Positions 1 to 64,000 of a DNA stretch of 64,000 nt are shown one piece after another. Both the position numbers and the translations under genes were made by a program. The notes below the pieces were generated by a model. The model saw nothing but the letters and a program-made list of their open reading frames with translations, did no database searches and was not told where the DNA came from. Positions within the stretch are counted from its first letter, which is position 1. Each line of letters begins with the position of its first letter. Origin of the DNA: Candidatus Eiseniibacteriota bacterium (GTDB lineage: Bacteria; Eisenbacteria; RBG-16-71-46; CAVPCR01); assembly GCA_963823555.1 (NCBI GenBank), contig CAWGMA010000002.1, positions 384,001 to 448,000 on the forward strand, written 5' to 3'.

Positions 1-807
1 ATCGGGCCGGCGGTAGTCCAAGGCGTTGAAGTCCCCGGGATTCCGGAGCCGGAGCGCCCAGAAGTTCCCGGCGTCGTCGACGCAGTCCTTCCCCGGCAGA
101 CCGGCGACATCCCCGGGGCTGCCGTTGGGATAGGTGACATCAATCGTGGTCCACTGCTGGGTGTCGCTGTCGAAGATGAATGTGTAGCTCTGGAGCGGCG
201 GCCTCTCGGACGACCACACCAGGTAGCCGCCGGTGGCCTTGGGCTGCACGCTCATGAACTCAGCGCCGACCTGCCAGCGAGTCCAGGCGTTGGTCCCCGG
301 GTCGTGGCGCACGATCCCGCCGTTCACGAACCACATCGTGCCGTCCGGGGCGCGGTCGATGTCCGAGGTGAAATCGTTGATGAGGCCCGAATTGGCCGGG
401 CCGAGACGGGTGAGCGAGCTGGCGCCGATGACGGGGTCGAACGTCAGCGCGCCGCGCCAGGTGCCGAGCCAGAGCTTGCCGGTCGCGTCGGGGACGATGT
501 CTTCGACGCGCACGCACCCCTGCTCGTCGGGATGGCCGATGACCGGATAGTCTACGTTCGAGTAGTTGATCCAGCGGTTCTCCTCCTGGACGAACTTCGC
601 AAAGCCGCCCTCCTCGAAGGAGGGATCGTAGCCGCCGATGTAGGGGTCGCCATCCGGTCCAACCCATAGCGCCTCGTTGAAGTCGCCCTGGATGCCGGTG
701 TTGCCGGGGCGGTAGTAGCGCCAGGAGTAGGTCTCCTCGGCCCCGGCAGCACCAGCGGCAAGCCCCATGATCACGGCCGCGGCCGCCAATCCGTTCCTGA
801 AGTCCAT
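1..807 (-). CDS. Secreted beta-propeller repeat protein, N-terminal part; runs off the left edge
   Basis: Not in the ORF track; translated by hand. ATG at 807 follows GGAGG. MDFRNGLAAAAVIMGLAAGAAGA is a signal peptide, followed by propeller-like repeats (IVPDATGKLWLGT, IDRAPDGTMWF, CVDDAGNFWA). Frame open to position 1. Confidence 0.8.
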   Translation of the reverse strand, partial: MDFRNGLAAAAVIMGLAAGAAGAEETYSWRYYRPGNTGIQGDFNEALWVGPDGDPYIGGYDPSFEEGGFAKFVQEENRWINYSNVDYPVIGHPDEQGCVRVEDIVPDATGKLWLGTWRGALTFDPVIGASSLTRLGPANSGLINDFTSDIDRAPDGTMWFVNGGIVRHDPGTNAWTRWQVGAEFMSVQPKATGGYLVWSSERPPLQSYTFIFDSDTQQWTTIDVTYPNGSPGDVAGLPGKDCVDDAGNFWALRLRNPGDFNALDYRRPD

Positions 808-876
808 CGTGCACCTCCGCGTTCGGACAAGCATATCCTACCGACGGCGAGGCGGTGATCCGGATACAGCCGGGTA

Positions 877-3163
877 TCAGAAGCCCTGAGCGCCGCCCCG
901 CGCCGGCAGGCGGTCGCGGAGCCTCTCCCGGAGGTGGGTGTGCCGCTCGTCCAGGCGGCTGTTCTTGACGGCGATGGCAAGCGCGCGCCGGCTGCCGGCC
1001 ACCACGCAGAGTCTCCGGGCGCGGGTGATCGCCGTGTAGAGGAGGTTCCGCTGCAGCATGACGTAGTGCTGGGTGTGCAGCGGAATCACCACCGCCGGAT
1101 ACTCGCTGCCCTGCGACTTGTGGATCGAGCAGGCGTAGCCGAGCACGAGCTCGTCGAGATCGGCATAGTCGTAGCGGACGACGCGCTCATCGAACCGCAC
1201 CTCGACTTCTCGCGTCGCGTCATCGATTCCCGCCACGCGCCCCAGATCGCCGTTCCAGACCTCGAGCTGGTAGTTGTTGCGGATCTGCATCACCTTGTCG
1301 CCGACCCGGAAGGTGCGGCGTGCCGCGGGTGATCGACTCGCCGCGCGGATTGAGGAGCGCCTGCAGCTCGGCGTTCAGGTTGGCGGCACCGAGGAGTCCG
1401 CGGTGCATGGGGGTCAGCACCTGGACATCAGCGACAGGATCGAGGCGGAAGCGCGCGGGGATTCGTTCGGCGACCAGGTGCTTCACCTTGGCGAGCACCG
1501 CTTCCGGGTCGTCTTCCGCGACCAGGAAGAAGTCGGGCGGCTTCTCCTCGGCGATACTCGTGCCGGTATCCGTCGCGACCGGACGCAGGAACGGCATCTC
1601 GCCATGGTTCACCCGGTGCGCGTTGACCACGATCAGGCTCGGCTCGGCCTGGCGGAAGATCTCGTCGAGCTTGACGGTATCCACCACTCCCGACTCGATC
1701 ACATCGCGGAGGACGGAGCCCGGGCCCACGGATGGGAGCTGATCCACGTCACCGACGAGGATCAGCTGGCAGTGGGTGGGCAGGGCCTTCATCACATGAT
1801 GGGCGAGCACCGTGTCCACCATCGAGGTCTCGTCGAGGACGAGCACATCGGCGTCGAGCGGGTGCTCCACGTTGCGCTCGAAGGACATGGATTTCGGTGT
1901 GAACTCGAGGAGTCGATGCACGGTCTTCGCTTCGCGACCGGTGGTCTCCCGCAGGCGCTGCGCGGCGCGGCCGGTGGGCGCGGCGAGGAGGATACGCCGC
2001 CCCTTGCGCTCGAGGATCTGGATGATCCCATTGACCAGCGTGGTCTTGCCGGTGCCCGGGCCGCCGGTGATGACGAGCACCTTGGCCGTCACGGCGCGCC
2101 GGATGGCATCGCGTTGCCTGGGGGCGAGCTCGATGGCGGCCCGTTCCTCGAACCAGGACAGCGCGCGCTCGATGTCGATCGCGATCGGCTTGACCGGGGC
2201 CTGCATCAGATGGGCGATGCGCTCGGCGATGCTCGTCTCGGCGATGTGAAGCGGGCGCAGGTAGACGCCGGTGTCGGGGACGCCGGGTGAGCTCGGTGGA
2301 TTGAGGGCGGCGATGGGCTCGAGGACGGCGGACCCGCTCGCTGCGAGCTCGTCGATCGCCGACTCCACGAGCGTGACGTCGATCTGGAGCATGCCGGCTG
2401 ATTCGGTCACGAGCTTCGGGCGCGGCGTGAACACGTGCCCCTCCTCGGCGAGCTCGCCCAGCACGTGCAGCACGCCGGCGGCGGCGCGGCGCGGGGAATC
2501 GAGCGGGATCCCGAGGCTCCCGGCGATGCGGTCCGCCGTCTTGAAGCCGATGCCGAAGATGTCGGTCGCGAGCCGGTACGGGTTCTCGCGCACGATCGCG
2601 ATCGCGTCGTCACCGTATCGCTTGTAGATCTTGACGGCGTAGCTCGGCGACACGGCGTGCGACTGGAGGAAGAGCATGACCTCCTTGATCTGGCGCTGCT
2701 CGGCCCAGGCCCGGGCGATGCGCTCGGTGCGCACCGGACCGATTCCCGGCACCTCCGTCAATCGCTCCGGCTCGCGGTCGATGACCTCCAGGGTCGCGAG
2801 CCCGAAGTGCTGGACCAGACGGCCGGCCATCACCTTGCCGATGCCGCGCACGAGGCCGGATCCCAGGTAGCGCTCGATGCCGACCAGCGTGGCCGGCTGG
2901 ACGGTGGTGAAGGACTCGACGCGGAACTGCTCGCCGTACTTGCGATCGCGTTCCCAGCGCCCCTCGAGTTCGAGGCTCTCGCCAGGCTGGACGCCGAGCA
3001 GGTTTCCGACTGCGGTTACCGGTTCACGCCGGCCGGGCACGGCGAGACGCACCACGGTCCAGGCGTTCTCCTCGTTGGCATAGACGATGCGATCGAGAAC
3101 GCCCTCGATCTTGCGCGCGTCGGTGCGCGGAGGTGGCGCAGGTGGTTTGATCACGGCATCCAT
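877..3163 (-). CDS. recD2: RecD2 (RecD/TraA-family SF1 DNA helicase), interrupted by one extra base near 1320
   Basis: N-terminal OB-like region and HhH motifs (VRGIGK, VPGIGP), Walker A GGPGTGKT, LDETSM, GDVDQLPSVGPG. The C-terminal motifs (FRVGDKVMQIRNNY, SIHKSQGSEY, LLYTAITRAR) are in another frame (ORF 877..1293). Start could be 3232. Confidence 0.9.
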
Positions 3164-3281
3164 GGGCCGGCTCAGGCAGCCGGGAAGATCCAGGGGAACA
3201 GCAGGCGAGAATAGCGCGGGGGCCGGATCCATGCCATCATCCCCATACTCGACCTGTCAGGCCGACCGCAGGAGGTGAGGC

Positions 3282-3821
3282 GTGGCCAATAAGAAGAAGA
3301 AGAACGCGAAGAAGCAGACGACAGGAAAGAAGCTCGCCGGGAAGAAGGACGCCAAGAAGAGCGCCAAGAAGGACGCCAAGAAGAGCGCCAAGAAGGACGC
3401 CGGGAAGAAGGCCATCAAGGCCCAGAAGGCCGGCAAGGAAAGCCGGAAGGCCGCCAAGAAGGTCGCGAGGCGTGATCGTTACCCGAATCGCGTGACCGTC
3501 ATCTGCACGTATCGCGTCAAGGAAAGCACGCAGCCTGATTTCCATGCTCTCATGACCAGGCACTGGCCGACCCTCAAGAAGCTCGGACTGGCCACTTCCG
3601 AGCGCCCCCTTCTCTACACCGGGAAGGACGAGTCGGGGCAGCCTCTCCTTGTCGAGATCTTCTCCTGGATTGATCCCCAGGCCCCCGAACGGGCCCATGC
3701 CGATCCCGAGGTGATGGCGATCTGGAACGCCATGGAGCCGTTCCTCGAGGAGCGATCGGGCCATCGCAAGTGGGAGTTTGTCCACGTCGCCCCGGCTCCG
3801 ATCCGCCTGGCGAAGCTGTAG
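3282..3821 (+). CDS. Protein with a histone H1-like Lys/Ala-rich N-terminus fused to a probable dimeric alpha/beta-barrel (ABM-like) domain
   Basis: RBS GGAGG before GTG. About 60 aa of KKDAKKSA-type repeats, then TVICTYRVK...LLVEIFSW...AHADPEVMAIWNAM. Confidence 0.7.
   Translation: MANKKKKNAKKQTTGKKLAGKKDAKKSAKKDAKKSAKKDAGKKAIKAQKAGKESRKAAKKVARRDRYPNRVTVICTYRVKESTQPDFHALMTRHWPTLKKLGLATSERPLLYTGKDESGQPLLVEIFSWIDPQAPERAHADPEVMAIWNAMEPFLEERSGHRKWEFVHVAPAPIRLAKL
3342..3401 (+). repeat. 24-bp tandem repeat, 2.5 copies (AAGAAGGACGCCAAGAAGAGCGCC), encoding KKDAKKSA
   Basis: Read directly: units at 3342-3365 and 3366-3389, half unit at 3390-3401. Confidence 0.9.
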
Positions 3822-3833
3822 CCAGCTCTCCTG

Positions 3834-3842
3834 TGCTAGACT
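3834..3842 (+). promoter_or_regulatory. Putative extended -10 promoter (TGC-TAGACT) for the ECF sigma operon
   Basis: TGnTAnnnT match about 90 nt upstream of the start codon in a GC-rich background. Confidence 0.4.
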
Positions 3843-3934
3843 TTCAGCCCCCCCACGCCTGGAGCTGGCGCCCACTGGCCGGCCCCGCTTCCCGGTTCGG
3901 AGCTCCGGATCGGGCTTCTCGGTGGAGCTAGACA

Positions 3935-4528
3935 ATGCCGCAAGTCGACGAAGCGACCCTCATCGAGCGGGTCAAGAACGGCGATCAGCAGGCCTTTGAG
4001 GATCTTGTCTCTCGTTACGAGAACAAGGTCTATCGGCTTGCGATCAAGCTCACCCGCAACGAGGCGCTCGCCGAGGAGGTGCTCCAGGAGGTCTTCATCA
4101 AGATCTACGAGAAGATCGATACCTTCCGGGGTGAGTCGGCGCTGTCGAGCTGGATCTACCGCATCGCCGCCAACGCCAGCTTCGCCAAGCTGAACCTCGA
4201 GAAGCGGCACCAGCATGCCGATATCGAGGAGACGATGCCGCAGGCGGAGCTTCAGCTCCTCGAGCGGCAGGATGTCACCCAGGAGGCCCCGGATCGCCCG
4301 CTCCTGGCCGACGAGGCGCTGAGCGTGATCAGCCAGGCGATCGAGCGGCTGCCCGAGGATTTCCGTGTGGTGCTGACGCTCCGCGACGTGGAGGGGCTTT
4401 CCAACGAGGAGGTGGCCCGCATCCTGGAGCTCTCGGTGCCGGCCGTGAAGTCGCGCCTCCATCGCGCCAGGTTGTTGCTGAGAAAGAGGTTGGCTCGCTA
4501 CTTCGATCGCCAGGTGTTCCCCTTCTAG
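3935..4528 (+). CDS. ECF-family RNA polymerase sigma-70 factor (RpoE-like)
   Basis: Region 2: AEEVLQEVFIKIYEKIDTFRGESALSSWIYRIAAN. Region 4: LTLRDVEGLSNEEVARILELSVPAVKSRLHRAR. Confidence 0.95.
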   Translation: MPQVDEATLIERVKNGDQQAFEDLVSRYENKVYRLAIKLTRNEALAEEVLQEVFIKIYEKIDTFRGESALSSWIYRIAANASFAKLNLEKRHQHADIEETMPQAELQLLERQDVTQEAPDRPLLADEALSVISQAIERLPEDFRVVLTLRDVEGLSNEEVARILELSVPAVKSRLHRARLLLRKRLARYFDRQVFPF

Positions 4529-4664
4529 GGGCGGTGCGGAGCGGTGGCGCGGGATCGCGGATCAGCGGTCGTCCGGACCGGCCGGGGGAGGGGCAAAATG
4601 GCCGAATCGCCGGGAAGTGCGAAGCGATCGTTTAGTGTGGACACTGTTAGAGGCTGAAACCCCT

Positions 4665-4907
4665 ATGATGTACTGCCACCAGATCGTCGAGTTCCTGTCC
4701 TCCTACCTGGAGCAAGACCTCGACGAAGACACGATGCGCCACATGGATGAGCACCTGCGCGATTGCCGCCCGTGCATCTACTATGTGGACACCTTCCGGC
4801 GGATGATCAGTGCCAGCGGGCGCATACCGACGATCGAGACGATTCCCGAGGAGCTCAAGACGCGGCTCCACAGCTTCCTGGCCCTGAGGACCAAGCCGCA
4901 GCCCTGA
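4665..4907 (+). CDS. Zinc-binding anti-sigma factor (zf-HC2/ZAS), soluble
   Basis: N-terminal Cys plus HLRDCRPC (HxxxCxxC), directly downstream of the ECF sigma gene; no TM segment. Confidence 0.88.
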   Translation: MMYCHQIVEFLSSYLEQDLDEDTMRHMDEHLRDCRPCIYYVDTFRRMISASGRIPTIETIPEELKTRLHSFLALRTKPQP

Positions 4908-5088
4908 GGCACGACCGCCCGCCGCCCCTGCCGGCCGCCCCCTTCCTCCGCGTATCCTTCCCCCGCTCCCTGCTCGGCTTCCAGGATCATTTCGCAGCTT
5001 GAATCCGTAGTCTGACCGCGGTTTCATTCGATCGATCAGACGTTGTCCGGGGCCAGCCAGGTCCCAAGGCTGCGGGGAGGGGTTCAGC

Positions 5089-5970
5089 ATGCTTTCGATT
5101 CGCGGGCTGTCGAAGACCTATCCGGGGGGCGTGCGTGCTCTCGACCAGGTGACCCTGGAGATCGGTCAAGGCATGTTCGGGCTCCTCGGCCCCAACGGGG
5201 CCGGCAAGTCGACGCTCATGAAGATCCTGGCGACACTCCTCGAGCCGGACGACGGTACGGTCATCTTCGACGGCGTCGATGTCCTCAAGGAGAAGCAGAA
5301 AGTCCGCGAATGGGTGGGCTACCTGCCACAGGATTTTGGCTTCTATCCCTCGTTCACCGCGCGGCAGATGCTCGACTATTTCGCGGCATTGCGCGGGATT
5401 CAGTCTCGCCAGCGCAAGGCGCGGGTCGATGAGCTCATCGCCCGCGTGAACCTCGGCGAGGCTCGGAACCGCAAGCTCGGCGGGTTCTCCGGGGGCATGC
5501 GCCAGCGGCTGGGGATCGCGCAGGCGCTTCTCGCGCGGCCGCGGCTCCTCATCGTCGACGAGCCCACCGCGGGGCTCGACCCCGAGGAGCGCCTCCGCTT
5601 CCACAACCTCCTGGCGGAGGTCAGCCAGGATATCGTCGTCATCCTCTCCACGCATATCGTGAGCGATGTCTCCGTCCTCTGTTCACGGATGGCGGTCATC
5701 GATCGCGGCCGCATCGTCGCCGACACCACGCCGGGAGAGGCCGTGGTTCGACTGGCGGGACGGGTTTTCGAGGCCACGGTGCCGGCGGCGGATCTCCCCG
5801 AGGTCGGCAAGAACTGCCGCATCCTGTCCCGCATGGTGGCGAGCCCGACCACGGTCCGCGTCAAGGTCTACTCCGCCGACGGATCGGTTCCCGCGGGCTT
5901 CCAGGCCGCGAGTGGGGTCCTGGAGGATGCTTACTTCAGCCTGGTGGGCGATGCCGGAGGGCGGGCCTGA
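5089..5970 (+). CDS. ABC transporter ATP-binding protein
   Basis: GPNGAGKST, FSGGMRQR, IVDEPT, H-loop STH. Confidence 0.95.
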   Translation: MLSIRGLSKTYPGGVRALDQVTLEIGQGMFGLLGPNGAGKSTLMKILATLLEPDDGTVIFDGVDVLKEKQKVREWVGYLPQDFGFYPSFTARQMLDYFAALRGIQSRQRKARVDELIARVNLGEARNRKLGGFSGGMRQRLGIAQALLARPRLLIVDEPTAGLDPEERLRFHNLLAEVSQDIVVILSTHIVSDVSVLCSRMAVIDRGRIVADTTPGEAVVRLAGRVFEATVPAADLPEVGKNCRILSRMVASPTTVRVKVYSADGSVPAGFQAASGVLEDAYFSLVGDAGGRA

Positions 5971-8900
5971 TGCACGCCAGCGATTCGCTCTGGCAGGTGG
6001 CGCGGCGCGAGCTGGGGCTCGGTCTCCGCCGCTTCGCCTTCTGGTTCATGGTGGTCGTTCTCGCCGCCATCGGCTACTTCTACTTCACGAAGTACGTGAG
6101 CGTGTCGCCCGGGGAGGACAGTCTCACCCAGGGCGTCAAGCTGGCGCGGAACTCCGCCTACTCGCTCGCGGTGATGCTCACCGTGATCGGGTTCGTGTTC
6201 GTGCACTTCATCGCCGCCCTTACCGTCGATCCCGTGCTGCGCGACCGGCGCATCGGCCTCTTGCCGCTGGTCCTCAGCTCGCCGCTCGACGGCCGGACCT
6301 ATGTGCTCGGCAAGTTCCTGGGTGCGATGGTGCTGCCGCTCGTGGCGCCGCTCGCCTTTGTCGCGGTGTCGGCGATCATGCAGTTCGTCCCCAATCCCTC
6401 GATCGGGCTGATCCCGCCGAACGCGGTCGGCTATGTCGCTTCCTACGTCGAGTTCTACCTGCCGTGGGTGATCATGGTGGGGGCGCTCGTGTTCGCGCTC
6501 GCCCTCGTGAGCGGAAGCCCCAAGCTGGTTTACAGCCTGGTGACGCTCCTCTTCATCGGGTACTTCGCCCTCATGAACCTGGTGCAGAGCGTGGAGCACC
6601 GCTGGGTGGCCTACCTCGATCCGGCGGGTCTCCTCTATCTGTCGGAGGTGGTCGGCAAGGGCAAGACCAACATCGAGCTCAACGCCATCACCTGGATGGG
6701 CGATCTCGGGTTCCTCCTGAACCGGGTCGGCGTGCTCCTCGCCGGCCTCGTGCCGCTCTTCGCCGTCGCCGGCGGCTTCGCCCGGCGCGAGGCGCTCGCC
6801 GGGTCGCGCGCCAAGAAGCCCCGTGGAAAGTCGGCGGCGGCCGCGGCGCAGGCTGCGATCTGGAGCAAGCTGCCCCCGGTCGTGCCGCTCCGGCCGCTCA
6901 GCGACCAGATCCAGCTGGCGGTGGGGACGCTCCGCCAGCTCGGACGGGTGGCGCGCGCCGAGATCCGCCTCCTTTCCCACGAGCGTTCGCTCTACTTCTT
7001 GATCCCGCTGCTCGGCGTCGTTCTATGGAGCAGCATGGAGACCTTGTCCGGGCCCTTCGATGCGGAGATCGTGCCGGTCTCGAGCGAGGTCGCTCGCGGG
7101 ATGTTCTGGACTCTGGTCATGTTCCTGTTCGGGACGACGACCTTCTTCATCGGCGAGACCATCTATCGCGAGCGCGAGGAGGGGCTCGCCGACATGCTGC
7201 ATGCCCATCCGGTCTCCGAGGCGGCCATCCTCGGCGGCAAGATGGTGGCCAACCTCGTGCTCGCCGCCGTTCTCGTCGTCGTGGCCTTCCTGACCGCCGT
7301 CATCTACCAGCTCGTGCACCGCGGCGGAGCGATCGAGCTCAAGCCGTTCCTGACGCTGTTCGTGGGTTTCCTGCTGCCGACGGTCCTCATCATGATCACG
7401 CTCGCCGCCGCGCTCTCCCTGGCCGCGCGTTCGAAGCCAGGGGGTTACGCGCTGTTCCTGGCCGTGGGTGGCGGTCTCGTCTGGGCCTTCGTCCGCGGCC
7501 ACCGGCACTGGCTCTACAACCTGCCGGCGCTGAACCTCGCGACCTACTCGGATCTCGTCGGCCTCGGCCCCTTGCGGGGGCAGATCCTGCTCCAGCGCTT
7601 CTACGTGGCCGCCCTCGCCGTCTTCCTGTTCTTCGTGGCGGTGGGGCTCTACCCGCGGGCAGGTGGCGCCGGAAGGCGCATCTTGAGCGGGCGCGAGTGG
7701 CGACGGCGCGGGGCGCTGGTGCCGGCGCTCGCCTCGCTCGCGGTGGCGGTCATGCTCGGGCTCGTCATCCATTCCCACGTCGAGAGCGGGCCGAGCTCCC
7801 TCGCCTTCGAGCGCCAGCGTGTCGACTACGAGAAGGCGGTGAAGCCGTGGCTCGCTGATCGGGTACAGCCGGAGCTGGCCGGCGTCGATCTCGATCTCGA
7901 TCTCTATCCCGAGCGTCATGCGTTTGCGCTCGACGGGACCTTCCAGCTCCGGAATGTGAACCAAGTCCCGATCGATTCCGTGTTCTTCACCGTCTATCCG
8001 CCGCTCCTTGCCCAGGGTGAGATGCGCCTCGACGGAAGGACGCCCGATCGCGTCTCGGGCCTGATCGCCAGCTTCGGGCTCCCCGCACCCCTCGAGCCGG
8101 GACAGGAGATCGAGCTCGTCTGCCGCTGGGAGGGCCGCGTGCCGGCCGGACCGCCGCGTCACGACGCCAGCCTCGACACCTTCATCGAGCCTGGCGGTAG
8201 CTACCTGCATTCCTTCGCGCCGCTCCCCTGGTTGCCGATGATCGGCTACAACGACGACCTGGAGATCCAGAGTGATCGCACGCGGCGCAAGTTCGGCCTC
8301 GCCAAGCGCGACGTGCTGCCCGAGGACGACGGCAGCGGCTTCACGCCGGGGATGATGCACCAGACGTTCGCCTACCCCTACCGGGCGCGGATCCGGGTCC
8401 CCGCGAGTGAGGAGGCGCTCTCCGCCGGCCGGCTCCTCGAGGTGCGCGATCTCGCCGAGGGGCGGCGCGAGTACGAGTTCGTCTCCGATGGACCCATCTA
8501 CTTCTTCCCGGTCATGGCCGGACGCTGGGCGGAGGAGCGCGACGGGGCGAACGCGGTCTATCACGCCGCGAGCCACAGCCAGAATGCGGAGAAGATGCTC
8601 GAGGCGCTCACGCGCTCCCGGGAGACCTACTCGCAGATCTTCTCGCCGTTCCCCTACACGGATCTTCGCATCGCCGAGTTCCCGCGGCTCGCCACCTTCG
8701 CCATGGGCTACCCGACGCTCATCCCCTTCTCGGAGGGGATCGGCTTCCTGACCCGAGACAGCAAGAAGCGAACCAACTTGAATTTCTACGTCACGGCGCA
8801 TGAAGTGGCGCACCAGTGGTGGGGCACGGTGGTGTGGCCGGGACATGCCAAGGGTGGTGCGGTCATCACCGAAGGGCTGGCCAACTACTCGTCGCTCGTG

Positions 8901-9536
8901 ATGGCCGAGCGCTACGAAGGGGCCGACAAGCGGGAGCAGCTCTTCGAGGATTACGAGGATCGCTACTTGAGGCGGCGCGATCCGAACGAGGAGCAGCCGC
9001 TCGCGCTTGTCGACGGCACCCGACGCGGCGACGAGGCCCTCATGTACAACCGGGGCGGCATCGTCTTCTACATGCTGCATCACATCCTGGGCGAGGAGCG
9101 GATGTATGCCGGTCTCGGCGAGTTCATCCGCCGCTTCTCCTTCCAGGCCGACCATCCCACCATCACCGACCTGGCGCGCGTCTTCACCGAGCTCTACCCG
9201 GAGACCGAGCCTCTCTTCTCGCAGTACGTGTTCGGGAAGTCGATCCCCAACCCGCAGTACACGGTGGTGTCGCGCGAGGAGACGGCGGACGGTCACTGGC
9301 GAGTGCCGTTCGCACTCGAGAATCGCGGTAGCGGCGAGCTCGATCTCGTGGTGGCGGCGAGCGCCGGCAAGCGGGAGGAAGGGACCTACGCCGAAGCGCG
9401 CACCACCGTGATGCTCCGCGGCGGGCGTCCGGTCGACGGCGAGATCGTGTGCGACTTCGAACCCGAGCGGATCGAGATCGACCCGGATCGCTCGGTGCTC
9501 CTCCAGGAACGCAAGCAGGGTCGCCGCGACCTCTAG
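5970..9536 (+). CDS. ABC-2-type permease (two membrane modules) fused to an M1-family zinc aminopeptidase domain
   Basis: About 600 aa of TM helices, then a soluble domain with HEVAHQWW and downstream TEGLANY (HExxH...E). Overlaps the ATPase stop codon (TGATG). Confidence 0.88.
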   Translation: MHASDSLWQVARRELGLGLRRFAFWFMVVVLAAIGYFYFTKYVSVSPGEDSLTQGVKLARNSAYSLAVMLTVIGFVFVHFIAALTVDPVLRDRRIGLLPLVLSSPLDGRTYVLGKFLGAMVLPLVAPLAFVAVSAIMQFVPNPSIGLIPPNAVGYVASYVEFYLPWVIMVGALVFALALVSGSPKLVYSLVTLLFIGYFALMNLVQSVEHRWVAYLDPAGLLYLSEVVGKGKTNIELNAITWMGDLGFLLNRVGVLLAGLVPLFAVAGGFARREALAGSRAKKPRGKSAAAAAQAAIWSKLPPVVPLRPLSDQIQLAVGTLRQLGRVARAEIRLLSHERSLYFLIPLLGVVLWSSMETLSGPFDAEIVPVSSEVARGMFWTLVMFLFGTTTFFIGETIYREREEGLADMLHAHPVSEAAILGGKMVANLVLAAVLVVVAFLTAVIYQLVHRGGAIELKPFLTLFVGFLLPTVLIMITLAAALSLAARSKPGGYALFLAVGGGLVWAFVRGHRHWLYNLPALNLATYSDLVGLGPLRGQILLQRFYVAALAVFLFFVAVGLYPRAGGAGRRILSGREWRRRGALVPALASLAVAVMLGLVIHSHVESGPSSLAFERQRVDYEKAVKPWLADRVQPELAGVDLDLDLYPERHAFALDGTFQLRNVNQVPIDSVFFTVYPPLLAQGEMRLDGRTPDRVSGLIASFGLPAPLEPGQEIELVCRWEGRVPAGPPRHDASLDTFIEPGGSYLHSFAPLPWLPMIGYNDDLEIQSDRTRRKFGLAKRDVLPEDDGSGFTPGMMHQTFAYPYRARIRVPASEEALSAGRLLEVRDLAEGRREYEFVSDGPIYFFPVMAGRWAEERDGANAVYHAASHSQNAEKMLEALTRSRETYSQIFSPFPYTDLRIAEFPRLATFAMGYPTLIPFSEGIGFLTRDSKKRTNLNFYVTAHEVAHQWWGTVVWPGHAKGGAVITEGLANYSSLVMAERYEGADKREQLFEDYEDRYLRRRDPNEEQPLALVDGTRRGDEALMYNRGGIVFYMLHHILGEERMYAGLGEFIRRFSFQADHPTITDLARVFTELYPETEPLFSQYVFGKSIPNPQYTVVSREETADGHWRVPFALENRGSGELDLVVAASAGKREEGTYAEARTTVMLRGGRPVDGEIVCDFEPERIEIDPDRSVLLQERKQGRRDL

Positions 9537-9663
9537 CCGGGTTTTCCCTCCCGGCGCTGTGGCGCTAGAATGGTCGCGGTGGCGCCCGCGCGCCCGGATC
9601 TCGCTCTGGTCCCGACCCCCGGCTGTTCCCCATGCGGAGCGCCGACCAGGAGGAGAACCCGCC

Positions 9664-11184
9664 ATGAAGCATCCCTGTGCCGGACTCGGCGTGCATCGCC
9701 GAGCGCTGCTCCTCTCGTCCCTCGTGATCGCGCTGACCATGCTCGCCGGGGCGTCATCGGTCGCCGCCGCGCCCTGGAACGAGCCCGAGCAGGTGACCTT
9801 CAACTCGGTCGAGGACCGCACCACGTCGGGGTCGCTGGTCTACCCCTGCTACGGCGAGGCCTATGCCATCTGGATGCAGGCGCAGGGCGCTCCCGGCTGG
9901 CGAATCATGTTCGCGGAGCGGAATATCCATGGCTGGAGCGAGCCGCTGCCCGTCGATCCGGGGAGCCATGCGGACTACGACCCGCGGTTGGGCTCGAGCG
10001 CCACCGGGCTCGTCGCGGTCTGGCAGCGGGGCACCAGCACCGCGGCCGAGATCGTCTTCGCCGAGCGCACGGGCGATGTCTGGTCCGTCGTGCCGATCAC
10101 GACGAACGCAACGGAGGACCTGAGCCCGGATCTGGCGGCCATCACGACGGGTACGCATCACGTGGCCTGGGCCGGTCTCGATCCGGTCTCGCAGAGCGGG
10201 AAGATCTTCCATGCCGAGAACTCCGGCACCGGCTGGCAGGTGGAGGTCCTCACCGGGAGCGAGCTCGGTCCCTTCTGGACCGGGGCCGAGCCCCATATCG
10301 ATGTCTCCGCCAACGGCGACGTGCACATCGTCTATCGCGGTGGCGACTACGGTAATTACCATCTCCACTATGCGCGTCGGGTGGGGACGACGTGGACCTA
10401 CCAGGTTCTCTTCTCGGGGAATGGGAACGATCTCGCCACCGATGTCTCGAGCTTGTGGACGAATCAGGTCGTGGTCGCCATGAGCGGCAACGACGGCTTC
10501 GGCTTCCCGTCGCGGATCTACATCCGGAGGAGCACCGACGGCGGCGCGAGCTTCGGCGCGCCCGAGCTCGTGAGCGGGAGCTACTCCGCCAGTCTCGAGA
10601 ACCTGACGGGAGGGGTTCCGGGGCTCGCGGTGAGCGGTTCCGAGGTCTCGGGCAACATCTATACCGGGAATCTCTTCTACTGGCTGGAAGGGGCTGGACC
10701 CGAACTCCTGCCGCCGCTCGACATGGCGAGCGAGAGGCCGAGCGCCGGGCAGATCACTTGCATCCCCTTGACCGAGAGCGCGGGCGATGAATCCGTTCTC
10801 TACGTCCATTACGGCGGAGGGGGATCATCAGACGCCGAGGTCACCTTCCTCGCGACCCCAGGCCCCAACATCGGGCTCGCCGACCCGGATTCCGCTCCGC
10901 TCCCGCTTCGCCTCGCTGTGGCTCCGAACCCGTTCTCGACCTCGACTCGGATCGAGATCGAGACCCTCGATGCGCTCGGTCCTGGAGCGGTCGGAGCGGC
11001 AATCTACGATATCGCCGGGCATCTCGTGCGGCGGCTTGACGAGAACGCCGCCTCCGCGCGGCATCCCGCGTTCGTGTGGGATGGGATGACCGCGAACGGC
11101 GCCCGGGCCGCCGCCGGGCTCTATCTTCTCGTGGTCGAGGGCAGCGGCCTCAGGGCGAGCGAGCGCCTGGTCCGCCTCAAGTAG
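9664..11184 (+). CDS. Secreted beta-propeller/BNR-like protein with a C-terminal FlgD-Ig (T9SS-like) domain
   Basis: AGGAG RBS, signal peptide, Asp-box RRSTDGGASF, C-terminal VAPNPF...IYDIAGHLVRRL...WDG...GLY. Confidence 0.8.
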   Translation: MKHPCAGLGVHRRALLLSSLVIALTMLAGASSVAAAPWNEPEQVTFNSVEDRTTSGSLVYPCYGEAYAIWMQAQGAPGWRIMFAERNIHGWSEPLPVDPGSHADYDPRLGSSATGLVAVWQRGTSTAAEIVFAERTGDVWSVVPITTNATEDLSPDLAAITTGTHHVAWAGLDPVSQSGKIFHAENSGTGWQVEVLTGSELGPFWTGAEPHIDVSANGDVHIVYRGGDYGNYHLHYARRVGTTWTYQVLFSGNGNDLATDVSSLWTNQVVVAMSGNDGFGFPSRIYIRRSTDGGASFGAPELVSGSYSASLENLTGGVPGLAVSGSEVSGNIYTGNLFYWLEGAGPELLPPLDMASERPSAGQITCIPLTESAGDESVLYVHYGGGGSSDAEVTFLATPGPNIGLADPDSAPLPLRLAVAPNPFSTSTRIEIETLDALGPGAVGAAIYDIAGHLVRRLDENAASARHPAFVWDGMTANGARAAAGLYLLVVEGSGLRASERLVRLK

Positions 11185-11199
11185 GGCGTAGGGTCCGGG

Positions 11200-12465
11200 T
11201 CACACCGACGGATCCGCCACCCGCCCCATGAAGAGGATCGATCCCGTCACCCGGTCGCGGATCAGGAACAGGAAGGGGTGATCCGCAACGAACGACGGCG
11301 GCAGGCTGGTGAGCGCGATGCCGACGCCGGTCGCCGCGGCGGCCTCGGTCCCCTCCTCGTTCACCTCGACGAACGCCTTGTGGCGGACCGTCCCCAGGCA
11401 CCAGCCCTTCTCGGTCGTCATCGCCGACAGATCGGCTCGATCGCAGTCGAAGGCCGAGGGCATGCCAAGATCCGAGAGCGTTCTCTTGAGCTCGAACTCG
11501 GTCGTCATCTTGAAGCGCGGAATGATGACGTCGATCTTCCCCTCCCGGGCCGCATCCAGCCATCCGGTCAGACGTTCCGGGGTCAGGCTCGCCTCGAGGG
11601 CCGGCAGGCCATCCACGGCGGCAGGAAGCAGGAGGATCATCGCCAGGTCACCGCCGCGATAGGGCATCTCGAGCACGGAGATCTCGTGATCGCGCGTCAT
11701 GCGTAGAGTCATCTCCGCATGCATCATCGGAACATGGACCGCGCGATCAGCCGCGACGTGGAAGGGGCCGTCCGCGGTCCGGTCCGGCTCGAACCGGGTG
11801 GCCCACTGCCCCTTGAAGTAGATGGCGTTGGCGAGGACGAGGCGCGTGAGATCGGTGATCGTCCCTGATGGGAACAGGTCCTGGATGCGGTCCCTGGTGC
11901 GCTCGGCCACCCAGCGATTGATGGCGGCGCGCGCCGCCGCGCTGTTGCCGGCGAAATCGACCTCGTCGAAGCCGGCGCCGTAGTGCTCGCGCACGGTCTC
12001 CAGGAACGGCTCGCGGATCGGCGCGCCCTTCTGCCCCCAGAGCGAGTTGGCGACCCGGAGCTCGTAGCCGCCGAGATCGGTGCCGCGATCGAGGCTCGCG
12101 ACGAGAGCGCCGTAGACCGGATGCAGGTTCGCAATGCCCTTGGTGTGGAGGACCGTTCCCATCTCCTCGGCGGTCTGGCCGCCCGCACCCGCGTAGGTCA
12201 TGGCGAGCGCCGTCGAGATGCTGAAGGGGGAAAAGAAGAGATTGCCGGGCGTCGAGCGCAGCCTGCCGTAGAGGTCGAGCGCGAAGCGCGTGTTGGCCTC
12301 GACCACCGGCGGCGCGTCGGCGGCCACCGCGTCCGGGAGCTGGCGTACGGTAAGCGGGTCTTGCCCGTCAGGGTCCCCGGGGTTGACCGCACAGACGAGG
12401 TAGGAGCCGCCGAGGAAGCCGACGAGGGCGGCGCCGAAGATCAAGATACGGCCGGTTCCATTCAT
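11200..12465 (-). CDS. Serpin (serine protease inhibitor), exported
   Basis: NLFFSPFSISTAL, NAIYFKGQW, hinge EEGTEAAAAT, FVADHPFLFLI; hydrophobic N-terminal signal. Confidence 0.95.
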   Translation of the reverse strand: MNGTGRILIFGAALVGFLGGSYLVCAVNPGDPDGQDPLTVRQLPDAVAADAPPVVEANTRFALDLYGRLRSTPGNLFFSPFSISTALAMTYAGAGGQTAEEMGTVLHTKGIANLHPVYGALVASLDRGTDLGGYELRVANSLWGQKGAPIREPFLETVREHYGAGFDEVDFAGNSAAARAAINRWVAERTRDRIQDLFPSGTITDLTRLVLANAIYFKGQWATRFEPDRTADGPFHVAADRAVHVPMMHAEMTLRMTRDHEISVLEMPYRGGDLAMILLLPAAVDGLPALEASLTPERLTGWLDAAREGKIDVIIPRFKMTTEFELKRTLSDLGMPSAFDCDRADLSAMTTEKGWCLGTVRHKAFVEVNEEGTEAAAATGVGIALTSLPPSFVADHPFLFLIRDRVTGSILFMGRVADPSV

Positions 12466-12635
12466 GGTTCACCTCGATTTCGCCCCGCCCCCGGGAGCCG
12501 GCCGGCGGGTGATCGCGGCCCGGCGAAGTCTCCCCCCATCCTAGGACCCGGCTCGCACGGCGACAAGGCGCGTTGCTCCGGTCGAGGCCATCTGCTAGTC
12601 TTCGAAGCTCCTATCCCCATGGAGACAATGGGAGG

Positions 12636-14351
12636 ATGGTCCAGAATCTGACCCACGACGTGCTCATCCTCGGAGCGGGGCTCGCGGGTCTCAGGGCCGC
12701 CGTCGAGATCTCCCGTCGCACGGCCGGCAAGGTCGATATCGGCATCGTCTCCAAGGTCCAGCTGATGCGCGCCCATTCGGTGTGCGCCGAGGGCGGGACC
12801 GCCGCCGTTCTCCGCACGGAGGAGGGCGATTCGCTCGAGCTCCATGCCTGGGACACGGTCAAGGGCTCCGACTTCCTCGCCGATCAGGACGTGGTCGAGG
12901 AGTTCGTCAAGACCTCGCCCCAGGAGATCAGGCAACTCGATCACTGGGGCATCCCGTGGACGCGGGACGAGCACGGCCGGATCGAGCAGCGTCCGTTCGG
13001 CGGACACTCCTACCCGCGGGCGACGCTCGCCGCCGACAAGACCGGCTTCTTCGAGATGCAGACCCTCTATGACACGCTGCTCCGCTATCGCTGCTTCTCG
13101 CGCTACGACGAGCTCTTCATCACCGACATCCTGATCGAGGACGGCCGCTTCGGCGGGCTCCTCGGCATCCATGCCCCGAGCGGCGAGACGGTGACGCTGC
13201 AGGCGAAGGCGCTCCTCATCGCCTCGGGCGGCGGCGGCTGTCTCTACGGGTTCACCACCTACTCGCAAACGGTGACCGGCGACGGGCTCGCGATGGCCTA
13301 TCGCGCCGGGCTCCCGCTCGAGGACATGGAGTTCTTGCAGTTCCATCCCACCGGGCTCGTGCCCTCGGGCATCCTCATGACCGAGGGCTGCCGCGGCGAA
13401 GGCGGGTACCTCCGCAACGCCAACGGCGATCGCTTCATGGAGCGCTATGCCGCCGAGAAGATGGAGCTCGCGCCGCGCGACGTGATCTCGCGCGCCGAGA
13501 TGACCGAGATCCTCGAGGGCCGCGGCTTCAAGGGCCCCGATGGGTTCGACTACTTGCACCTCGATCTCACGCACCTCGGCGCCGACAAGATCAACTCGCG
13601 CCTGCCTCTGATCCGCGAGGTATCGATGAAGTTCGTCGGTATCGACCCCATCGAGAAGTCGATCCCCATCAGGCCGGTCGCGCACTACACCATGGGGGGG
13701 GTCGAGACCGATATCCGCGGCGCCACCCGCATCCCGGGAGTGTGGGCTGCCGGCGAGGTCGCCTGTGTCTCGCTCCACGGCGCCAACCGGCTGGGCTCGA
13801 ACTCGACGGCGGAGTGTCTGGTGTGGGGCGGCATCAGCGGCGCGGAGATCGCGGCCGCGCTGCCCAAGCTGCCATCCTCGCCGCCGGTGCCCGAGCGCGC
13901 GCTCAAGGCGGCGCGCGACCGCATCGCCGAGGTCAAGGGCCGCGATGGGAGCGAGGATCTCTACCAGCTCCGGCGCGAGCTCCGGGCCATCATGGATCGC
14001 GACTACGGTGTCTTCCGCACCGGCGCCGACATGGCGCGCGGTCTGGCCGAGATCCGGGCGATTCGCCAGCAGTCGCTCAAGGCCCCGGTGCGCGACAGGA
14101 GCGAGGTCTACAACTCGAACCTGTTCCACGCGCTCGAGCTCGGCAACATGATCGATCTCGCCGAGGTGGTCGCGGTCGGCGGCCTCGCCCGCGAGGAGTC
14201 GCGCGGAGCGCATGCGCGCCGCGACTTCACCAAGCGCGACGACGAGAAGTGGCTCAAGCACACCCTCATCTTCCATACCGGGGGTGAGCCGCGGGCGGAA
14301 TCGAAGCCGGTCACCATCACGGCCTGGAAGCCGATCGAGCGCAAGTACTGA
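12636..14351 (+). CDS. sdhA: Succinate dehydrogenase/fumarate reductase flavoprotein subunit
   Basis: GAGLAG, FAD-binding His in RAHSVCAEGG, QFHPTG, EGCRGEGG, HYTMGG, HGANRLGSNS, ESRGAH. Confidence 0.95.
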   Translation: MVQNLTHDVLILGAGLAGLRAAVEISRRTAGKVDIGIVSKVQLMRAHSVCAEGGTAAVLRTEEGDSLELHAWDTVKGSDFLADQDVVEEFVKTSPQEIRQLDHWGIPWTRDEHGRIEQRPFGGHSYPRATLAADKTGFFEMQTLYDTLLRYRCFSRYDELFITDILIEDGRFGGLLGIHAPSGETVTLQAKALLIASGGGGCLYGFTTYSQTVTGDGLAMAYRAGLPLEDMEFLQFHPTGLVPSGILMTEGCRGEGGYLRNANGDRFMERYAAEKMELAPRDVISRAEMTEILEGRGFKGPDGFDYLHLDLTHLGADKINSRLPLIREVSMKFVGIDPIEKSIPIRPVAHYTMGGVETDIRGATRIPGVWAAGEVACVSLHGANRLGSNSTAECLVWGGISGAEIAAALPKLPSSPPVPERALKAARDRIAEVKGRDGSEDLYQLRRELRAIMDRDYGVFRTGADMARGLAEIRAIRQQSLKAPVRDRSEVYNSNLFHALELGNMIDLAEVVAVGGLAREESRGAHARRDFTKRDDEKWLKHTLIFHTGGEPRAESKPVTITAWKPIERKY

Positions 14352-14396
14352 TGCTCGCGGACCGTGCCGAAGCGCTCTGGGGGAGGAGGGAAGCCA

Positions 14397-14840
14397 ATGC
14401 TTGAAGTGAAGGGCCATCCCAACCGGCTCGGGCTCTGGGGCTGGGCGGGCGGTGCGCGCTGGGGCGTCGATCGCTACATGTATACGCTCCATCGTCTCTC
14501 CGGCCTCGCCCTGCTCGTGTACTTCCTGATGCACGTGCTCGTCACCACGTCCCGGGCCTTCGGCAAGGAATCGTGGGAAGGCGCGATGGCCGCGGTCACC
14601 GGGCCCTTGTTCAGCCTCGGTGAGTACGTGATCTTCGCCGCTTTCGCCTTCCATGCCGTGAACGGCATCCGCCTCGTGCTGGTCGAGCTCGGGCTCGCGG
14701 TGGGGAAGCCGATCGAGCCGATCTATCCGTTCCGCACCTCGCTGCACGTCCAGCGGCCACTGGCGATCGGGGCGCTCATCGTGGCCGTGGCCCTCGCCGT
14801 GCTCGGGTTGCTCGACTTCTTCGTCCTCGGGACGCACTAG
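14397..14840 (+). CDS. sdhC: Succinate dehydrogenase cytochrome b anchor subunit C
   Basis: LHRLSG, FLMHV, FHAVNGIR; three TM helices; position in operon. Confidence 0.88.
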   Translation: MLEVKGHPNRLGLWGWAGGARWGVDRYMYTLHRLSGLALLVYFLMHVLVTTSRAFGKESWEGAMAAVTGPLFSLGEYVIFAAFAFHAVNGIRLVLVELGLAVGKPIEPIYPFRTSLHVQRPLAIGALIVAVALAVLGLLDFFVLGTH

Positions 14841-14857
14841 GCAGGGAAGGAGGTGTC

Positions 14858-15235
14858 ATGATACGCGATCAAGGACTCTGGTTCTGGCACGTGGCGGCCG
14901 GGATCGCGATCCTCATCCTTGCCGGCATGCACATGGGGATCATGCATCTCGATGCCACGCTCGGCATCGGCAATCCGGCCGGCGGGCATCCCATCGACTG
15001 GGCCAACGTCGTGGCCAGAGGAAAGAGCGCGGTGTTCCTTCTGAGCTACGTGTTGCTCCTCGGTGCGGCTCTCTTCCATGGGCTCTATGGGCTGCGCAAC
15101 ATGCTGTACGAGGTCGTCGGCGGATCGGGACTCAGGGCGGCGATCAACGTGGTCCTGGTCCTGACCGGTCTCGTCTTCTTCGTGGTCGGGACCTGGGCGG
15201 CGGTGACGGGGCGCGCGATCGCGCTGGCATCCTAG
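14858..15235 (+). CDS. sdhD: Succinate dehydrogenase hydrophobic anchor subunit D
   Basis: Three TM helices, GMHMGIMH and FHGLYGLR; AGGAGG RBS. Confidence 0.85.
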   Translation: MIRDQGLWFWHVAAGIAILILAGMHMGIMHLDATLGIGNPAGGHPIDWANVVARGKSAVFLLSYVLLLGAALFHGLYGLRNMLYEVVGGSGLRAAINVVLVLTGLVFFVVGTWAAVTGRAIALAS

Positions 15236-15248
15236 GGGAAGGGTGATC

Positions 15249-16088
15249 ATGGGCAACCACGACGGCGGCAAGGGCCAAGTGATCTATCGGGTGCGTCGCT
15301 TCCGGCCGGGAGTGGACCGGCGGCCGATCTGGCAGGAGTTCACGATCGAGTCCACGCCCGGGATGACCGTTCTCGACGGGCTCTGGCTCGTCAAGGAGAG
15401 CATCGATCCCGGCCTCGCGTTTCGCGCGTCTTGCCGCATGGGGGTGTGTGGATCGTGCGGCATGATGGTGAACGGGATGCCCCGGCTGGCCTGCAACACG
15501 CAGGTGGCCGAGCTCGGCGGCGGCATCGTCACGGTGGCTCCACTCCCCAACTTCGACATCCTCAGGGATCTGGTGCCGAACCTCGACTCGATGTTCGATC
15601 GCCACCAGGCGCTCTCCCCGTACCTGATCCGGCCGGATCGGGCCGAGCAGGAGAATCCCCAGGGCGAATATGCCCAGACCCAGCACGAATTGGAGGCCTA
15701 CCTCCAGTTCTCTTACTGTATAAAATGCGGGTGTTGCATGGCGGCCTGTCCGACCCTGGCCACCGATGTCCGCTTCTCGGGACCGATGCCGCTCTCCCAG
15801 GCGCATCGGTACAATAGCGACAGCCGGGATGGCGGCTTCGACGAGCGCAAGCGAGTGCTCGCCGGGAGCCAGGGTCCATGGCGCTGTCACTATGCCGGCG
15901 AATGCGCCCGGGTCTGTCCCAAGGGGGTCGATCCGGCCAAGGCGATCCAGTGGATGAAGCGCGAGCTCATGCTCGATGTGATCGGGGCGCGAAGGGAGAG
16001 CGCTCCGGCCAGGATCGCCACGAAGCCGGCGGGGATCACGCGACGTCCCGGCATCCCGGATGCGCCGCCGCGCACGGTCGGCGCCTGA
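15249..16088 (+). CDS. sdhB: Succinate dehydrogenase iron-sulfur subunit
   Basis: SCRMGVCGSC...LAC (2Fe-2S), CIKCGCCMAACP, CHYAGECARVCP. Alternative GTG start at 15243. Confidence 0.95.
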   Translation: MGNHDGGKGQVIYRVRRFRPGVDRRPIWQEFTIESTPGMTVLDGLWLVKESIDPGLAFRASCRMGVCGSCGMMVNGMPRLACNTQVAELGGGIVTVAPLPNFDILRDLVPNLDSMFDRHQALSPYLIRPDRAEQENPQGEYAQTQHELEAYLQFSYCIKCGCCMAACPTLATDVRFSGPMPLSQAHRYNSDSRDGGFDERKRVLAGSQGPWRCHYAGECARVCPKGVDPAKAIQWMKRELMLDVIGARRESAPARIATKPAGITRRPGIPDAPPRTVGA

Positions 16089-16118
16089 GGGAGCGGATCA
16101 TTCGAGCAGGGAGGCGAG

Positions 16119-16532
16119 ATGGCACTCAAGGTTAGGCGCGTGGAGTACTTCTATACGTCGGTCAAGGACCGTCCTGGGGAAGCCTACAAGCTCCTCTCCC
16201 AGCTCGCGGCGAGCGATGTCAACCTCCTTGCCTTCGGCGTCATTCCCACCGGATCGGAGCATACCCAGCTCACACTGTTTCCCGAGAGTGCCGCTGCCCT
16301 CACCCGCGCCGCCGAGGCCAGCGGCCTCACGCTCGTCGGACCGCAGCATGCGTTCATGATCCAGGGCGATGACGAGCTCGGGGCGCTGGTCGATATCCAC
16401 CGTGCTCTCTTCGATGCGCAGATCAACATCTATGCCTCGAACGGGGTCACGGATGGCGCGGGATGCTTCGGCTATGTCCTCTATGTCAAGCCAGACGAGT
16501 TCGAGCACGCGGCGCGCATACTGCGCGTCTAG
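16119..16532 (+). CDS. Small tandem ACT-domain protein
   Basis: DRPGEAYKLLSQLAASDVNL and DELGALVDIHRALFDAQINI match the ACT pattern; GGAGG RBS. Confidence 0.75.
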   Translation: MALKVRRVEYFYTSVKDRPGEAYKLLSQLAASDVNLLAFGVIPTGSEHTQLTLFPESAAALTRAAEASGLTLVGPQHAFMIQGDDELGALVDIHRALFDAQINIYASNGVTDGAGCFGYVLYVKPDEFEHAARILRV

Positions 16533-16625
16533 TCACCGGTCGGACTCGAGCGCGGCTCCGTTGCCCGGTCCCGGGCTCGGCGCCGGGGAGACGGCGTCCC
16601 ACAGCGCCAACAGGGGGATACGAAC

Positions 16626-18032
16626 TTGACCATTCTCGTCACCCTCTTCTTCACCGTCCTCATCGTGGCGCTGTTCGTCCGGCTCTCGGGCAACCCCCTC
16701 GATCGCCCGGAGTCCTTCATGCGGCGCCGGGTCCTGAACTGGGTGCCCCTCGGCCTCACCTACGCCCTCCTCTACATGGGGCGCTACAACCTCACGGTGG
16801 CCAAGAACGCCTTCGGCGACCTGATGACGAAGTCGGACTTCGGCCTCATCTTCGACTGGGGCACCATCACCTACGCCTTCGCCTTTCTCCTGAACGGACC
16901 GCTGACCGACAAGATCGGGGGGCGCAAGGCCATTCTCATCGCCGCGGCCGGCGCGGCGGTGGCCAACACCCTCATGGGTCTCGCCACGCGGGCCGGCGTC
17001 GGCAATCTGGTCCTCGTCTTCTCGCTCCTCTACGCGCTCAACATGTACTTCCAGAGCTTCGGCGCCGTGGCCATCGTCAAGGTGAACAGCTCCTGGTTCC
17101 ACGTGCGCGAGCGCGGGATGTTCGGCGGCATCTTCGGGATCCTGATCTCGGCCGGCATCTTCTTCGCCTTCCAGGTCGGACAGCTCATCGTCGACAAGCT
17201 GCATACGGCGCCGGGTCCGGACGGCAGCGCGATCACGACCCCTCCCTTCTGGGTGTTCTGGATTCCGGCGATCTTGCTCGCTGTCTTCTTCTTCCTCGAT
17301 ATCATCATCGTGCGCGATCGGCCCAGCGAGGCCGGGCTCGCCGATTTCGACACCGGGGATGCCTCGAGCGGCGAGGATGACCGGCCCGATCCACTGGGTG
17401 TGATTCTCAAGAAGGTGGTCACCAACCCGATCGTGCTGACGATCGCCGGGATCGAGTTCTGCACCGGGGTCCTGCGCCAGGGCATCATGCACTGGTACTT
17501 CATCTTCGGGAAGGATGTGGGATATCCGCCCGACTTCGTCGTCACCAAGAACTGGGGCCTCATGCTCTTCATCGCCGGGGCCACGGGCGGCATGACGGCT
17601 GGCTGGCTCTCGGACAAGGTGTTCGGCTCGCGCCGTGGGCCGGTGGCGGCACTCCTCTACGGGCTCATCCTGGCGTCGGCGGTGGTCATGGCGTTCGCCC
17701 TGAACAGCATGTGGGTGCTGGGGGCCTGCGTGATCCTCATCTCCTACGCCGTGATCGGCACCCATGGTATGCTCTCCGGCACGGCCACCATGGACTTCGG
17801 CGGGCGCAAGAACGCCGGGACGGCGGTCGGCCTCATCGACGGCGCGGTCTATCTCGGCACGGCCGCCCAGTCGATCAGTCTCGGTTTCCTCACCGAGCGC
17901 TCGTGGTCTTACTGGCCGCCGTTTCTCATTCCCTTCGCCGTCCTCGGCCTGTACCTGGCTGTCCGCATCCGCCGCGCCTTGCCGGAGGCGGCGCGGAAGC
18001 ACGCGACCAGGCCGGCGGCGGCGCGATCCTGA
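16626..18032 (+). CDS. MFS transporter, organophosphate:Pi antiporter (GlpT/UhpT)-like
   Basis: LYMGRYNL, GPLTDKIGGRK, WFHVRERG, GWLSDKVFGSRR, AGTAVGLID. Confidence 0.85.
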   Translation: MTILVTLFFTVLIVALFVRLSGNPLDRPESFMRRRVLNWVPLGLTYALLYMGRYNLTVAKNAFGDLMTKSDFGLIFDWGTITYAFAFLLNGPLTDKIGGRKAILIAAAGAAVANTLMGLATRAGVGNLVLVFSLLYALNMYFQSFGAVAIVKVNSSWFHVRERGMFGGIFGILISAGIFFAFQVGQLIVDKLHTAPGPDGSAITTPPFWVFWIPAILLAVFFFLDIIIVRDRPSEAGLADFDTGDASSGEDDRPDPLGVILKKVVTNPIVLTIAGIEFCTGVLRQGIMHWYFIFGKDVGYPPDFVVTKNWGLMLFIAGATGGMTAGWLSDKVFGSRRGPVAALLYGLILASAVVMAFALNSMWVLGACVILISYAVIGTHGMLSGTATMDFGGRKNAGTAVGLIDGAVYLGTAAQSISLGFLTERSWSYWPPFLIPFAVLGLYLAVRIRRALPEAARKHATRPAAARS

Positions 18033-18038
18033 GCGGCC

Positions 18039-18365
18039 ATGACGTCGCACCCGTCCAACGAGGTCCATGTGGTCCTCTCCACCTTCGCGAGCCGTGAGGA
18101 CGCGGTGCGCGTCGGCCGCGAGCTGGTCGAGCGCCGGCTCGCCGCTTGCATGAACGTGGTCCCGGGAGTAGAGAGCATCTACCGCTGGGAGGGGAAGGTG
18201 GAGGACGCGGCCGAGGTGCTCGCGATCATGAAGACGCGCGGCGAGCGCCTCCAGGAGCTGATGACGGTCCTCGCCGAGCTGCATCCCTACGCGGTGCCGG
18301 AGATCCTCTCCTTCCCGGCCGCAGCCGCGGCCGCGTACGGTGCCTGGGTGGCGGCCGAGACCTGA
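18039..18365 (+). CDS. cutA: Divalent-cation tolerance protein CutA
   Basis: LVERRLAACMN, SIYRWEG, HPYAVPEI. Confidence 0.92.
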   Translation: MTSHPSNEVHVVLSTFASREDAVRVGRELVERRLAACMNVVPGVESIYRWEGKVEDAAEVLAIMKTRGERLQELMTVLAELHPYAVPEILSFPAAAAAAYGAWVAAET

Positions 18366-18396
18366 GGCCCCGCCGGACTCCCCGCGCCGATAGCAA

Positions 18397-18436
18397 GATC
18401 CCCACGCGAGGCATCATTCGGCCTCGCGTGGGGATC
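18397..18436. terminator. Perfect 16-bp inverted repeat between convergent cutA and bactofilin genes
   Basis: GATCCCCACGCGAGGC-atcattcg-GCCTCGCGTGGGGATC; weak U-tract. Confidence 0.7.
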
Positions 18437-18470
18437 GCGTCTTTCGGGGCTCTCTAGCTACGGCGCAGCG

Positions 18471-19031
18471 TCAGGCGGCGCGCTTCTCCGAATGCGCTGG
18501 GGTCGTGGTGGTCGCGGGACCCGAGGTGCTGGTTCCCGTACCGATCGGGGTGGTGGTCCCGCTCGGCCCGCGCTGGCTCTTGGCCTCTGCGGCCTTGAGC
18601 GCCGGGGCCATCGCCGTCTCGACCTCGGAGGCTGCCGCCTCGCCCATGACGCAGGTGCCGTGGAAGTAGACGCCGTCCTCGATCTTGAAGCTCTGGGCGT
18701 AGACATCGCCGCGAACGTGGGCCCCTGCGAGGAGCTCGACGCGCTCCTTCGCCCGGATCTTGCCGTTCACGGTGCCCGAGATCACGGCCTGCTTGACGGC
18801 GAGATCGGCCTTGACCTGGCCCTTGGCGCCCACGGTGAGGTTCTCGGTGGTGATGAGAGTTCCACCCTCGATCTCCCCGTCCACGCGCAGCGATCCGTTG
18901 ACCCGGACCGAGCCGTCGATGTGCGTTCCCTCGCCGATCACGGTGCCCTGCGACCGGTTGCCGGTGTCGCTGGGACGGGTGTACTCGCGCGACTCCTCGC
19001 GCTGGGTCTGCTTGTTTCCGGAATTGAACAT
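18471..19031 (-). CDS. Bactofilin (polymer-forming cytoskeletal protein, CcmA family)
   Basis: TVIGEGTHIDGSV...LRVDGEIEG...VISGTVNGKI...IEDGVYFHG beta-helix; Thr/Ser/Gly-rich tail. Confidence 0.93.
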   Translation of the reverse strand: MFNSGNKQTQREESREYTRPSDTGNRSQGTVIGEGTHIDGSVRVNGSLRVDGEIEGGTLITTENLTVGAKGQVKADLAVKQAVISGTVNGKIRAKERVELLAGAHVRGDVYAQSFKIEDGVYFHGTCVMGEAAASEVETAMAPALKAAEAKSQRGPSGTTTPIGTGTSTSGPATTTTPAHSEKRAA

Positions 19032-19075
19032 CTTGATCTCCCCCTAGGACGGTATGTGGGAATAGCCCCAGTGTT

Positions 19076-19103
19076 CTATCGGCCGGGGGGGAGGAGGGCT
19101 TGA
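19076..19103 (-). promoter_or_regulatory. Putative sigma-28 (FliA/WhiG)-type promoter for the bactofilin gene
   Basis: Minus strand TCAAG-N15-GCCGATAG, ending about 45 nt upstream of the ATG. Confidence 0.5.
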
Positions 19104-19155
19104 CCGGAAATGGGGCGGTTGGGGGGGATGCCCCGGCGGACGCCGGGGCAGGATC

Positions 19156-19788
19156 CTAGCGGGAACGCTTCCCGGACTTCGCTCGGCTGTCGGAAGTGGC
19201 CTTCCGGGAGCCATTTCGCCCGGCCTTGCCGCCGCCGGCCTTGATCCCGGCGTGCGTGCGGGCCACGGCCTTGGCCGCCCGCCGCGCCGCCTGGGCCCGC
19301 TCCCTGTCCTTCGCTTTCTCCTTCGCCTTGGCGCCGGCCTTGCCCGCGCGGCGCAGGCGGCGGCGCTCCAGGGCCGCCTCCTTCATGGCGAGTCGATCGT
19401 GGGTCCGGGTCAGGCGCATCCACTGCTCGAGGTCGTCGGCGGTGCGGAAGATGACCTTCTCCGCCGGCTCGTTGGTGTTCGGCTCGCAGGTCTCGTTGTC
19501 GAAGTTGCGGCAGATGTACGGGCGAGTTTCGTACACGGCGCACTTGCCGTCCGCGAGCAGGTTCTCGCAGCGCGAGTAGAGGAGGACGTTCCACGTATCC
19601 TCGTGGTCGACGTAGACCTCGATGCCGGGGTGATAGAGGTACCAGCGAATGTTGTCGAAATCGCGGCGCGTCTCCGGCGTGTCGACCTCGATCGCGACAT
19701 ACTGGCAGCACTGGGTGCAGGCAGTGCACGGGATCAGGCCGGTCTTGGGATCGCGTTCGGCGTTGATGGGGATCTTCTGCGACAGCAT
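19156..19788 (-). CDS. YkgJ-family CxxCxxCC cysteine-cluster protein with a basic C-terminal tail
   Basis: CTACTQCC, C...CAVYETRPYICRNF; the last ~70 aa are K/R/A-rich. Confidence 0.85.
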   Translation of the reverse strand: MLSQKIPINAERDPKTGLIPCTACTQCCQYVAIEVDTPETRRDFDNIRWYLYHPGIEVYVDHEDTWNVLLYSRCENLLADGKCAVYETRPYICRNFDNETCEPNTNEPAEKVIFRTADDLEQWMRLTRTHDRLAMKEAALERRRLRRAGKAGAKAKEKAKDRERAQAARRAAKAVARTHAGIKAGGGKAGRNGSRKATSDSRAKSGKRSR

Positions 19789-19921
19789 GGGGTCCTCTGA
19801 TGGTCTTCGGGGAGCGCTTCAGACGATTGCGTGATCGCCAAAACCTAGCAGTCGCATTGCGTGAGGGTCAACTCGTTTCGCTCGCGGGGTGATGGCACAC
19901 GCGCTTCCGTCCACTGATCGC

Positions 19922-21793
19922 TCACGGCGCGGAGACTCTGTGCATGGCCTCTCGCACACGCTCGGCGTTCTCGTAGGTGGGCACTCGCTCGAGCACGCGA
20001 TCGATCTGGGCATGGGCTTCCTCGCGGTGTCCCGTTTCGAAGAGGAAGATCGCGCGCCGGGTCGCCATCTCGAGGACGAGGCCGGCGAGCTGTTTGCGCT
20101 GGGGATCCGTGCCGGCGAAGGCCGGTTCCAGGTCGCGGACCGACTTGAGCGGCGGCGGGACCGGCTCGGGTGGCGGCGCCGGCGGACGCTCCCGGTGGAG
20201 ACGCATGGCGAGTCCCGAAGGGACCATCACGAAGCCATCCGCGATTCCCGGCTCGATGGCGTCGGGGGTGAGGTAGACGGGGCGCGAGGTCGCGGCCCCG
20301 GTGAGCAGGCAGTTGATCATCTCCACATAGAGGTTCTGCAGGACCTGGGCGTCGTAGGGTTCGCCGCGTTCGAAGGGGATGAGCGCCGAGTCGAACTCGG
20401 CCATCCGTTCGCGGCAGCCGGCGGTGAGATCCGGGTCCCAGCGGGTGAGCTGTCGCAGGTACCAGCGACGGCGCAGCAGCTCCTTCTCGAGGACGGTCAC
20501 ATCACGCCGCTGGTTCCGTACCAGCTGCTCGTAGATGGATGCCGAGCAGAACTGATCCCACTGTCGGCTCAGGATCACGGCCTCCGGATCGAGCGAGGCG
20601 AACATGGCCGCCGTGTAGTCGGGCACGAGGTGGTTATGGCGTTGATTCGCCGCCCCGAAGTTCCAGGTGGCGGCCAGTCCCGGCAGCGCCAGGGCGGCGG
20701 CGGTGATCAGGAGGCGAGACGAACGGCGGCCGCCGGCCGCGTGAGGCATCGCCCCGGAGTGGGCGATGCTGCGTCGCCGGAGCGCGTCCAGCGAGAACGC
20801 GATCCCGGTGCCGGCCCACAGCGCCACCATGAGAAAGGCCGGGAGGAAGTAGGAGTCGATGTCGTGGATGTCATAGTTGATGGCATAGAGGAGATTGAGG
20901 AGGAAGAGGAGGACCGTGGCCTCGACGATCGCTCGCGCCCGCCGCCAGAGGAGGACGAGCCCCGCGGCCGCCGCGAGGAGCGCGATCGGCGTCATCTCGG
21001 CGCCCAGGAGCTCGACGAACCGAGCGAGCTGCTTCATCGCCACCTGGGTGCCCGACAGGAACCACACCCGATAGACCGCTCCCGTCGCATGGCGATAGAA
21101 ATCGCCCAGCGTCTGCGGATCGCCCCAGTCGAGAGGCGGGTTCAGGGCGGAACGCACCGGCAGGTAGAGGTAGATCGTGAGCCCGGCCAGGAAGGCGATC
21201 CCGAGCGCCGGGGCCCGGCGCCAGAGATCGCTGACACCGACCTCGCGCGCGATGAGGAAGACGAGGGCGGGGAGCAGGAGCAGGGTCGAGAGGTGATTGC
21301 CGACGGCGAGCCCGGCCAGATACGCGAAGAGGAGGGGGTTGACCTCGGCCCAGGCCACCCGCAGCGCGAGGTGGAAGAGGATCGCGATCAGGAGGAGATG
21401 GAGCGCATAGACCTCGACGATGACGGCCTGCTCCCAGACCGTGAGCCCCGCGGCCAGGAGGAGCGCGGCGGCTAGTCCCCCGGCGACGGCGGCCTCCCGG
21501 TGCAACCCCAGAGCGAGAAGGAGCCGCTTGAGCGTCAGATGCACCACCAGCGCCGCTCCGGCGCCGCACAGCGCCGAGAACAGGGTGAGACGCGCGATGG
21601 GCTCGAGCGGTCCGGGCGGGATGCAAACGGTCCGTCCGAGGAGCGTGTAGAGCGGATAGCCCGTGGGGTGAGCGATGCCGAGGGTCGCGGCCGCGGCGGC
21701 CAGCTCACCCGAGTCGATGAAGGTCAGGTCCGGGGCCCGCGTCGCCACATAGAGGAGGAACGGGAGCAAGAAGGCGGTAGCACCGGCCCGCAT
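19922..21793 (-). CDS. DUF2723 membrane glycosyltransferase (GT-C, TMEM260-like)
   Basis: DSGELAAAAATLGIAHPTGYPLY, AVIVEVYAL, LAVGNHL, YLYLPVRS, DWGDP; many TM helices; C-terminal TPR-like helix pair. Confidence 0.88.
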   Translation of the reverse strand: MRAGATAFLLPFLLYVATRAPDLTFIDSGELAAAAATLGIAHPTGYPLYTLLGRTVCIPPGPLEPIARLTLFSALCGAGAALVVHLTLKRLLLALGLHREAAVAGGLAAALLLAAGLTVWEQAVIVEVYALHLLLIAILFHLALRVAWAEVNPLLFAYLAGLAVGNHLSTLLLLPALVFLIAREVGVSDLWRRAPALGIAFLAGLTIYLYLPVRSALNPPLDWGDPQTLGDFYRHATGAVYRVWFLSGTQVAMKQLARFVELLGAEMTPIALLAAAAGLVLLWRRARAIVEATVLLFLLNLLYAINYDIHDIDSYFLPAFLMVALWAGTGIAFSLDALRRRSIAHSGAMPHAAGGRRSSRLLITAAALALPGLAATWNFGAANQRHNHLVPDYTAAMFASLDPEAVILSRQWDQFCSASIYEQLVRNQRRDVTVLEKELLRRRWYLRQLTRWDPDLTAGCRERMAEFDSALIPFERGEPYDAQVLQNLYVEMINCLLTGAATSRPVYLTPDAIEPGIADGFVMVPSGLAMRLHRERPPAPPPEPVPPPLKSVRDLEPAFAGTDPQRKQLAGLVLEMATRRAIFLFETGHREEAHAQIDRVLERVPTYENAERVREAMHRVSAP

Positions 21794-21809
21794 CGATCGT
21801 GCTCCAGGG

Positions 21810-23153
21810 TCAGCGCAGGTCGGCCGACCCGGAGGCGGGTTCGGCCCCTGGGTTCCCGGACACGGCGCCCTGCTCGCCGACGCCGGTCGCCGTCAGATAA
21901 TGGCTCCGTTCTTCCTCCGGCACCTCGTAGGCGGTCGCGATCAAGCCCTTGGCCTTGTCGTGGGAGCCGCGGAACTCCTTGACCTGGAGGACACGCTGGT
22001 AGTCGGTCATCGCCTCCATGCGTCGCCCCACGATGTCATGAATGCGGCCGCGCTCGAGGAGCGCCGTCGCCGTGAGCCACTCGGTCCCGGGATTGGGGTC
22101 GGCGATGAGCTCATCGAGGAGCGGCTTGGCCCGATCGAAGAGCCCGGCCACCTTGTAGGTGCTGGCCAGGAAGTACGTCGTCATGTCCCGCGACTGGCGG
22201 CCGAACGCCGGTTCGGTCTTGGCCTTCGCCACCATCTCCTCGAGGATCTGGATCGCGTTGGCGTAGTCGTGTTCGGAGCGATAGGCGAAGCCGAGCATGC
22301 CGTAGAAATCGAGGTTCTTCGGATAGGTGTCGTGGAGCCCCTTGAGGATGTTGAGCGCCTCCTCGTAGCGGCCCTCGGTGTCGAGGTAGGCGATGGCCAG
22401 GAAGATCCGGGCGTCGACCTGGGTGAAGAGGCCGCCCCGCGCCGCGCGCTCCATCTCCTCGAGGCCGCGCTGCTTGTCCCCGCTCAATCCCAGCAGGAAC
22501 TTCGACAGCAGGCGGGCGAACCATGGCAGCTCGGCCGCGTAGTAGTCGTAGACCCCGAGGCCAAAGTAGCTGTCGTCGAGATCGGGATGGTAGCGGGCCA
22601 GAAGCCGGAGGTACTTGCGCGCCGTGACGGCGGTGTTCACCGTCTCCAGCCGCTTCCCCGTGAGGCCGTCGAGAATGGCCTTTCGCCCATTGAGCCCCCC
22701 CATGAAGAAGAGGGCCATGGGATCGCGATCATCTCGCTCGAGCAGTTTCTCGCAGAGGGCCATGCCGCCGGTGGCGTGCTTGCGGCACAGGGTCACGAAC
22801 TCCGGGCGATCGAGGTTGTTGATCGCCTGCCACCAGTAGGTCTCGGCGAGCAGGAAATCGCCGAGCGGACTGCGCGGATTCGCTTCCTGGATGACCCTGG
22901 CTTCGGCCTCCGCCTCGGCGAACTCGAAGTTGTAGATGCGATTGACGACGGCGACGGCCTGCCGGTGCTGCTCCGCGGTGAGCGGGATCCGCTCGTCATA
23001 GGGGAAGGCCGGCGGACCGAGAGGTTCGCCGGCGAGTCCCCTGGCGCCTCCAGCCAGGTTGAGGGCGAGGATCAGGATCAGGATGAGGGGGACGCGGTTG
23101 GGCGGGCCGTTCTCGGCCCGCCCAACGCCGAGGTCGGGGTTCAGGGTGTGCAT
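21810..23153 (-). CDS. Exported tetratricopeptide-repeat protein
   Basis: Hydrophobic N-terminal stretch, all-helical with TPR-like motifs (YFGLGVYDYY, YGMLGFAY, ERGRIHD...AMTDYQRV). Confidence 0.75.
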   Translation of the reverse strand: MHTLNPDLGVGRAENGPPNRVPLILILILALNLAGGARGLAGEPLGPPAFPYDERIPLTAEQHRQAVAVVNRIYNFEFAEAEAEARVIQEANPRSPLGDFLLAETYWWQAINNLDRPEFVTLCRKHATGGMALCEKLLERDDRDPMALFFMGGLNGRKAILDGLTGKRLETVNTAVTARKYLRLLARYHPDLDDSYFGLGVYDYYAAELPWFARLLSKFLLGLSGDKQRGLEEMERAARGGLFTQVDARIFLAIAYLDTEGRYEEALNILKGLHDTYPKNLDFYGMLGFAYRSEHDYANAIQILEEMVAKAKTEPAFGRQSRDMTTYFLASTYKVAGLFDRAKPLLDELIADPNPGTEWLTATALLERGRIHDIVGRRMEAMTDYQRVLQVKEFRGSHDKAKGLIATAYEVPEEERSHYLTATGVGEQGAVSGNPGAEPASGSADLR

Positions 23154-24775
23154 CCTGGGGGAAAAGCTCCTCTTTCTTCACAGGGCGCAGCGAGGAAGGG
23201 CGATTCGGGATCGAGACGCAGGTTCTCGGCCGCCGCGTCGCAGAAGAGGGGGTCCGTGTCGCTCGCGAGGTCGAGCAGGTACGTGACTTCCGAGGCCGCG
23301 CCGGATCCATCGATCAGGCCACCCACGTTCCGGTGGAAGCCATCGCAGTTCGAGCTCAAGTTGGACTGGTTGAAGTAGATCGTGGATCCGGTCGGGCCGG
23401 CCACGTTCTCGGCGAAGATGTTCGATTCGCTGAAGACGTTGGCCGGGCCCAGGTCGAAGTCGAGGTAGATGCAGCTGCCGCTGGTTGCCGAGTTGCGGTA
23501 GAACGTCGAGTTGTGAATGCTGGCGTCCGCCGACCGCACCTCGATCGCCCCGGCGATGCCGGCCGTGGCCTGGTTGCGGATGAAGACGCAGTGGGCGATC
23601 TCCGGCGACGACTGATCGAACATGGCGATGGCGCCGCCGCGGTACGCGCGGTTGGCCACGAACAGGCACCGGCGAATCTTGGCGTTGGTGTCGTAGAGGG
23701 CAATGGCGCCGCCGCGGTCGTTGGAGGACTGGTTGTTCTCGAACGTGCAGTCCTCGACCACCATGTCGGCCTCGTCGCAGAGGATCGATCCGCCCGGCTC
23801 GGTATTCGACCGACCCCCGCTCAACGTGAGCCCCTTGATCGTCACCCGTCGCTCGGCGGTGAACACCCGGAAGTGCCGGTTGCCGCTCGTGGTCAACGTG
23901 GTCACGTCCTGGCCGCCCTCGCCCAGAACGACGACGTCGACGCCGAGGTTGATGTTGTCGACGACGTAGGTCCCGGGGGCGACGAGCACGGTGTCGCCAT
24001 CGTTGCAGGCGAAGACCGCCTCCTGGATCGTCCCGTACTCGCTGGGAACGCGCCGCGAGATCCCCTCCAGGATCCGGAAACGCCAGGTCGACTCGCTCTG
24101 ATAGTTGGCCTGGTTGAACATGCTGATATGGACCGTGACCTGTCCCGGCAGCAGGTTGACCGGTGGCGTGTACTCGAAGGCGCCGTGGCGCAACGGTTCG
24201 ATGTCGTAGACATCGACATCGTCAATGCGCTCTCCGTTGATCTCGAGGATGAAGGAACCGATGCGGTATCCCGCGCCCGCGCAGCGGAACTCGCCTGCGA
24301 TCCGCGGCTTGCGCTCGACGTGGAGGGAGTTGAGGGGGGGGGCGAGATTCTCGAAGCGCACGCGCGACGTATCAGGGACCGTCACCTCGACCGACGTCGT
24401 CTGTCCGGCGAGAACGTTGATGTTGTCCACCCGCCCGACGAAATAGCCGGGCAACTCGACCGAAGCGGCGAGGTCGTAGATCCCCTGGTCGAGGGGGTCG
24501 CTCTGGAACGTGCCGTCATCATCGGGGAAGGTGGTGCTCACCTTCTCGTCGGTCTCCGCATCGAAGATCTCGATCTTGACCTGCGTGATGCGGGTGTCAT
24601 CCAGAAGGAAGGCCGTGCCAGCGATGAATCCCTTCTCGTCGTTCCCATCCGGTCCGGTGGGTTCATCGTCGCCGCAACCGCCGATTCCCACAAGGAGCAG
24701 GCAGAGCGCGGGCAGAATGCAGATGCTGAGAGTGGGCCGCCGGAGAGCGGCGATCCGGTCGCTGAGACTGGCCAT
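23141..24775 (-). CDS. Lipoprotein with carboxypeptidase-regulatory-like/Ig domains and right-handed parallel beta-helix repeats
   Basis: Lipobox-like LVGIGGC; VPSEYGTIQEAV...GDTVLVAPGTY; repeated GGAI / C-x-F-x-x-N motifs; DPLFCD. Start uncertain. Confidence 0.78.
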   Translation of the reverse strand: MASLSDRIAALRRPTLSICILPALCLLLVGIGGCGDDEPTGPDGNDEKGFIAGTAFLLDDTRITQVKIEIFDAETDEKVSTTFPDDDGTFQSDPLDQGIYDLAASVELPGYFVGRVDNINVLAGQTTSVEVTVPDTSRVRFENLAPPLNSLHVERKPRIAGEFRCAGAGYRIGSFILEINGERIDDVDVYDIEPLRHGAFEYTPPVNLLPGQVTVHISMFNQANYQSESTWRFRILEGISRRVPSEYGTIQEAVFACNDGDTVLVAPGTYVVDNINLGVDVVVLGEGGQDVTTLTTSGNRHFRVFTAERRVTIKGLTLSGGRSNTEPGGSILCDEADMVVEDCTFENNQSSNDRGGAIALYDTNAKIRRCLFVANRAYRGGAIAMFDQSSPEIAHCVFIRNQATAGIAGAIEVRSADASIHNSTFYRNSATSGSCIYLDFDLGPANVFSESNIFAENVAGPTGSTIYFNQSNLSSNCDGFHRNVGGLIDGSGAASEVTYLLDLASDTDPLFCDAAAENLRLDPESPFLAAPCEERGAFPPGCTP

Positions 24776-25042
24776 GGTGGGTACTCCTCCCATCCCGGAA
24801 CCCCGCCGCTCGAGCTCTTGCAGCCCGCCGGCGCGGTTCACGTTCTTGTCCACATCCTCGAAGACCGTCGCACGCTTCGAGGGGGGAGAGCGAAGTTCGG
24901 GCTGGGGGATCGCATTGCCTGGGTGAGCCTGTCGCGTCATAGTGGACGCGTCCACTGGACCCGAGCCGGGCCAGTGTAATCGCAGGCGCGATCGGCAGCA
25001 AGGCTCCTCGCTCCCGCCAGGGGCTTCGAGGGGCCTGAACGG

Positions 25043-25612
25043 ATGGGCTGGCTTGGGTTTCGCCGGGTGATCTGCGCCGCCGGGCGCCCCCAGGGCGCTC
25101 AGCCGGGGAGGAGGATCGACCTCTTGGCAGTCCGGATACCGGGAGGGTGGGGGAGGATCGGGGTCGGGATGATGGCGATCTTCTTGCTGGGCTCATGCGC
25201 CTCGAGCCAGAAGCCCGGCGGATCGGCCTCGATCGACATCCCGGCTCCAGTCCCCGCTGATCTGGACTCGACCGCCGCCGCGGTGGCCCGGGCGGCGGGT
25301 ATCCGTGCCGGGGAGCTCGCGCTTCTCGAGCCGGGGCCACCCCGGATCCTCTCCGGTGGAGTCCTCTTCTCCCTGCCCCTGCCGTCGGCGAACACGGTCT
25401 TCGTCGCCGGCACCTTCAACGGCTGGGTGCCGAATCAGTACGAGCTCGTCCGCCGGGATGGCCGGGTCTGGGTTGGCGTGATCCCGGTTCCCCGGGGCCG
25501 CCACCTCTACAAGTTCCTCATCGACGGGCGCCGGTGGATCCTCGATCCGGCGAACCCTGATCGCGGCCGGGACGGCACGGGTGGGGATGCTTCGGTGCTG
25601 TTCGTACCCTGA
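25043..25612 (+). CDS. Putative lipoprotein with a CBM48/AMPK-type glycogen-binding domain
   Basis: LLGSC lipobox; VFVAGTFNGW, YKFLIDGRRWILDPANP. True start is probably downstream of 25043. Confidence 0.75.
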   Translation: MGWLGFRRVICAAGRPQGAQPGRRIDLLAVRIPGGWGRIGVGMMAIFLLGSCASSQKPGGSASIDIPAPVPADLDSTAAAVARAAGIRAGELALLEPGPPRILSGGVLFSLPLPSANTVFVAGTFNGWVPNQYELVRRDGRVWVGVIPVPRGRHLYKFLIDGRRWILDPANPDRGRDGTGGDASVLFVP

Positions 25613-25618
25613 GCCGGA

Positions 25619-27541
25619 TCAGCGGAGCAGGGTCATCCGCCGGAGCTCGACCGAGTCGCGGGTGGTCAGGCGGTAGAAGTAGGTTCCGCTCGGGAGCTTG
25701 TCGCCGGCATCATTGAGCCCGTCCCAGGCGACCAGGTGCTCCCCGGCCGACTTGAACTCATGGACCAGCGTGCGCACGATCTTGCCGGAGGAGTTGAAGA
25801 CCACGAGCGTGACCGGTCCCGGCTTCTCGATCTTGTAGGAGATCTCGGTTGCCGGGTTGAACGGGTTGGGCACGTTCTGCGCGAGATCCCGCGGGGTCCT
25901 CTCCTTGGTGACCTGTCCGGTCGGGGCCGGCGGATACTCGGCGAGGGTGTTGCGCCATACCGTCACGTGATCGGCGATCGAGCTCGCGACAGCGAGGTCG
26001 ATCACACCGTCGCCGTCGAAATCGGCGGCTTCGACAGCCACCGGTCCCGCATCCACGGCGAACCGCGTGCCGAGGGAGAAGATTCCCGATCCTTCGTTCA
26101 GGAGCACGGTCACATCGTCGGAGTCGAGCCCGGGCACGGCAAGATCGAGATCCCCATCGCCATCCAGGTCGGCGAGCGCGGGGAGGAACGGACGATCCCC
26201 GGTCGCATAGGCGATTGGATTCCGGTAGGCGATCGCCTTGGCGGTGGTGTCTCGCTTGCTCCGGGGCGGACCGGATTCATTGCCGGCAGGGTCTGCGGCC
26301 CGCGGGCCGGCCAGGAACACGGAGACCTCGTTCGAGCCCTGATTGACGGTGATGAGGTCAGGGACTCGATCGCCGTTCAGGTCCGCGGCCATCACGACCT
26401 CGGGGCGGCTTCCGGTCTCGAGCGTGCCGGCCTGTTCGAAGCGCCCATCCCCCAGGTTGCGGAGGAGGATCACCTGATCGCCCTCCTCGTTGGCGGCTGC
26501 CAGGTCGAGATCCTGGTCGCCGTCGAGATCGGCCAGGGCGACGGACTCGATCCCGCGGGCGGCGCGCACTCGCCGTTCGCGCCCCAGGTTGCCACCGCTT
26601 TCGGCAGGTAGCACCGTGATGCGGTCGGTGCTCGAGAGATGGGCGATCAGCACCTCGTCGCGTCCATCCAGGTTGAGATCGCCGGTGATGGCCTGGACCG
26701 GGGTCCCCGTCTCGAGCTTGCGGGTCGCATCGAGGACGAAGCGGCCATCGCCCCGTCCGCGCAGGACGGCGAGATTGCCCGAGGTCTCTCCCGGGATGAC
26801 GAGATCGAGGCGCGAGTCGCGGTCGAGGTCGGCGAGAACGAAGCGGCTCGGATCTTCGATGTCGTCGAGCGCCATGGCAGGCAAGGGGCTGAAGGCCCCG
26901 TCACCCTGATTGATGAAGACGTGAAGATCCTCCACGCCGAGGACCGCGGTGACCACGAGATCGAGATCGCCGTCGGCGTCGAGGTCGGCGGCGGCGAGCA
27001 TGTTGGGGCTCTTGCTGACCTCGAACCCGGTCATGCGAGCGAATCGAGCGGGCCCGGGTGCTGCTGCCACGTGGAACGTGAGCAGTGCTCCGGCGAAGCC
27101 CTCCTGGCGCGCGATGGCGAGCCGCGCCATCTCGCCCGGGAGGAACGGGCGATCGGGGACCAGGGACAGGGTCCGCGACCTGGCCGCATAGCTGGCGCGG
27201 ACGCTGTGTGGCCCCGATTGCCGGCCATGGAGCTGGATGGCCGGGGGGGTCTTGGCCGACCAGACCTGATCCGCGTCGAGGACGATCTCGACTGCGGCGT
27301 CGGCGGGCACGCCCAGCGCCTGGGGAGCGGGGGTCCGGGCCTGGTTGGCGGCCAGGGCCGAATGGTCCGAGATGACTCCGGGCAGAGCGAGAAGCAGGCC
27401 CAGGGCCAGGGCGGCCGGCACCGCGAGGCGGGCAGTCGGCAGGAAGTGAGGCCTGGAGGCAGGTCGGAGGATGCGCCCGATCCGAAGATCCGAGCCGCGG
27501 GTCCCACGCCTCCTGGAGTGCGGGTTTTTGTTATGTAACAT
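25619..27541 (-). CDS. Secreted FG-GAP repeat beta-propeller protein with a C-terminal FlgD-Ig domain
   Basis: Seven DLDxDGxxD-like repeats; LAQNVPNPFNPAT...WDG...SGTYFYRL. Confidence 0.88.
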   Translation of the reverse strand: MLHNKNPHSRRRGTRGSDLRIGRILRPASRPHFLPTARLAVPAALALGLLLALPGVISDHSALAANQARTPAPQALGVPADAAVEIVLDADQVWSAKTPPAIQLHGRQSGPHSVRASYAARSRTLSLVPDRPFLPGEMARLAIARQEGFAGALLTFHVAAAPGPARFARMTGFEVSKSPNMLAAADLDADGDLDLVVTAVLGVEDLHVFINQGDGAFSPLPAMALDDIEDPSRFVLADLDRDSRLDLVIPGETSGNLAVLRGRGDGRFVLDATRKLETGTPVQAITGDLNLDGRDEVLIAHLSSTDRITVLPAESGGNLGRERRVRAARGIESVALADLDGDQDLDLAAANEEGDQVILLRNLGDGRFEQAGTLETGSRPEVVMAADLNGDRVPDLITVNQGSNEVSVFLAGPRAADPAGNESGPPRSKRDTTAKAIAYRNPIAYATGDRPFLPALADLDGDGDLDLAVPGLDSDDVTVLLNEGSGIFSLGTRFAVDAGPVAVEAADFDGDGVIDLAVASSIADHVTVWRNTLAEYPPAPTGQVTKERTPRDLAQNVPNPFNPATEISYKIEKPGPVTLVVFNSSGKIVRTLVHEFKSAGEHLVAWDGLNDAGDKLPSGTYFYRLTTRDSVELRRMTLLR

Positions 27542-27818
27542 ATATCCAACAAACGACTTGAGCGAGTCGAGACGATTCCGGAGTGGCCTGCTGGAGGGCC
27601 GGGGATGAGGCCGGCAGGCTACGCGGGTGCGGATCGCGCTTCGATGGCCCCGGGGTTGTTCTCGCCCGGGCCGGTTCCGAGCTGAAGCGGTCGCTCGCTC
27701 AGGAGTCGGCAGACTCGGGAAATGCTAGGTGGCGCGGCCCGGGGTGTCAAGGCCACCCCGGCGGCTCGCCTCCCGCCCCGGGGGCGGGGTCGCATCCGGG
27801 TGAGAAGGCCCTGACCCG

Positions 27819-29780
27819 CTATTCAACGGCAATCGCGCCGGCCATTTCCACCGGCACGAGCCGCACCCGCTCATCGTAGAGGGCTCCACCCTCGCCGAGA
27901 TCGGTCAGGCGGGCCTGGATGAGGGCGTTGGCGCAACGCCCGGCGCCGAGATGTCCACCCTTGGGAATGATCGCCACGTCGCGACGCTGGGCGGGGTCGT
28001 GGGCGATGCGCACATCGAGCGATCCAATCCGCGACTCGAGGCGGCAGAGCGCGCCATCGGGGATGCCGCCCGCCGTATCCGGATGCACGGTCACGATCGC
28101 CGGCCCTGCGACCGGCGTGGACCACTGCGAGGACTGCGCGCGATCAGTCGAGAGCGACATCAAGGTGAGCGGATAGTCGGTGCCGTTGCCCGCGGGTTCA
28201 GGTGGCCCCTCGGTGATCAGGTTGACCCGGCCGCTCGGGGTCGGAAACTTGCGATCGGCAAAAAGAATCTGCGGGGCGAGCGGGTTCTTGACCGCATTCC
28301 TCTCCAGGTGGTCGAGGGTGACGCCGCGGGGAGCCATCTCCTTCTCGAGGAGCCTCTCCTTCCACTCGCGAGCGGTCCCGGCCAGCGCTGCTTCGAGGCC
28401 GACCCTGGCCGCCAGTCCCTGGATGATCTCGAGATCGCTCCTGACGAGCGGTGGGGGGGCAACGACCGGCACCGAGGCGCTCAGCCAGTGGTGGCCGTAG
28501 GAGCCGAGCAGGTCGTCGGCTTCGAGGAGGGTCGTTGTCGGCAGCAGGAGATGCGCGCAGCGCGCGGTGTCGGTGAGAAAGGAGTCGGCGACGACGACGA
28601 ACTCACGGGATCGGAGGGCCGCGGCGGTGGTGTTCGACTCGGGCAGCATGGCGACCGGGTTGCCGCAGGTCACCCAGACCAGGCGCACCGGCGGGTCCGC
28701 GAGCCGCTCGAGCTCGGGACCGAAGAGCGGCTCGCATACCGTGCGCGGCGCCGCTGCCTTGCCGCGGATGAAGGAGACGTCGAAGGCGCCGTGCCGCTTG
28801 TAATAGAAGGAGACCCCGCCACCCGGGATGCCGAGGTTGCCGCTCACCGCCCCGAGCGCGTCCAGAGCGCGCACGATGGCGGCGCCGTTGGCGCGCCGGC
28901 CCATTCCCCACCCGACGAGGATCGCGGTCGGCTTGTCGCGCCCCAGCCGGTGTGCGAGATCCTCGGCCGCCGCGGGTTCGATGTCGGCTTCGGCGCACCA
29001 TGCCGCCACCGAGCGGCGCTCGGCCAGCGCCCGGAAATCCTCCAGGTGGTCGCAATAGGTCGCGGCGGCCGGATCCACGAGGCCTCGGGCGAAGAGCGTG
29101 CGGGCCACCGCCATCGCCAGGGCGAAGTCGCTTGCCGGGCGGTTCTGGATGGTCGAGTCGGCCAGGCTCGCCGTGCGATGGTGCACGGGGTCGATGAGCA
29201 CGATCTCGGTGCCGCGGGCCTTGGCCTCCTTGAGGATCGGGATCAGGTGGGGGCTCGACGTGTAGACGTTCTTGCCCCACAGGATGATGTGGCGCGAGCG
29301 GAGGAGATCGAAGATATCGTGGCTGTCCTCATCCCCGAAGTCGAGGACCTGGGCGGCATCCCCGGCGCCCGAGCAGATGTCGCCGCGCTTCACGGTGACC
29401 GGACCGAACTGCTCGAAGAAGTAGTCGCCGAGCATCTTGAGCACGCCCAGCGAGCCGCCGCTGCGATAGTGAAAGATGGCGGCCGGTCCCGATTCGCTGC
29501 GGATCTTGAGCAGGCGCTCGGCGGCGATGTCGAGCGCATCGTCCCAGGAGATGGGCTGGAAGTCGTCGGCGAGGCGCTGGCGGTAGAGCGGAGTCGTCAC
29601 TCGATCCGGGGAGTACTGGAGATCGAGAAAGCGGCTGGTGCGATAGCAGAGGAAGCCGCGAGTGATGGGGTGATCCTTCTCGCCCTGGAGGCGGATCACG
29701 CGGCCGTTCTCGACGGTGGCGACGATGCCGCAGGCATCGGGGCAATCACGATTGCAGGTGGTGCGGCGAAGCTCCTTCAC
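27819..29780 (-). CDS. Molybdopterin-dependent oxidoreductase, single subunit
   Basis: TCNRDCPDAC...GFLC 4Fe-4S motif, IILWGKN, NPVAM, DSFLTDTA, C-terminal molybdopterin-dinucleotide domain; no Tat signal seen. Confidence 0.88.
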   Translation of the reverse strand: MKELRRTTCNRDCPDACGIVATVENGRVIRLQGEKDHPITRGFLCYRTSRFLDLQYSPDRVTTPLYRQRLADDFQPISWDDALDIAAERLLKIRSESGPAAIFHYRSGGSLGVLKMLGDYFFEQFGPVTVKRGDICSGAGDAAQVLDFGDEDSHDIFDLLRSRHIILWGKNVYTSSPHLIPILKEAKARGTEIVLIDPVHHRTASLADSTIQNRPASDFALAMAVARTLFARGLVDPAAATYCDHLEDFRALAERRSVAAWCAEADIEPAAAEDLAHRLGRDKPTAILVGWGMGRRANGAAIVRALDALGAVSGNLGIPGGGVSFYYKRHGAFDVSFIRGKAAAPRTVCEPLFGPELERLADPPVRLVWVTCGNPVAMLPESNTTAAALRSREFVVVADSFLTDTARCAHLLLPTTTLLEADDLLGSYGHHWLSASVPVVAPPPLVRSDLEIIQGLAARVGLEAALAGTAREWKERLLEKEMAPRGVTLDHLERNAVKNPLAPQILFADRKFPTPSGRVNLITEGPPEPAGNGTDYPLTLMSLSTDRAQSSQWSTPVAGPAIVTVHPDTAGGIPDGALCRLESRIGSLDVRIAHDPAQRRDVAIIPKGGHLGAGRCANALIQARLTDLGEGGALYDERVRLVPVEMAGAIAVE

Positions 29781-29819
29781 TCTTCTCCTCCGGGACGGCG
29801 TTCGAGACGGGCGCGATCG

Positions 29820-31460
29820 TTACGGAGCGTAAACCACCCGTGTCGCGCCGCGGCCGTCGGGGGGATCGGTCGCGGCGCGGATCCAGTAGACACCGCGCGG
29901 GACGCGACGACCATGGTCGTCGCGCGCATCCCAGGTCGCGCCGCCGGGGCCGCCCCGAAGCGTGCGCACCCGGCGGCCGAGGGCATCGTAAATCGAGAGC
30001 TCGTTCGCGACCAGCCCGCCGGGGATGGTGATGTGCGCGCTCGCGGCAAAGGGATTCGGCGCGACGGTGAGCGCCACGACGGAGGGGGCGGGATCTCCGG
30101 CTGGGATGGCGCTCGGCCCGGACACCCGCCGGTAGACGCGGATCTGATCGACGGTGCCGAGGGCCGTGAGGATCTCCTCGAACCCGTCTGCGCCGTCATC
30201 GGCCAGGGCGAGCCCGCGGATGGGTCCGCCGAGCGCGGGGCGCGCGTAGCTCTCCTCCCAGCTGGCGAGATCCGGGTCATAGGACAGAACCCGCAGATCG
30301 CCGCCGAAGGAGCCGGCAGCAAGGCTCATCGTGCCCGGCACCGTGAGCGGGCGCGCATCGAGCGCGAGCACGTTTCCGGACCAGGCGGTCGCTGTCTCCA
30401 GGCGCAGCGCATAGGCATTCTCGCCCGTGTTCTCGAAGATCGCGACGAAGCTCGATGAACCGAAGGCAAGCTCCGGTCGCCCGTCGTCATCGAGGTCGGC
30501 GACGTGCGGGGCGGTGGGGAGCCCGATCACTGCCGACTGGAAGAGCGTATGGACCCAGGTCTGAGCCGCCGGGTCGTACTCGAGGCGGCGAATGTTGAGC
30601 GGGAATCCAGCCGAGCCGCCGTAGCCGAGGACGATCTCGGGGATGCCATCCTGATCGGTGTCGCCGAGCGCCGCCGAGAAGAGATAGGACGGGGTCGTGT
30701 ACGCGAAGACCCGTGTGTAGAGGTTCTCCCCGATGACGCCGGAGTGCTCCCAGATCGCGACCAGCCCGTCGGTCGGTGCCGAGCCGCCGCAGATGACGAT
30801 GACCTCCTCGCGGCCGTTCAGGTTGGTGTCGCCGATCAGGATCTTGCGCGGGCGTCGCGTCCCGATGGGATCGCTCTCGCGGATCGTGTCGTGAACGAAG
30901 GTGAACCCGCCGGCGGACTCCTCGAACAGCATCACCTTGCCGAACGTCGAGACCTCGGCAGCGAAGATCTCCCCCAGGCCGTCGCCGTCGGTGTCACCGA
31001 AGGCGAAATCGATGTAGGAGCTTGGCGGCGCCGGCGCGCCGGAGTTCCAGATCTCTTCGTAGCTGCCCTGGCCATCGGCGGCGAAGAGATGGATCTGGTT
31101 GGGAGTGAAGTGCGCCCCGGCGAAATCGAAGCGGCCGTCGCGGTCGGCGTCGCCGGCGCCGAGGCCGAGCACATTCGAGAGCGTGGTGCCCGAATCCCAG
31201 ACCGGAGCGAAATCGAGGTCGGAGAGGGCCTGGGCAGTCGCTCCGCCGCCGGATGGGGGAGCGGTCCCGAGGAGGCCATCGGCGTCGAGATCGGCCCGGG
31301 CCGCAGCTTCGCCCGCCGGCAGGAGCTCGTCGACCACGCCATCCCCGTTGATATCAAGGCCGATGAGCGGCTCACCAGCCCCGGGGGTGGCGAGGAGCAG
31401 GCCGAGGACGAGGGCCGGGAAGAGGAGGGCGAGGATGAGGAAACAGGGTTGCCGGTTCAC
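29820..31460 (-). CDS. Secreted FG-GAP-like repeat protein with a C-terminal FlgD-Ig domain
   Basis: Signal peptide; GDADRDGR, GDTDGDGL, GDTNLNGR, GDTDQDGI, ADLDDDGR repeats; VAPNPF...IYDALGRRVRTL...WD...GVYW. GTG start at 31460 inferred. Confidence 0.85.
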   Translation of the reverse strand: MNRQPCFLILALLFPALVLGLLLATPGAGEPLIGLDINGDGVVDELLPAGEAAARADLDADGLLGTAPPSGGGATAQALSDLDFAPVWDSGTTLSNVLGLGAGDADRDGRFDFAGAHFTPNQIHLFAADGQGSYEEIWNSGAPAPPSSYIDFAFGDTDGDGLGEIFAAEVSTFGKVMLFEESAGGFTFVHDTIRESDPIGTRRPRKILIGDTNLNGREEVIVICGGSAPTDGLVAIWEHSGVIGENLYTRVFAYTTPSYLFSAALGDTDQDGIPEIVLGYGGSAGFPLNIRRLEYDPAAQTWVHTLFQSAVIGLPTAPHVADLDDDGRPELAFGSSSFVAIFENTGENAYALRLETATAWSGNVLALDARPLTVPGTMSLAAGSFGGDLRVLSYDPDLASWEESYARPALGGPIRGLALADDGADGFEEILTALGTVDQIRVYRRVSGPSAIPAGDPAPSVVALTVAPNPFAASAHITIPGGLVANELSIYDALGRRVRTLRGGPGGATWDARDDHGRRVPRGVYWIRAATDPPDGRGATRVVYAP

Positions 31461-31600
31461 ATCGTCTATCGTAGCAGGTCCGGGTCGAGGCCAGGCCCAA
31501 CCCCGCCTCGACGGCCGGGCTCGCTGCTGAAACTCAAGCAACTTCATCCGTTACGTAGAATGAGCAAGCCCCCGGCCCGGATCTCGATCCCGATCACCCG

Positions 31601-34141
31601 ATGAGCCAGAGACGCCGCCTCCACCCCCAAGTCCCCTTCTCGGCGCATCTTGTCGCGCTGGCTCTGGCTGTTGCCGTGCCGGCGGTGGCCAATGATCCGC
31701 CCCGGCGCATGGAGGAGCTGACCCCTCCCGACCGGCATCTCTCCTTCTCGGCCAGCGGGATGTGGGGCTATGCCGATGCCACGGGCGAGTACGCGCTCAT
31801 CACCGATGGCGCTTCGCTCCAGGTCGTCGATGTCACGAATCCCGCCCACCCCGTGGTCGCGAGCCGCGTGCAGGGCGTCGGGCGGGATCTCAAGGAGGTC
31901 AAGACCTACCGGCACTACGCCTACTGCGTGAACCAGACCGGCCCCATCCAGATCGTGGATCTCTCGGATCCCTATCATGCCTACACGGCCGCCACGTATG
32001 CCTCGCCCCGGATCCCCGGCTCGCACAACATCTGGTGCAGCGATGACGGGTTCGCCTATGTCGCGCTCCAGGGAGCCGGCAACTCGGATCTCCGCATCCT
32101 CGATCTCGCCGATCCGCTACGCCCGGTCGAGCGCGGGAGCTGGCAGCATCCGCTGCAGAGCGGCTTCCGCTCCTGTCATGACGTCTATGTGAAGGACGAC
32201 GTCTGCTATGCCTCCTGGTTCGGCGGCGGGCTCGTCGTTCTCGATGTCACGAACAAGGACGCCCCGACACCGATCGTGGCCATCGGCTATCCTGATCAGC
32301 ACACGCACAACGCCTGGCCGACGACGGACGGTCGCTATGTCGCCACCACCGACGAGATGGTGGGCGGGCATCTGCGGATCTGGGACCTCGGGAGCGCGCT
32401 GCCCGTGCAAGTGGCGGAGTACGCGACCGAGACCACGGCCATCATCCACAACGTGCACCTGAAGGGCCCGCTGGCCTATATCGCCTACTACACGGCGGGC
32501 GTGCGTGTCGTCGACATGAGCGATGCGACCGCGCCGCGGGAGATCGGTGCCTACGACACGAGCAGCTTCTTCGGCAACGTGTACTCCGGCTGCTGGAGCG
32601 TGTACCCCTATTCACCCTCGGGTCTGCTCTATGCCTCGGATATCCAGGAAGGGTTGTTCGTCCTCCGCTTCCAGGATGAGCCGCAAGGCGTGGCCCGCGG
32701 GCTCGTCCGGGTGGCGGGCGCCGACCAGGCCGTGGTCGCCGGCGCCGAGGTGACCTTCCGCGAGGCCGGCGTGAGAACCGTCACCGACCGTTCGGGCTAC
32801 TTCGAAGCGCATCTCTATCCCGGCATGCACACCGTGCGGGTGACCCACCCCGACATGAAGACCCGCCGCTTCACCATGCACGTGGTCGATGACGAGGCGA
32901 CGACCGAACGCCTGGCCCTCGAGCCGGCGCCCGGCCCGGTACGCTTCGTCGAGCCCCCGGCGGTGAACCAGCTCAGCGATGGCCGGCTCGGGGTGAATGC
33001 TCGCCTGCGCTCGCCGGACACGCCGCTCGATGGGCTCTTCCTCCACTATCGCTCCGGAGCCGCGGGTGCCTTCCGGAGCCTGCCGCTCGCCCGCGTCGCC
33101 GAGAACGACGAGGACTATCGCGCCTTCATTCCGGCTCAGCTCGAGGGGACCCTCATCCAGTTCTTCGTCGAGGCCGCAGCCGGGGACACCATCGTCTTCG
33201 CGCCGGCCGATGCCCCGGTGACGCTCACGAGCTTCCGGGTCGGCGAGGTCGAGTGGGAGCCCGTTCTCGCCGCCGATTTCGAGGCGGGGGTGTTCGACTT
33301 CACGGTCGGTGCTGCCGAGGACTACGGGGAGCGCGGCCGCTTCGAGCGGGCGCGCCCGGTGGCCGGGCCGCTGGACTCGGTGCGATTCGGTGGCCGCCTG
33401 GCCCAGCCCACCGCCGATGCCACGCCCGGGGAAGGCCCGGGATACTGCTTCCTCACCGAGCTCGGTGCGACCGGGGCCGCCCCCGGGGATCACGAGCTCC
33501 AGGGTCGCACCACCCTCACCTCGCCGGCGGTGGATCTCGCCGGCGCCGAGGCGGCGCGGCTCCGGGTCGCGGTCTGGCTCGTCAACGACCTCGGCGGCAG
33601 CCTGTGGCAGGACCCGCTCCGGATCGAGGGCTCCGCCGATGGCGGCGCCACGTGGCGCCTGCTCGAATCGCTCCGCCTGCTCGCCCCCGGCTGGCAGGAG
33701 ATCACCGTCGATCTCGGGAGCCGGCTCGATCTCGCCGGCGCCATCCGCGTGCGCTTCGTGGTCGAGGACGCGGTGTCGCCGAGCTTCGTCGAGGCGGCCA
33801 TCGATGACGTGCGGATCGAGGTCACGAGCGGGCTCACCGCGCCGCAATCCGCCGCCGGGAACGGCGTGGTCCTCCTGCGCCAGAACGTGCCGAACCCGTT
33901 CAACCCGACGACCACCATCACTTACCAGCTGCTCGAGCCGCGCCCGGTGCGGCTCGTCGTCTATGATGCCGCCGGGCGCCTGGTCCGGGAGCTCATCGAC
34001 CGCATCGAGCCGGCCGGGGATCACGCGGTCCGCTGGGACGGGCGGGGCGAGCGCGGGTTCAGCGCCCCGAACGGAGTCTACTTCTATCGGCTCTCGGCGG
34101 GAGACTTCACGGATACGCGCAAGATGTTGCTGATGAAATGA
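31601..34141 (+). CDS. Choice-of-anchor B / LVIVD-repeat secreted protein with a C-terminal FlgD-Ig domain (paralogue 1)
   Basis: MWGY...EYAL, LQVVDVTNP, HNIW, CHD, HNAW, GCWSVYPY; QNVPNPFNPTT tail. Confidence 0.88.
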   Translation: MSQRRRLHPQVPFSAHLVALALAVAVPAVANDPPRRMEELTPPDRHLSFSASGMWGYADATGEYALITDGASLQVVDVTNPAHPVVASRVQGVGRDLKEVKTYRHYAYCVNQTGPIQIVDLSDPYHAYTAATYASPRIPGSHNIWCSDDGFAYVALQGAGNSDLRILDLADPLRPVERGSWQHPLQSGFRSCHDVYVKDDVCYASWFGGGLVVLDVTNKDAPTPIVAIGYPDQHTHNAWPTTDGRYVATTDEMVGGHLRIWDLGSALPVQVAEYATETTAIIHNVHLKGPLAYIAYYTAGVRVVDMSDATAPREIGAYDTSSFFGNVYSGCWSVYPYSPSGLLYASDIQEGLFVLRFQDEPQGVARGLVRVAGADQAVVAGAEVTFREAGVRTVTDRSGYFEAHLYPGMHTVRVTHPDMKTRRFTMHVVDDEATTERLALEPAPGPVRFVEPPAVNQLSDGRLGVNARLRSPDTPLDGLFLHYRSGAAGAFRSLPLARVAENDEDYRAFIPAQLEGTLIQFFVEAAAGDTIVFAPADAPVTLTSFRVGEVEWEPVLAADFEAGVFDFTVGAAEDYGERGRFERARPVAGPLDSVRFGGRLAQPTADATPGEGPGYCFLTELGATGAAPGDHELQGRTTLTSPAVDLAGAEAARLRVAVWLVNDLGGSLWQDPLRIEGSADGGATWRLLESLRLLAPGWQEITVDLGSRLDLAGAIRVRFVVEDAVSPSFVEAAIDDVRIEVTSGLTAPQSAAGNGVVLLRQNVPNPFNPTTTITYQLLEPRPVRLVVYDAAGRLVRELIDRIEPAGDHAVRWDGRGERGFSAPNGVYFYRLSAGDFTDTRKMLLMK

Positions 34142-34301
34142 CGGCCGCTGGAGTCGCGGCCCGGCCCGGAGCGGGTTGCTCCCGGCGCCGGCGCGTGGCA
34201 TACTGGCCTCGCGAATGGTGCCCACGCCGGTCCCCCTCGCCGCGCCCCCCCGCTGGCTGCCGGCATGAACGCTGACTCTCAAACCCGAGCCCAATGAAGA
34301 G

Positions 34302-36869
34302 GTGTTTGCTTCCATGACGGGGTACTGCTGCCATCCCGCCGCCCGCTGGCTGCTCTTGGCCGGGGTCTTTCTCGGCAGCCTTGCGCCCCGGGAGGGCGCG
34401 GCCGAGGATCCGCCGTACCGGATCGAGGAGGTCACGGCGGAGGGGAACCGCATCGCGACCTCCGGCAAGGACGTCTGGGGGTACGCCGACGCCAGCGGCG
34501 AGTACGCGCTCGTGACCGACGGGGTCTCGCTCCTGGTGGTCGATGTTACCGACCCGGTCACGCCGGTCGTGGCCACCCGCGTCCCGACCGTCGCCTACGA
34601 CATGAAGGACGTGAAGACCTACAAGCACTACGCCTACTGCGTCAACCAGGGCGGGCCGATCCAGATCGTCGATCTCTCCGATCCCTATCATGCCTACACG
34701 GCCGCCACCTTCTCCTCCCCGAACATTCCCGGCGCGCACAACATCTGGTGCTCGGAGGACGGCTTCGCCTATGTGGCCCTGATGGGGGCCGGCAACTCGG
34801 ATCTACGCATCCTCGACCTCGCCGATCCGTTGCACCCGGTCGAACGCGGTGGCTGGCAGCACATCGAGCAAGGCGGTCTCCTGGCCTGCCACGATGTCTA
34901 CGTGCGGAACGACACCTGCTATGCCTCGTGGTTCGGCGCCGGTCTCTACATCCTCGATGTCTCGGACAAGGATCACCCGCGCCGGCTGCAGAATATCCTC
35001 TACCCGGATCGGGCCACTCACAACGCCTGGCCTACCGTCGACAGTCAGCATGTCTTCACCACCGACGAGCGGAACGGCGGGCATCTCCTGGTGTGGGGGC
35101 TCGACGGCCGGTATGCCAGCCCGGTCGGTGAATACATGACCGAGGGGACGGCGATCATTCACAATGCTCACGTCAAGGGCGATCGCATCTACATCTCCTA
35201 CTACACGGCGGGGGTGCGGATCGCGGATATCACCGACCCCCGGAACCCGGTCGAGGTCGGGCGGTTCGATACCAGCCGCTACTCGGGCCCGCGCTTCGCC
35301 GGATGCTGGGGTATGTATCCCTACGCCCCATCCGGACTGATCTATGCCTCCGACATGGAGGAGGGGCTCTTCGTCCTGCGTTACCTCGATTCCGATGACG
35401 GCATCGCCCGCGGGTTCGTTCGCATCCACGGCGCGGAGAGCGCCCGGCTCGAGGGGGCCGAGATCCGCTTCGTCGAGTCGGGGGTGCGCGCGGTGAGCGA
35501 TCGCACCGGCTACTACCAGGCCGCGCTCTACCCCGGCACGCATACCGTCCGGGTGAGCCACCCCGCTTTCCACGAGGAGTCGTTCACGGTGGCGGTCGAG
35601 GCGCGGGGAGCGGTCGCGCAGGACGTGTTCCTCGATCCGCTGTCCGGGCCGCCGGCATTCGTGGCCGAGCCGGCGGCGCCGGTGGTGCTCGGGGACGGCC
35701 GGTTGCGCGTGGTGGCGACCGTGCGCGAGCACGGGTCGCCGATCTCAGACGTCATGCTGCGTTACCGTTCGGGCGGGGCCGGCGGGTTCCTCGGTGTGCC
35801 CATGGAGCGGGTCGAGGCCGGCGGTGAGGAGTTCGCGGGCGCCATCCCGACGCAGCTGCCGGGGACGCTCGTCCAGTACTTCATCGAGGTCGCGGACGAG
35901 GCGGGGGTTTCCGTGTTCTCACCGGCTGAAGCACCCGAGCTCCTCTCGAGCTACCGCGTCGGGGATCTCGATTGGAATGTGGTCTACGCCACCGACTTCG
36001 AGACCGATAGCGGCGGGTTCACCATCGGGTCAACCGCCGACCGTGGTGAGCGGGGTGTGTGGGAGCGCGCCATTCCCCATGCGGTGTATCCCGATTCGAT
36101 CCTCATCGATGGACGCTTGACGCAGCCGAACCTGGATGCGACTCCGGGCGATGGGCCGGGCTACTGCCTCCTGACCGAGCTCGGCCGCGAGGGAATCGAG
36201 TCGCAACATGAGCTGTATCCTCACGAGGTGGAGGGCCGGACGACACTGACCTCGCCCGTCATCGATCTCGGCGAGGCGGTCGCGGTCAGGCTCGAGTGTT
36301 CGGTCTGGTACGTCAACGATCTCGGCGGGAGCAGCTGGCAGGATCCAATCCTCGTCGAGGGCTCGACCGACGGCGGGCTGAGCTGGCGCGTCATCGCCGC
36401 GGAGCGAGTCGTGGCGCCCGGATGGCAGCGGATGGCGATCGATCTCGGTAGCCGGCTCCAGCTCGGGCGCGAGCTCATGATTCGCTTCGTCGCCACCGAT
36501 GAGGTGAGCCCGAGCCTGATCGAGGCGGCCGTCGACGATGTGCGGGTCATGACGACGCAGGGGTACGGCCCGGGAGTCGCCGGGGAGACGCCTCCGGTGC
36601 TCCTCAGGCAGAACCTGCCGAACCCCTTCAATCCCTCGACCACGATCACCTTCCAGCTCAAGGAGCCGCGCCAGGTCCAGCTCGAGGTCTATGATGTGGC
36701 CGGGCGCCTGGTCCGCCGTCTCGTGGATGGGAATCAGCCGGCGGGCGATCATGCCGCCGTATGGGATGGCCGCGACGTGCGCGGGTTCACCGCTCCCTCG
36801 GGCGTCTACTTCTATCGACTGTCGGCGCAGGACATCACTGATACGCGCAAGATGCTGCTGATCAAGTAG
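34302..36869 (+). CDS. Choice-of-anchor B / LVIVD-repeat secreted protein with a C-terminal FlgD-Ig domain (paralogue 2)
   Basis: Collinear with 31601..34141 over its whole length, with the same motifs. Start approximate. Confidence 0.88.
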   Translation: MFASMTGYCCHPAARWLLLAGVFLGSLAPREGAAEDPPYRIEEVTAEGNRIATSGKDVWGYADASGEYALVTDGVSLLVVDVTDPVTPVVATRVPTVAYDMKDVKTYKHYAYCVNQGGPIQIVDLSDPYHAYTAATFSSPNIPGAHNIWCSEDGFAYVALMGAGNSDLRILDLADPLHPVERGGWQHIEQGGLLACHDVYVRNDTCYASWFGAGLYILDVSDKDHPRRLQNILYPDRATHNAWPTVDSQHVFTTDERNGGHLLVWGLDGRYASPVGEYMTEGTAIIHNAHVKGDRIYISYYTAGVRIADITDPRNPVEVGRFDTSRYSGPRFAGCWGMYPYAPSGLIYASDMEEGLFVLRYLDSDDGIARGFVRIHGAESARLEGAEIRFVESGVRAVSDRTGYYQAALYPGTHTVRVSHPAFHEESFTVAVEARGAVAQDVFLDPLSGPPAFVAEPAAPVVLGDGRLRVVATVREHGSPISDVMLRYRSGGAGGFLGVPMERVEAGGEEFAGAIPTQLPGTLVQYFIEVADEAGVSVFSPAEAPELLSSYRVGDLDWNVVYATDFETDSGGFTIGSTADRGERGVWERAIPHAVYPDSILIDGRLTQPNLDATPGDGPGYCLLTELGREGIESQHELYPHEVEGRTTLTSPVIDLGEAVAVRLECSVWYVNDLGGSSWQDPILVEGSTDGGLSWRVIAAERVVAPGWQRMAIDLGSRLQLGRELMIRFVATDEVSPSLIEAAVDDVRVMTTQGYGPGVAGETPPVLLRQNLPNPFNPSTTITFQLKEPRQVQLEVYDVAGRLVRRLVDGNQPAGDHAAVWDGRDVRGFTAPSGVYFYRLSAQDITDTRKMLLIK

Positions 36870-36902
36870 GCCGCTGCACAGCAGCGGTGGGGCGGCAAGG
36901 GA

Positions 36903-38849
36903 TCAGCGCGCCGGCGGCGGAACCTGCGGGGCGAGCCTGGGGTCGAGCTCGACGGCGCGGGCAAAGGCGCCCCGCGCGCCCTCCCGATCACCCCCGGCGA
37001 GGAGCGCGATCCCCAGGTTGAAGTGCGCCTGGGCGTAGTCCGGGCGCACCTGGATGGCGCGCTCGATCGATGCCCGCGCCTCCTCCTGCCGGCCGAGGCG
37101 GCCGAGAATGAGTCCGCGATTGGACAGGGCCTCCGCATTCGCTGGATCAGCCGCGACCGCCCGGTCGAGGTAGCCGAGCGCCCTCTCGAGATCCCCGTCT
37201 CCCGCGACGATCACCGCCAGGTTGTTGAGCGCCCGGGCGTGACGTGGGTCGATGCGCACGGCGGCCTCGAAGGCGGCGCGCGCGCCGGCGAGATCCCCCG
37301 CCTGCTGGCGCACCACGCCCAGGTTGTGGCGGGCCTCGGCGTCGGCCGGCGACTGCGTGATCGCCGAGGCATAGAGCGATTCCGCCGCCGCCGTCTGCCC
37401 GAGCCGCGCCATGGCATTGGCCAGGTTGATCCGCGCCTCGGGATAGTCGGGGCGGATCTCGAGCGCTCGCCGGTAATGCTCGAGCGCGGCAGCATGCTCA
37501 CCGCGCCCGGCCAGCACCTCTCCGAGATTGGCATGGGCGACAGCGGCCCGCGGGTTCTTCTCGAGGGTGTCGCGCCAGAGCTGCTCCGAGCTCTGCCAGA
37601 CCGGGAGCCGAGCTCGCGTGGCCGCGCCCGCCGCGCCGCCGAGCACCATGGCAGCGACGATGATGGCGAGTGTGGCGCGCGGCGCCGGGGCGAAGCGCTT
37701 CGCAGCGACCGCGATCGCGAGGGCGGCGAGCCCCGCGAAGCCGACCGAGCTCACATAGAGGAAGCGATCGGCGAGGAGATGGGGGAGCGGCACCAGGTTC
37801 GAGACCGGCAGGAGCCCGATCAGGTACCACGCGGCAAGGAACACCGCGCGCGGAGCGCGGTGCCGCGCGCGGACCACGATCGCGATCAACGCGACGAGCG
37901 CCAGCCCGGCGGCGATGACGCTCGGTTCGATGGTCGATGTGGCAACCGGCGGATCGTAGATCGCCGAGAGCCGGCGCGGCGCGAGAAGATTCGCGACCCC
38001 GAGCCAGAAGACGCGGAGCATGGTCGCCACGGTGAGCTCGAGGCTCCCGCCCCATGGGGCCTTGATACCGCCCGCCTCGCCCTGGGTTGCGAGGGTGACG
38101 AGTCCGGCGGCCAGGCTGAGCGCGAGGTAGGGGACGGCGCGCCACCAGGCTCGGCGCGCCGGCTCGCGATCGAGGAGCGTCCACGCTGCGATGAGGAGGA
38201 GCGGCAGGACGACGACGGTCGCCTTGGCCATGAGCGCGAGAGCGAAGAGCGCGAGCGCGATCACGTGGCGCGGGAGGGCGTTCGTGCCGCGAGCGCTCCG
38301 CGCCACGAGGAAGGCGGCGAGCATGAGCGGGAGCGAGAGCACGTTCTTCCGCTCCGCCACCCAGGCCACCGATTCCGCCTGGATCGGGTGCAGGAGGAAG
38401 AGGAGCGCGCCGGCAAAGGCGGGACTCCGTTGCCCGAAGACGCTCCTCAGGAGGAGGTAGACAAGGAGGCCGGCGATGAGATGAAGAAGGAGGTTGGTCG
38501 CGTGGTAGACACTGGGGTCGAGCCCGCCGATCGCGTGGTCGACCGCGTAGGAGAAAAGAGTGAGCGGTGCCCAGTTGGCGACGACGACGGTCGAGAGCGA
38601 GAACAGACGGAGGACGGCCATCGGTTCGAGCGTGCGGATGACGGGGTTCTCGCTCACATAGGCCTGATCGTCCCAGTTGAGGAAGGGAAACTCGATGACC
38701 GGCGCCCAGATCGCGAGTCCGGCCACGAATAGGATCACGAGGGCGACGGCGTCACGCCGGTCGAAGCCGGCGGGCGGTCGTGAACGCCCCCGCGCGGCCG
38801 CCGGTCTCGGGTTCGCCCGCGGCCCTGGTTTTCTGCCTTTCCCCTTCAC
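36903..38849 (-). CDS. TMTC-like GT-C membrane glycosyltransferase with C-terminal TPRs
   Basis: WDD acidic motif in the first loop, YHATNLLLH, HPIQAESVAWVAERK, ADRFLY, W..SE.LW, then about six TPRs. Confidence 0.9.
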   Translation of the reverse strand: MKGKGRKPGPRANPRPAAARGRSRPPAGFDRRDAVALVILFVAGLAIWAPVIEFPFLNWDDQAYVSENPVIRTLEPMAVLRLFSLSTVVVANWAPLTLFSYAVDHAIGGLDPSVYHATNLLLHLIAGLLVYLLLRSVFGQRSPAFAGALLFLLHPIQAESVAWVAERKNVLSLPLMLAAFLVARSARGTNALPRHVIALALFALALMAKATVVVLPLLLIAAWTLLDREPARRAWWRAVPYLALSLAAGLVTLATQGEAGGIKAPWGGSLELTVATMLRVFWLGVANLLAPRRLSAIYDPPVATSTIEPSVIAAGLALVALIAIVVRARHRAPRAVFLAAWYLIGLLPVSNLVPLPHLLADRFLYVSSVGFAGLAALAIAVAAKRFAPAPRATLAIIVAAMVLGGAAGAATRARLPVWQSSEQLWRDTLEKNPRAAVAHANLGEVLAGRGEHAAALEHYRRALEIRPDYPEARINLANAMARLGQTAAAESLYASAITQSPADAEARHNLGVVRQQAGDLAGARAAFEAAVRIDPRHARALNNLAVIVAGDGDLERALGYLDRAVAADPANAEALSNRGLILGRLGRQEEARASIERAIQVRPDYAQAHFNLGIALLAGGDREGARGAFARAVELDPRLAPQVPPPAR

Positions 38850-40168
38850 TTGATCTCCGCCGGCACCGTGCCCGCGGGAGCGGTGGGCCGGGCCGCTGGA
38901 ACCCCACCCGCGCCCGCCACCGGCACGAGTGCCTCCTCCCGCCGATAGCTGCGGAGTTCAGGAGTCTTCCACGCTATCCAGCCGGTAGCCGCCAGACATC
39001 CGATGCCGCCCGTCACCACCGACAGCGGGGCGCCGAAGCCCTGCGCCACCAGTCCCGCCTCGAGCTCGCCGAGCTGCGGCCCACCCATGAAGAAGATCAT
39101 GTTGACGCTCGTCATCCGTCCCCGCAAGTGGTCGGGCGTGGCGAGATGCCGGATCACGTTGCGGAGCACCATGCTCACCGTATCGCTGGCCCCGGTGAGA
39201 GCGAGACAGGCAAAGGTGAGCGCGAAGGACCGCGACAGGCCGAAGCCGATGGTGGCGAGCCCGTAGACGAGAACCGCCCACAGGAGCCACGCCCCGCGCC
39301 GGTTGATGCGATCGACGAGCCGCACCATGAGGGCCCCGGTCACCACCGCCCCCACCGACGGCGCGGCATAGAGCCAGCCGTATCCCTTGGGGCCCACGGC
39401 GAGGATGTCCTGGGCGAAGATGGGCAGGAGGGCGGTCGCCGAGGAGAAGAAGGTGGCGAAGAAGTCGAGGAGCATGGAGGAGCGGATGAGCGGTGCGGCG
39501 AAGACGAAGCGGAGGCCCTCGAGGCCGGCGCGCCAGCTGATCTGGGCGGCCAGGCCGCCCGCGCGCTCGGGGATGTCGCGCATGGCGATGAGGGCGCCGA
39601 TCACGGCGAGGAAGGTGACGCCGTTGATCGCGTAGACCCAGCCGACGCCGAGGGTGGCGATGACGATGCCGCCGATCGACGGCCCGAGCACCGCCGCCAC
39701 CTGGAACATGATCGCGTTCAGGCTGAGCGCGTTCGGCAGATGCGCGCGCGGCACCAGGCTCGGGATGAGCGACTGCCGCGCCGGACCGTCGAACGAGATC
39801 GCCGCCGATCCCAGGGCGGCGAGCACGTAGATCGGCCACAAGCTCGAGACCCCGAGAAAGGTGATGGCGGCGAGAACTCCTGCCGAGATCGCCATCGCCG
39901 ACTGGGTGAGGAGGAGGAGCCGGCGGCGATCGACGGCGTCCGCTACCACCCCGCCGACGAGCGAGAAGGCGATGATGGGGATGACGCGGACGAGGCCGAC
40001 GAGACCGAGCGCGATCCCCTTCTTGTCGGCCGGAACCAGCAGCGAGACGTGCCAGAGGATGGCGGCCGTCTGCATCATCGATCCGGCGAAGGAGACGAAC
40101 TGCGACGACCAGAGGAGGCGGAAGTTGCGGTGCTGGAGAGCGAGGAGTGAGCTCGGGAGACGTCGCAC
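38846..40168 (-). CDS. MFS transporter (EntS/DHA3-like)
   Basis: HRNFRLLW, GGVVADAVDRRRLL, PARQSLIPSLVP, TPDHLRGR. GTG start at 40168 inferred; the ORF extends to 40237. Confidence 0.9.
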   Translation of the reverse strand: MRRLPSSLLALQHRNFRLLWSSQFVSFAGSMMQTAAILWHVSLLVPADKKGIALGLVGLVRVIPIIAFSLVGGVVADAVDRRRLLLLTQSAMAISAGVLAAITFLGVSSLWPIYVLAALGSAAISFDGPARQSLIPSLVPRAHLPNALSLNAIMFQVAAVLGPSIGGIVIATLGVGWVYAINGVTFLAVIGALIAMRDIPERAGGLAAQISWRAGLEGLRFVFAAPLIRSSMLLDFFATFFSSATALLPIFAQDILAVGPKGYGWLYAAPSVGAVVTGALMVRLVDRINRRGAWLLWAVLVYGLATIGFGLSRSFALTFACLALTGASDTVSMVLRNVIRHLATPDHLRGRMTSVNMIFFMGGPQLGELEAGLVAQGFGAPLSVVTGGIGCLAATGWIAWKTPELRSYRREEALVPVAGAGGVPAARPTAPAGTVPAEIK

Positions 40169-41053
40169 GGGAGGGGAGTCTACCATTGCGCGGGCGGTGC
40201 CGGGCGCCATCGCGGCGTGATTCGTGCTGGAGAGCACGACCCGGCCGACTCACGCCGCGCCCGTGACCGCAGACGCCACATACGTGAACCCCGTTGGCGA
40301 GGGTCCGACGGCTGACCCGCGAAACGCTGGCTCCCACACTGCCCATGGGAGCGGAGCCGATCCCCGAAGGGCGCGCCTCTTCCCTCGCGCTCCTGCGCTC
40401 CCGTGAGTTCACTCGTGAGGTCATCCACGAGCGCAGGATAACATCCTTCGCTGCAACACGTTCAGCCGCCAGGACGCGGCGCCGAGATTCGGTGGACCAA
40501 TATACCGCGTCGGGGCAAACACCCACCGGTGATCGACACCATCCTCCGCCACCTCCCCCGTGCCTCCCCAAGGGCCAGCCGTGGGCAGAGGTGCGCGGAC
40601 CGCGGTGCAGTGGTCGCGGCCACCCCGCGCCAACACCGACCGCAATGCGTGGCCGCCGTTCATGGCACGCGTCGGACTCGCTCCCGCCGGCCGCACACGC
40701 CGTTTCGCGCCCCGCTCCGCACCTCTTCCCGGGCTAGCGACGAAAGGACCTTCCCATTCCTGCACGTCCCGGAAGTCATTGCCAAGTCAGCCATTTGAGA
40801 CTTCTGTGAGGGTGGCTCTCTAGCCTGCCGGTCATTGGCGGGCGTGCGGCATGTTCCGCGCGAGACGGAGGATCACGGAGGAGGGTCGGTCTAGGCACCG
40901 GTCACCTCGATCTGCTGGCCTCCGAGCCATTGCGCGGCCCGAGGACGCTTGCGCGCCGCGCCTCTGGACGACGCTCGTGGCCTTCTGTCCGGTGAACATG
41001 CCGGGCAGCCAGCCGGAGCTACTGATCTCACCGATGCCACCCGGAGGTCTGTC

Positions 41054-41875
41054 ATGTCATCGCGACGTATCATCCGTGGAATATGCCGCATGGCGATTCC
41101 TGTGTTCGTTCTGACTTTGTTTCTGCTATCGGTTTCGGCAATGTCCGAGGCCCGTCCCGGTCCGGTGACGCCCCCCGTTTTCCCGCCCAATTCCCTTCCC
41201 TATGGTCACACTTACGACGAGTGGTCGAGCATTGGCTTCCAGTGCGAGTTCAGCACCGTGTGGGACCCGCTGGCGTGTAGTAGTGGGAGGATCGGAAACG
41301 TCGAACTACTGCAGAGCAACTTCGGAGGGCCGAGCACGTGGTCGTGCGAGGTGCCCCCAGGCACGGCTTTCCTGGTCAACGTGGTGAGCGGGTTCTTTCT
41401 CTGCCCGACGGATTGCGGTCCCGGCTTGCCGGCACCGAACGGCACGCCTGAGGAGATCCGGATGGCCGCGGAGGCCACCATCAACAGCCTACCGGACCTC
41501 GGGTACATCCTCGAATGCGAGATCGACGGTGTGCCGGTCGAGGATGTCTGGAGCTACCGTGCCCAGTCGCCGATCTTCTACGGCGAGATCGTGGCGGGAT
41601 GCGTTTTCAATGCGTTGCTTCCGGAGTTCTATCCCGCTGGGCCGTACGGTCCAGCGGCGGTCGACGGATTTTGGATCATGGTCAAGCCCCTGCGCCCAGG
41701 CGAGCATGTGATTCACTTCCGGGCCGTGATCGGCACTCTCCTTCCGGAACCGCTGTTCGAGACCGACGTCACGCATTACATCACGGTTCTGCCGCCTGGG
41801 CACGGCAAGGGCGGCGATGAGCCTCTTGCCGTCGAGCCAACCACCTGGGGCGCAATCAAGGCGGTGTACCACTAG
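41054..41875 (+). CDS. Secreted Cys-containing hypothetical protein with C-terminal AVEPTTWGAIKAVYH motif
   Basis: GGAGG RBS, signal peptide, AVDGFWIMVKPLRPGEHVIHF, terminal TTWGAIK motif. Confidence 0.8.
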   Translation: MSSRRIIRGICRMAIPVFVLTLFLLSVSAMSEARPGPVTPPVFPPNSLPYGHTYDEWSSIGFQCEFSTVWDPLACSSGRIGNVELLQSNFGGPSTWSCEVPPGTAFLVNVVSGFFLCPTDCGPGLPAPNGTPEEIRMAAEATINSLPDLGYILECEIDGVPVEDVWSYRAQSPIFYGEIVAGCVFNALLPEFYPAGPYGPAAVDGFWIMVKPLRPGEHVIHFRAVIGTLLPEPLFETDVTHYITVLPPGHGKGGDEPLAVEPTTWGAIKAVYH

Positions 41876-41887
41876 AGTCTGATCTCT

Positions 41888-41916
41888 CCAGCGGCGGCTC
41901 CCGAAGCCGCCGCTGG
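41888..41916. terminator. 12-bp stem-loop just after the 41054..41875 gene
   Basis: CCAGCGGCGGCT-cccga-AGCCGCCGCTGG, between convergent genes. Confidence 0.6.
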
Positions 41917-42028
41917 GGGCCGGCCCGAGGGATCTGGTGCGCGCTCTGCAGGCCAGCATTCGCCGAGGCAAGCAGATGCGCCGTAGCTGCCGCTCTGGCA
42001 GCGCAATCAACTCTTCGGACAGACGTCC

Positions 42029-43219
42029 CTAGTGCCACGAGTCCCCGGGCGCCGGGGCCATGTGTTCGGCCCCGGCCCGGGCTCCGCCTCCCCGGAACAT
42101 CGCCTCGATCGCCCCGAGCACGCGATCGACCTGCCCGCGGGGCATGCGGCCGTCCTCCGCCTGCGGCAGGCGCAAGAGGCGCCCGGCGGCGGCGCGCGCG
42201 ATGGCCTCGCCCAGCCGTTCCCCGGGACTCGTCCAGGGCAGGCGCGAGCTCGACGAGCGATCAGGAGCGGCCAGGAGCACGAGGAGCTGGATCGCCTCGC
42301 GCCGGTAGAGCGAGGCCGCGCTGCGGGCATCTCTGTAGGCAGGCGTATCGAAAGGATCGGCGTAACCGGGCGGAAACGGCTCCGGACAGCAGTCGCTGAG
42401 GAGCACGACGAGACTCTGCGCTCCCGGGTTCTTGAACCGTTCCAGCCGGGCCATGGCGAGCGTCTTCTTGAGCCCGTCGGCCAGGGGTGTCTCGCCCCGG
42501 AAGCGCAGCTGGGCCAGCTGGCGGGTGACGATGCGGTAGTTGTGCGTGGGGTGGTGCAGCACGGTGGCCTGGCGTCCCTGCAGGGAAACCAACCCCATGC
42601 GATCACGGTTGCGATGGAAGTGGCCTGCCAGCGAGCGCAGGAGCTCGGCGAATACTCGCAGGTGGCCGATGGTCGAGCGGCTCACGTCGACGAGGAGGAT
42701 CAGGGTCAAGCTCTCGCGTTCGGCCTTCGCCCAGCCGAGAAGGTCATCGCGATGCACGAAGGGCCGGTCCCGGCGCCAGCGGCGTCCGGATCGAAACGCC
42801 TCGAGCACTGTGGACAGGGAAGCCAGCAAGTTCTTCGCGGGCTGATAGGGAACGAGCCGGATGTTGCGGCCGGCGTAGGGATTCTCGATGGCCTGCCGCC
42901 GCCGGCTTCTCCGCGATCCGCGCGGGGTGCGGCGGAACCTCCGGAGCAAGCTACGGAAGAGTCGCCGGTAGCTGCTGCCCAGCATCGAGGGAGGCGCGGC
43001 GAAGATGCTGAACGGCGCCAGTTCTTCCTCGGGTGCGATCCACGCGACGTGTCGCCGGTCGGGCGTGGGACCATTGCGGGCGCCGCCCGGACCGACGATC
43101 CTGGGCAAACACTGCCGCAGGGCGCCGAGCCGCCGCAAAATACCGAGCCGCCGCAAGAACCGGCGGATCCCGCTCTCGCGCGGCGCGGGTCTGGGGCTGC
43201 CCGCGCACAGCGTCAGGCT
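42029..43219 (-). CDS. vWA (ChlD/BchD C-terminal-like) coding region, probably reached by a -1 frameshift from the upstream AAA+ frame
   Basis: MIDAS DVSRS, GETPLADGL, VLLSD. No ATG or RBS ahead of the domain; the frame is open back to the A7 run at 43219-43225. Confidence 0.8.
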   Translation of the reverse strand, partial: SLTLCAGSPRPAPRESGIRRFLRRLGILRRLGALRQCLPRIVGPGGARNGPTPDRRHVAWIAPEEELAPFSIFAAPPSMLGSSYRRLFRSLLRRFRRTPRGSRRSRRRQAIENPYAGRNIRLVPYQPAKNLLASLSTVLEAFRSGRRWRRDRPFVHRDDLLGWAKAERESLTLILLVDVSRSTIGHLRVFAELLRSLAGHFHRNRDRMGLVSLQGRQATVLHHPTHNYRIVTRQLAQLRFRGETPLADGLKKTLAMARLERFKNPGAQSLVVLLSDCCPEPFPPGYADPFDTPAYRDARSAASLYRREAIQLLVLLAAPDRSSSSRLPWTSPGERLGEAIARAAAGRLLRLPQAEDGRMPRGQVDRVLGAIEAMFRGGGARAGAEHMAPAPGDSWH

Positions 43220-44322
43220 TTTTTTGTCGCGCTGCCGCCGATCCCCGCCGTGGGACCGACCGTCGCTGTGCGGTCCCCCGGTTTCGGCCGGCCGGGCAGC
43301 CCGCTCAGCGCGCGTCCGAAGTGCTCGCGGATCTCGTCCCGGGTTGGCGGTTCGAGGAGACCGCCGTCACGCGTGCGATGGCCGAGGGCGGCCTCCGCCG
43401 CGATGGCCACGTCCCCAGCGGTGATCCGCGGCTGTCCGGCGAGCGCGGCCACCGCGCGCGCCGTCTTCATGATCACGATGTCCGGACGCTGTCCGTCCAC
43501 CTTCAGCTCGGCGCAGGCCGTCGAGATGCCCAGGAGGAGAGCATCCTCGATCTCGATCTCGGCGAGGCGCCGGCGCGCCTCGAGGATTTGCTGGCGCAGC
43601 GCCCCGGTCTCGTCGGCGAAGCGCTGCTGGAACGCCTCCGGCGCACGCTCGAACTCGAGGTTTCGCCGGACGATCTCCGCTCGCTGTGCCGGGTCACGGA
43701 TCGTCTCGACCTTCACGGAGAGGGGAAACCGGTCGAGAATCTGCGGGCGCAGGTCGCCTTCCTCCGGGTTCATCGTGCCGACCAGCACGAACTCGGCGGG
43801 ATGCGACACGGAGACGCCTTCCCGCTCGATCCGGCCCCAGTGGCTGGCCGCCGCGTCGAGGATATCGTCGACGAGGTGGTCGGGAAGCAGGTTGACCTCG
43901 TCGACGTAGAGGAGGTTGCGGTTGGCCTCGCCGAGGACCCCGGGCTGGACATGCCGCTTCCCCTGCTCGAGGAGCACCTCGATATCCAGGCTGCCGATCA
44001 GGCGGTCCTCGGTGCAGCTCAGCGGAAGGGTGATGATCCGCATTCGCTCGACGATGGTCGGGAGCTCCGCCCGCTCGCAGCAGAGGGAGCAGATCCGGTC
44101 CGCTTGCCCGGGATCGCAGTGGAATGGACAGCCGGTCACGGCGGTGTATTCGGGCAGGATCCCGGCGAGCGAGTGCACGATCATGCTCTTGCCGGTTCCC
44201 TTGGCGCCGCTCAAGAGCAGGCCGCCGATGCGCGGGTCCACGATATTGGCCAGATAGACGGTCTTGAGCAGGTCCTGGCCGACGACGGCGGCGAAGGGGT
44301 AGTGACGGCTCTTCTCGCGCAT
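43213..44322 (-). CDS. Mg/Co-chelatase subunit I-like AAA+ ATPase (N-terminal frame of a frameshifted chlD-like gene)
   Basis: YPFAAVVGQ, GAKGTGKS, TEDRLIGSLD, LYVDEVNLL, GTMNPEEGDLRPQILDRF; RBS GGAGGAGG; ends T-K-K-A-stop. Confidence 0.92.
   Translation of the reverse strand: MREKSRHYPFAAVVGQDLLKTVYLANIVDPRIGGLLLSGAKGTGKSMIVHSLAGILPEYTAVTGCPFHCDPGQADRICSLCCERAELPTIVERMRIITLPLSCTEDRLIGSLDIEVLLEQGKRHVQPGVLGEANRNLLYVDEVNLLPDHLVDDILDAAASHWGRIEREGVSVSHPAEFVLVGTMNPEEGDLRPQILDRFPLSVKVETIRDPAQRAEIVRRNLEFERAPEAFQQRFADETGALRQQILEARRRLAEIEIEDALLLGISTACAELKVDGQRPDIVIMKTARAVAALAGQPRITAGDVAIAAEAALGHRTRDGGLLEPPTRDEIREHFGRALSGLPGRPKPGDRTATVGPTAGIGGSATKKA
43219..43225 (-). promoter_or_regulatory. Candidate -1 frameshift slippery heptamer A_AAA_AAA
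   Basis: ACA AAA AAA GCC TGA in frame 0; -1 slippage gives AAA AGC CTG ACG..., which continues into the vWA frame. GC-rich hairpins lie 7-12 nt downstream. Confidence 0.75.
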
Positions 44323-44368
44323 GGGCCCTCCTCCGACGACCTCGATACCGGCAGCCTCGAGGCCTAGT

Positions 44369-45417
44369 CTAGAGCGTCGCCATCTCCACGTTGTCGAAGT
44401 TGCGCCGGTAGAAGGACATGTACTGCACCTTGCGCTCGAGGGCCTGGATGACGGCATGCGTGAAGTTGACGCCCGTGAACTTCTGCGCGCTGCCCAGGCC
44501 GCCCGGGCTGAAGACGTTGATCTCCATCAGCTTGTCGCCGACGATGTCCAGGCCGACGAGGAACATGCCGTCCTGCACGAGCTTCGGCCGGACGATCTCG
44601 GCGATGCGCAGCGCCGTGGCGTCGATCTCGGCCTCGCGGAGCTTGCCCGCCGGCGTGGATGTTCGAGCGCATGTCGCCGCCCGTGCGCACGCGGCGGAAC
44701 GCGGCGTACTTGCCCTTGTAGCGCAGCGGCTGGCCGTTCATCAGAAACAGACGCATGTCGCCCTCGGCGGCGGCGGGCAGGTACTCCTGGGCGATGACGT
44801 AGCCGTCGCGGCTGACGGCATCGATCATCTGATTCAGGTTCGGCACGTCTTCCGGCCGCACCAGGAAGACGCTCTGGCCGCCCGAGCCCTGCAGCGGCTT
44901 GAGCACGATGGTGCCGCCCTGCTCCTTGGCGAACGCCTTGATCTCGTCGCGGTCGCGCGTGATCAGCGTCTTCGGCCGCACCTCTTCCGGGAAGAGCTGG
45001 AAGTACATCTTGCTCATCGCCCGCGCCAGGCCGTTCGGATCGTTCAGCACGATCACGCCGTGGCGCATGGCCACGCGGCCGAACTGCGTGCCCGCGGTCG
45101 ACGGCCCAGGGCCTGTAGATGACGTCCGTGGCCGGGTCGTTCCGCAGCAGCAGGACGTCCAGCTCGTCGACGGTGATGCGCTCGACGATCGCGTTCTTGC
45201 CTTGCAGGTCCCGCAGGTAGCCCTCCGAGGTCGTGTACTTCTTCTTGGGCACGCTGCGCGCCCGGGCGCGGATGGTGTCGTCCGGATCGTAGGCCAGATC
45301 GCCCACGCCCATGACCCAGACTTCGTGGCCCAGGTTGACCGCCGCCACGCCCAGCCGACTGGTCGTGTAGCCGGTCTCTTCGGTCTTGATGTCGTTGACG
45401 ACGAATCCGATCTTCAT
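44369..45417 (-). CDS. Glutathione synthetase (GshB)-like ATP-grasp ligase, two apparent frameshifts (~45100, ~44650)
   Basis: MKIGFVVND, LDVLLLRNDP, VLKPLQGSGGQSVF, IAQEYLP, GDMR, RSNIHAGG, VGLDIVGDKLMEINVFSPGG, spread over three frames. Confidence 0.82.
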
Positions 45418-47351
45418 CGGTGCCTCCCATCGATAAGGTCGAGTGACCGTCACTCCCTTGCGCAGCTCCTGCAGCCTCGACAGCGCTTCGGGCATCTCCA
45501 TGTAGCGCGGCGCGAGCGGCGGCTCGCGCAGCACCTTGCGCCACTGGAGCTCGCGGACGATCGGAACGTGATCGGCGGCGATCTTGCCGACCAACAGCGG
45601 CTCGAGCTCACCATCGGTGCCCAGGTACTCCAGCATCTGGCACAAGCCCGCGCAAGTAGACCGCATCCTTGGTCAGCCCCCCACCGCGGTAGATCCGCAT
45701 CGCGATGGTGAAGGCGGTGCGGCGATCGAAGCCATACAGGCCGTCCAGCTCGCGGAACGTGTCCACGAAGGTGGCGCCGTCGATCATGTGCCGCGTCGCA
45801 AGGACGCGCGCGGCCAGCAGGCGCAACCGCGGCCGGCTCAGGCCGCCCACCAGGTACTCGGCCAGCACGGCGAGGCCTTCCTGAAAGGCCTCGTATCCGG
45901 CCAGGCCCGAATAGAGCTGTCGAAACGGCTGGGCCCGTCCGTTGTAGTAGGTCAGGACGTGCGTTCCGACCTCGTGCTGCAGCAGCGGCTTCCACTCGCG
46001 ACACCGGAATCCGCGTGTGCTTGCCGATCAACAGCGAGCCGCGCGAGACCATCAGGCCGCTGGCGATGTCCTCGCGCACCTGCACGCCGGCATCGACCTC
46101 CGGCCAGCGCTCCCGGTAGTACGCGATCTCCTCCTCGGCCCGCTCGGCGAACGCCTCCGCATCGAGGTGCCCGCTCCTGGAATCCTCGCGCGTGCGCGGC
46201 GGCAGGCGGTACAGGAGCTGATCGGCCAGACGCTTCAGATCGTCTTCCACGCCGCCGTAACAGCTGCAGGCTGCCGTGCACGAAACGCGGCGTGTTGACG
46301 TCGATCAGCATGGTGATCTGCCGATCGAGCTCGTCCTGCTTCTGCCGCAGCAGCAGGGACAACGCCGGATCCTCGACCCGCTCGATCGGCGTGCTGTACA
46401 GGCGGCGCTTGAGAACGACGGGATCCGCGGGAAGCGGCCGGTACTGAAACACCGGCGCCACTTCGAACCGACTTCTCTCGAACTCGCGCCAGGCCTGCTC
46501 GGCGTTGGCCGGCGTCACCTGAAGCAGGAAGTCGAAGCTGTCCGATACCTCCGCCAGTTGCCGGTCGACCTCCCACACGGCCTTGACCATCGCTCGCCGA
46601 CCCAGCACCTGGTAGTGCTTGGGCCGGTGCGTCGTCTGCGTGCGCGTGAACTCGAAGAAGGTCTGCCGCAGGGCCTGGCTCAGGCCGCGCCGCAGCTCGC
46701 GCAGGACCAACGGGTAGAGCTCGCCTCCTGGCGCCCCGGTACACGGGGCGCACCTCCAGGCCCAGCATCGGCAGCCCAGCTCGACGCGCCGCATCGGCCG
46801 GCAGGATCGGCGAGTACTGCCGCGGACAGCATCGCGTCGTTCGGCGGACCTGGGTCTCCGGCCGGGTGCCTGCGCAGCGTGATCCGCGACAGCGCATCAT
46901 CGAACGTGCCGACGAGCGGCACCGACATCGCTCGTCCTTCGGGGCGACGATCTCGGAAGCTCGGCTTCAGGATGTCGTCGGCGATCGTCGGGCATCGCCT
47001 TGCCGCCGCTTCGCCCGACCAGAGCTCCAGAATCAGAAAGGCGCCGAACTGTTCCGCCGATGCGTTCGGCGATCGCCCTGCACCAGCGCCGTCAGGCCGG
47101 CTTGCAGGCTGCCGGCGCCGGAGGCAATCAGGTAGGCGGCCTCACTGGTCACCAGCCGCTCGGTGCCCGCGTCGTCGCCGCGGACCGGCCGGCGATACAC
47201 GCACAGGAAGGGCAGCTGGCGGTCGATGTGCACGCGGCCCCAGACCGGCAAGTTGCGCCGGACCCGCTTGTTCTCCTCGAGGCGCTCGCACACCGTGCGG
47301 ATGAACCGCTCGGTGATCGCCTGCGGTCTGGACGTCTCTGCCGGTCTTCAT
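45414..47351 (-). CDS. QEGLA-motif / DUF1704 (MATCAP-like) metallocarboxypeptidase, many apparent frameshifts
   Basis: Reassembled by hand: GRVHIDRQLPFLCVYR, LLQHEVGTHVLTYYNG (HExxxH), FQEGLAVLAEY, RIYRGGGLTKDAVYLRGL. ATGA overlaps with both neighbours. Confidence 0.8.
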
Positions 47352-48142
47352 GAGTGCTCGCAGCTGCTCCAGCACGCCGGGCGTCGTGCTGCGCAGTGCG
47401 TCGCCGATCGCCCGGACGAGGTCGCGGTCTGGCTTCGCCGGTCCACTCGTCCATGAAGAACTTCTTGAACTCGATCGCCAGCGCACACCCGGTCTGCGGG
47501 AAACGTCTCGTGCACCCAGCGCGAGAAGTGCCCGCCGCGGAACTTGACGTTCTCGCGCACGTCGAGCCGGCCGCCCGGGAAGTCGTAGGCCCGCAGGTCG
47601 GCGATGAAGCGGTCCACGACCGGCGCCCAGCGCGCGCGGTCCATCGTGCCGGTGCCGACGTTGACCTGCGGGTTCTCGGCCTCGTCGGCCGGCGGGCGCA
47701 TCCGGGGCCGTCGCGCCGATGGTTGTAGCTGTGCAGGTCGAAGACGACGAAGCGGCCGCACTCCCGCTCGACCTCGCGTCGAGCAGGTCTCGCATGGCCT
47801 GCGTAGAAGGCGTCGTACTCGGCCAGCGACTCGGCGATCACGCGTCCTCCGGCAGCGCGCTCTTCCAGACCTCCAGCCCCCAGGCGTCCTCCGGCCGGCG
47901 ATAGACCGCCGTTCTCACGCGGCCGGTTGAGATCGACCTCGAACCGCGAGCGCAGGACCACGACTCGGGTCGGGGCGATCTGCGTCCACGCATCGGTGAA
48001 CGGATCCTCCTCCCGCAGCCGGCTGGCCTCGTCCAGGGCCAGGTTGCCCGGCCACCTCGTCCCGAACCGCGTGGCCGGCGTGGATGGCCACGGCCACGAG
48101 CGGTCCCTCGCCGCTCACGAGCTGCCAGACCGGTCCATTCAT
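47348..48142 (-). CDS. N-formylglutamate amidohydrolase family protein, many apparent frameshifts
   Basis: Reassembled: VAIHAGH, REEDPFTD, SRFEVDLNRPRE, FDLHSYNHRR, NVGTG, ENVKFRGG, ALAIEFKKFFMDEWTG. Confidence 0.82.
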
Positions 48143-48337
48143 TGTGGCCCTTTCTTCGATAGCGACACAGAGTTCCAGCCTATCACACGCTGGTGCCGGA
48201 CTGATGCTGGCCACCGGCGGTCGCCGGTGAGAGCGAGCGCAATGATTCCGTCGCAGGCGCAGTTCTCCGTGCGCGCCACGCGAGGCCTTTGCCGCGCCAT
48301 GCTCGGGGCCGTCGTCAAGCGCGGATTGTTCGACTAG

Positions 48338-48565
48338 GTGGCCCTGGCGGTCCTCGGCGTGCCCGACGTGAAGGTCGATCGCAGCGTCAACATCGTCAAG
48401 GGCGCGCGCATGACCGCCGCCGATGCGGGCGGCCGTGTACGGCCGCTGCGCACCGAGAGCCTCAACGGCATGGCCGTGACCGAGGGCGCTCAGGTCGTCG
48501 GCGTCGCGCTCGCGGCGTCGTCGCCTGGCGCGGACACCATCCCGGTCTTCGTGACCCTGAAATGA
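48338..48565 (+). pseudogene. Probable 3' remnant of a larger gene
   Basis: Coding-like frame (VLGVPDVKVD...GAQVVGVALA...IPVFVTLK) starting directly after a TAG with no RBS; its stop is followed by the next gene's RBS. Confidence 0.4.
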
Positions 48566-48576
48566 AAGGAGCCGAC

Positions 48577-48859
48577 ATGTTGAAGCACCGCGGATATTCC
48601 CGGCACGGATCACTGCCGGCTCTTTGCCTGCTCGGCGTCCTGCTCCTGGCCGCCAAAGAGCGGGCATGTCCGTCTCTCGGTCTACGACGTGCGGGGCACG
48701 CTGGTCCGGACGCTGGTCGAGGCGACGATGCCCGCCGGTCACCACGTCAGCACGTGGGATGGGACCAATCATGCGGGAGCGTCGGTGGCGGGCGGTACCT
48801 TCTTCGTGATCGACGCGGTTGGACATCATGAGCAGCAGAAGGGGGTGCTGCTGAAGTAG
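48577..48859 (+). pseudogene. Internally deleted secreted-protein gene: signal peptide joined out of frame to a partial FlgD-Ig domain
   Basis: AAAGGAG RBS and MLKHRGYSRHGSLPALCLLGVLLLA, then in another frame PKSGHVRLSVYDVRGTLVRTLV...STWDGTNHAG...VLLK-stop. Confidence 0.7.
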
Positions 48860-48935
48860 CAATGCAGGTGCCGATCGAAGGGCTCGCGGCGCGGATCGTC
48901 TTCGCGGCGGGAAGGGACCAGGTGAGCCGACCGGT

Positions 48936-48969
48936 CAGACGAAGGCCCCCGCAAGGGGGCCTTCGTCTG
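48936..48969. terminator. Perfect 15-bp stem with GCAA tetraloop
   Basis: CAGACGAAGGCCCCC-GCAA-GGGGGCCTTCGTCTG, between convergent units. Confidence 0.7.
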
Positions 48970-48995
48970 CCTCGGGATCGCCCGATGGCGGTGCG

Positions 48996-49160
48996 TCACT
49001 CCGCGCCCGGCACGCCCGCTTCCGCCGGTGCGGGCGGATTGTCGGAGTTCCAGGTGTCGCGGATGTACCCCCACTTACCGTCCCGCTTCTCGAAGACTCC
49101 GATGTACTTGCCGGTGTCCACCGTCACCCCGGAAGCGTCGATGAGATCGAGAAGACTCCG
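48996..49160 (-). pseudogene. 3' remnant of an NTF2/SnoaL-like (DUF4440-type) gene
   Basis: DASGVTVDTGKYIGVFEKRDGKWGYIRDTWNSD matches the C-terminal pattern of this family; there is no 5' half. Confidence 0.6.
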
Positions 49161-49171
49161 GGCGCCTGGCC

Positions 49172-49825
49172 TTACGGTGCCTGGCACTTGAGCTCTTCGC
49201 CGAGCCACGTGACCGTGGCCTCGTTGCCCTTGCTCGAGAACGACACGTTCTGGCCCTCGTACTTCCCGCCGCCTCCTGGAACCTGCCAGGCGATGACGGT
49301 CTTGTCGCCGCGCTCCAGGCGCACGGCCGGCGGATCGGTCTCGAAGAACGTGGCCACCACTTCGTTGGCGGGATTGCTCTCGCAGGCGAAGAAGATCGGC
49401 TTCTTCTCGGGGGCCAGCTGCCACTGCACCTGAAGCTCGGAGATCCGGAGCTTGTACTGGGCCTCGACGCATTCCCGGACGCTGGTTGCGGTCCAGCTTG
49501 CGGTCAAGAAGAGCGGGTTCTCCTTGCCCTGGGCCTTCCAGCACTCGTCGCGCCCCTTGATCCAGCCCCGCTGTTCGGCGCGGAGCGTCTTGTCCATGCC
49601 GTCCCTGGCCTTGGCCAGAGCGGTCTTGTAGACCTCGTCGAGCTTCCGGTCGAGGGCCGCCAGCTCTTCGTCGGCGCAGATCAGCTTCTCGACCTCACTG
49701 CTGGCCTTCGTGCAATCGAAGGCCGGGCCCTTGGTCCCTTCCTCGGCCCGGCTGGCGGGGGCCGCGATCAGGGCGCCCGCGAGGATCGTCACCGCAAAGA
49801 TCACGGCGCGCATCTGCCACATCAT
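49172..49825 (-). CDS. LprI (DUF1311)-MliC fusion lysozyme inhibitor
   Basis: Signal peptide; PAFDCTKASSEVEKLICADEELAALD, AEQRGWIKGRDEC; MliC-like GGGKY...FSSKGNEA. Confidence 0.85.
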   Translation of the reverse strand: MMWQMRAVIFAVTILAGALIAAPASRAEEGTKGPAFDCTKASSEVEKLICADEELAALDRKLDEVYKTALAKARDGMDKTLRAEQRGWIKGRDECWKAQGKENPLFLTASWTATSVRECVEAQYKLRISELQVQWQLAPEKKPIFFACESNPANEVVATFFETDPPAVRLERGDKTVIAWQVPGGGGKYEGQNVSFSSKGNEATVTWLGEELKCQAP

Positions 49826-49866
49826 CCTCTTTTCTCCTATCCACCTGTCGATTTCGTGTTCTCAGG

Positions 49867-50709
49867 CTACCGGTGCTTGTTGCGGTACTCGTCGCTGTGG
49901 CGGAGATCCCGCGCCACGTCCGCCTCGCTCCAGTGGTCTTGCATGACCTTCTGCACGTAGGTCTCCCTGCCCTCGGGGTCGGGCTTGCGGTTCAGGATGC
50001 TCCTGTACGCGCGGTCGACGATCTGCTCCGCGTTTTCCCGTGCCAGGGCGGTCTTCTGGCGGTACTCCGGGCTCTTCTGGATCGCCATGCGCACGTCGTG
50101 CTCGTCCCAGCCGTGGTGCATCACCTGGTTCCGGTACTCGACGAGACCGTTGTAGTCTGGCTCCCGCCCCAGAAGGTCCTTGTAGGCGCGCCGCACGATG
50201 CGTTCGGCCGAATCCTGGCTCTGGCCGGTGTGTTCGGAGCTCTTGCGCAGATCCTGCCGGACATCCTGCTCGGTCCAGCCCTTGTCGATCATGAGCTCCC
50301 GGTAGTGGCGAAGGCCCTCCTTGTCCGGCTCCCGATCGAGGATGTCCTCGTAGGCCCGCCGGGTCACGCGGTCGGGATCCACGTTGGTGTTGGGCTGCGA
50401 GTGCCGGTGGTAGTCGCTACGGGAACTCAAGTCAGCGAGCACATCCTCCTCAGACCAGTGCTCCTCGTGCATCAGCGTGCGGTACCGGCGCAGCTCCGTA
50501 TCGGTCGGCTCGCGATCCAGCACTTGATCAAATGCTTTCTTGATGGCCTGGTCCTGCTGTTCGGCCTCCAGGCTGTTGGCCAGGGCCTCCAGCACTTCCT
50601 GGAGCTTCTCGTTCTCCGCCCGGGCCGGGGTGCTCCCCACGCCGGCCAGCATCACCACAGCCGCCACGATCATCGACGGCACATTCAACTGTCTTACCGT
50701 GAAGGACAT
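49867..50709 (-). CDS. Secreted protein with four helical repeats (DUF4214/phycobilisome-linker-like)
   Basis: Signal peptide; four ~50-aa repeats of the form AY..(I/L)L.R.PD.EG...Y.......W.E.DV...L..S.EY. Confidence 0.72.
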   Translation of the reverse strand: MSFTVRQLNVPSMIVAAVVMLAGVGSTPARAENEKLQEVLEALANSLEAEQQDQAIKKAFDQVLDREPTDTELRRYRTLMHEEHWSEEDVLADLSSRSDYHRHSQPNTNVDPDRVTRRAYEDILDREPDKEGLRHYRELMIDKGWTEQDVRQDLRKSSEHTGQSQDSAERIVRRAYKDLLGREPDYNGLVEYRNQVMHHGWDEHDVRMAIQKSPEYRQKTALARENAEQIVDRAYRSILNRKPDPEGRETYVQKVMQDHWSEADVARDLRHSDEYRNKHR

Positions 50710-50917
50710 TCCTGGATCTCCTCGATACGCAACGGGATACGCTTTCAGAGCTGGGTTCCATCGCCAAGGCGCCCATCGTTGGGATGCCCCTGGAAGCATG
50801 ACCGATTCGACGAGTCACGAGCGGCTGGCCCTTGGCGACGGAGTTCAAGGCGCATGGGCCGATTACGAATATCCCTCTGCGTAATGGGGATAACGCAAGG
50901 GCCGGAACCTCCGCCGC

Positions 50918-52750
50918 TCAACCCTCGCCGGCCGTTGCCGCCGATTTCGGGTAGGGGTAGCCCTGACGCAGTGCCCGGTCGAGCGCCGCATCATGGCCGT
51001 AGATATCGCCGACGAAGAACACGACACCCTCGGAGTTCACGTGGACCGTGTCGTAGAAGAGCACGACCATCAGTGGCTCGTGCAGGTTGACCCGCGTGGG
51101 GCTACTCCCCTGCATGGCAGCATCGATCCGCTCCCGGGTCCATTCCGGCTGATCGCGGAGGACCCACTCCCCGAGGCGCGCCGGGTCCTCGAGTCGAATG
51201 CAGCCGTGACTGAAGTCACGCCGGGACCTGGAAAACAGCTGCTGCGCCGGGGTTCCGTGCATGTAAACGTTTTCTGCATTCGGGAAGATGAACTTGGCAA
51301 GGCCGAGCGCGTTCTTCGGGCCGGGCTTCTGGCGGATGTGGAGGCGTCCGGCCGCTACCTTGTCGAGGTTCTCCTTGGTCGCCGGGAGGGCGGGCGCCGA
51401 ATCATCGCCGCTGGCGACGATCTCGAAGTTCTGGTTCGCGATGTAAGAGGGGTCGCGCCGAGCGTGGGGGATGATCTCGTTGATCGTGATGCCACGCGGC
51501 GGGTTCCAGTAGGGGCGGAAGATCACGTACTCCATCTGCTCGATGAATATCGGCGTCCGGTGGTTGAGAGCCTTGCCCACGACGACGTTCATCCGTAGCG
51601 GTTCCTCGCCCGTGGCCGGATCGGTCGCCCAGAGGCGGAAGAGCGGCACGTTGACGAAGACGGTGGGCCGGTCACTCATTTTCGGCAGCCAGCGCATGCG
51701 CTCCATTGCCAGCTCGATCTGGCGAACGCGGTGGCCGAACGGGACATTGAGGGCGGCAAGCGTGCCGGCGCCGATCACGCCATCCTGCTCGAGGCCGTGA
51801 CGGGCCTGGAATCGCTTCGTTGCCTCGACGATGGGCCCGGCATAGAGCGGTGTCCCATCGGGATCGACTTCGGGTGTGAAGTCCTCATTCGCAAGATCGC
51901 CAGAAGTGCGCAGACGGGCTGCGAGCTCGGGCACGCCCTCCCAGGGCTGGCCCGGTTCCATCTTCTTCCGCTCCTTGGGCAGCGCGGGGACGGTCTCGGG
52001 CTCGCCGGCCGCGGCCACCTCCCTGTAGGCGGACAGGGTCCGCCGGGCGCGCGCGTAGTGGGCGAAGGGCGGTTCCAGCTCGGTGATGGTGGTCGCCACT
52101 CCCTTTGAGCTCCTTGCGCCACGGAGCGTGGCGCCAAGGTCGAGCCGCTTCGGGGCCACGTCGTATCCCCAGTCCATGGTCGCGGGGTCGACACGGCCGA
52201 CATGCGATGCCGACACGAGGCGGGCCACGGCGACGCTGAGGCCGAGATCGAAGAGCGCTCGGTCGGTGGCCGAGGTGCCACCCGCTTGCAGGGTGGTCCA
52301 CTCCTGTGCCAGTCGAGTGGCGTCGTAGTCGGTGGGATCGAGCCCGTGATCGCCGGCGCCGGCCAGCTCGGCGAGCGCTTCCTCCACCACCGGGTAGGGT
52401 GTCGCCCCGGCAAACCAGAAGAGCCTGTCGGGTTCCGACTGATAGAGCTCCTTCAGGGTTGGCATCGCATCGGGGATCCGCTTCCACTTGAGCCAGGGAT
52501 GCTCGGCGGCCGCCAGCACCTGATCTACTGCCGCCGCGACCTCCGGATCCGGCGGGCCAGTCGGCTCGGTGGGGCTGTGCTGGGTGGCGGTCGCGGACCT
52601 GGTTTCGGCCACCTGAGAGGTGGCGTCGTCACTCCCGCTGCAGGCGGCGACCAGCGCCAGGCCGAGGATCCACGCCCATGCTCGACGGAGCTCCGAGGAG
52701 CGCCACGACTCAACTCTGTCTTTCGGCATTCTGACTCGCACTCGATGCAT
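50918..52750 (-). CDS. L,D-transpeptidase (YcbB/LdtD-like), probable lipoprotein
   Basis: LVAAC lipobox; PG-binding FQARHGLEQDGVIG; VNVPLF, PYWNPP, ALGLAKFIFPN, YMHGTP, FSHGCIR. Start approximate. Confidence 0.9.
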   Translation of the reverse strand: MHRVRVRMPKDRVESWRSSELRRAWAWILGLALVAACSGSDDATSQVAETRSATATQHSPTEPTGPPDPEVAAAVDQVLAAAEHPWLKWKRIPDAMPTLKELYQSEPDRLFWFAGATPYPVVEEALAELAGAGDHGLDPTDYDATRLAQEWTTLQAGGTSATDRALFDLGLSVAVARLVSASHVGRVDPATMDWGYDVAPKRLDLGATLRGARSSKGVATTITELEPPFAHYARARRTLSAYREVAAAGEPETVPALPKERKKMEPGQPWEGVPELAARLRTSGDLANEDFTPEVDPDGTPLYAGPIVEATKRFQARHGLEQDGVIGAGTLAALNVPFGHRVRQIELAMERMRWLPKMSDRPTVFVNVPLFRLWATDPATGEEPLRMNVVVGKALNHRTPIFIEQMEYVIFRPYWNPPRGITINEIIPHARRDPSYIANQNFEIVASGDDSAPALPATKENLDKVAAGRLHIRQKPGPKNALGLAKFIFPNAENVYMHGTPAQQLFSRSRRDFSHGCIRLEDPARLGEWVLRDQPEWTRERIDAAMQGSSPTRVNLHEPLMVVLFYDTVHVNSEGVVFFVGDIYGHDAALDRALRQGYPYPKSAATAGEG

Positions 52751-52958
52751 CCTTCTCAGATCAGTTTCGTTGTTCCAGGGGAATCCCAACTTGGGGGGGG
52801 GAGAAGCAGCGGCGGCTTCGGCCGCGCTCGTGTGTGCTCGCTTCGAGCGGGCACGCACCATAGCTCCAATGCACCGGGATGGTCTATCCCGTTCACGAGG
52901 GGCCATCTGCGCCCAGGGATCGTCCTGCATCGCCGGCCCCGGCAATACCGGAGGGTCG

Positions 52959-54578
52959 CTATCCCCTGTCCGCCAGGCCCTGCCGGCGGTGGATCTCCCG
53001 GATCTCGCTGATCGGGGTCGCTTCGGCCGGGGACTTGTCGGGGCGGAAGCGCTTGACGCGGGCGAAGCGGAGCGCGAGGCCGGAATCGTAGCGGGAACTC
53101 CGCTGCAAGGTGTCGAAGGCGATCTCGACCACGCGTTCGCGTCGTACGTGGACGACATGCTGGCCGGGATCGCTGATCGCGAGCGAGAGCAGGTCGGCCG
53201 TCATCTCTCTCAGCATCTCATCGGTCAGCCCCTTGAAGGTCTTACCGAGCATCCAGAACCGCGCCGGGTCCTCGGGGTCCCGAGCGCCGAGATGGAGGTT
53301 CGAGAGGAAGCCCCGGCGCCGGCCGTGGCCCCATTCGGCGGCGAGGATGACGAGGTCGAGCGTGGTCGCGGGCTTGAGCTTCCGCCACTGGCCGCCGCGC
53401 TTGCCGGCGGCGTAGGGTGCGGCGAGTGTCTTCACCACCACGCCCTCGTGCCCTGCTGCAAGCGCGTCCTCGAAGAAGCGTTCGAGCTCGGCAGGATCAC
53501 CGATGATGACGCGCGGCACGAGGTGCTCTCCCCGGGTGACGGCGGCGAGCGCCGCCCAGCGTTCGGCGTACGGGCGGTCGATGAGCGGAGCGTCGTCGCG
53601 GTAGAGGAGATCGAAGAAGAGCGCTGTCAGGGGCCGTTCGCTGCGCGCCGCCGCGGCGTCCTCGCGCCCGACGCGGCTCATCGTGTCCTGGAAGGGGAGC
53701 GGCCGGCCGCGGCCATCGAGCGCGAGCGCCTCGCCATCGAGAATGGCACTCGTTGCGGCGAGGGTCTTCCCCATCGCCACGATCTCGGGCACGTTCGCGC
53801 TCACGTCGCGGAGCTGCCGCGAGAAGATGCACACGCGATCGCCCTGCTTGTGGAGCTGGATGCGCACGCCGTCGAGCTTGGTCTCGGCGGCGACCACATC
53901 GAGCCCGGCGAGCGCCTCGGCCATGGTCGTCGCGGTGCGGGCGAGCATCGGGGCGATCGGCACCATCGGTTGCGGCGCGAAGCGCGCCAGGGCGGCCGGC
54001 CCCCCGCGGCGGATGGCCGCGGCGACCTGGGCGAGATTGCCGCCGAACATCTCGGCGCGGGCGACGGTTTCCGGCGCGACATCGAGCGCGCGGGCCACCG
54101 CGGCGCGAACGATCGCGCGCAGCGCGCCCTGGCGAAGCTCGCCTGAAAGGAGGGCGGCGAGGAACTCGCGGCCCTCGACCTCGGCGCGCGCGAAGAGATC
54201 GCGCAGGAGCTCCATGGCTCGTGTCGCAGAGCCGGCGCCGCGCGTCTTCGCGATCGTTGCGAAGGCGTGATCGACATCGACCAGTGTGAGCGGGTGTGCC
54301 GCTGCAGACGCGATGGGGTCCGGAGAGGGGAAGAGGGACAACGTCTCGCCACGGGCCTCGCCAGGGCGCCGTTGTTCGCGGGCCGCCGCGATGGCCTTCC
54401 AGCCGACGCCCAGCGCGCCCTGCGGGATCTCCCCCGAGAGGTAGCTCACGGCGAGGGCCAGATCGTCGGCGTCCAGACGCGCGAGGAGCGCCGCGAGGCG
54501 TTCCTCCTTCTCGCGCCGGCTCGGCGTGGCACGCACCGCGCGCGACGTGGCCGCGAGGTCAGCGAGTGTGGCGCTCAT
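52959..54578 (-). CDS. ATP-dependent DNA ligase
   Basis: PMLA, ETKLDGVRIQLH (KxDG), ILDGE, FFDLL, EGVVVK, WRKLK, ALRFARVKRFRPDK. Confidence 0.93.
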   Translation of the reverse strand: MSATLADLAATSRAVRATPSRREKEERLAALLARLDADDLALAVSYLSGEIPQGALGVGWKAIAAAREQRRPGEARGETLSLFPSPDPIASAAAHPLTLVDVDHAFATIAKTRGAGSATRAMELLRDLFARAEVEGREFLAALLSGELRQGALRAIVRAAVARALDVAPETVARAEMFGGNLAQVAAAIRRGGPAALARFAPQPMVPIAPMLARTATTMAEALAGLDVVAAETKLDGVRIQLHKQGDRVCIFSRQLRDVSANVPEIVAMGKTLAATSAILDGEALALDGRGRPLPFQDTMSRVGREDAAAARSERPLTALFFDLLYRDDAPLIDRPYAERWAALAAVTRGEHLVPRVIIGDPAELERFFEDALAAGHEGVVVKTLAAPYAAGKRGGQWRKLKPATTLDLVILAAEWGHGRRRGFLSNLHLGARDPEDPARFWMLGKTFKGLTDEMLREMTADLLSLAISDPGQHVVHVRRERVVEIAFDTLQRSSRYDSGLALRFARVKRFRPDKSPAEATPISEIREIHRRQGLADRG

Positions 54579-54706
54579 GCCATCATCTTAGACGCAAGGC
54601 AATGGCACGGCCAACCGTGCCGGTCGCGTTGTCGCCGGCAGGGATGATGCGATAGGATCCACCTGCCCGATGGCGATCCGCAGCAACGTGTGCCCAGGAG
54701 TGAACA

Positions 54707-56047
54707 ATGAGCGAGATTCTCCTCTGGCTGATCCTGATTGGCACTTCCGTCACGGCAATCCTGGCCATCATCCTGCTGGCGCGCGCATCCAGGATCTCCC
54801 ATGGCGCCGGGAAGGACCTGCGAGACGAGCTCCGTGCGAGCCGCGAGGAATCCCGGAGCGCGGCGCGAGAGCTCAGGGAAGAAGTGGCCTCCGGCCTCCG
54901 GTCGAACAACGAGGCGCTCACGTGCACCCTCGAGAGCATGGGCAGGCTGCAGCAGACCCAGATCGAGGCCTTGACCACGCAGCTGCTCGAGCTCACCGGC
55001 TCCAATCAGAACGCGCTCGACCGCATCCGTGTCACCGTCGATGCCCGGGTCAAGGAGCTCATGGAGGGGAACGAGAAGAAGCTCGAGGAAGTGCGCAAGA
55101 CGGTGGACGAGAAGCTCCACGACACCCTCGAGAAGCGGCTCGGCGAGTCCTTCAAGCAGGTGAGCGACCGGCTCGAAGCAGTGCACGAGGGGCTCGGCGA
55201 GATGCGACACCTGGCGGCGGGCGTCGGCGACCTGAAGCGGGTGCTGACCAATGTGAAAGTGCGCGGCACCTGGGCGGAGGTTCAGCTCGGAGCGATCCTC
55301 GAGCAGTTCCTCACGCCGGATCAATTCGCACGGAATGTTCGGGTCAAGGCCGACTCGGCGGAGAGGGTCGAGTACGCGGTGCGCCTTCCCGGTCCAGGGG
55401 CTGATCTCGCTGCCGGCCTGTGGTTGCCCATCGATTCCAAGTTCCCCCAGGAGGACTACCTCCGCTTGCAGGCAGCCGCCGAGGCCGGGGATCAGGCTCT
55501 GGTGCAGCAGGCGGCCGAGGACCTGGCGCGAGCCGTTCGCATCGCCGCCAGGGACATCTGCGAGAAGTACGTGAACCCACCCGCGACGACCGACTTCGGG
55601 ATCATGTTTCTCGCCACCGAGGGGCTCTATGCCGAGGTGCTCCGGCAGCCGGCATTGGCCGAAGAGCTGCAGCGCAGCTATCGCGTCGTCGTCGCCGGTC
55701 CCACCACGCTGGCGGCGATCCTGAGCAGCCTGCGCATGGGATTCCAGACCCTGGCCATCGAGGAGCGGGCCGTCGAGGTGTGGAGGGTCCTGGCAGCCGT
55801 CAAGACGGAATTCGGGAAGTTCGGGGAGACTCTCGACAAGGTGAAGCGTCAGATCCATGCGGCCGGCCGCTCGATCGAGAAGACCGGCGCGAGGAGCCGG
55901 GCCATGGAGAGGAAGCTCCGTTCCGTGGAGCGTTTGCCGGACGCGGAAGCATCAGCGATCCTCGCCCTGCCGGCGGGGGAAGACCGGAAACAGGAAGCGA
56001 ACGCGGAGCGGGTCGCGGAGCCGGTCGCGGAGGGCGCCCCGGAGTGA
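54707..56047 (+). CDS. rmuC: DNA recombination protein RmuC
   Basis: N-terminal TM helix and coiled coil; RGTWAEVQL, LPIDSKFP, TTDFGIMFL, GPTTL. Confidence 0.93.
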   Translation: MSEILLWLILIGTSVTAILAIILLARASRISHGAGKDLRDELRASREESRSAARELREEVASGLRSNNEALTCTLESMGRLQQTQIEALTTQLLELTGSNQNALDRIRVTVDARVKELMEGNEKKLEEVRKTVDEKLHDTLEKRLGESFKQVSDRLEAVHEGLGEMRHLAAGVGDLKRVLTNVKVRGTWAEVQLGAILEQFLTPDQFARNVRVKADSAERVEYAVRLPGPGADLAAGLWLPIDSKFPQEDYLRLQAAAEAGDQALVQQAAEDLARAVRIAARDICEKYVNPPATTDFGIMFLATEGLYAEVLRQPALAEELQRSYRVVVAGPTTLAAILSSLRMGFQTLAIEERAVEVWRVLAAVKTEFGKFGETLDKVKRQIHAAGRSIEKTGARSRAMERKLRSVERLPDAEASAILALPAGEDRKQEANAERVAEPVAEGAPE

Positions 56048-56859
56048 GCGACGCGGTCATGGCAGAGGAGATCCGCCGCCGTCTCGACCGCGTCGAGGCA
56101 GAAGAAGATGTTGTCGTCTGTCTGGCCGTCGAATCGGGGAGTCGGGCCTGGGGCTTCTGGTCACGGGACTCGGATCACGATGTCCGGTTCATCTATGTTC
56201 GCCGTCCCGAGACCTACCTCTCCGTTCAACCCCATCGCTTCCGCGATGTCATCGAGAGGCCGATCGTCGATGAGATCGACCTGAGCGGCTGGGATGTTCG
56301 CAAGGCGCTGGCGCTATTCATCAAGTCGAACCCCCCGCTCCTCGAGTGGCTGCAGTGCCCGCTCATCTACCGCGAGCGCTCGGGTCTCGCCCCCGGCCTG
56401 CGCCAGCTTCTCCCCGGTTTCCATTCGCCCCGGGCCAGCTTCTACCACTACCTGCATATGGCGAAGGGCAATTGCCGCGCGTACCTTCGGGGCGACCAGG
56501 TCTGGCGCAAGAAGTACTTCTATGTGCTGCGACCGATTCTCGCAATGCGCTGGATCGAGCTGGACCTGGGACCGGTGCCGATCGAATTCGATCGTCTCGT
56601 GGATGCCGCGGTGGACGACGCCGCCGTGCGCCAGGCGATCGAGGATCTGCTGGTCGCCAAGCGCGCCGGGGCCGAGCTGGATTACGGACCGCGGGATCCT
56701 GTGCTCAGCGAGTTCGCCGAGACGGAGCTGGCTCGCCTGGAGATGACTGTCGGTGATCGCCCTGACCCGAGGCCGTCGCCCGACCTGATCGATTCGCTCT
56801 TCCGGGCGACACTGCGTGAGATATGGGGATCGACCTTGCCGGTCCAGGATGGCAGCTGA
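56044..56859 (+). CDS. Pol-beta superfamily nucleotidyltransferase (PF10127/RlaP-like)
   Basis: AVESGSRAWGFWSRDSDHDVRFIY, DLSGWD, SNPPLLEWL, KKYFYVLRP; GTGA overlap with rmuC. Confidence 0.88.
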   Translation: MSDAVMAEEIRRRLDRVEAEEDVVVCLAVESGSRAWGFWSRDSDHDVRFIYVRRPETYLSVQPHRFRDVIERPIVDEIDLSGWDVRKALALFIKSNPPLLEWLQCPLIYRERSGLAPGLRQLLPGFHSPRASFYHYLHMAKGNCRAYLRGDQVWRKKYFYVLRPILAMRWIELDLGPVPIEFDRLVDAAVDDAAVRQAIEDLLVAKRAGAELDYGPRDPVLSEFAETELARLEMTVGDRPDPRPSPDLIDSLFRATLREIWGSTLPVQDGS

Positions 56860-57008
56860 TGAGACCGAGTCGGCGCTACGAGAAGGCCTACGTGCCCGCC
56901 AAGGCGCGCGCTCTCCTGGGCACGCTTCGACGAGCGCTCCCAGCACTACGAAGTCCGGGCGTGAATCGAATCGGTCTCTGCCGAGGTCGCCGGCCGGCAG
57001 CCCACCCG

Positions 57009-59204
57009 TCAATCCCGCTCGTCGGCCGGCTTCCATCCGAGCACGTCGTGGAGAATCGACCAGCGCCGCCCCGTGCGTTCGGCGCCCTGCCCGAGGATCC
57101 AGTAGTCGTAAGCGCGGGTGATCATGCCCTCGCTCTCGGCGAAGAGGATCCACTCGTCCACCGCGTCCGAGATGTCCTCGGCTCCCATGGTCAGTCCGAA
57201 GGCGTAGGGGAGCTTGACCGGATCGGGCTGCGGCACCACCACCGTGAACTCGGGGTAGAGCAGGGTGGCGGCTGCGGCGCCCTCGGCTGGCATCAGGAAT
57301 GCGTCGATCTCGGGGTGCTTGCCCTCGAAGTACTCGCCGGGTGACTCGAAGGTGACGAAGTCCACGCCCGTGCCGCCGAAGTAACGCCTCATGCTGTAGG
57401 CGAGCTGGGTGGCATCGAGGGGGATGCCGATCTTGAGACCCCGCCGCCGGCGCAGCGCCTCGACCCGGGCGAACTCCTCCCGCCGCTCGTCGCGTACCAC
57501 CAGCCCGACCGTGCCGGTGAAATACGGATTGGTCAGGTGGAGCGACCCGAACCAGTACGGGCGCACCCACATGCCCGGCATCACGTCGATCTCCCCGTTT
57601 GCCAGCATGGCCGGCAGCTCGGCCCACCGGACCGGGATGAACTCGGCCTCGAGCCCGAACGACTCGGCCAGGTTCTGGGAGAGCTCGATGTCGAACCCGA
57701 CGAGCTCGCCGTCGATGTTGAAGAAGCTGAAAGGTACGTTCAGCGGGTCGTAGCCCACGCGCAGCGTGCCGCGTTGTCGTGCCCGCTCGAGGACACGGCC
57801 ATCGGGGGCGGCCCCGGGGGCGTCCGGCGGCGGATCCCGGTGCACGATCGCGGCCGAGAGGGCCCGCGACGCGTGCATCCGTCGGAGCGCCTCGTCCCGG
57901 TGGTAGGTCGTATCGATGGACGCGTAGAGGAGCATGCGCACCCCGACCACCATCACGACTGTGACGACCAGCATCGCCAGGCCGGCGCCGAGCATGCGCT
58001 TCCGCCGGAGCTGGAGGAACCCGCCCATGGCGGCGGCGCCGAGCAGGGCGAACACGAGCAGGTTCATGGCGGTCACCATCGAGTCGAACTTGCCCGTGAT
58101 GATCGTGGTCGGGACATAGAGCTGGAACAGGTCATGCGGGAGCTTGAACAGGTCCAGCAGGAAGGGCAGCGCGACCTGGGCCTTGGCGAAGTAGCTCGGG
58201 ACCCCGGCCGCCAGCAGCATCAAGAAGTCCTTCAACGCAAACGGGCTGCCCGCCAGCCACGCCGCGAAGGGCACGAACAGGAGCGTCAGCATCCGACCCG
58301 CGTTCGGGAAGTTGAAGAGGATCGGGATCAAGACCTCCGCGGCCGAGTCGCTGTCGTTGTTCAGGAGGTTCCGCTGCTTCAGGAGGGTCTTGGAGCGTTC
58401 CACGAGGATGGGGAGGACGATGAACGCGCTGTTCGTCACGAACGCTGTCACCAGGGCGTCGCGGCTGATGCCGACGACCTCGCGATAGGAGAACGGAGTC
58501 ATCGCCGTCACCATGAGCGGCAGGATCCAGAAAGCGAGCACGAGCGAGGCCGCCGCGAAGGTGATGAGGTAGACCTCGAGGCGCTCGAGTGTTTCGCCGG
58601 TGACGGTGCCTGCCGCCACCGCGACGATGGCGAACACGCCGACGGGCGTCAGGCTGATGACGAACTTCGTGACGCTGACCACCGCGGCGTTCGCCACGCG
58701 CAGCGGGGCCAGCAGGCGTTCCCGCTGCTCGATGCCGATCAGGCCGATGCCGATCAGCGAGCTGAAGAGCACAACGGCGGGCACGACAGCGTTGGCGAGC
58801 GAGTTGAACGGGTTCGCCGTGAAGTAGATGTCGGGGATCGAGAACGGCTGACCCGGCTCCACGAGCGAGTTGCTGAAGAAGGATGCGCTCTGCATGCCCG
58901 GGAACGCAGCCGGCATCGCGGCGATCACGGCGAAGGTCAGTCCCCAGGTGAGCAGCAGAAAGACTCCCGCGCGCTTGGCGAGCCGCCTGGCGTGCCCCAC
59001 GTCGAGCTGTCCGAACCCGATGACCAGGGCCAGCACGAGGTAGGGCAGCACCGTCATCTGCATCAGGCGGATGTAGATGTCGGCGATGGGCTGGAGCACC
59101 GTGGCCGCTTCGCCGAGGAACACGCCCGTGAGGAGCCCCAGACCCAGGCCGACCAGGATCCAGGAGGAGAGGCTCAGCCGAGGCATCTTCAACACGGTCT
59201 CCAC
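57009..59204 (-). CDS. Dicarboxylate/amino acid:cation symporter fused to a family-3 substrate-binding domain
   Basis: About 430 aa membrane part (YIRLMQMTVLP, NPFNSLAN), then RGTLRVGY...PFSF...LVGFDIEL. Confidence 0.88.
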   Translation of the reverse strand: METVLKMPRLSLSSWILVGLGLGLLTGVFLGEAATVLQPIADIYIRLMQMTVLPYLVLALVIGFGQLDVGHARRLAKRAGVFLLLTWGLTFAVIAAMPAAFPGMQSASFFSNSLVEPGQPFSIPDIYFTANPFNSLANAVVPAVVLFSSLIGIGLIGIEQRERLLAPLRVANAAVVSVTKFVISLTPVGVFAIVAVAAGTVTGETLERLEVYLITFAAASLVLAFWILPLMVTAMTPFSYREVVGISRDALVTAFVTNSAFIVLPILVERSKTLLKQRNLLNNDSDSAAEVLIPILFNFPNAGRMLTLLFVPFAAWLAGSPFALKDFLMLLAAGVPSYFAKAQVALPFLLDLFKLPHDLFQLYVPTTIITGKFDSMVTAMNLLVFALLGAAAMGGFLQLRRKRMLGAGLAMLVVTVVMVVGVRMLLYASIDTTYHRDEALRRMHASRALSAAIVHRDPPPDAPGAAPDGRVLERARQRGTLRVGYDPLNVPFSFFNIDGELVGFDIELSQNLAESFGLEAEFIPVRWAELPAMLANGEIDVMPGMWVRPYWFGSLHLTNPYFTGTVGLVVRDERREEFARVEALRRRRGLKIGIPLDATQLAYSMRRYFGGTGVDFVTFESPGEYFEGKHPEIDAFLMPAEGAAAATLLYPEFTVVVPQPDPVKLPYAFGLTMGAEDISDAVDEWILFAESEGMITRAYDYWILGQGAERTGRRWSILHDVLGWKPADERD

Positions 59205-59561
59205 CTACTTACCCGGCCTTCGCCGCCGAGAAGCGGCGATGCTCGCACCATACCACGATGTCCGCCGTTTCCGAAGCATGGGCCACCACCATGTGGCTCA
59301 GGATGTGCTCGCCCAGCATGTTCACGATGTTCAGGATGATTGCAGGCAACAAGGGGATCACGACAACGGCGACCTGTGAAATTCGATCCGTGACAACTTC
59401 ATCAGCATAAGCCAGCTCGGCATTTCCATCAATCGGGGTCCGCTCGCCGTGAACGAGTACCAACACAGCCTGTAAAGCACGCAGGCGAGCACGGCGACCT
59501 TCTGCTTGTTCCTGCCTTGACCATGCTCTAGGATCCCGGATGCCTGCCGGCGGAGGGGTGC

Positions 59562-61262
59562 ATGAGGGCTCAGCGAAACATCTCGGTTCTGAGCATCGTG
59601 GTGTCGCTCGGGCTCCCGATGATGCCGGCCACCACCGCGGCGGATGCCGCCGCAGACGCCGCCGGCGAGCAGGAGTTCCTGCGCGAACGCGTCGAGGCGC
59701 TCGGCAGCGGGCGGCTCGATCGCGTCGAGGGAGCGACGATCGCCGCCGGCTCCCTCCTCGAGGAGTTCTACGCGCGGTGTGGGTTTCGCCCGGCATGGAC
59801 GGCCCCCGGGAAGCCCGATCAGCTCCTCGCCGCCATTCGCGCCATCGCCGATGACGGGCTCGACCCGGAGGACTATCACCTCTCGGTGCTCGAGACGGTC
59901 AAGGCCCGGATCCCGGCGGCGCCGGTGCCGGATCTTGCGCTCCGCGTCGATTACGATCTCCTCCTGACCGATGCCCTGGTGCGCCTCGGCTATCACGTGC
60001 TCTTCGGCAAGGTGGACTACGCCGAGTACGACGCCGACTGGAACTACAGTCGCGAGATCCACGACCTCGATCCGGCGGTGGCCATCCAGCAGGTGATCGA
60101 CGAGCCGGACATCGCCGCCGCCATCGAGCGCGAGAAGCCGTCCCACGCCGCGTACGCCGCGCTCCGGGCGCGTTACGTCCGCTATCGCGCGATCCGCGAT
60201 GCCGGGGGCTGGGGCCGGGTGGAGGAGGGGCCCACCCTGCGCCCCGGCGATGTCGATATCCGGGTGAACGCCGTGCGGAGCCGGCTGGTCACGACGGGCG
60301 ACCTGCCGGTGGCGGCAGGGTTCACACCCGGCGATGTGTACGACGATGCGCTCGCCGACGCCGTCCGCGCCTTTCAACGCCGCCATGGTCTCGATGCCGA
60401 CGCCGCCGTGGGGCCGCGCACGGTCGAGGAGATGAACGTCCCGGTGGAGGTTCGCCTCGATAAGATCCGCCTCAACCTCGAGCGCGAGCGATGGCTCCTG
60501 CACGATATCGGCGGTGAGTTCGTGATCGTCAACATTGCCGGCTTCGAGCTCTACTATGTCGAGGACGGCAAGGTGGTGTGGAAGACGCGCGTCCAGGTCG
60601 GGAAGCCTTACCGGAGCACGCCGGTCTTCCGCTCGGAGATCACCTATCTCGTCTTCAATCCCACGTGGACGGTGCCACCGGGGATTCTCGCCAACGACAT
60701 CCTGCCGGAGCAGAAGAACGATCCGGCGACCCTGTCGCGGAAGGGGCTCAAGATCCTCGACTCGAGCGGGCGGGAGATCGATCCCGCCACCATCGACTGG
60801 TCCCGGTATTCGGGCCGCGGCTTTCCCTACACCCTGCGGCAGGACCCTGGGCCGAAGAATGCTCTCGGCCGCGTCAAGTTCATGTTCCCCAACGAGCACG
60901 CCGTCTATCTCCACGACACGCCGAGCAAGAGCCTCTTCGAGAAGGAAGATCGCGCCTTCAGTTCGGGATGCATCCGGGTCGAGGAGCCGCTCCATCTCGC
61001 CGAGCTCCTCCTGCGTCACGAGCCGGGCTGGAGACGGAGCGCCATCGATTCGGCGATCGCCACCGGCGAGCTCCGATCGGTGACGCTTGCCACACCGGTC
61101 CCGATACTCCTGTCCTACTGGACGGCCTGGGTCGAGGAGGGTGCTCTCCAGTTCCGCCGCGATCTCTATGACCGGGACGCCAAGGTCCTGGCCGGTCTCA
61201 ACCAGCCCTTTCGCCTGAGAGCGCGCCATGAAACCAGACCTCATGCGGATCAGGCTCACTGA
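59562..61262 (+). CDS. L,D-transpeptidase (YcbB/LdtD-like), second copy
   Basis: Signal peptide; FQRRHGLDADAAVG, VNIAGF, NPTWTVP, NALGRVKFMFPN, YLHDTP, FSSGCIR. Confidence 0.92.
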   Translation: MRAQRNISVLSIVVSLGLPMMPATTAADAAADAAGEQEFLRERVEALGSGRLDRVEGATIAAGSLLEEFYARCGFRPAWTAPGKPDQLLAAIRAIADDGLDPEDYHLSVLETVKARIPAAPVPDLALRVDYDLLLTDALVRLGYHVLFGKVDYAEYDADWNYSREIHDLDPAVAIQQVIDEPDIAAAIEREKPSHAAYAALRARYVRYRAIRDAGGWGRVEEGPTLRPGDVDIRVNAVRSRLVTTGDLPVAAGFTPGDVYDDALADAVRAFQRRHGLDADAAVGPRTVEEMNVPVEVRLDKIRLNLERERWLLHDIGGEFVIVNIAGFELYYVEDGKVVWKTRVQVGKPYRSTPVFRSEITYLVFNPTWTVPPGILANDILPEQKNDPATLSRKGLKILDSSGREIDPATIDWSRYSGRGFPYTLRQDPGPKNALGRVKFMFPNEHAVYLHDTPSKSLFEKEDRAFSSGCIRVEEPLHLAELLLRHEPGWRRSAIDSAIATGELRSVTLATPVPILLSYWTAWVEEGALQFRRDLYDRDAKVLAGLNQPFRLRARHETRPHADQAH

Positions 61263-61488
61263 TCTGCGCCGGGAGCGCATGCTCCGCTCCCTCAAGAAGT
61301 TCTATGTCGAGAAGCTCGACCAGGAGATCGGCGATCTCGCGGCGGATCAGATCCTCGACTTCTTCGTCAAGGAGCTCGGCCCCGCGGTCTACAACCAGGC
61401 CATCCAGGACGCGCGGGCCTTCATCCAGGGCAAGCTCGATGACCTGGAAGGCGACTTCTACGAACCCGACGAACCCTACTCGCGCTAG
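61243..61488 (+). CDS. DUF2164 family protein
   Basis: EIGDLAADQILDFFVKELGPAVYNQAIQDA. Alternative start at 61228. Confidence 0.82.
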   Translation: MRIRLTDLRRERMLRSLKKFYVEKLDQEIGDLAADQILDFFVKELGPAVYNQAIQDARAFIQGKLDDLEGDFYEPDEPYSR

Positions 61489-61595
61489 GGGGGCGCGACC
61501 GCTGTCACAAACTCCTCTCCTCGCCGGCTCCCTCGGTGCGCTGGTCAGCCCGCCAGTGACGCCCGAGTGCTGCTCGGGAAGGAAAGGAGAGGAGC

Positions 61596-62351
61596 ATGCG
61601 ATACTCTGTTCACCTCACGGTCATGGCCCTGTTCTCCGCGGTGCTGGTCGGTGGCTGCTCCGAGGATCCGGCCGCGCCCGAAGCTGGCGCCCGCGCGGTC
61701 GTCCGGGAGGCCGGGCCCGAGCCGGACGACATCTCGGCCGAGGTCCTCGGTGCTCGCGGCATTCCCTTTGCCGAGACCCACGTCTTCTTCGAGTTCAACT
61801 CCACCGACAATGATCTCGGCTTCCAGCTGATGCTGGACGGCGACGAATGGCGTCGGGTGAACGTCTTCGATCCCGATGACAGCCGCATCCTCGACTTCAA
61901 GGCCAAAGGTCCCCTCCAGGAGCTCGGCCTGACCGAGCTGCGTTTCGAGAGCGCCGAGCCATCCCCCGGGGAGGTGCTGGCGCTCTTCGCCCCCGGGGAG
62001 TATTCCTTTGTCGGCGTCTCGGTCGATGGGGAACGGCTCGAGGGATCCGGGATGCTCTCGCATGATTTGCCGCCGGCGCCCGTGTTCGTCAGCCCGCCCG
62101 CCGGTGGGACCGTGGCGGCGGAGGACCTCGTCATCCGCTGGATCCCGAGCGGGGGTCTCGCGGGGTACGAGGTGATTCTCGTCAACGAGGACACGGGCGC
62201 CTCGATGACGGTAGAGCTCGATGGCGGAGCGACCTCGCTCGAGGTGCCGGCGGAGTTCGCCGCCGAGGACACGGAGTACAAGGCCGAGATCCTCTCCGTG
62301 GCCGTGAACGGCAACAAGACCATCACCGAGATCACGTTCTTCACCGAGTGA
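61596..62351 (+). CDS. Hypothetical lipoprotein with a C-terminal Fn3/Ig-like domain
   Basis: GAGGAG RBS, LVGGC lipobox, FFEFNSTDNDLGFQ, ELRFESAEP. Confidence 0.72.
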   Translation: MRYSVHLTVMALFSAVLVGGCSEDPAAPEAGARAVVREAGPEPDDISAEVLGARGIPFAETHVFFEFNSTDNDLGFQLMLDGDEWRRVNVFDPDDSRILDFKAKGPLQELGLTELRFESAEPSPGEVLALFAPGEYSFVGVSVDGERLEGSGMLSHDLPPAPVFVSPPAGGTVAAEDLVIRWIPSGGLAGYEVILVNEDTGASMTVELDGGATSLEVPAEFAAEDTEYKAEILSVAVNGNKTITEITFFTE

Positions 62352-62476
62352 GCAGGCCTCTGCGGGTGGTGCTGGGGACTGGGCTCGGCCCGCGGGAGCG
62401 GACCGGGCCCGATCCTTGCCGCGGTGGTAGGCTGACGGCCTCGAGCCGGTCGGTCGAGCAGCCGAAGGGAGTGATC

Positions 62477-63475
62477 ATGAGTCGGAATACCTGGCGCCTA
62501 CCCTTGCTCGTCTTCGTCACGTCGGTCACGTTTCACGCGGCGAGGGTGTCTCCTGCCGCTGCCGATCCCTTGCCCTCGTGGAACGAGGGGTCGGCCAAGG
62601 AGGCCATCGTCGAGTTCGTCGCGCGCGTGACGAAGGAGGGCGGCCCGGACTTCGTGCCGGTCGCCGAGCGGATCGCCGTCTTCGACAACGATGGCACGCT
62701 CTGGTCGGAGCAGCCTCTGTACTTCCAGCTCGCCTTCGCCCTCGACCGCGTCAAGGCGCTGGCCCCGGAGCATCCGGAGTGGCAGCAAGAAGAGCCCTTC
62801 CGGTCGGTGCTGGCGGGGGACATGGCCGGTGTTGAGGCCGCAGGCGAGAAGGGTCTGCTCGAGATCGTCGCCGCCAGCCATGCCGGCATGACCACCGAGG
62901 AGTTCGAGCGGACCGTCGAGGACTGGATCAAGACCGCGCGCCATCCCACGCTCGGACGTCCCTACACCGAGCTCACCTTCCAGCCGATGCGCGAACTCCT
63001 TTCCTACCTGCGCGCCAGCGGCTTCAAGACCTACATCGTATCCGGCGGCGGTGTCGAGTTCATGCGCCCGTGGACGGAGGAGGTCTATGGCATCCCCCCG
63101 GAGCAGGTCGTGGGAAGCAGCATCAAGACCAGGTATGAAGTGCGCGACGGCAAACCGGTCATCATGCGGCTCCCGGAGATCGACTTCATCGACGACAAGG
63201 CCGGAAAGCCGGTCGGCATCCACAAGTTCATCGGGCGCCGGCCGCTGGCCGCCTTCGGCAACTCGGATGGCGATTTCCAGATGCTCGAATGGACCACGTC
63301 GGCGCCTGGAGCGCGGCTCGCGATGATCGTCCATCACGATGACGCCAGGCGCGAGTGGGCCTACGATCGCGAATCGCATATCGGCCGGCTGGTTCGCGGT
63401 CTCGATGAGGGGGCGGCGCGGAACTGGACCATCATCAGCATGGCGCGGGATTGGAAAGCGATCTATGGCGAATAA
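62477..63475 (+). CDS. Secreted HAD-superfamily hydrolase (non-specific acid phosphatase-like)
   Basis: Signal peptide, DPLPSWN, VFDNDGTLW (DxDGT), IVSGGG, FGNSDGD. Confidence 0.9.
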   Translation: MSRNTWRLPLLVFVTSVTFHAARVSPAAADPLPSWNEGSAKEAIVEFVARVTKEGGPDFVPVAERIAVFDNDGTLWSEQPLYFQLAFALDRVKALAPEHPEWQQEEPFRSVLAGDMAGVEAAGEKGLLEIVAASHAGMTTEEFERTVEDWIKTARHPTLGRPYTELTFQPMRELLSYLRASGFKTYIVSGGGVEFMRPWTEEVYGIPPEQVVGSSIKTRYEVRDGKPVIMRLPEIDFIDDKAGKPVGIHKFIGRRPLAAFGNSDGDFQMLEWTTSAPGARLAMIVHHDDARREWAYDRESHIGRLVRGLDEGAARNWTIISMARDWKAIYGE

Positions 63476-64000
63476 GACAGGAAGCGCTGGTGCCGGCGGG
63501 CGCCTGGTCGCGGCCGTCCTCATGGCGATGGTGATCGCGCTGCCGGCTGGGGCGGAGACCTCGGACTCCATTCCCCGCGGCGGATTCGAGCTCCACTACC
63601 GGGTCGTCGGCGATGGCGGGCCCTTCGTGGTCATGCTCTCTGGTGGCCCCGGCCTGGACGTCGACTACATGGCGTCGGTCACCGACGTGCTCGCGAAGTC
63701 CCATCGCTGCGTGCTCCTCGAGCAGCGGGGCACCGGGCGATCGCGGCTCCCGGTCATCGACGAGACGACGATCAACTGGGAGGCCTACCTTGGCGATCTG
63801 GAAGCCCTGCGCGAGGACCTCGGCGAGGAGAAGCTGACGCTCCTCGGTCACTCCTGGGGGATGACCTACGCCCTTGCCTATGCCGGGACCCATCCGGATC
63901 GAGCCCGGGGCGTGGTGACGATGGGATCTGCTCCCATCACGGCCGATTACATGCAGGTCTTTGGTGACAACCGGAACTCGCGTCTCTGGCCGGCCGAGCG
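63465..64000 (+). CDS. Alpha/beta hydrolase (proline iminopeptidase-like), truncated by the right edge
   Basis: Not in the ORF track; translated by hand: signal peptide, LSGGPG, EQRGTGRS, GHSWG nucleophile elbow. Confidence 0.85.
   Translation, partial: MANKTGSAGAGGRLVAAVLMAMVIALPAGAETSDSIPRGGFELHYRVVGDGGPFVVMLSGGPGLDVDYMASVTDVLAKSHRCVLLEQRGTGRSRLPVIDETTINWEAYLGDLEALREDLGEEKLTLLGHSWGMTYALAYAGTHPDRARGVVTMGSAPITADYMQVFGDNRNSRLWPAE

Follow-up and report, generated by a model that had tools for sequence, protein, structure and literature searches.

A chlD-type gene in an Eisenbacteria genome, probably recoded by a -1 frameshift at a poly-A site with a predicted pseudoknot downstream

Introduction

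In the window analyzed here (the whole stretch of 64,000 nucleotides from a Candidatus Eiseniibacteriota bacterium), a reading frame for a ChlI-like AAA+ ATPase stops just after a run of seven adenines, and the -1 frame continues from this run through a vWA domain. The question is whether this is a single recoded gene, as the initial annotation proposed, two genes, or one gene broken in the assembly, and what function its products would have. Recoding of fs-chlD genes has already been published (Antonov 2013, PMC3711429, and Antonov 2020, PMID 32211852, both in excerpt; Kuznetsov 2022, PMC9227772).

The best overall explanation, and a likely one, is a single fs-chlD-type gene recoded by a -1 shift, probably with a pause at a predicted pseudoknot. 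Some ribosomes would terminate at the end of the 369-codon frame; others would move back by one base on A_AAA_AAA, probably aided by a pause at an H-type pseudoknot predicted 7 nt downstream, and would go on to produce a 764-aa AAA+-linker-vWA protein. The short product would form an ATPase ring, and the minority long product would act as its vWA/MIDAS adaptor.

Reading frames and domains

The features of the locus are summarized in Table 1. The 0 frame ends in GCG ACA AAA AAA GCC TGA. Starting at the A7 run, the -1 frame stays open as far as position 42029, which gives 398 aa and a predicted fusion of 764 aa. Together with the 369-aa product this agrees with the size rule of Kuznetsov 2022 (PMC9227772), in which long products have 500-800 aa and short ones 250-500 aa. 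The first ATG of the -1 frame lies 227 nt beyond the 0-frame stop and is without Shine-Dalgarno pairing, in agreement with the earlier view that the vWA frame lacks a convincing start of its own; the sole start before it in the list of open reading frames is a TTG at 43156, which opens a 375-aa ORF. A scan of the locus for promoters and terminators gave none above chance level.

Table 1. Features of the probably recoded locus and their positions in the window.
Feature	Position	Strand	Basis or remark
Shine-Dalgarno sequence GGAGGAGGG ahead of ATG 44322	44326..44334	minus	sequence
0-frame ORF, ChlI-like AAA+ ATPase, 369 aa, predicted short product	43213..44322	minus	ATG 44322 to TGA 43215-43213; sequence and Pfam
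Walker A GAKGTGKS	44185..44208	minus	intact in ChlI-like half
Slippery heptamer A_AAA_AAA (Lys-Lys codons), predicted -1 shift site	43219..43225	minus	sequence; A-run of 6-10 in 111/111 distinct junctions
0-frame stop TGA, 3 nt 3' of A7 run	43213..43215	minus	sequence
Predicted stem 1, 5' strand GCUG, 7 nt past heptamer	43208..43211	minus	pseudoknot prediction
Loop 1 of predicted pseudoknot, single U	43207	minus	pseudoknot prediction
Predicted stem 2, 5' strand GCGCGGG	43200..43206	minus	invariant in 4/4 A7 junctions of the clade
Predicted stem 1, 3' strand CAGC	43196..43199	minus	compensatory GCUC/GAGC in G001
Predicted stem 2, 3' strand CCCGCGC	43183..43189	minus	follows 6-nt loop
-1 frame, 398 codons, arginine-rich linker then vWA domain	42029..43225	minus	C-terminal part of predicted fusion
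MIDAS DxSxS (DVSRS)	42674..42688	minus	sequence; T of GETP and D of LSD downstream

The 369-aa frame matches the Pfam families Mg_chelatase and AAA_lid_2 as well as ChlI 8osf (E 7e-90), and in the alignment to 8osf its Walker B motif, LLYVDE, is intact. A match to MoxR was obtained with bpMoxR at E 9e-5 only, below cut-off, and the best matches were to ChlI. For both halves the best profile was TIGR02442 'putative cobaltochelatase', of whose 641 positions the ChlI-like half covers 1-313 (this half also matches TIGR02030, both below cut-off) and the vWA half 403-613 with just 80 bits. As initially described, the -1 frame runs from the A-run through a vWA domain with its MIDAS: it contains a VWA_2 match at residues 175-278, it matches the vWA domain of BchD (2x31) at E 1.5e-6, and the structure model of its product folds as a vWA domain. 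In a fold search this model matched generic vWA domains and pointed to no particular function. In the vWA alignment D157 and S159/S161 are nearly invariant and D255 is invariant. The linker is basic, with 34 Arg and Lys against 7 Asp and Glu among the first 150 residues of the -1 frame.

Conservation of the frame offset and the predicted slippery site

In total, 163 loci were examined, of which 11, mostly at contig ends, were dropped before counting as the upstream AAA half was undetectable. Of the 152 loci with both halves, 137 have the vWA frame offset by -1 and 12 by +1, two are fused, and one has another arrangement. Removal of duplicates left 111 distinct junctions, the window and one locus from a different fs-chlD branch (L011) included: 99 offset by -1, ten by +1, one fused and one with a second indel; kin are not independent in these counts, and the short-run group amounts to about three lineages. 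An A-run of 6-10 was present at all 111 distinct junctions, and a stop follows within 25 nt in 97 of the 99 loci offset by -1. Alignment of orthologues, suggested earlier as a check, bore out both the A-run and the stop, and this conservation strongly supports the programmed -1 shift with I-like and D-like products that the initial annotation had put forward. The carriers belong to several phyla (Eisenbacteria, Zixibacteria, Edwardsbacteria, WOR-3, CSSED10-310 and Cloacimonadota), with GC contents from 0.26 to 0.72, and many of the named records have contig names given by short-read assemblers.

The three closest relatives share the A7 of the window, and a genome of the same genus (G001) keeps the A7, the GCC TGA and the -1-frame peptide KKSLTL.AGS, with a different length of the upstream linker. 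In L065/L156/L157 an in-frame fused paralogue occurs alongside a frameshifted copy. When the vWA alignment was searched against longer, fused proteins, no relative came up; this negative is weak evidence, and the search missed the fused L156 protein.

The A7 at 43225-43219 is the window's only A or T run of at least six, and runs of at least seven number 20 in the 4.6-Mb genome. It is phased as A_AAA_AAA one codon ahead of the stop, and both its rarity and its slippery phasing are therefore as first described. An in-frame A_AAA_AAR is found in 98 of the 99 loci offset by -1 and in 26 of 27 loci with short runs (6-7 A's), and all but one of the runs too short for A_AAA_AAA end in G. In-phase short runs fit slippage of tRNA-Lys, which is phase-dependent; polymerase slippage is phase-independent. 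An upstream Shine-Dalgarno-like stimulator was looked for in the window and not found, with a duplex value of -5.7 and no motif. In contigs assembled from the reads of four of the 20 listed runs, no piece bridging the A7 was seen among the 32 listed of 514, nor any indel at the A7 among the 12 listed of 42 indel rows; short exact pieces of the gene were present in the contigs of all four runs compared.

Predicted pseudoknot

Two hairpins past the slippery site had been noted initially, GCTGT/GCAGC (43211-43207 and 43200-43196) and GCGCGGG/CCCGCGC (43206-43200 and 43189-43183). Both are placed as claimed, but they are not alternatives, being mutually compatible as one predicted pseudoknot. Its geometry (stem 1 of 4 bp, loop 1 of 1 nt, stem 2 of 7 bp, loop 2 of 0 nt, loop 3 of 6 nt and a spacer of 7 nt) is of the H-type, with two interleaved stems, short loops and a start within 5-9 nt of the slippery site. 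The predicted fold recurs, with a spacer of 6-7 nt, at all four A7 junctions in a clade that has support 99 in the quick tree used; two relatives have a longer loop before the 3' strand of stem 2, with the frame kept. G058, sister to this clade, is offset by +1 and has an A6 without a nearby stop and a weak pseudoknot score (47 of 500 shuffles). The three closest relatives have the predicted pseudoknot, and most other clades gave weak or zero matches to the strict grammar.

With a pseudoknot grammar and energy score of our own, written after the motif had been seen, 5, 8, 5 and 3 per 500 dinucleotide shuffles scored as well as the clade's four junctions, the score was matched by 8 of 2000 random 70-mers from the genome, and the chlD site ranked first among the genome's 20 runs of A7 or longer. 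Among the four sequences, stem 1 has two pairs with changes at both positions and one pair with a change at a single position; slid controls gave none. Only four of the seven pairs of stem 2 could be counted in the alignment, and none of these vary. An Rfam search at the locus gave no match near the gathering score.

On the sequence evidence we regard the pseudoknot as a more likely stimulator than a simple hairpin. The same ribosomal shift stimulated by the stem-2 hairpin, with stem 1 incidental, is possible but less likely. The minimum-energy nested fold does include stem 2, extended, hairpins are predicted to be used by the other short-run clades, and the covariation score of stem 1, on four related sequences, was reached by 83 of 500 shuffles and is not significant alone. 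However, the nested fold with the stem-2 hairpin does not stand out from shuffles (z = -0.39), all four sequences retain stem 1, with its two double-sided changes, and stem 2 alone would begin 12 nt from the site, beyond the 5-9 nt given in PMC8211752 (in excerpt), whereas stem 1 begins at 6-7 nt.

Function of the two predicted products

A search for CobN/ChlH (PF02514) gave no match in this genome (G000, with 92.5% completeness) and none in 78 of the other 79 carriers, against five positives among 14 controls; as the carriers are incomplete MAGs, absence here means 'not found'. The families of CobD/CbiB and cobalamin synthase (PF03186, PF02654) were likewise not found in G000. The designation of the products as chelatase subunits in the initial annotation consequently overstates their function, and is probably wrong. 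Given how rarely carriers yield the large subunit, it is rather likely, by analogy with MoxR-type AAA+/vWA pairs, that the motor would remodel, or load metal into, another client. Clustering of the neighborhoods of 110 loci returned clade-specific or generic neighbors only, with no conserved neighbor hinting at a client. The flanks of the locus in G001 are unlike those in the window.

That the products are a true Co/Mg chelatase's small and medium subunits, the large subunit being lost from the assemblies or too diverged, is improbable. The name of the best profile, the intact ATPase motifs and MIDAS, and the full CobN/ChlH of one carrier (G217) would fit such an enzyme, but the distribution of PF02514 between carriers and controls, the result for PF03186 and PF02654 in G000 and the low score of the vWA half on TIGR02442 speak against it.

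Run length and the level of the putative shift

Short runs mostly have predicted stimulators, and A9-A10 runs are mostly without: A9-A10 was found in 56 of the 99 loci offset by -1, and just four of these 56 have a downstream fold with z <= -2. This, together with the ten +1 junctions, which polymerase slippage could serve, and the link between runs longer than seven and transcriptional realignment in PMC3711429 (in excerpt), favors transcriptional slippage, in which the polymerase adds an A and the longer mRNA is translated normally into the fusion. Such slippage is plausible in the long-run relatives. As an account of the window locus it is quite improbable, given that the run is only A7, that short runs are so consistently phased and that most of them have predicted 3' or 5' stimulators, which act on ribosomes. 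Judged from these sequence features, the -1 shift very likely takes place on the ribosome.

There is about an even chance that, in this orphan branch of fs-chlD, the need for a frameshift is fixed and the signal is swapped: in most lineages the run is A9-A10 and has no stimulator, in Cloacimonadota A6-A8 is combined with a hairpin and, upstream, a Shine-Dalgarno-like GGAGG, and the Eisenbacteria clade has A7 together with an H-type pseudoknot that is newly gained. The ratio of ring to adaptor, in a chelatase-type motor with a client other than the chelatase large subunit, would then be set by the shift. The family also forms a natural series of run length against stimulator type for tests of ribosomal versus transcriptional slippage.

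Separate genes or assembly error

Two separate genes, a chlI-like one and a vWA gene translated from its own start by translational coupling, with the A-run incidental, are very unlikely. The TTG at 43156 opens an ORF of a kind that is called as a protein in databases, and an ATG or GTG lies near the stop in 15 of the 99 loci. An independent vWA start in orthologues, which would have counted against recoding, was nevertheless rare, with ATG or GTG accompanied by Shine-Dalgarno pairing in only seven of the 99, to which neither the window nor any of its three closest relatives belongs; the A-run is universal, and G001 retains the -1-frame peptide starting at the run.

Compared with two intact orthologous loci, the neighboring gshB-like and MATCAP-like frames (44364-46570) contain five frame-breaking single-base insertions, and the chlD offset corresponds to a missing base, the opposite polarity, as had been pointed out. 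A homopolymer deletion in this 4-contig assembly, the true gene having A8 and one continuous chlD ORF, is extremely unlikely, for in spite of the five single-base errors or lesions within 2.3 kb upstream, these breaks are insertions, the A7 is identical in the three closest relatives, and the same -1 offset occurs in 99 of 111 distinct junctions with only one fused.

Comparison with known systems

The main gain is the extension of fs-chlD recoding to candidate phyla, together with a correction of annotation, since such loci are split into two genes, of which the vWA one is given a false start. The locus shares with fs-chlD the ChlI-like ORF, the poly-A site, the nearby stop, a vWA ORF mostly in the -1 frame and a downstream structure, here a predicted one; in E. 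coli, an A_AAA_AAA cassette taken from this family shifted at 10% (PMC3711429, in excerpt). It differs in belonging to a diverged vWA branch of candidate phyla with a basic linker, and in its predicted H-type pseudoknot, where the published descriptions, as far as excerpted, give RNAfold-predicted structures or stem-loops. Recoding is thus known for the chlD family, and what this analysis adds is a predicted pseudoknot in a branch almost never accompanied by the catalytic subunit. The 'stage 1' fs-chlD genes without a large subunit, in Spirochaeta thermophila and Brevefilum fermentans, have a function stated to be unknown (PMC9227772); they resemble the present locus in that each gene would give two products and that CobN/ChlH was not found here, and the question of Kuznetsov 2022 on the role of ChlI/ChlD without the large subunit extends to about 80 further genomes.

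Outside this family, copA of E. coli (PMC6182138, in excerpt) is likewise chromosomal, with a -1 shift, a downstream pseudoknot and two products with a common N-terminus, as predicted here. The copA shift yields the short product (PMC5009743, in excerpt), whereas the shift at the window locus would yield the long one. If real, the pseudoknot would provide a natural example, and a compact one, of a -1 stimulator in a bacterial chromosomal gene. The likely working model for the products is provided by NorQ-NorD (PMC13036017) and the CobS-CobT motor (bioRxiv 10.64898/2026.07.21.739949), both in excerpt, in which an AAA+ ring and a vWA adaptor pass force to a client. Unlike in MoxR-type pairs, the AAA+ protein here is of the ChlI clade, and the adaptor would arise by recoding, as a fusion with an AAA+ copy of its own.

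Organization of the junction

The chlI/chlD-like gene consists of two frames (see table). The 369-aa AAA+ frame, whose ATG is preceded by GGAGGAGGG, is present as described in the initial annotation, with a 3' end reading GCG ACA AAA AAA GCC TGA. It matches Pfam Mg_chelatase and AAA_lid_2, aligns to positions 1-313 of the 641 in TIGR02442 and to ChlI 8osf (E 7e-90), and has intact Walker A and B. The A7 was rightly called rare: it is the sole A/T run of at least six in the window (67.7% GC), and the 4.6-Mb genome has 20 that reach seven, this one included. From A7 the -1 frame is open for 398 aa, through the vWA domain as reported, and the fusion predicted from a -1 shift is 764 aa, the size estimated earlier. 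This half aligns to TIGR02442 positions 403-613 and to the BchD vWA domain, and its structure model (pTM 0.63) has a vWA fold with an N-terminal region of ~100 low-confidence residues. The vWA half was said to have no convincing start, and its first ATG indeed lies 227 nt beyond the stop and shows no pairing with the anti-Shine-Dalgarno motif that also served to score the upstream pairing below.

The window also encodes, in tandem, a pair of paralogous secreted proteins, each about 850 aa long and resembling each other in their repeats at the N-terminus; their C-terminal sorting-type tail resembles those of two further proteins.

Coordinates of features (window numbering unless a genome or locus is named)
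Feature	Position	Strand
ATG of 369-aa frame	44322	minus
A7 run	43225-43219	minus
Predicted stem 1, GCUG/CAGC	43211-43208 with 43199-43196	minus
Predicted stem 2, GCGCGGG/CCCGCGC	43206-43200 with 43189-43183	minus
End of -1 frame	42029	minus
gshB-like and MATCAP-like frames	44364-46570	minus
Further fragmented-looking frames	up to about 48900	
Tandem secreted proteins	31601-34141; 34302-36869	plus
Proteins with similar tails	25619-27541; 29820-31547	
L011, second frameshifted chlD of G001	G001:C3 near 59955-61900	
L003, G058 sister locus	junction near 2511	
L186, CobN/ChlH-family gene	G217:C49 11804-15463	
Cloacimonadota paralogue pair	L065 1-5400; L156 967-3418; L157	

Conservation of the junction

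Suspecting an assembly error at A7 is fair: immediately upstream, the gshB-like and MATCAP-like frames are broken by five insertions of one base each, compared with two intact orthologous loci; these breaks are either assembly errors or a decaying region. Frames beyond them likewise look fragmented, and the gshB-like query had no match in the same-genus genome G001. The question was decided by comparison of loci and not by the contigs of four public runs. With an alignment of 29 vWA-half proteins as query, 79 genome loci (from the best 80 of 93) and 80 metagenome loci (the best 80 of 105) were fetched and examined together with three further loci and the window, 163 in all. Both halves were present in 152 (11 were dropped), and collapsing identical junctions left 111, of which 99 have the vWA half at offset -1, ten at +1, one is fused in frame and one, L011, has a second indel. 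Alignment of orthologues, proposed in the initial annotation, showed an A-run of 6-10 in all 111; of the 99 loci at offset -1, 97 have a stop no more than 25 nt away from it. The set ranges in GC from 0.26 to 0.72, with record titles naming Eisenbacteria, Zixibacteria, Edwardsbacteria, WOR-3, CSSED10-310, Bdellovibrionales and Cloacimonadota, and many records carry short-read assembler contig names. G001 retains A7, GCC TGA and the -1-frame peptide, downstream of a linker much longer than that of the window. The frameshifted arrangement is real, conserved and of a kind already in print, and on sequence grounds the window locus is a frameshifted chlD gene (fs-chlD).

The gene is patchy in the window's phylum, with a strong match in 5/206 genomes and matches at just E about 1e-4 to 1e-3 in a further eight. 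L011 belongs to another branch and has A9 (GAA AAA AAA ACT TAA), an acidic linker and further indels downstream.

Mode of slippage

Only short runs are informative on phase, because runs of A8 or longer contain A_AAA_AAN in any phase. An in-frame A_AAA_AAR was present in 26 of the 27 offset -1 loci with A6 or A7, and where the run is too short for A_AAA_AAA the next base is G in all but one; as these 27 loci stand for about three lineages, the result is a pattern and not a statistic. Judged from the sequences, this phase and G-ending are what tRNA-Lys slippage needs, and A_AAA_AAR is given as the family's conserved site in PMC5009743. At the ten +1 junctions the A-run is 6-10 long. Several differ by one base near the run from close -1 relatives (e.g., L119 from L051), and these could reflect errors, allelic variation or slippage by the polymerase. 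As L027 and L101 share a +1 layout, part of the +1 forms may nevertheless be genuine. These two loci and L097 (+1) fall with L020, L021 and L026 (-1) in one Zixibacteria-rich clade with A8-A10 runs.

Candidate stimulatory signals and a predicted pseudoknot

Among offset -1 loci, a downstream fold with z of -2 or lower was found in 18/27 with A6-A7, 8/16 with A8 and 4/56 with A9-A10, and upstream anti-Shine-Dalgarno pairing of -6 kcal/mol or better in 23/27, 13/16 and 10/56, respectively. The short-run group is mostly Cloacimonadota. In their junctions (L061-L092 together with related loci from metagenomes), the slippery heptamer lies 15-16 nt downstream of a GGAGG and is followed by a long hairpin, an arrangement resembling that of dnaX. 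The GGAGG could be partly due to Gly-Gly codons, and its spacing slightly exceeds the 9-14 nt quoted in PMC5009743.

The initial annotation described two alternative hairpins after A7. Both stems are present, but the second takes its 5' strand from the loop of the first, and rather than alternatives they are compatible at once as a predicted H-type pseudoknot with a 7-nt spacer, a loop 1 of one U and a loop 3 of six nt. A scripted search, with a grammar composed after the motif was known, identified the same architecture (spacer 6-7 nt) in the window's clade (supported at 99 in a quick tree) at all three remaining A7 junctions, where stem 1 is GCUC/GAGC, CGCUG/CGGCG or GGCUG/CAGCC and loop 3 varies in length. 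The score was matched by 5, 8, 5 and 3 of 500 dinucleotide shuffles for the four clade junctions, by 8 of 2000 random genome 70-mers and at none of the genome's other runs of A7 or longer. Nested folding of the window junction returned a hairpin built on stem 2, scoring at chance level (z -0.39). Stem 2 is unchanged in the clade, with only four of its seven pairs aligned for covariation counting; in stem 1, two pairs show changes in both strands and a third in one strand only (none in slid registers), a covariation score reached by 83/500 shuffles of this four-row alignment. On balance, these comparisons lean towards the predicted pseudoknot being real. Since its A7 clade sits among A9-A10 loci, the pseudoknot looks derived, an order read from a quick, unrooted tree.

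At the G058 sister locus the run is A6, phased A_AAA_AAG; the vWA half lies at +1, there is no stop nearby, and an ATG in the vWA frame comes after the run. Its pseudoknot score is weak (47/500 shuffles), and the +1 offset is possibly a one-base assembly loss.

Function and comparison with known systems

The window's genome (92.5% complete) has one copy of the gene and no match to CobN/ChlH, the chelatase large catalytic subunit, or to two cobalamin-pathway families. It also holds L194, another locus with the Mg_chelatase Pfam, which the AAA+ query did not pick up. CobN/ChlH was present in 1/79 carrier genomes, which are incomplete MAGs; this sole genome, G217, has a full gene of the family. 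No neighbour genes common to different clades were found. At one Cloacimonadota locus, a frameshifted copy (A8, -1) lies beside an in-frame fused paralogue of over 800 aa, divergently oriented and about 80% identical in DNA, so an uninterrupted gene can also encode the long form.

If CobS-CobT and NorQ-NorD are taken as analogues, the most plausible working model is that the short product, in the majority, would build an ATPase ring which the long product would join as a vWA/MIDAS adaptor acting on a putative client other than the chelatase large subunit. That the shift rate would set the short:long ratio stays an idea, because the ChlI:ChlD stoichiometry is itself unsettled according to bioRxiv 10.64898/2026.03.06.710059. 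We give even chances to the reading of the orphan branch, whose carriers almost never have CobN/ChlH, as one of swapped signals and non-chelatase function.

A magnesium chelatase -1 cluster, and shifting of 63, 40 and 10% for A11, A9 and A7 cassettes, are reported in Antonov 2013 (PMC3711429). Kuznetsov 2022 (PMC9227772) lists 169 fs-chlD genes, with +1 less common than -1. One of the stages it defines lacks the large subunit and has a function stated as unknown, and the window locus fits this stage. No pseudoknot in fs-chlD came to light in a literature search that reached neither Antonov 2020 nor figure S4, each of which may contain one. The predicted pseudoknot and the pattern of run length versus stimulators, both in the orphan branch, are the additions to known fs-chlD; among bacterial chromosomal genes, copA is already known to undergo a -1 shift driven by a pseudoknot (PMC6182138).
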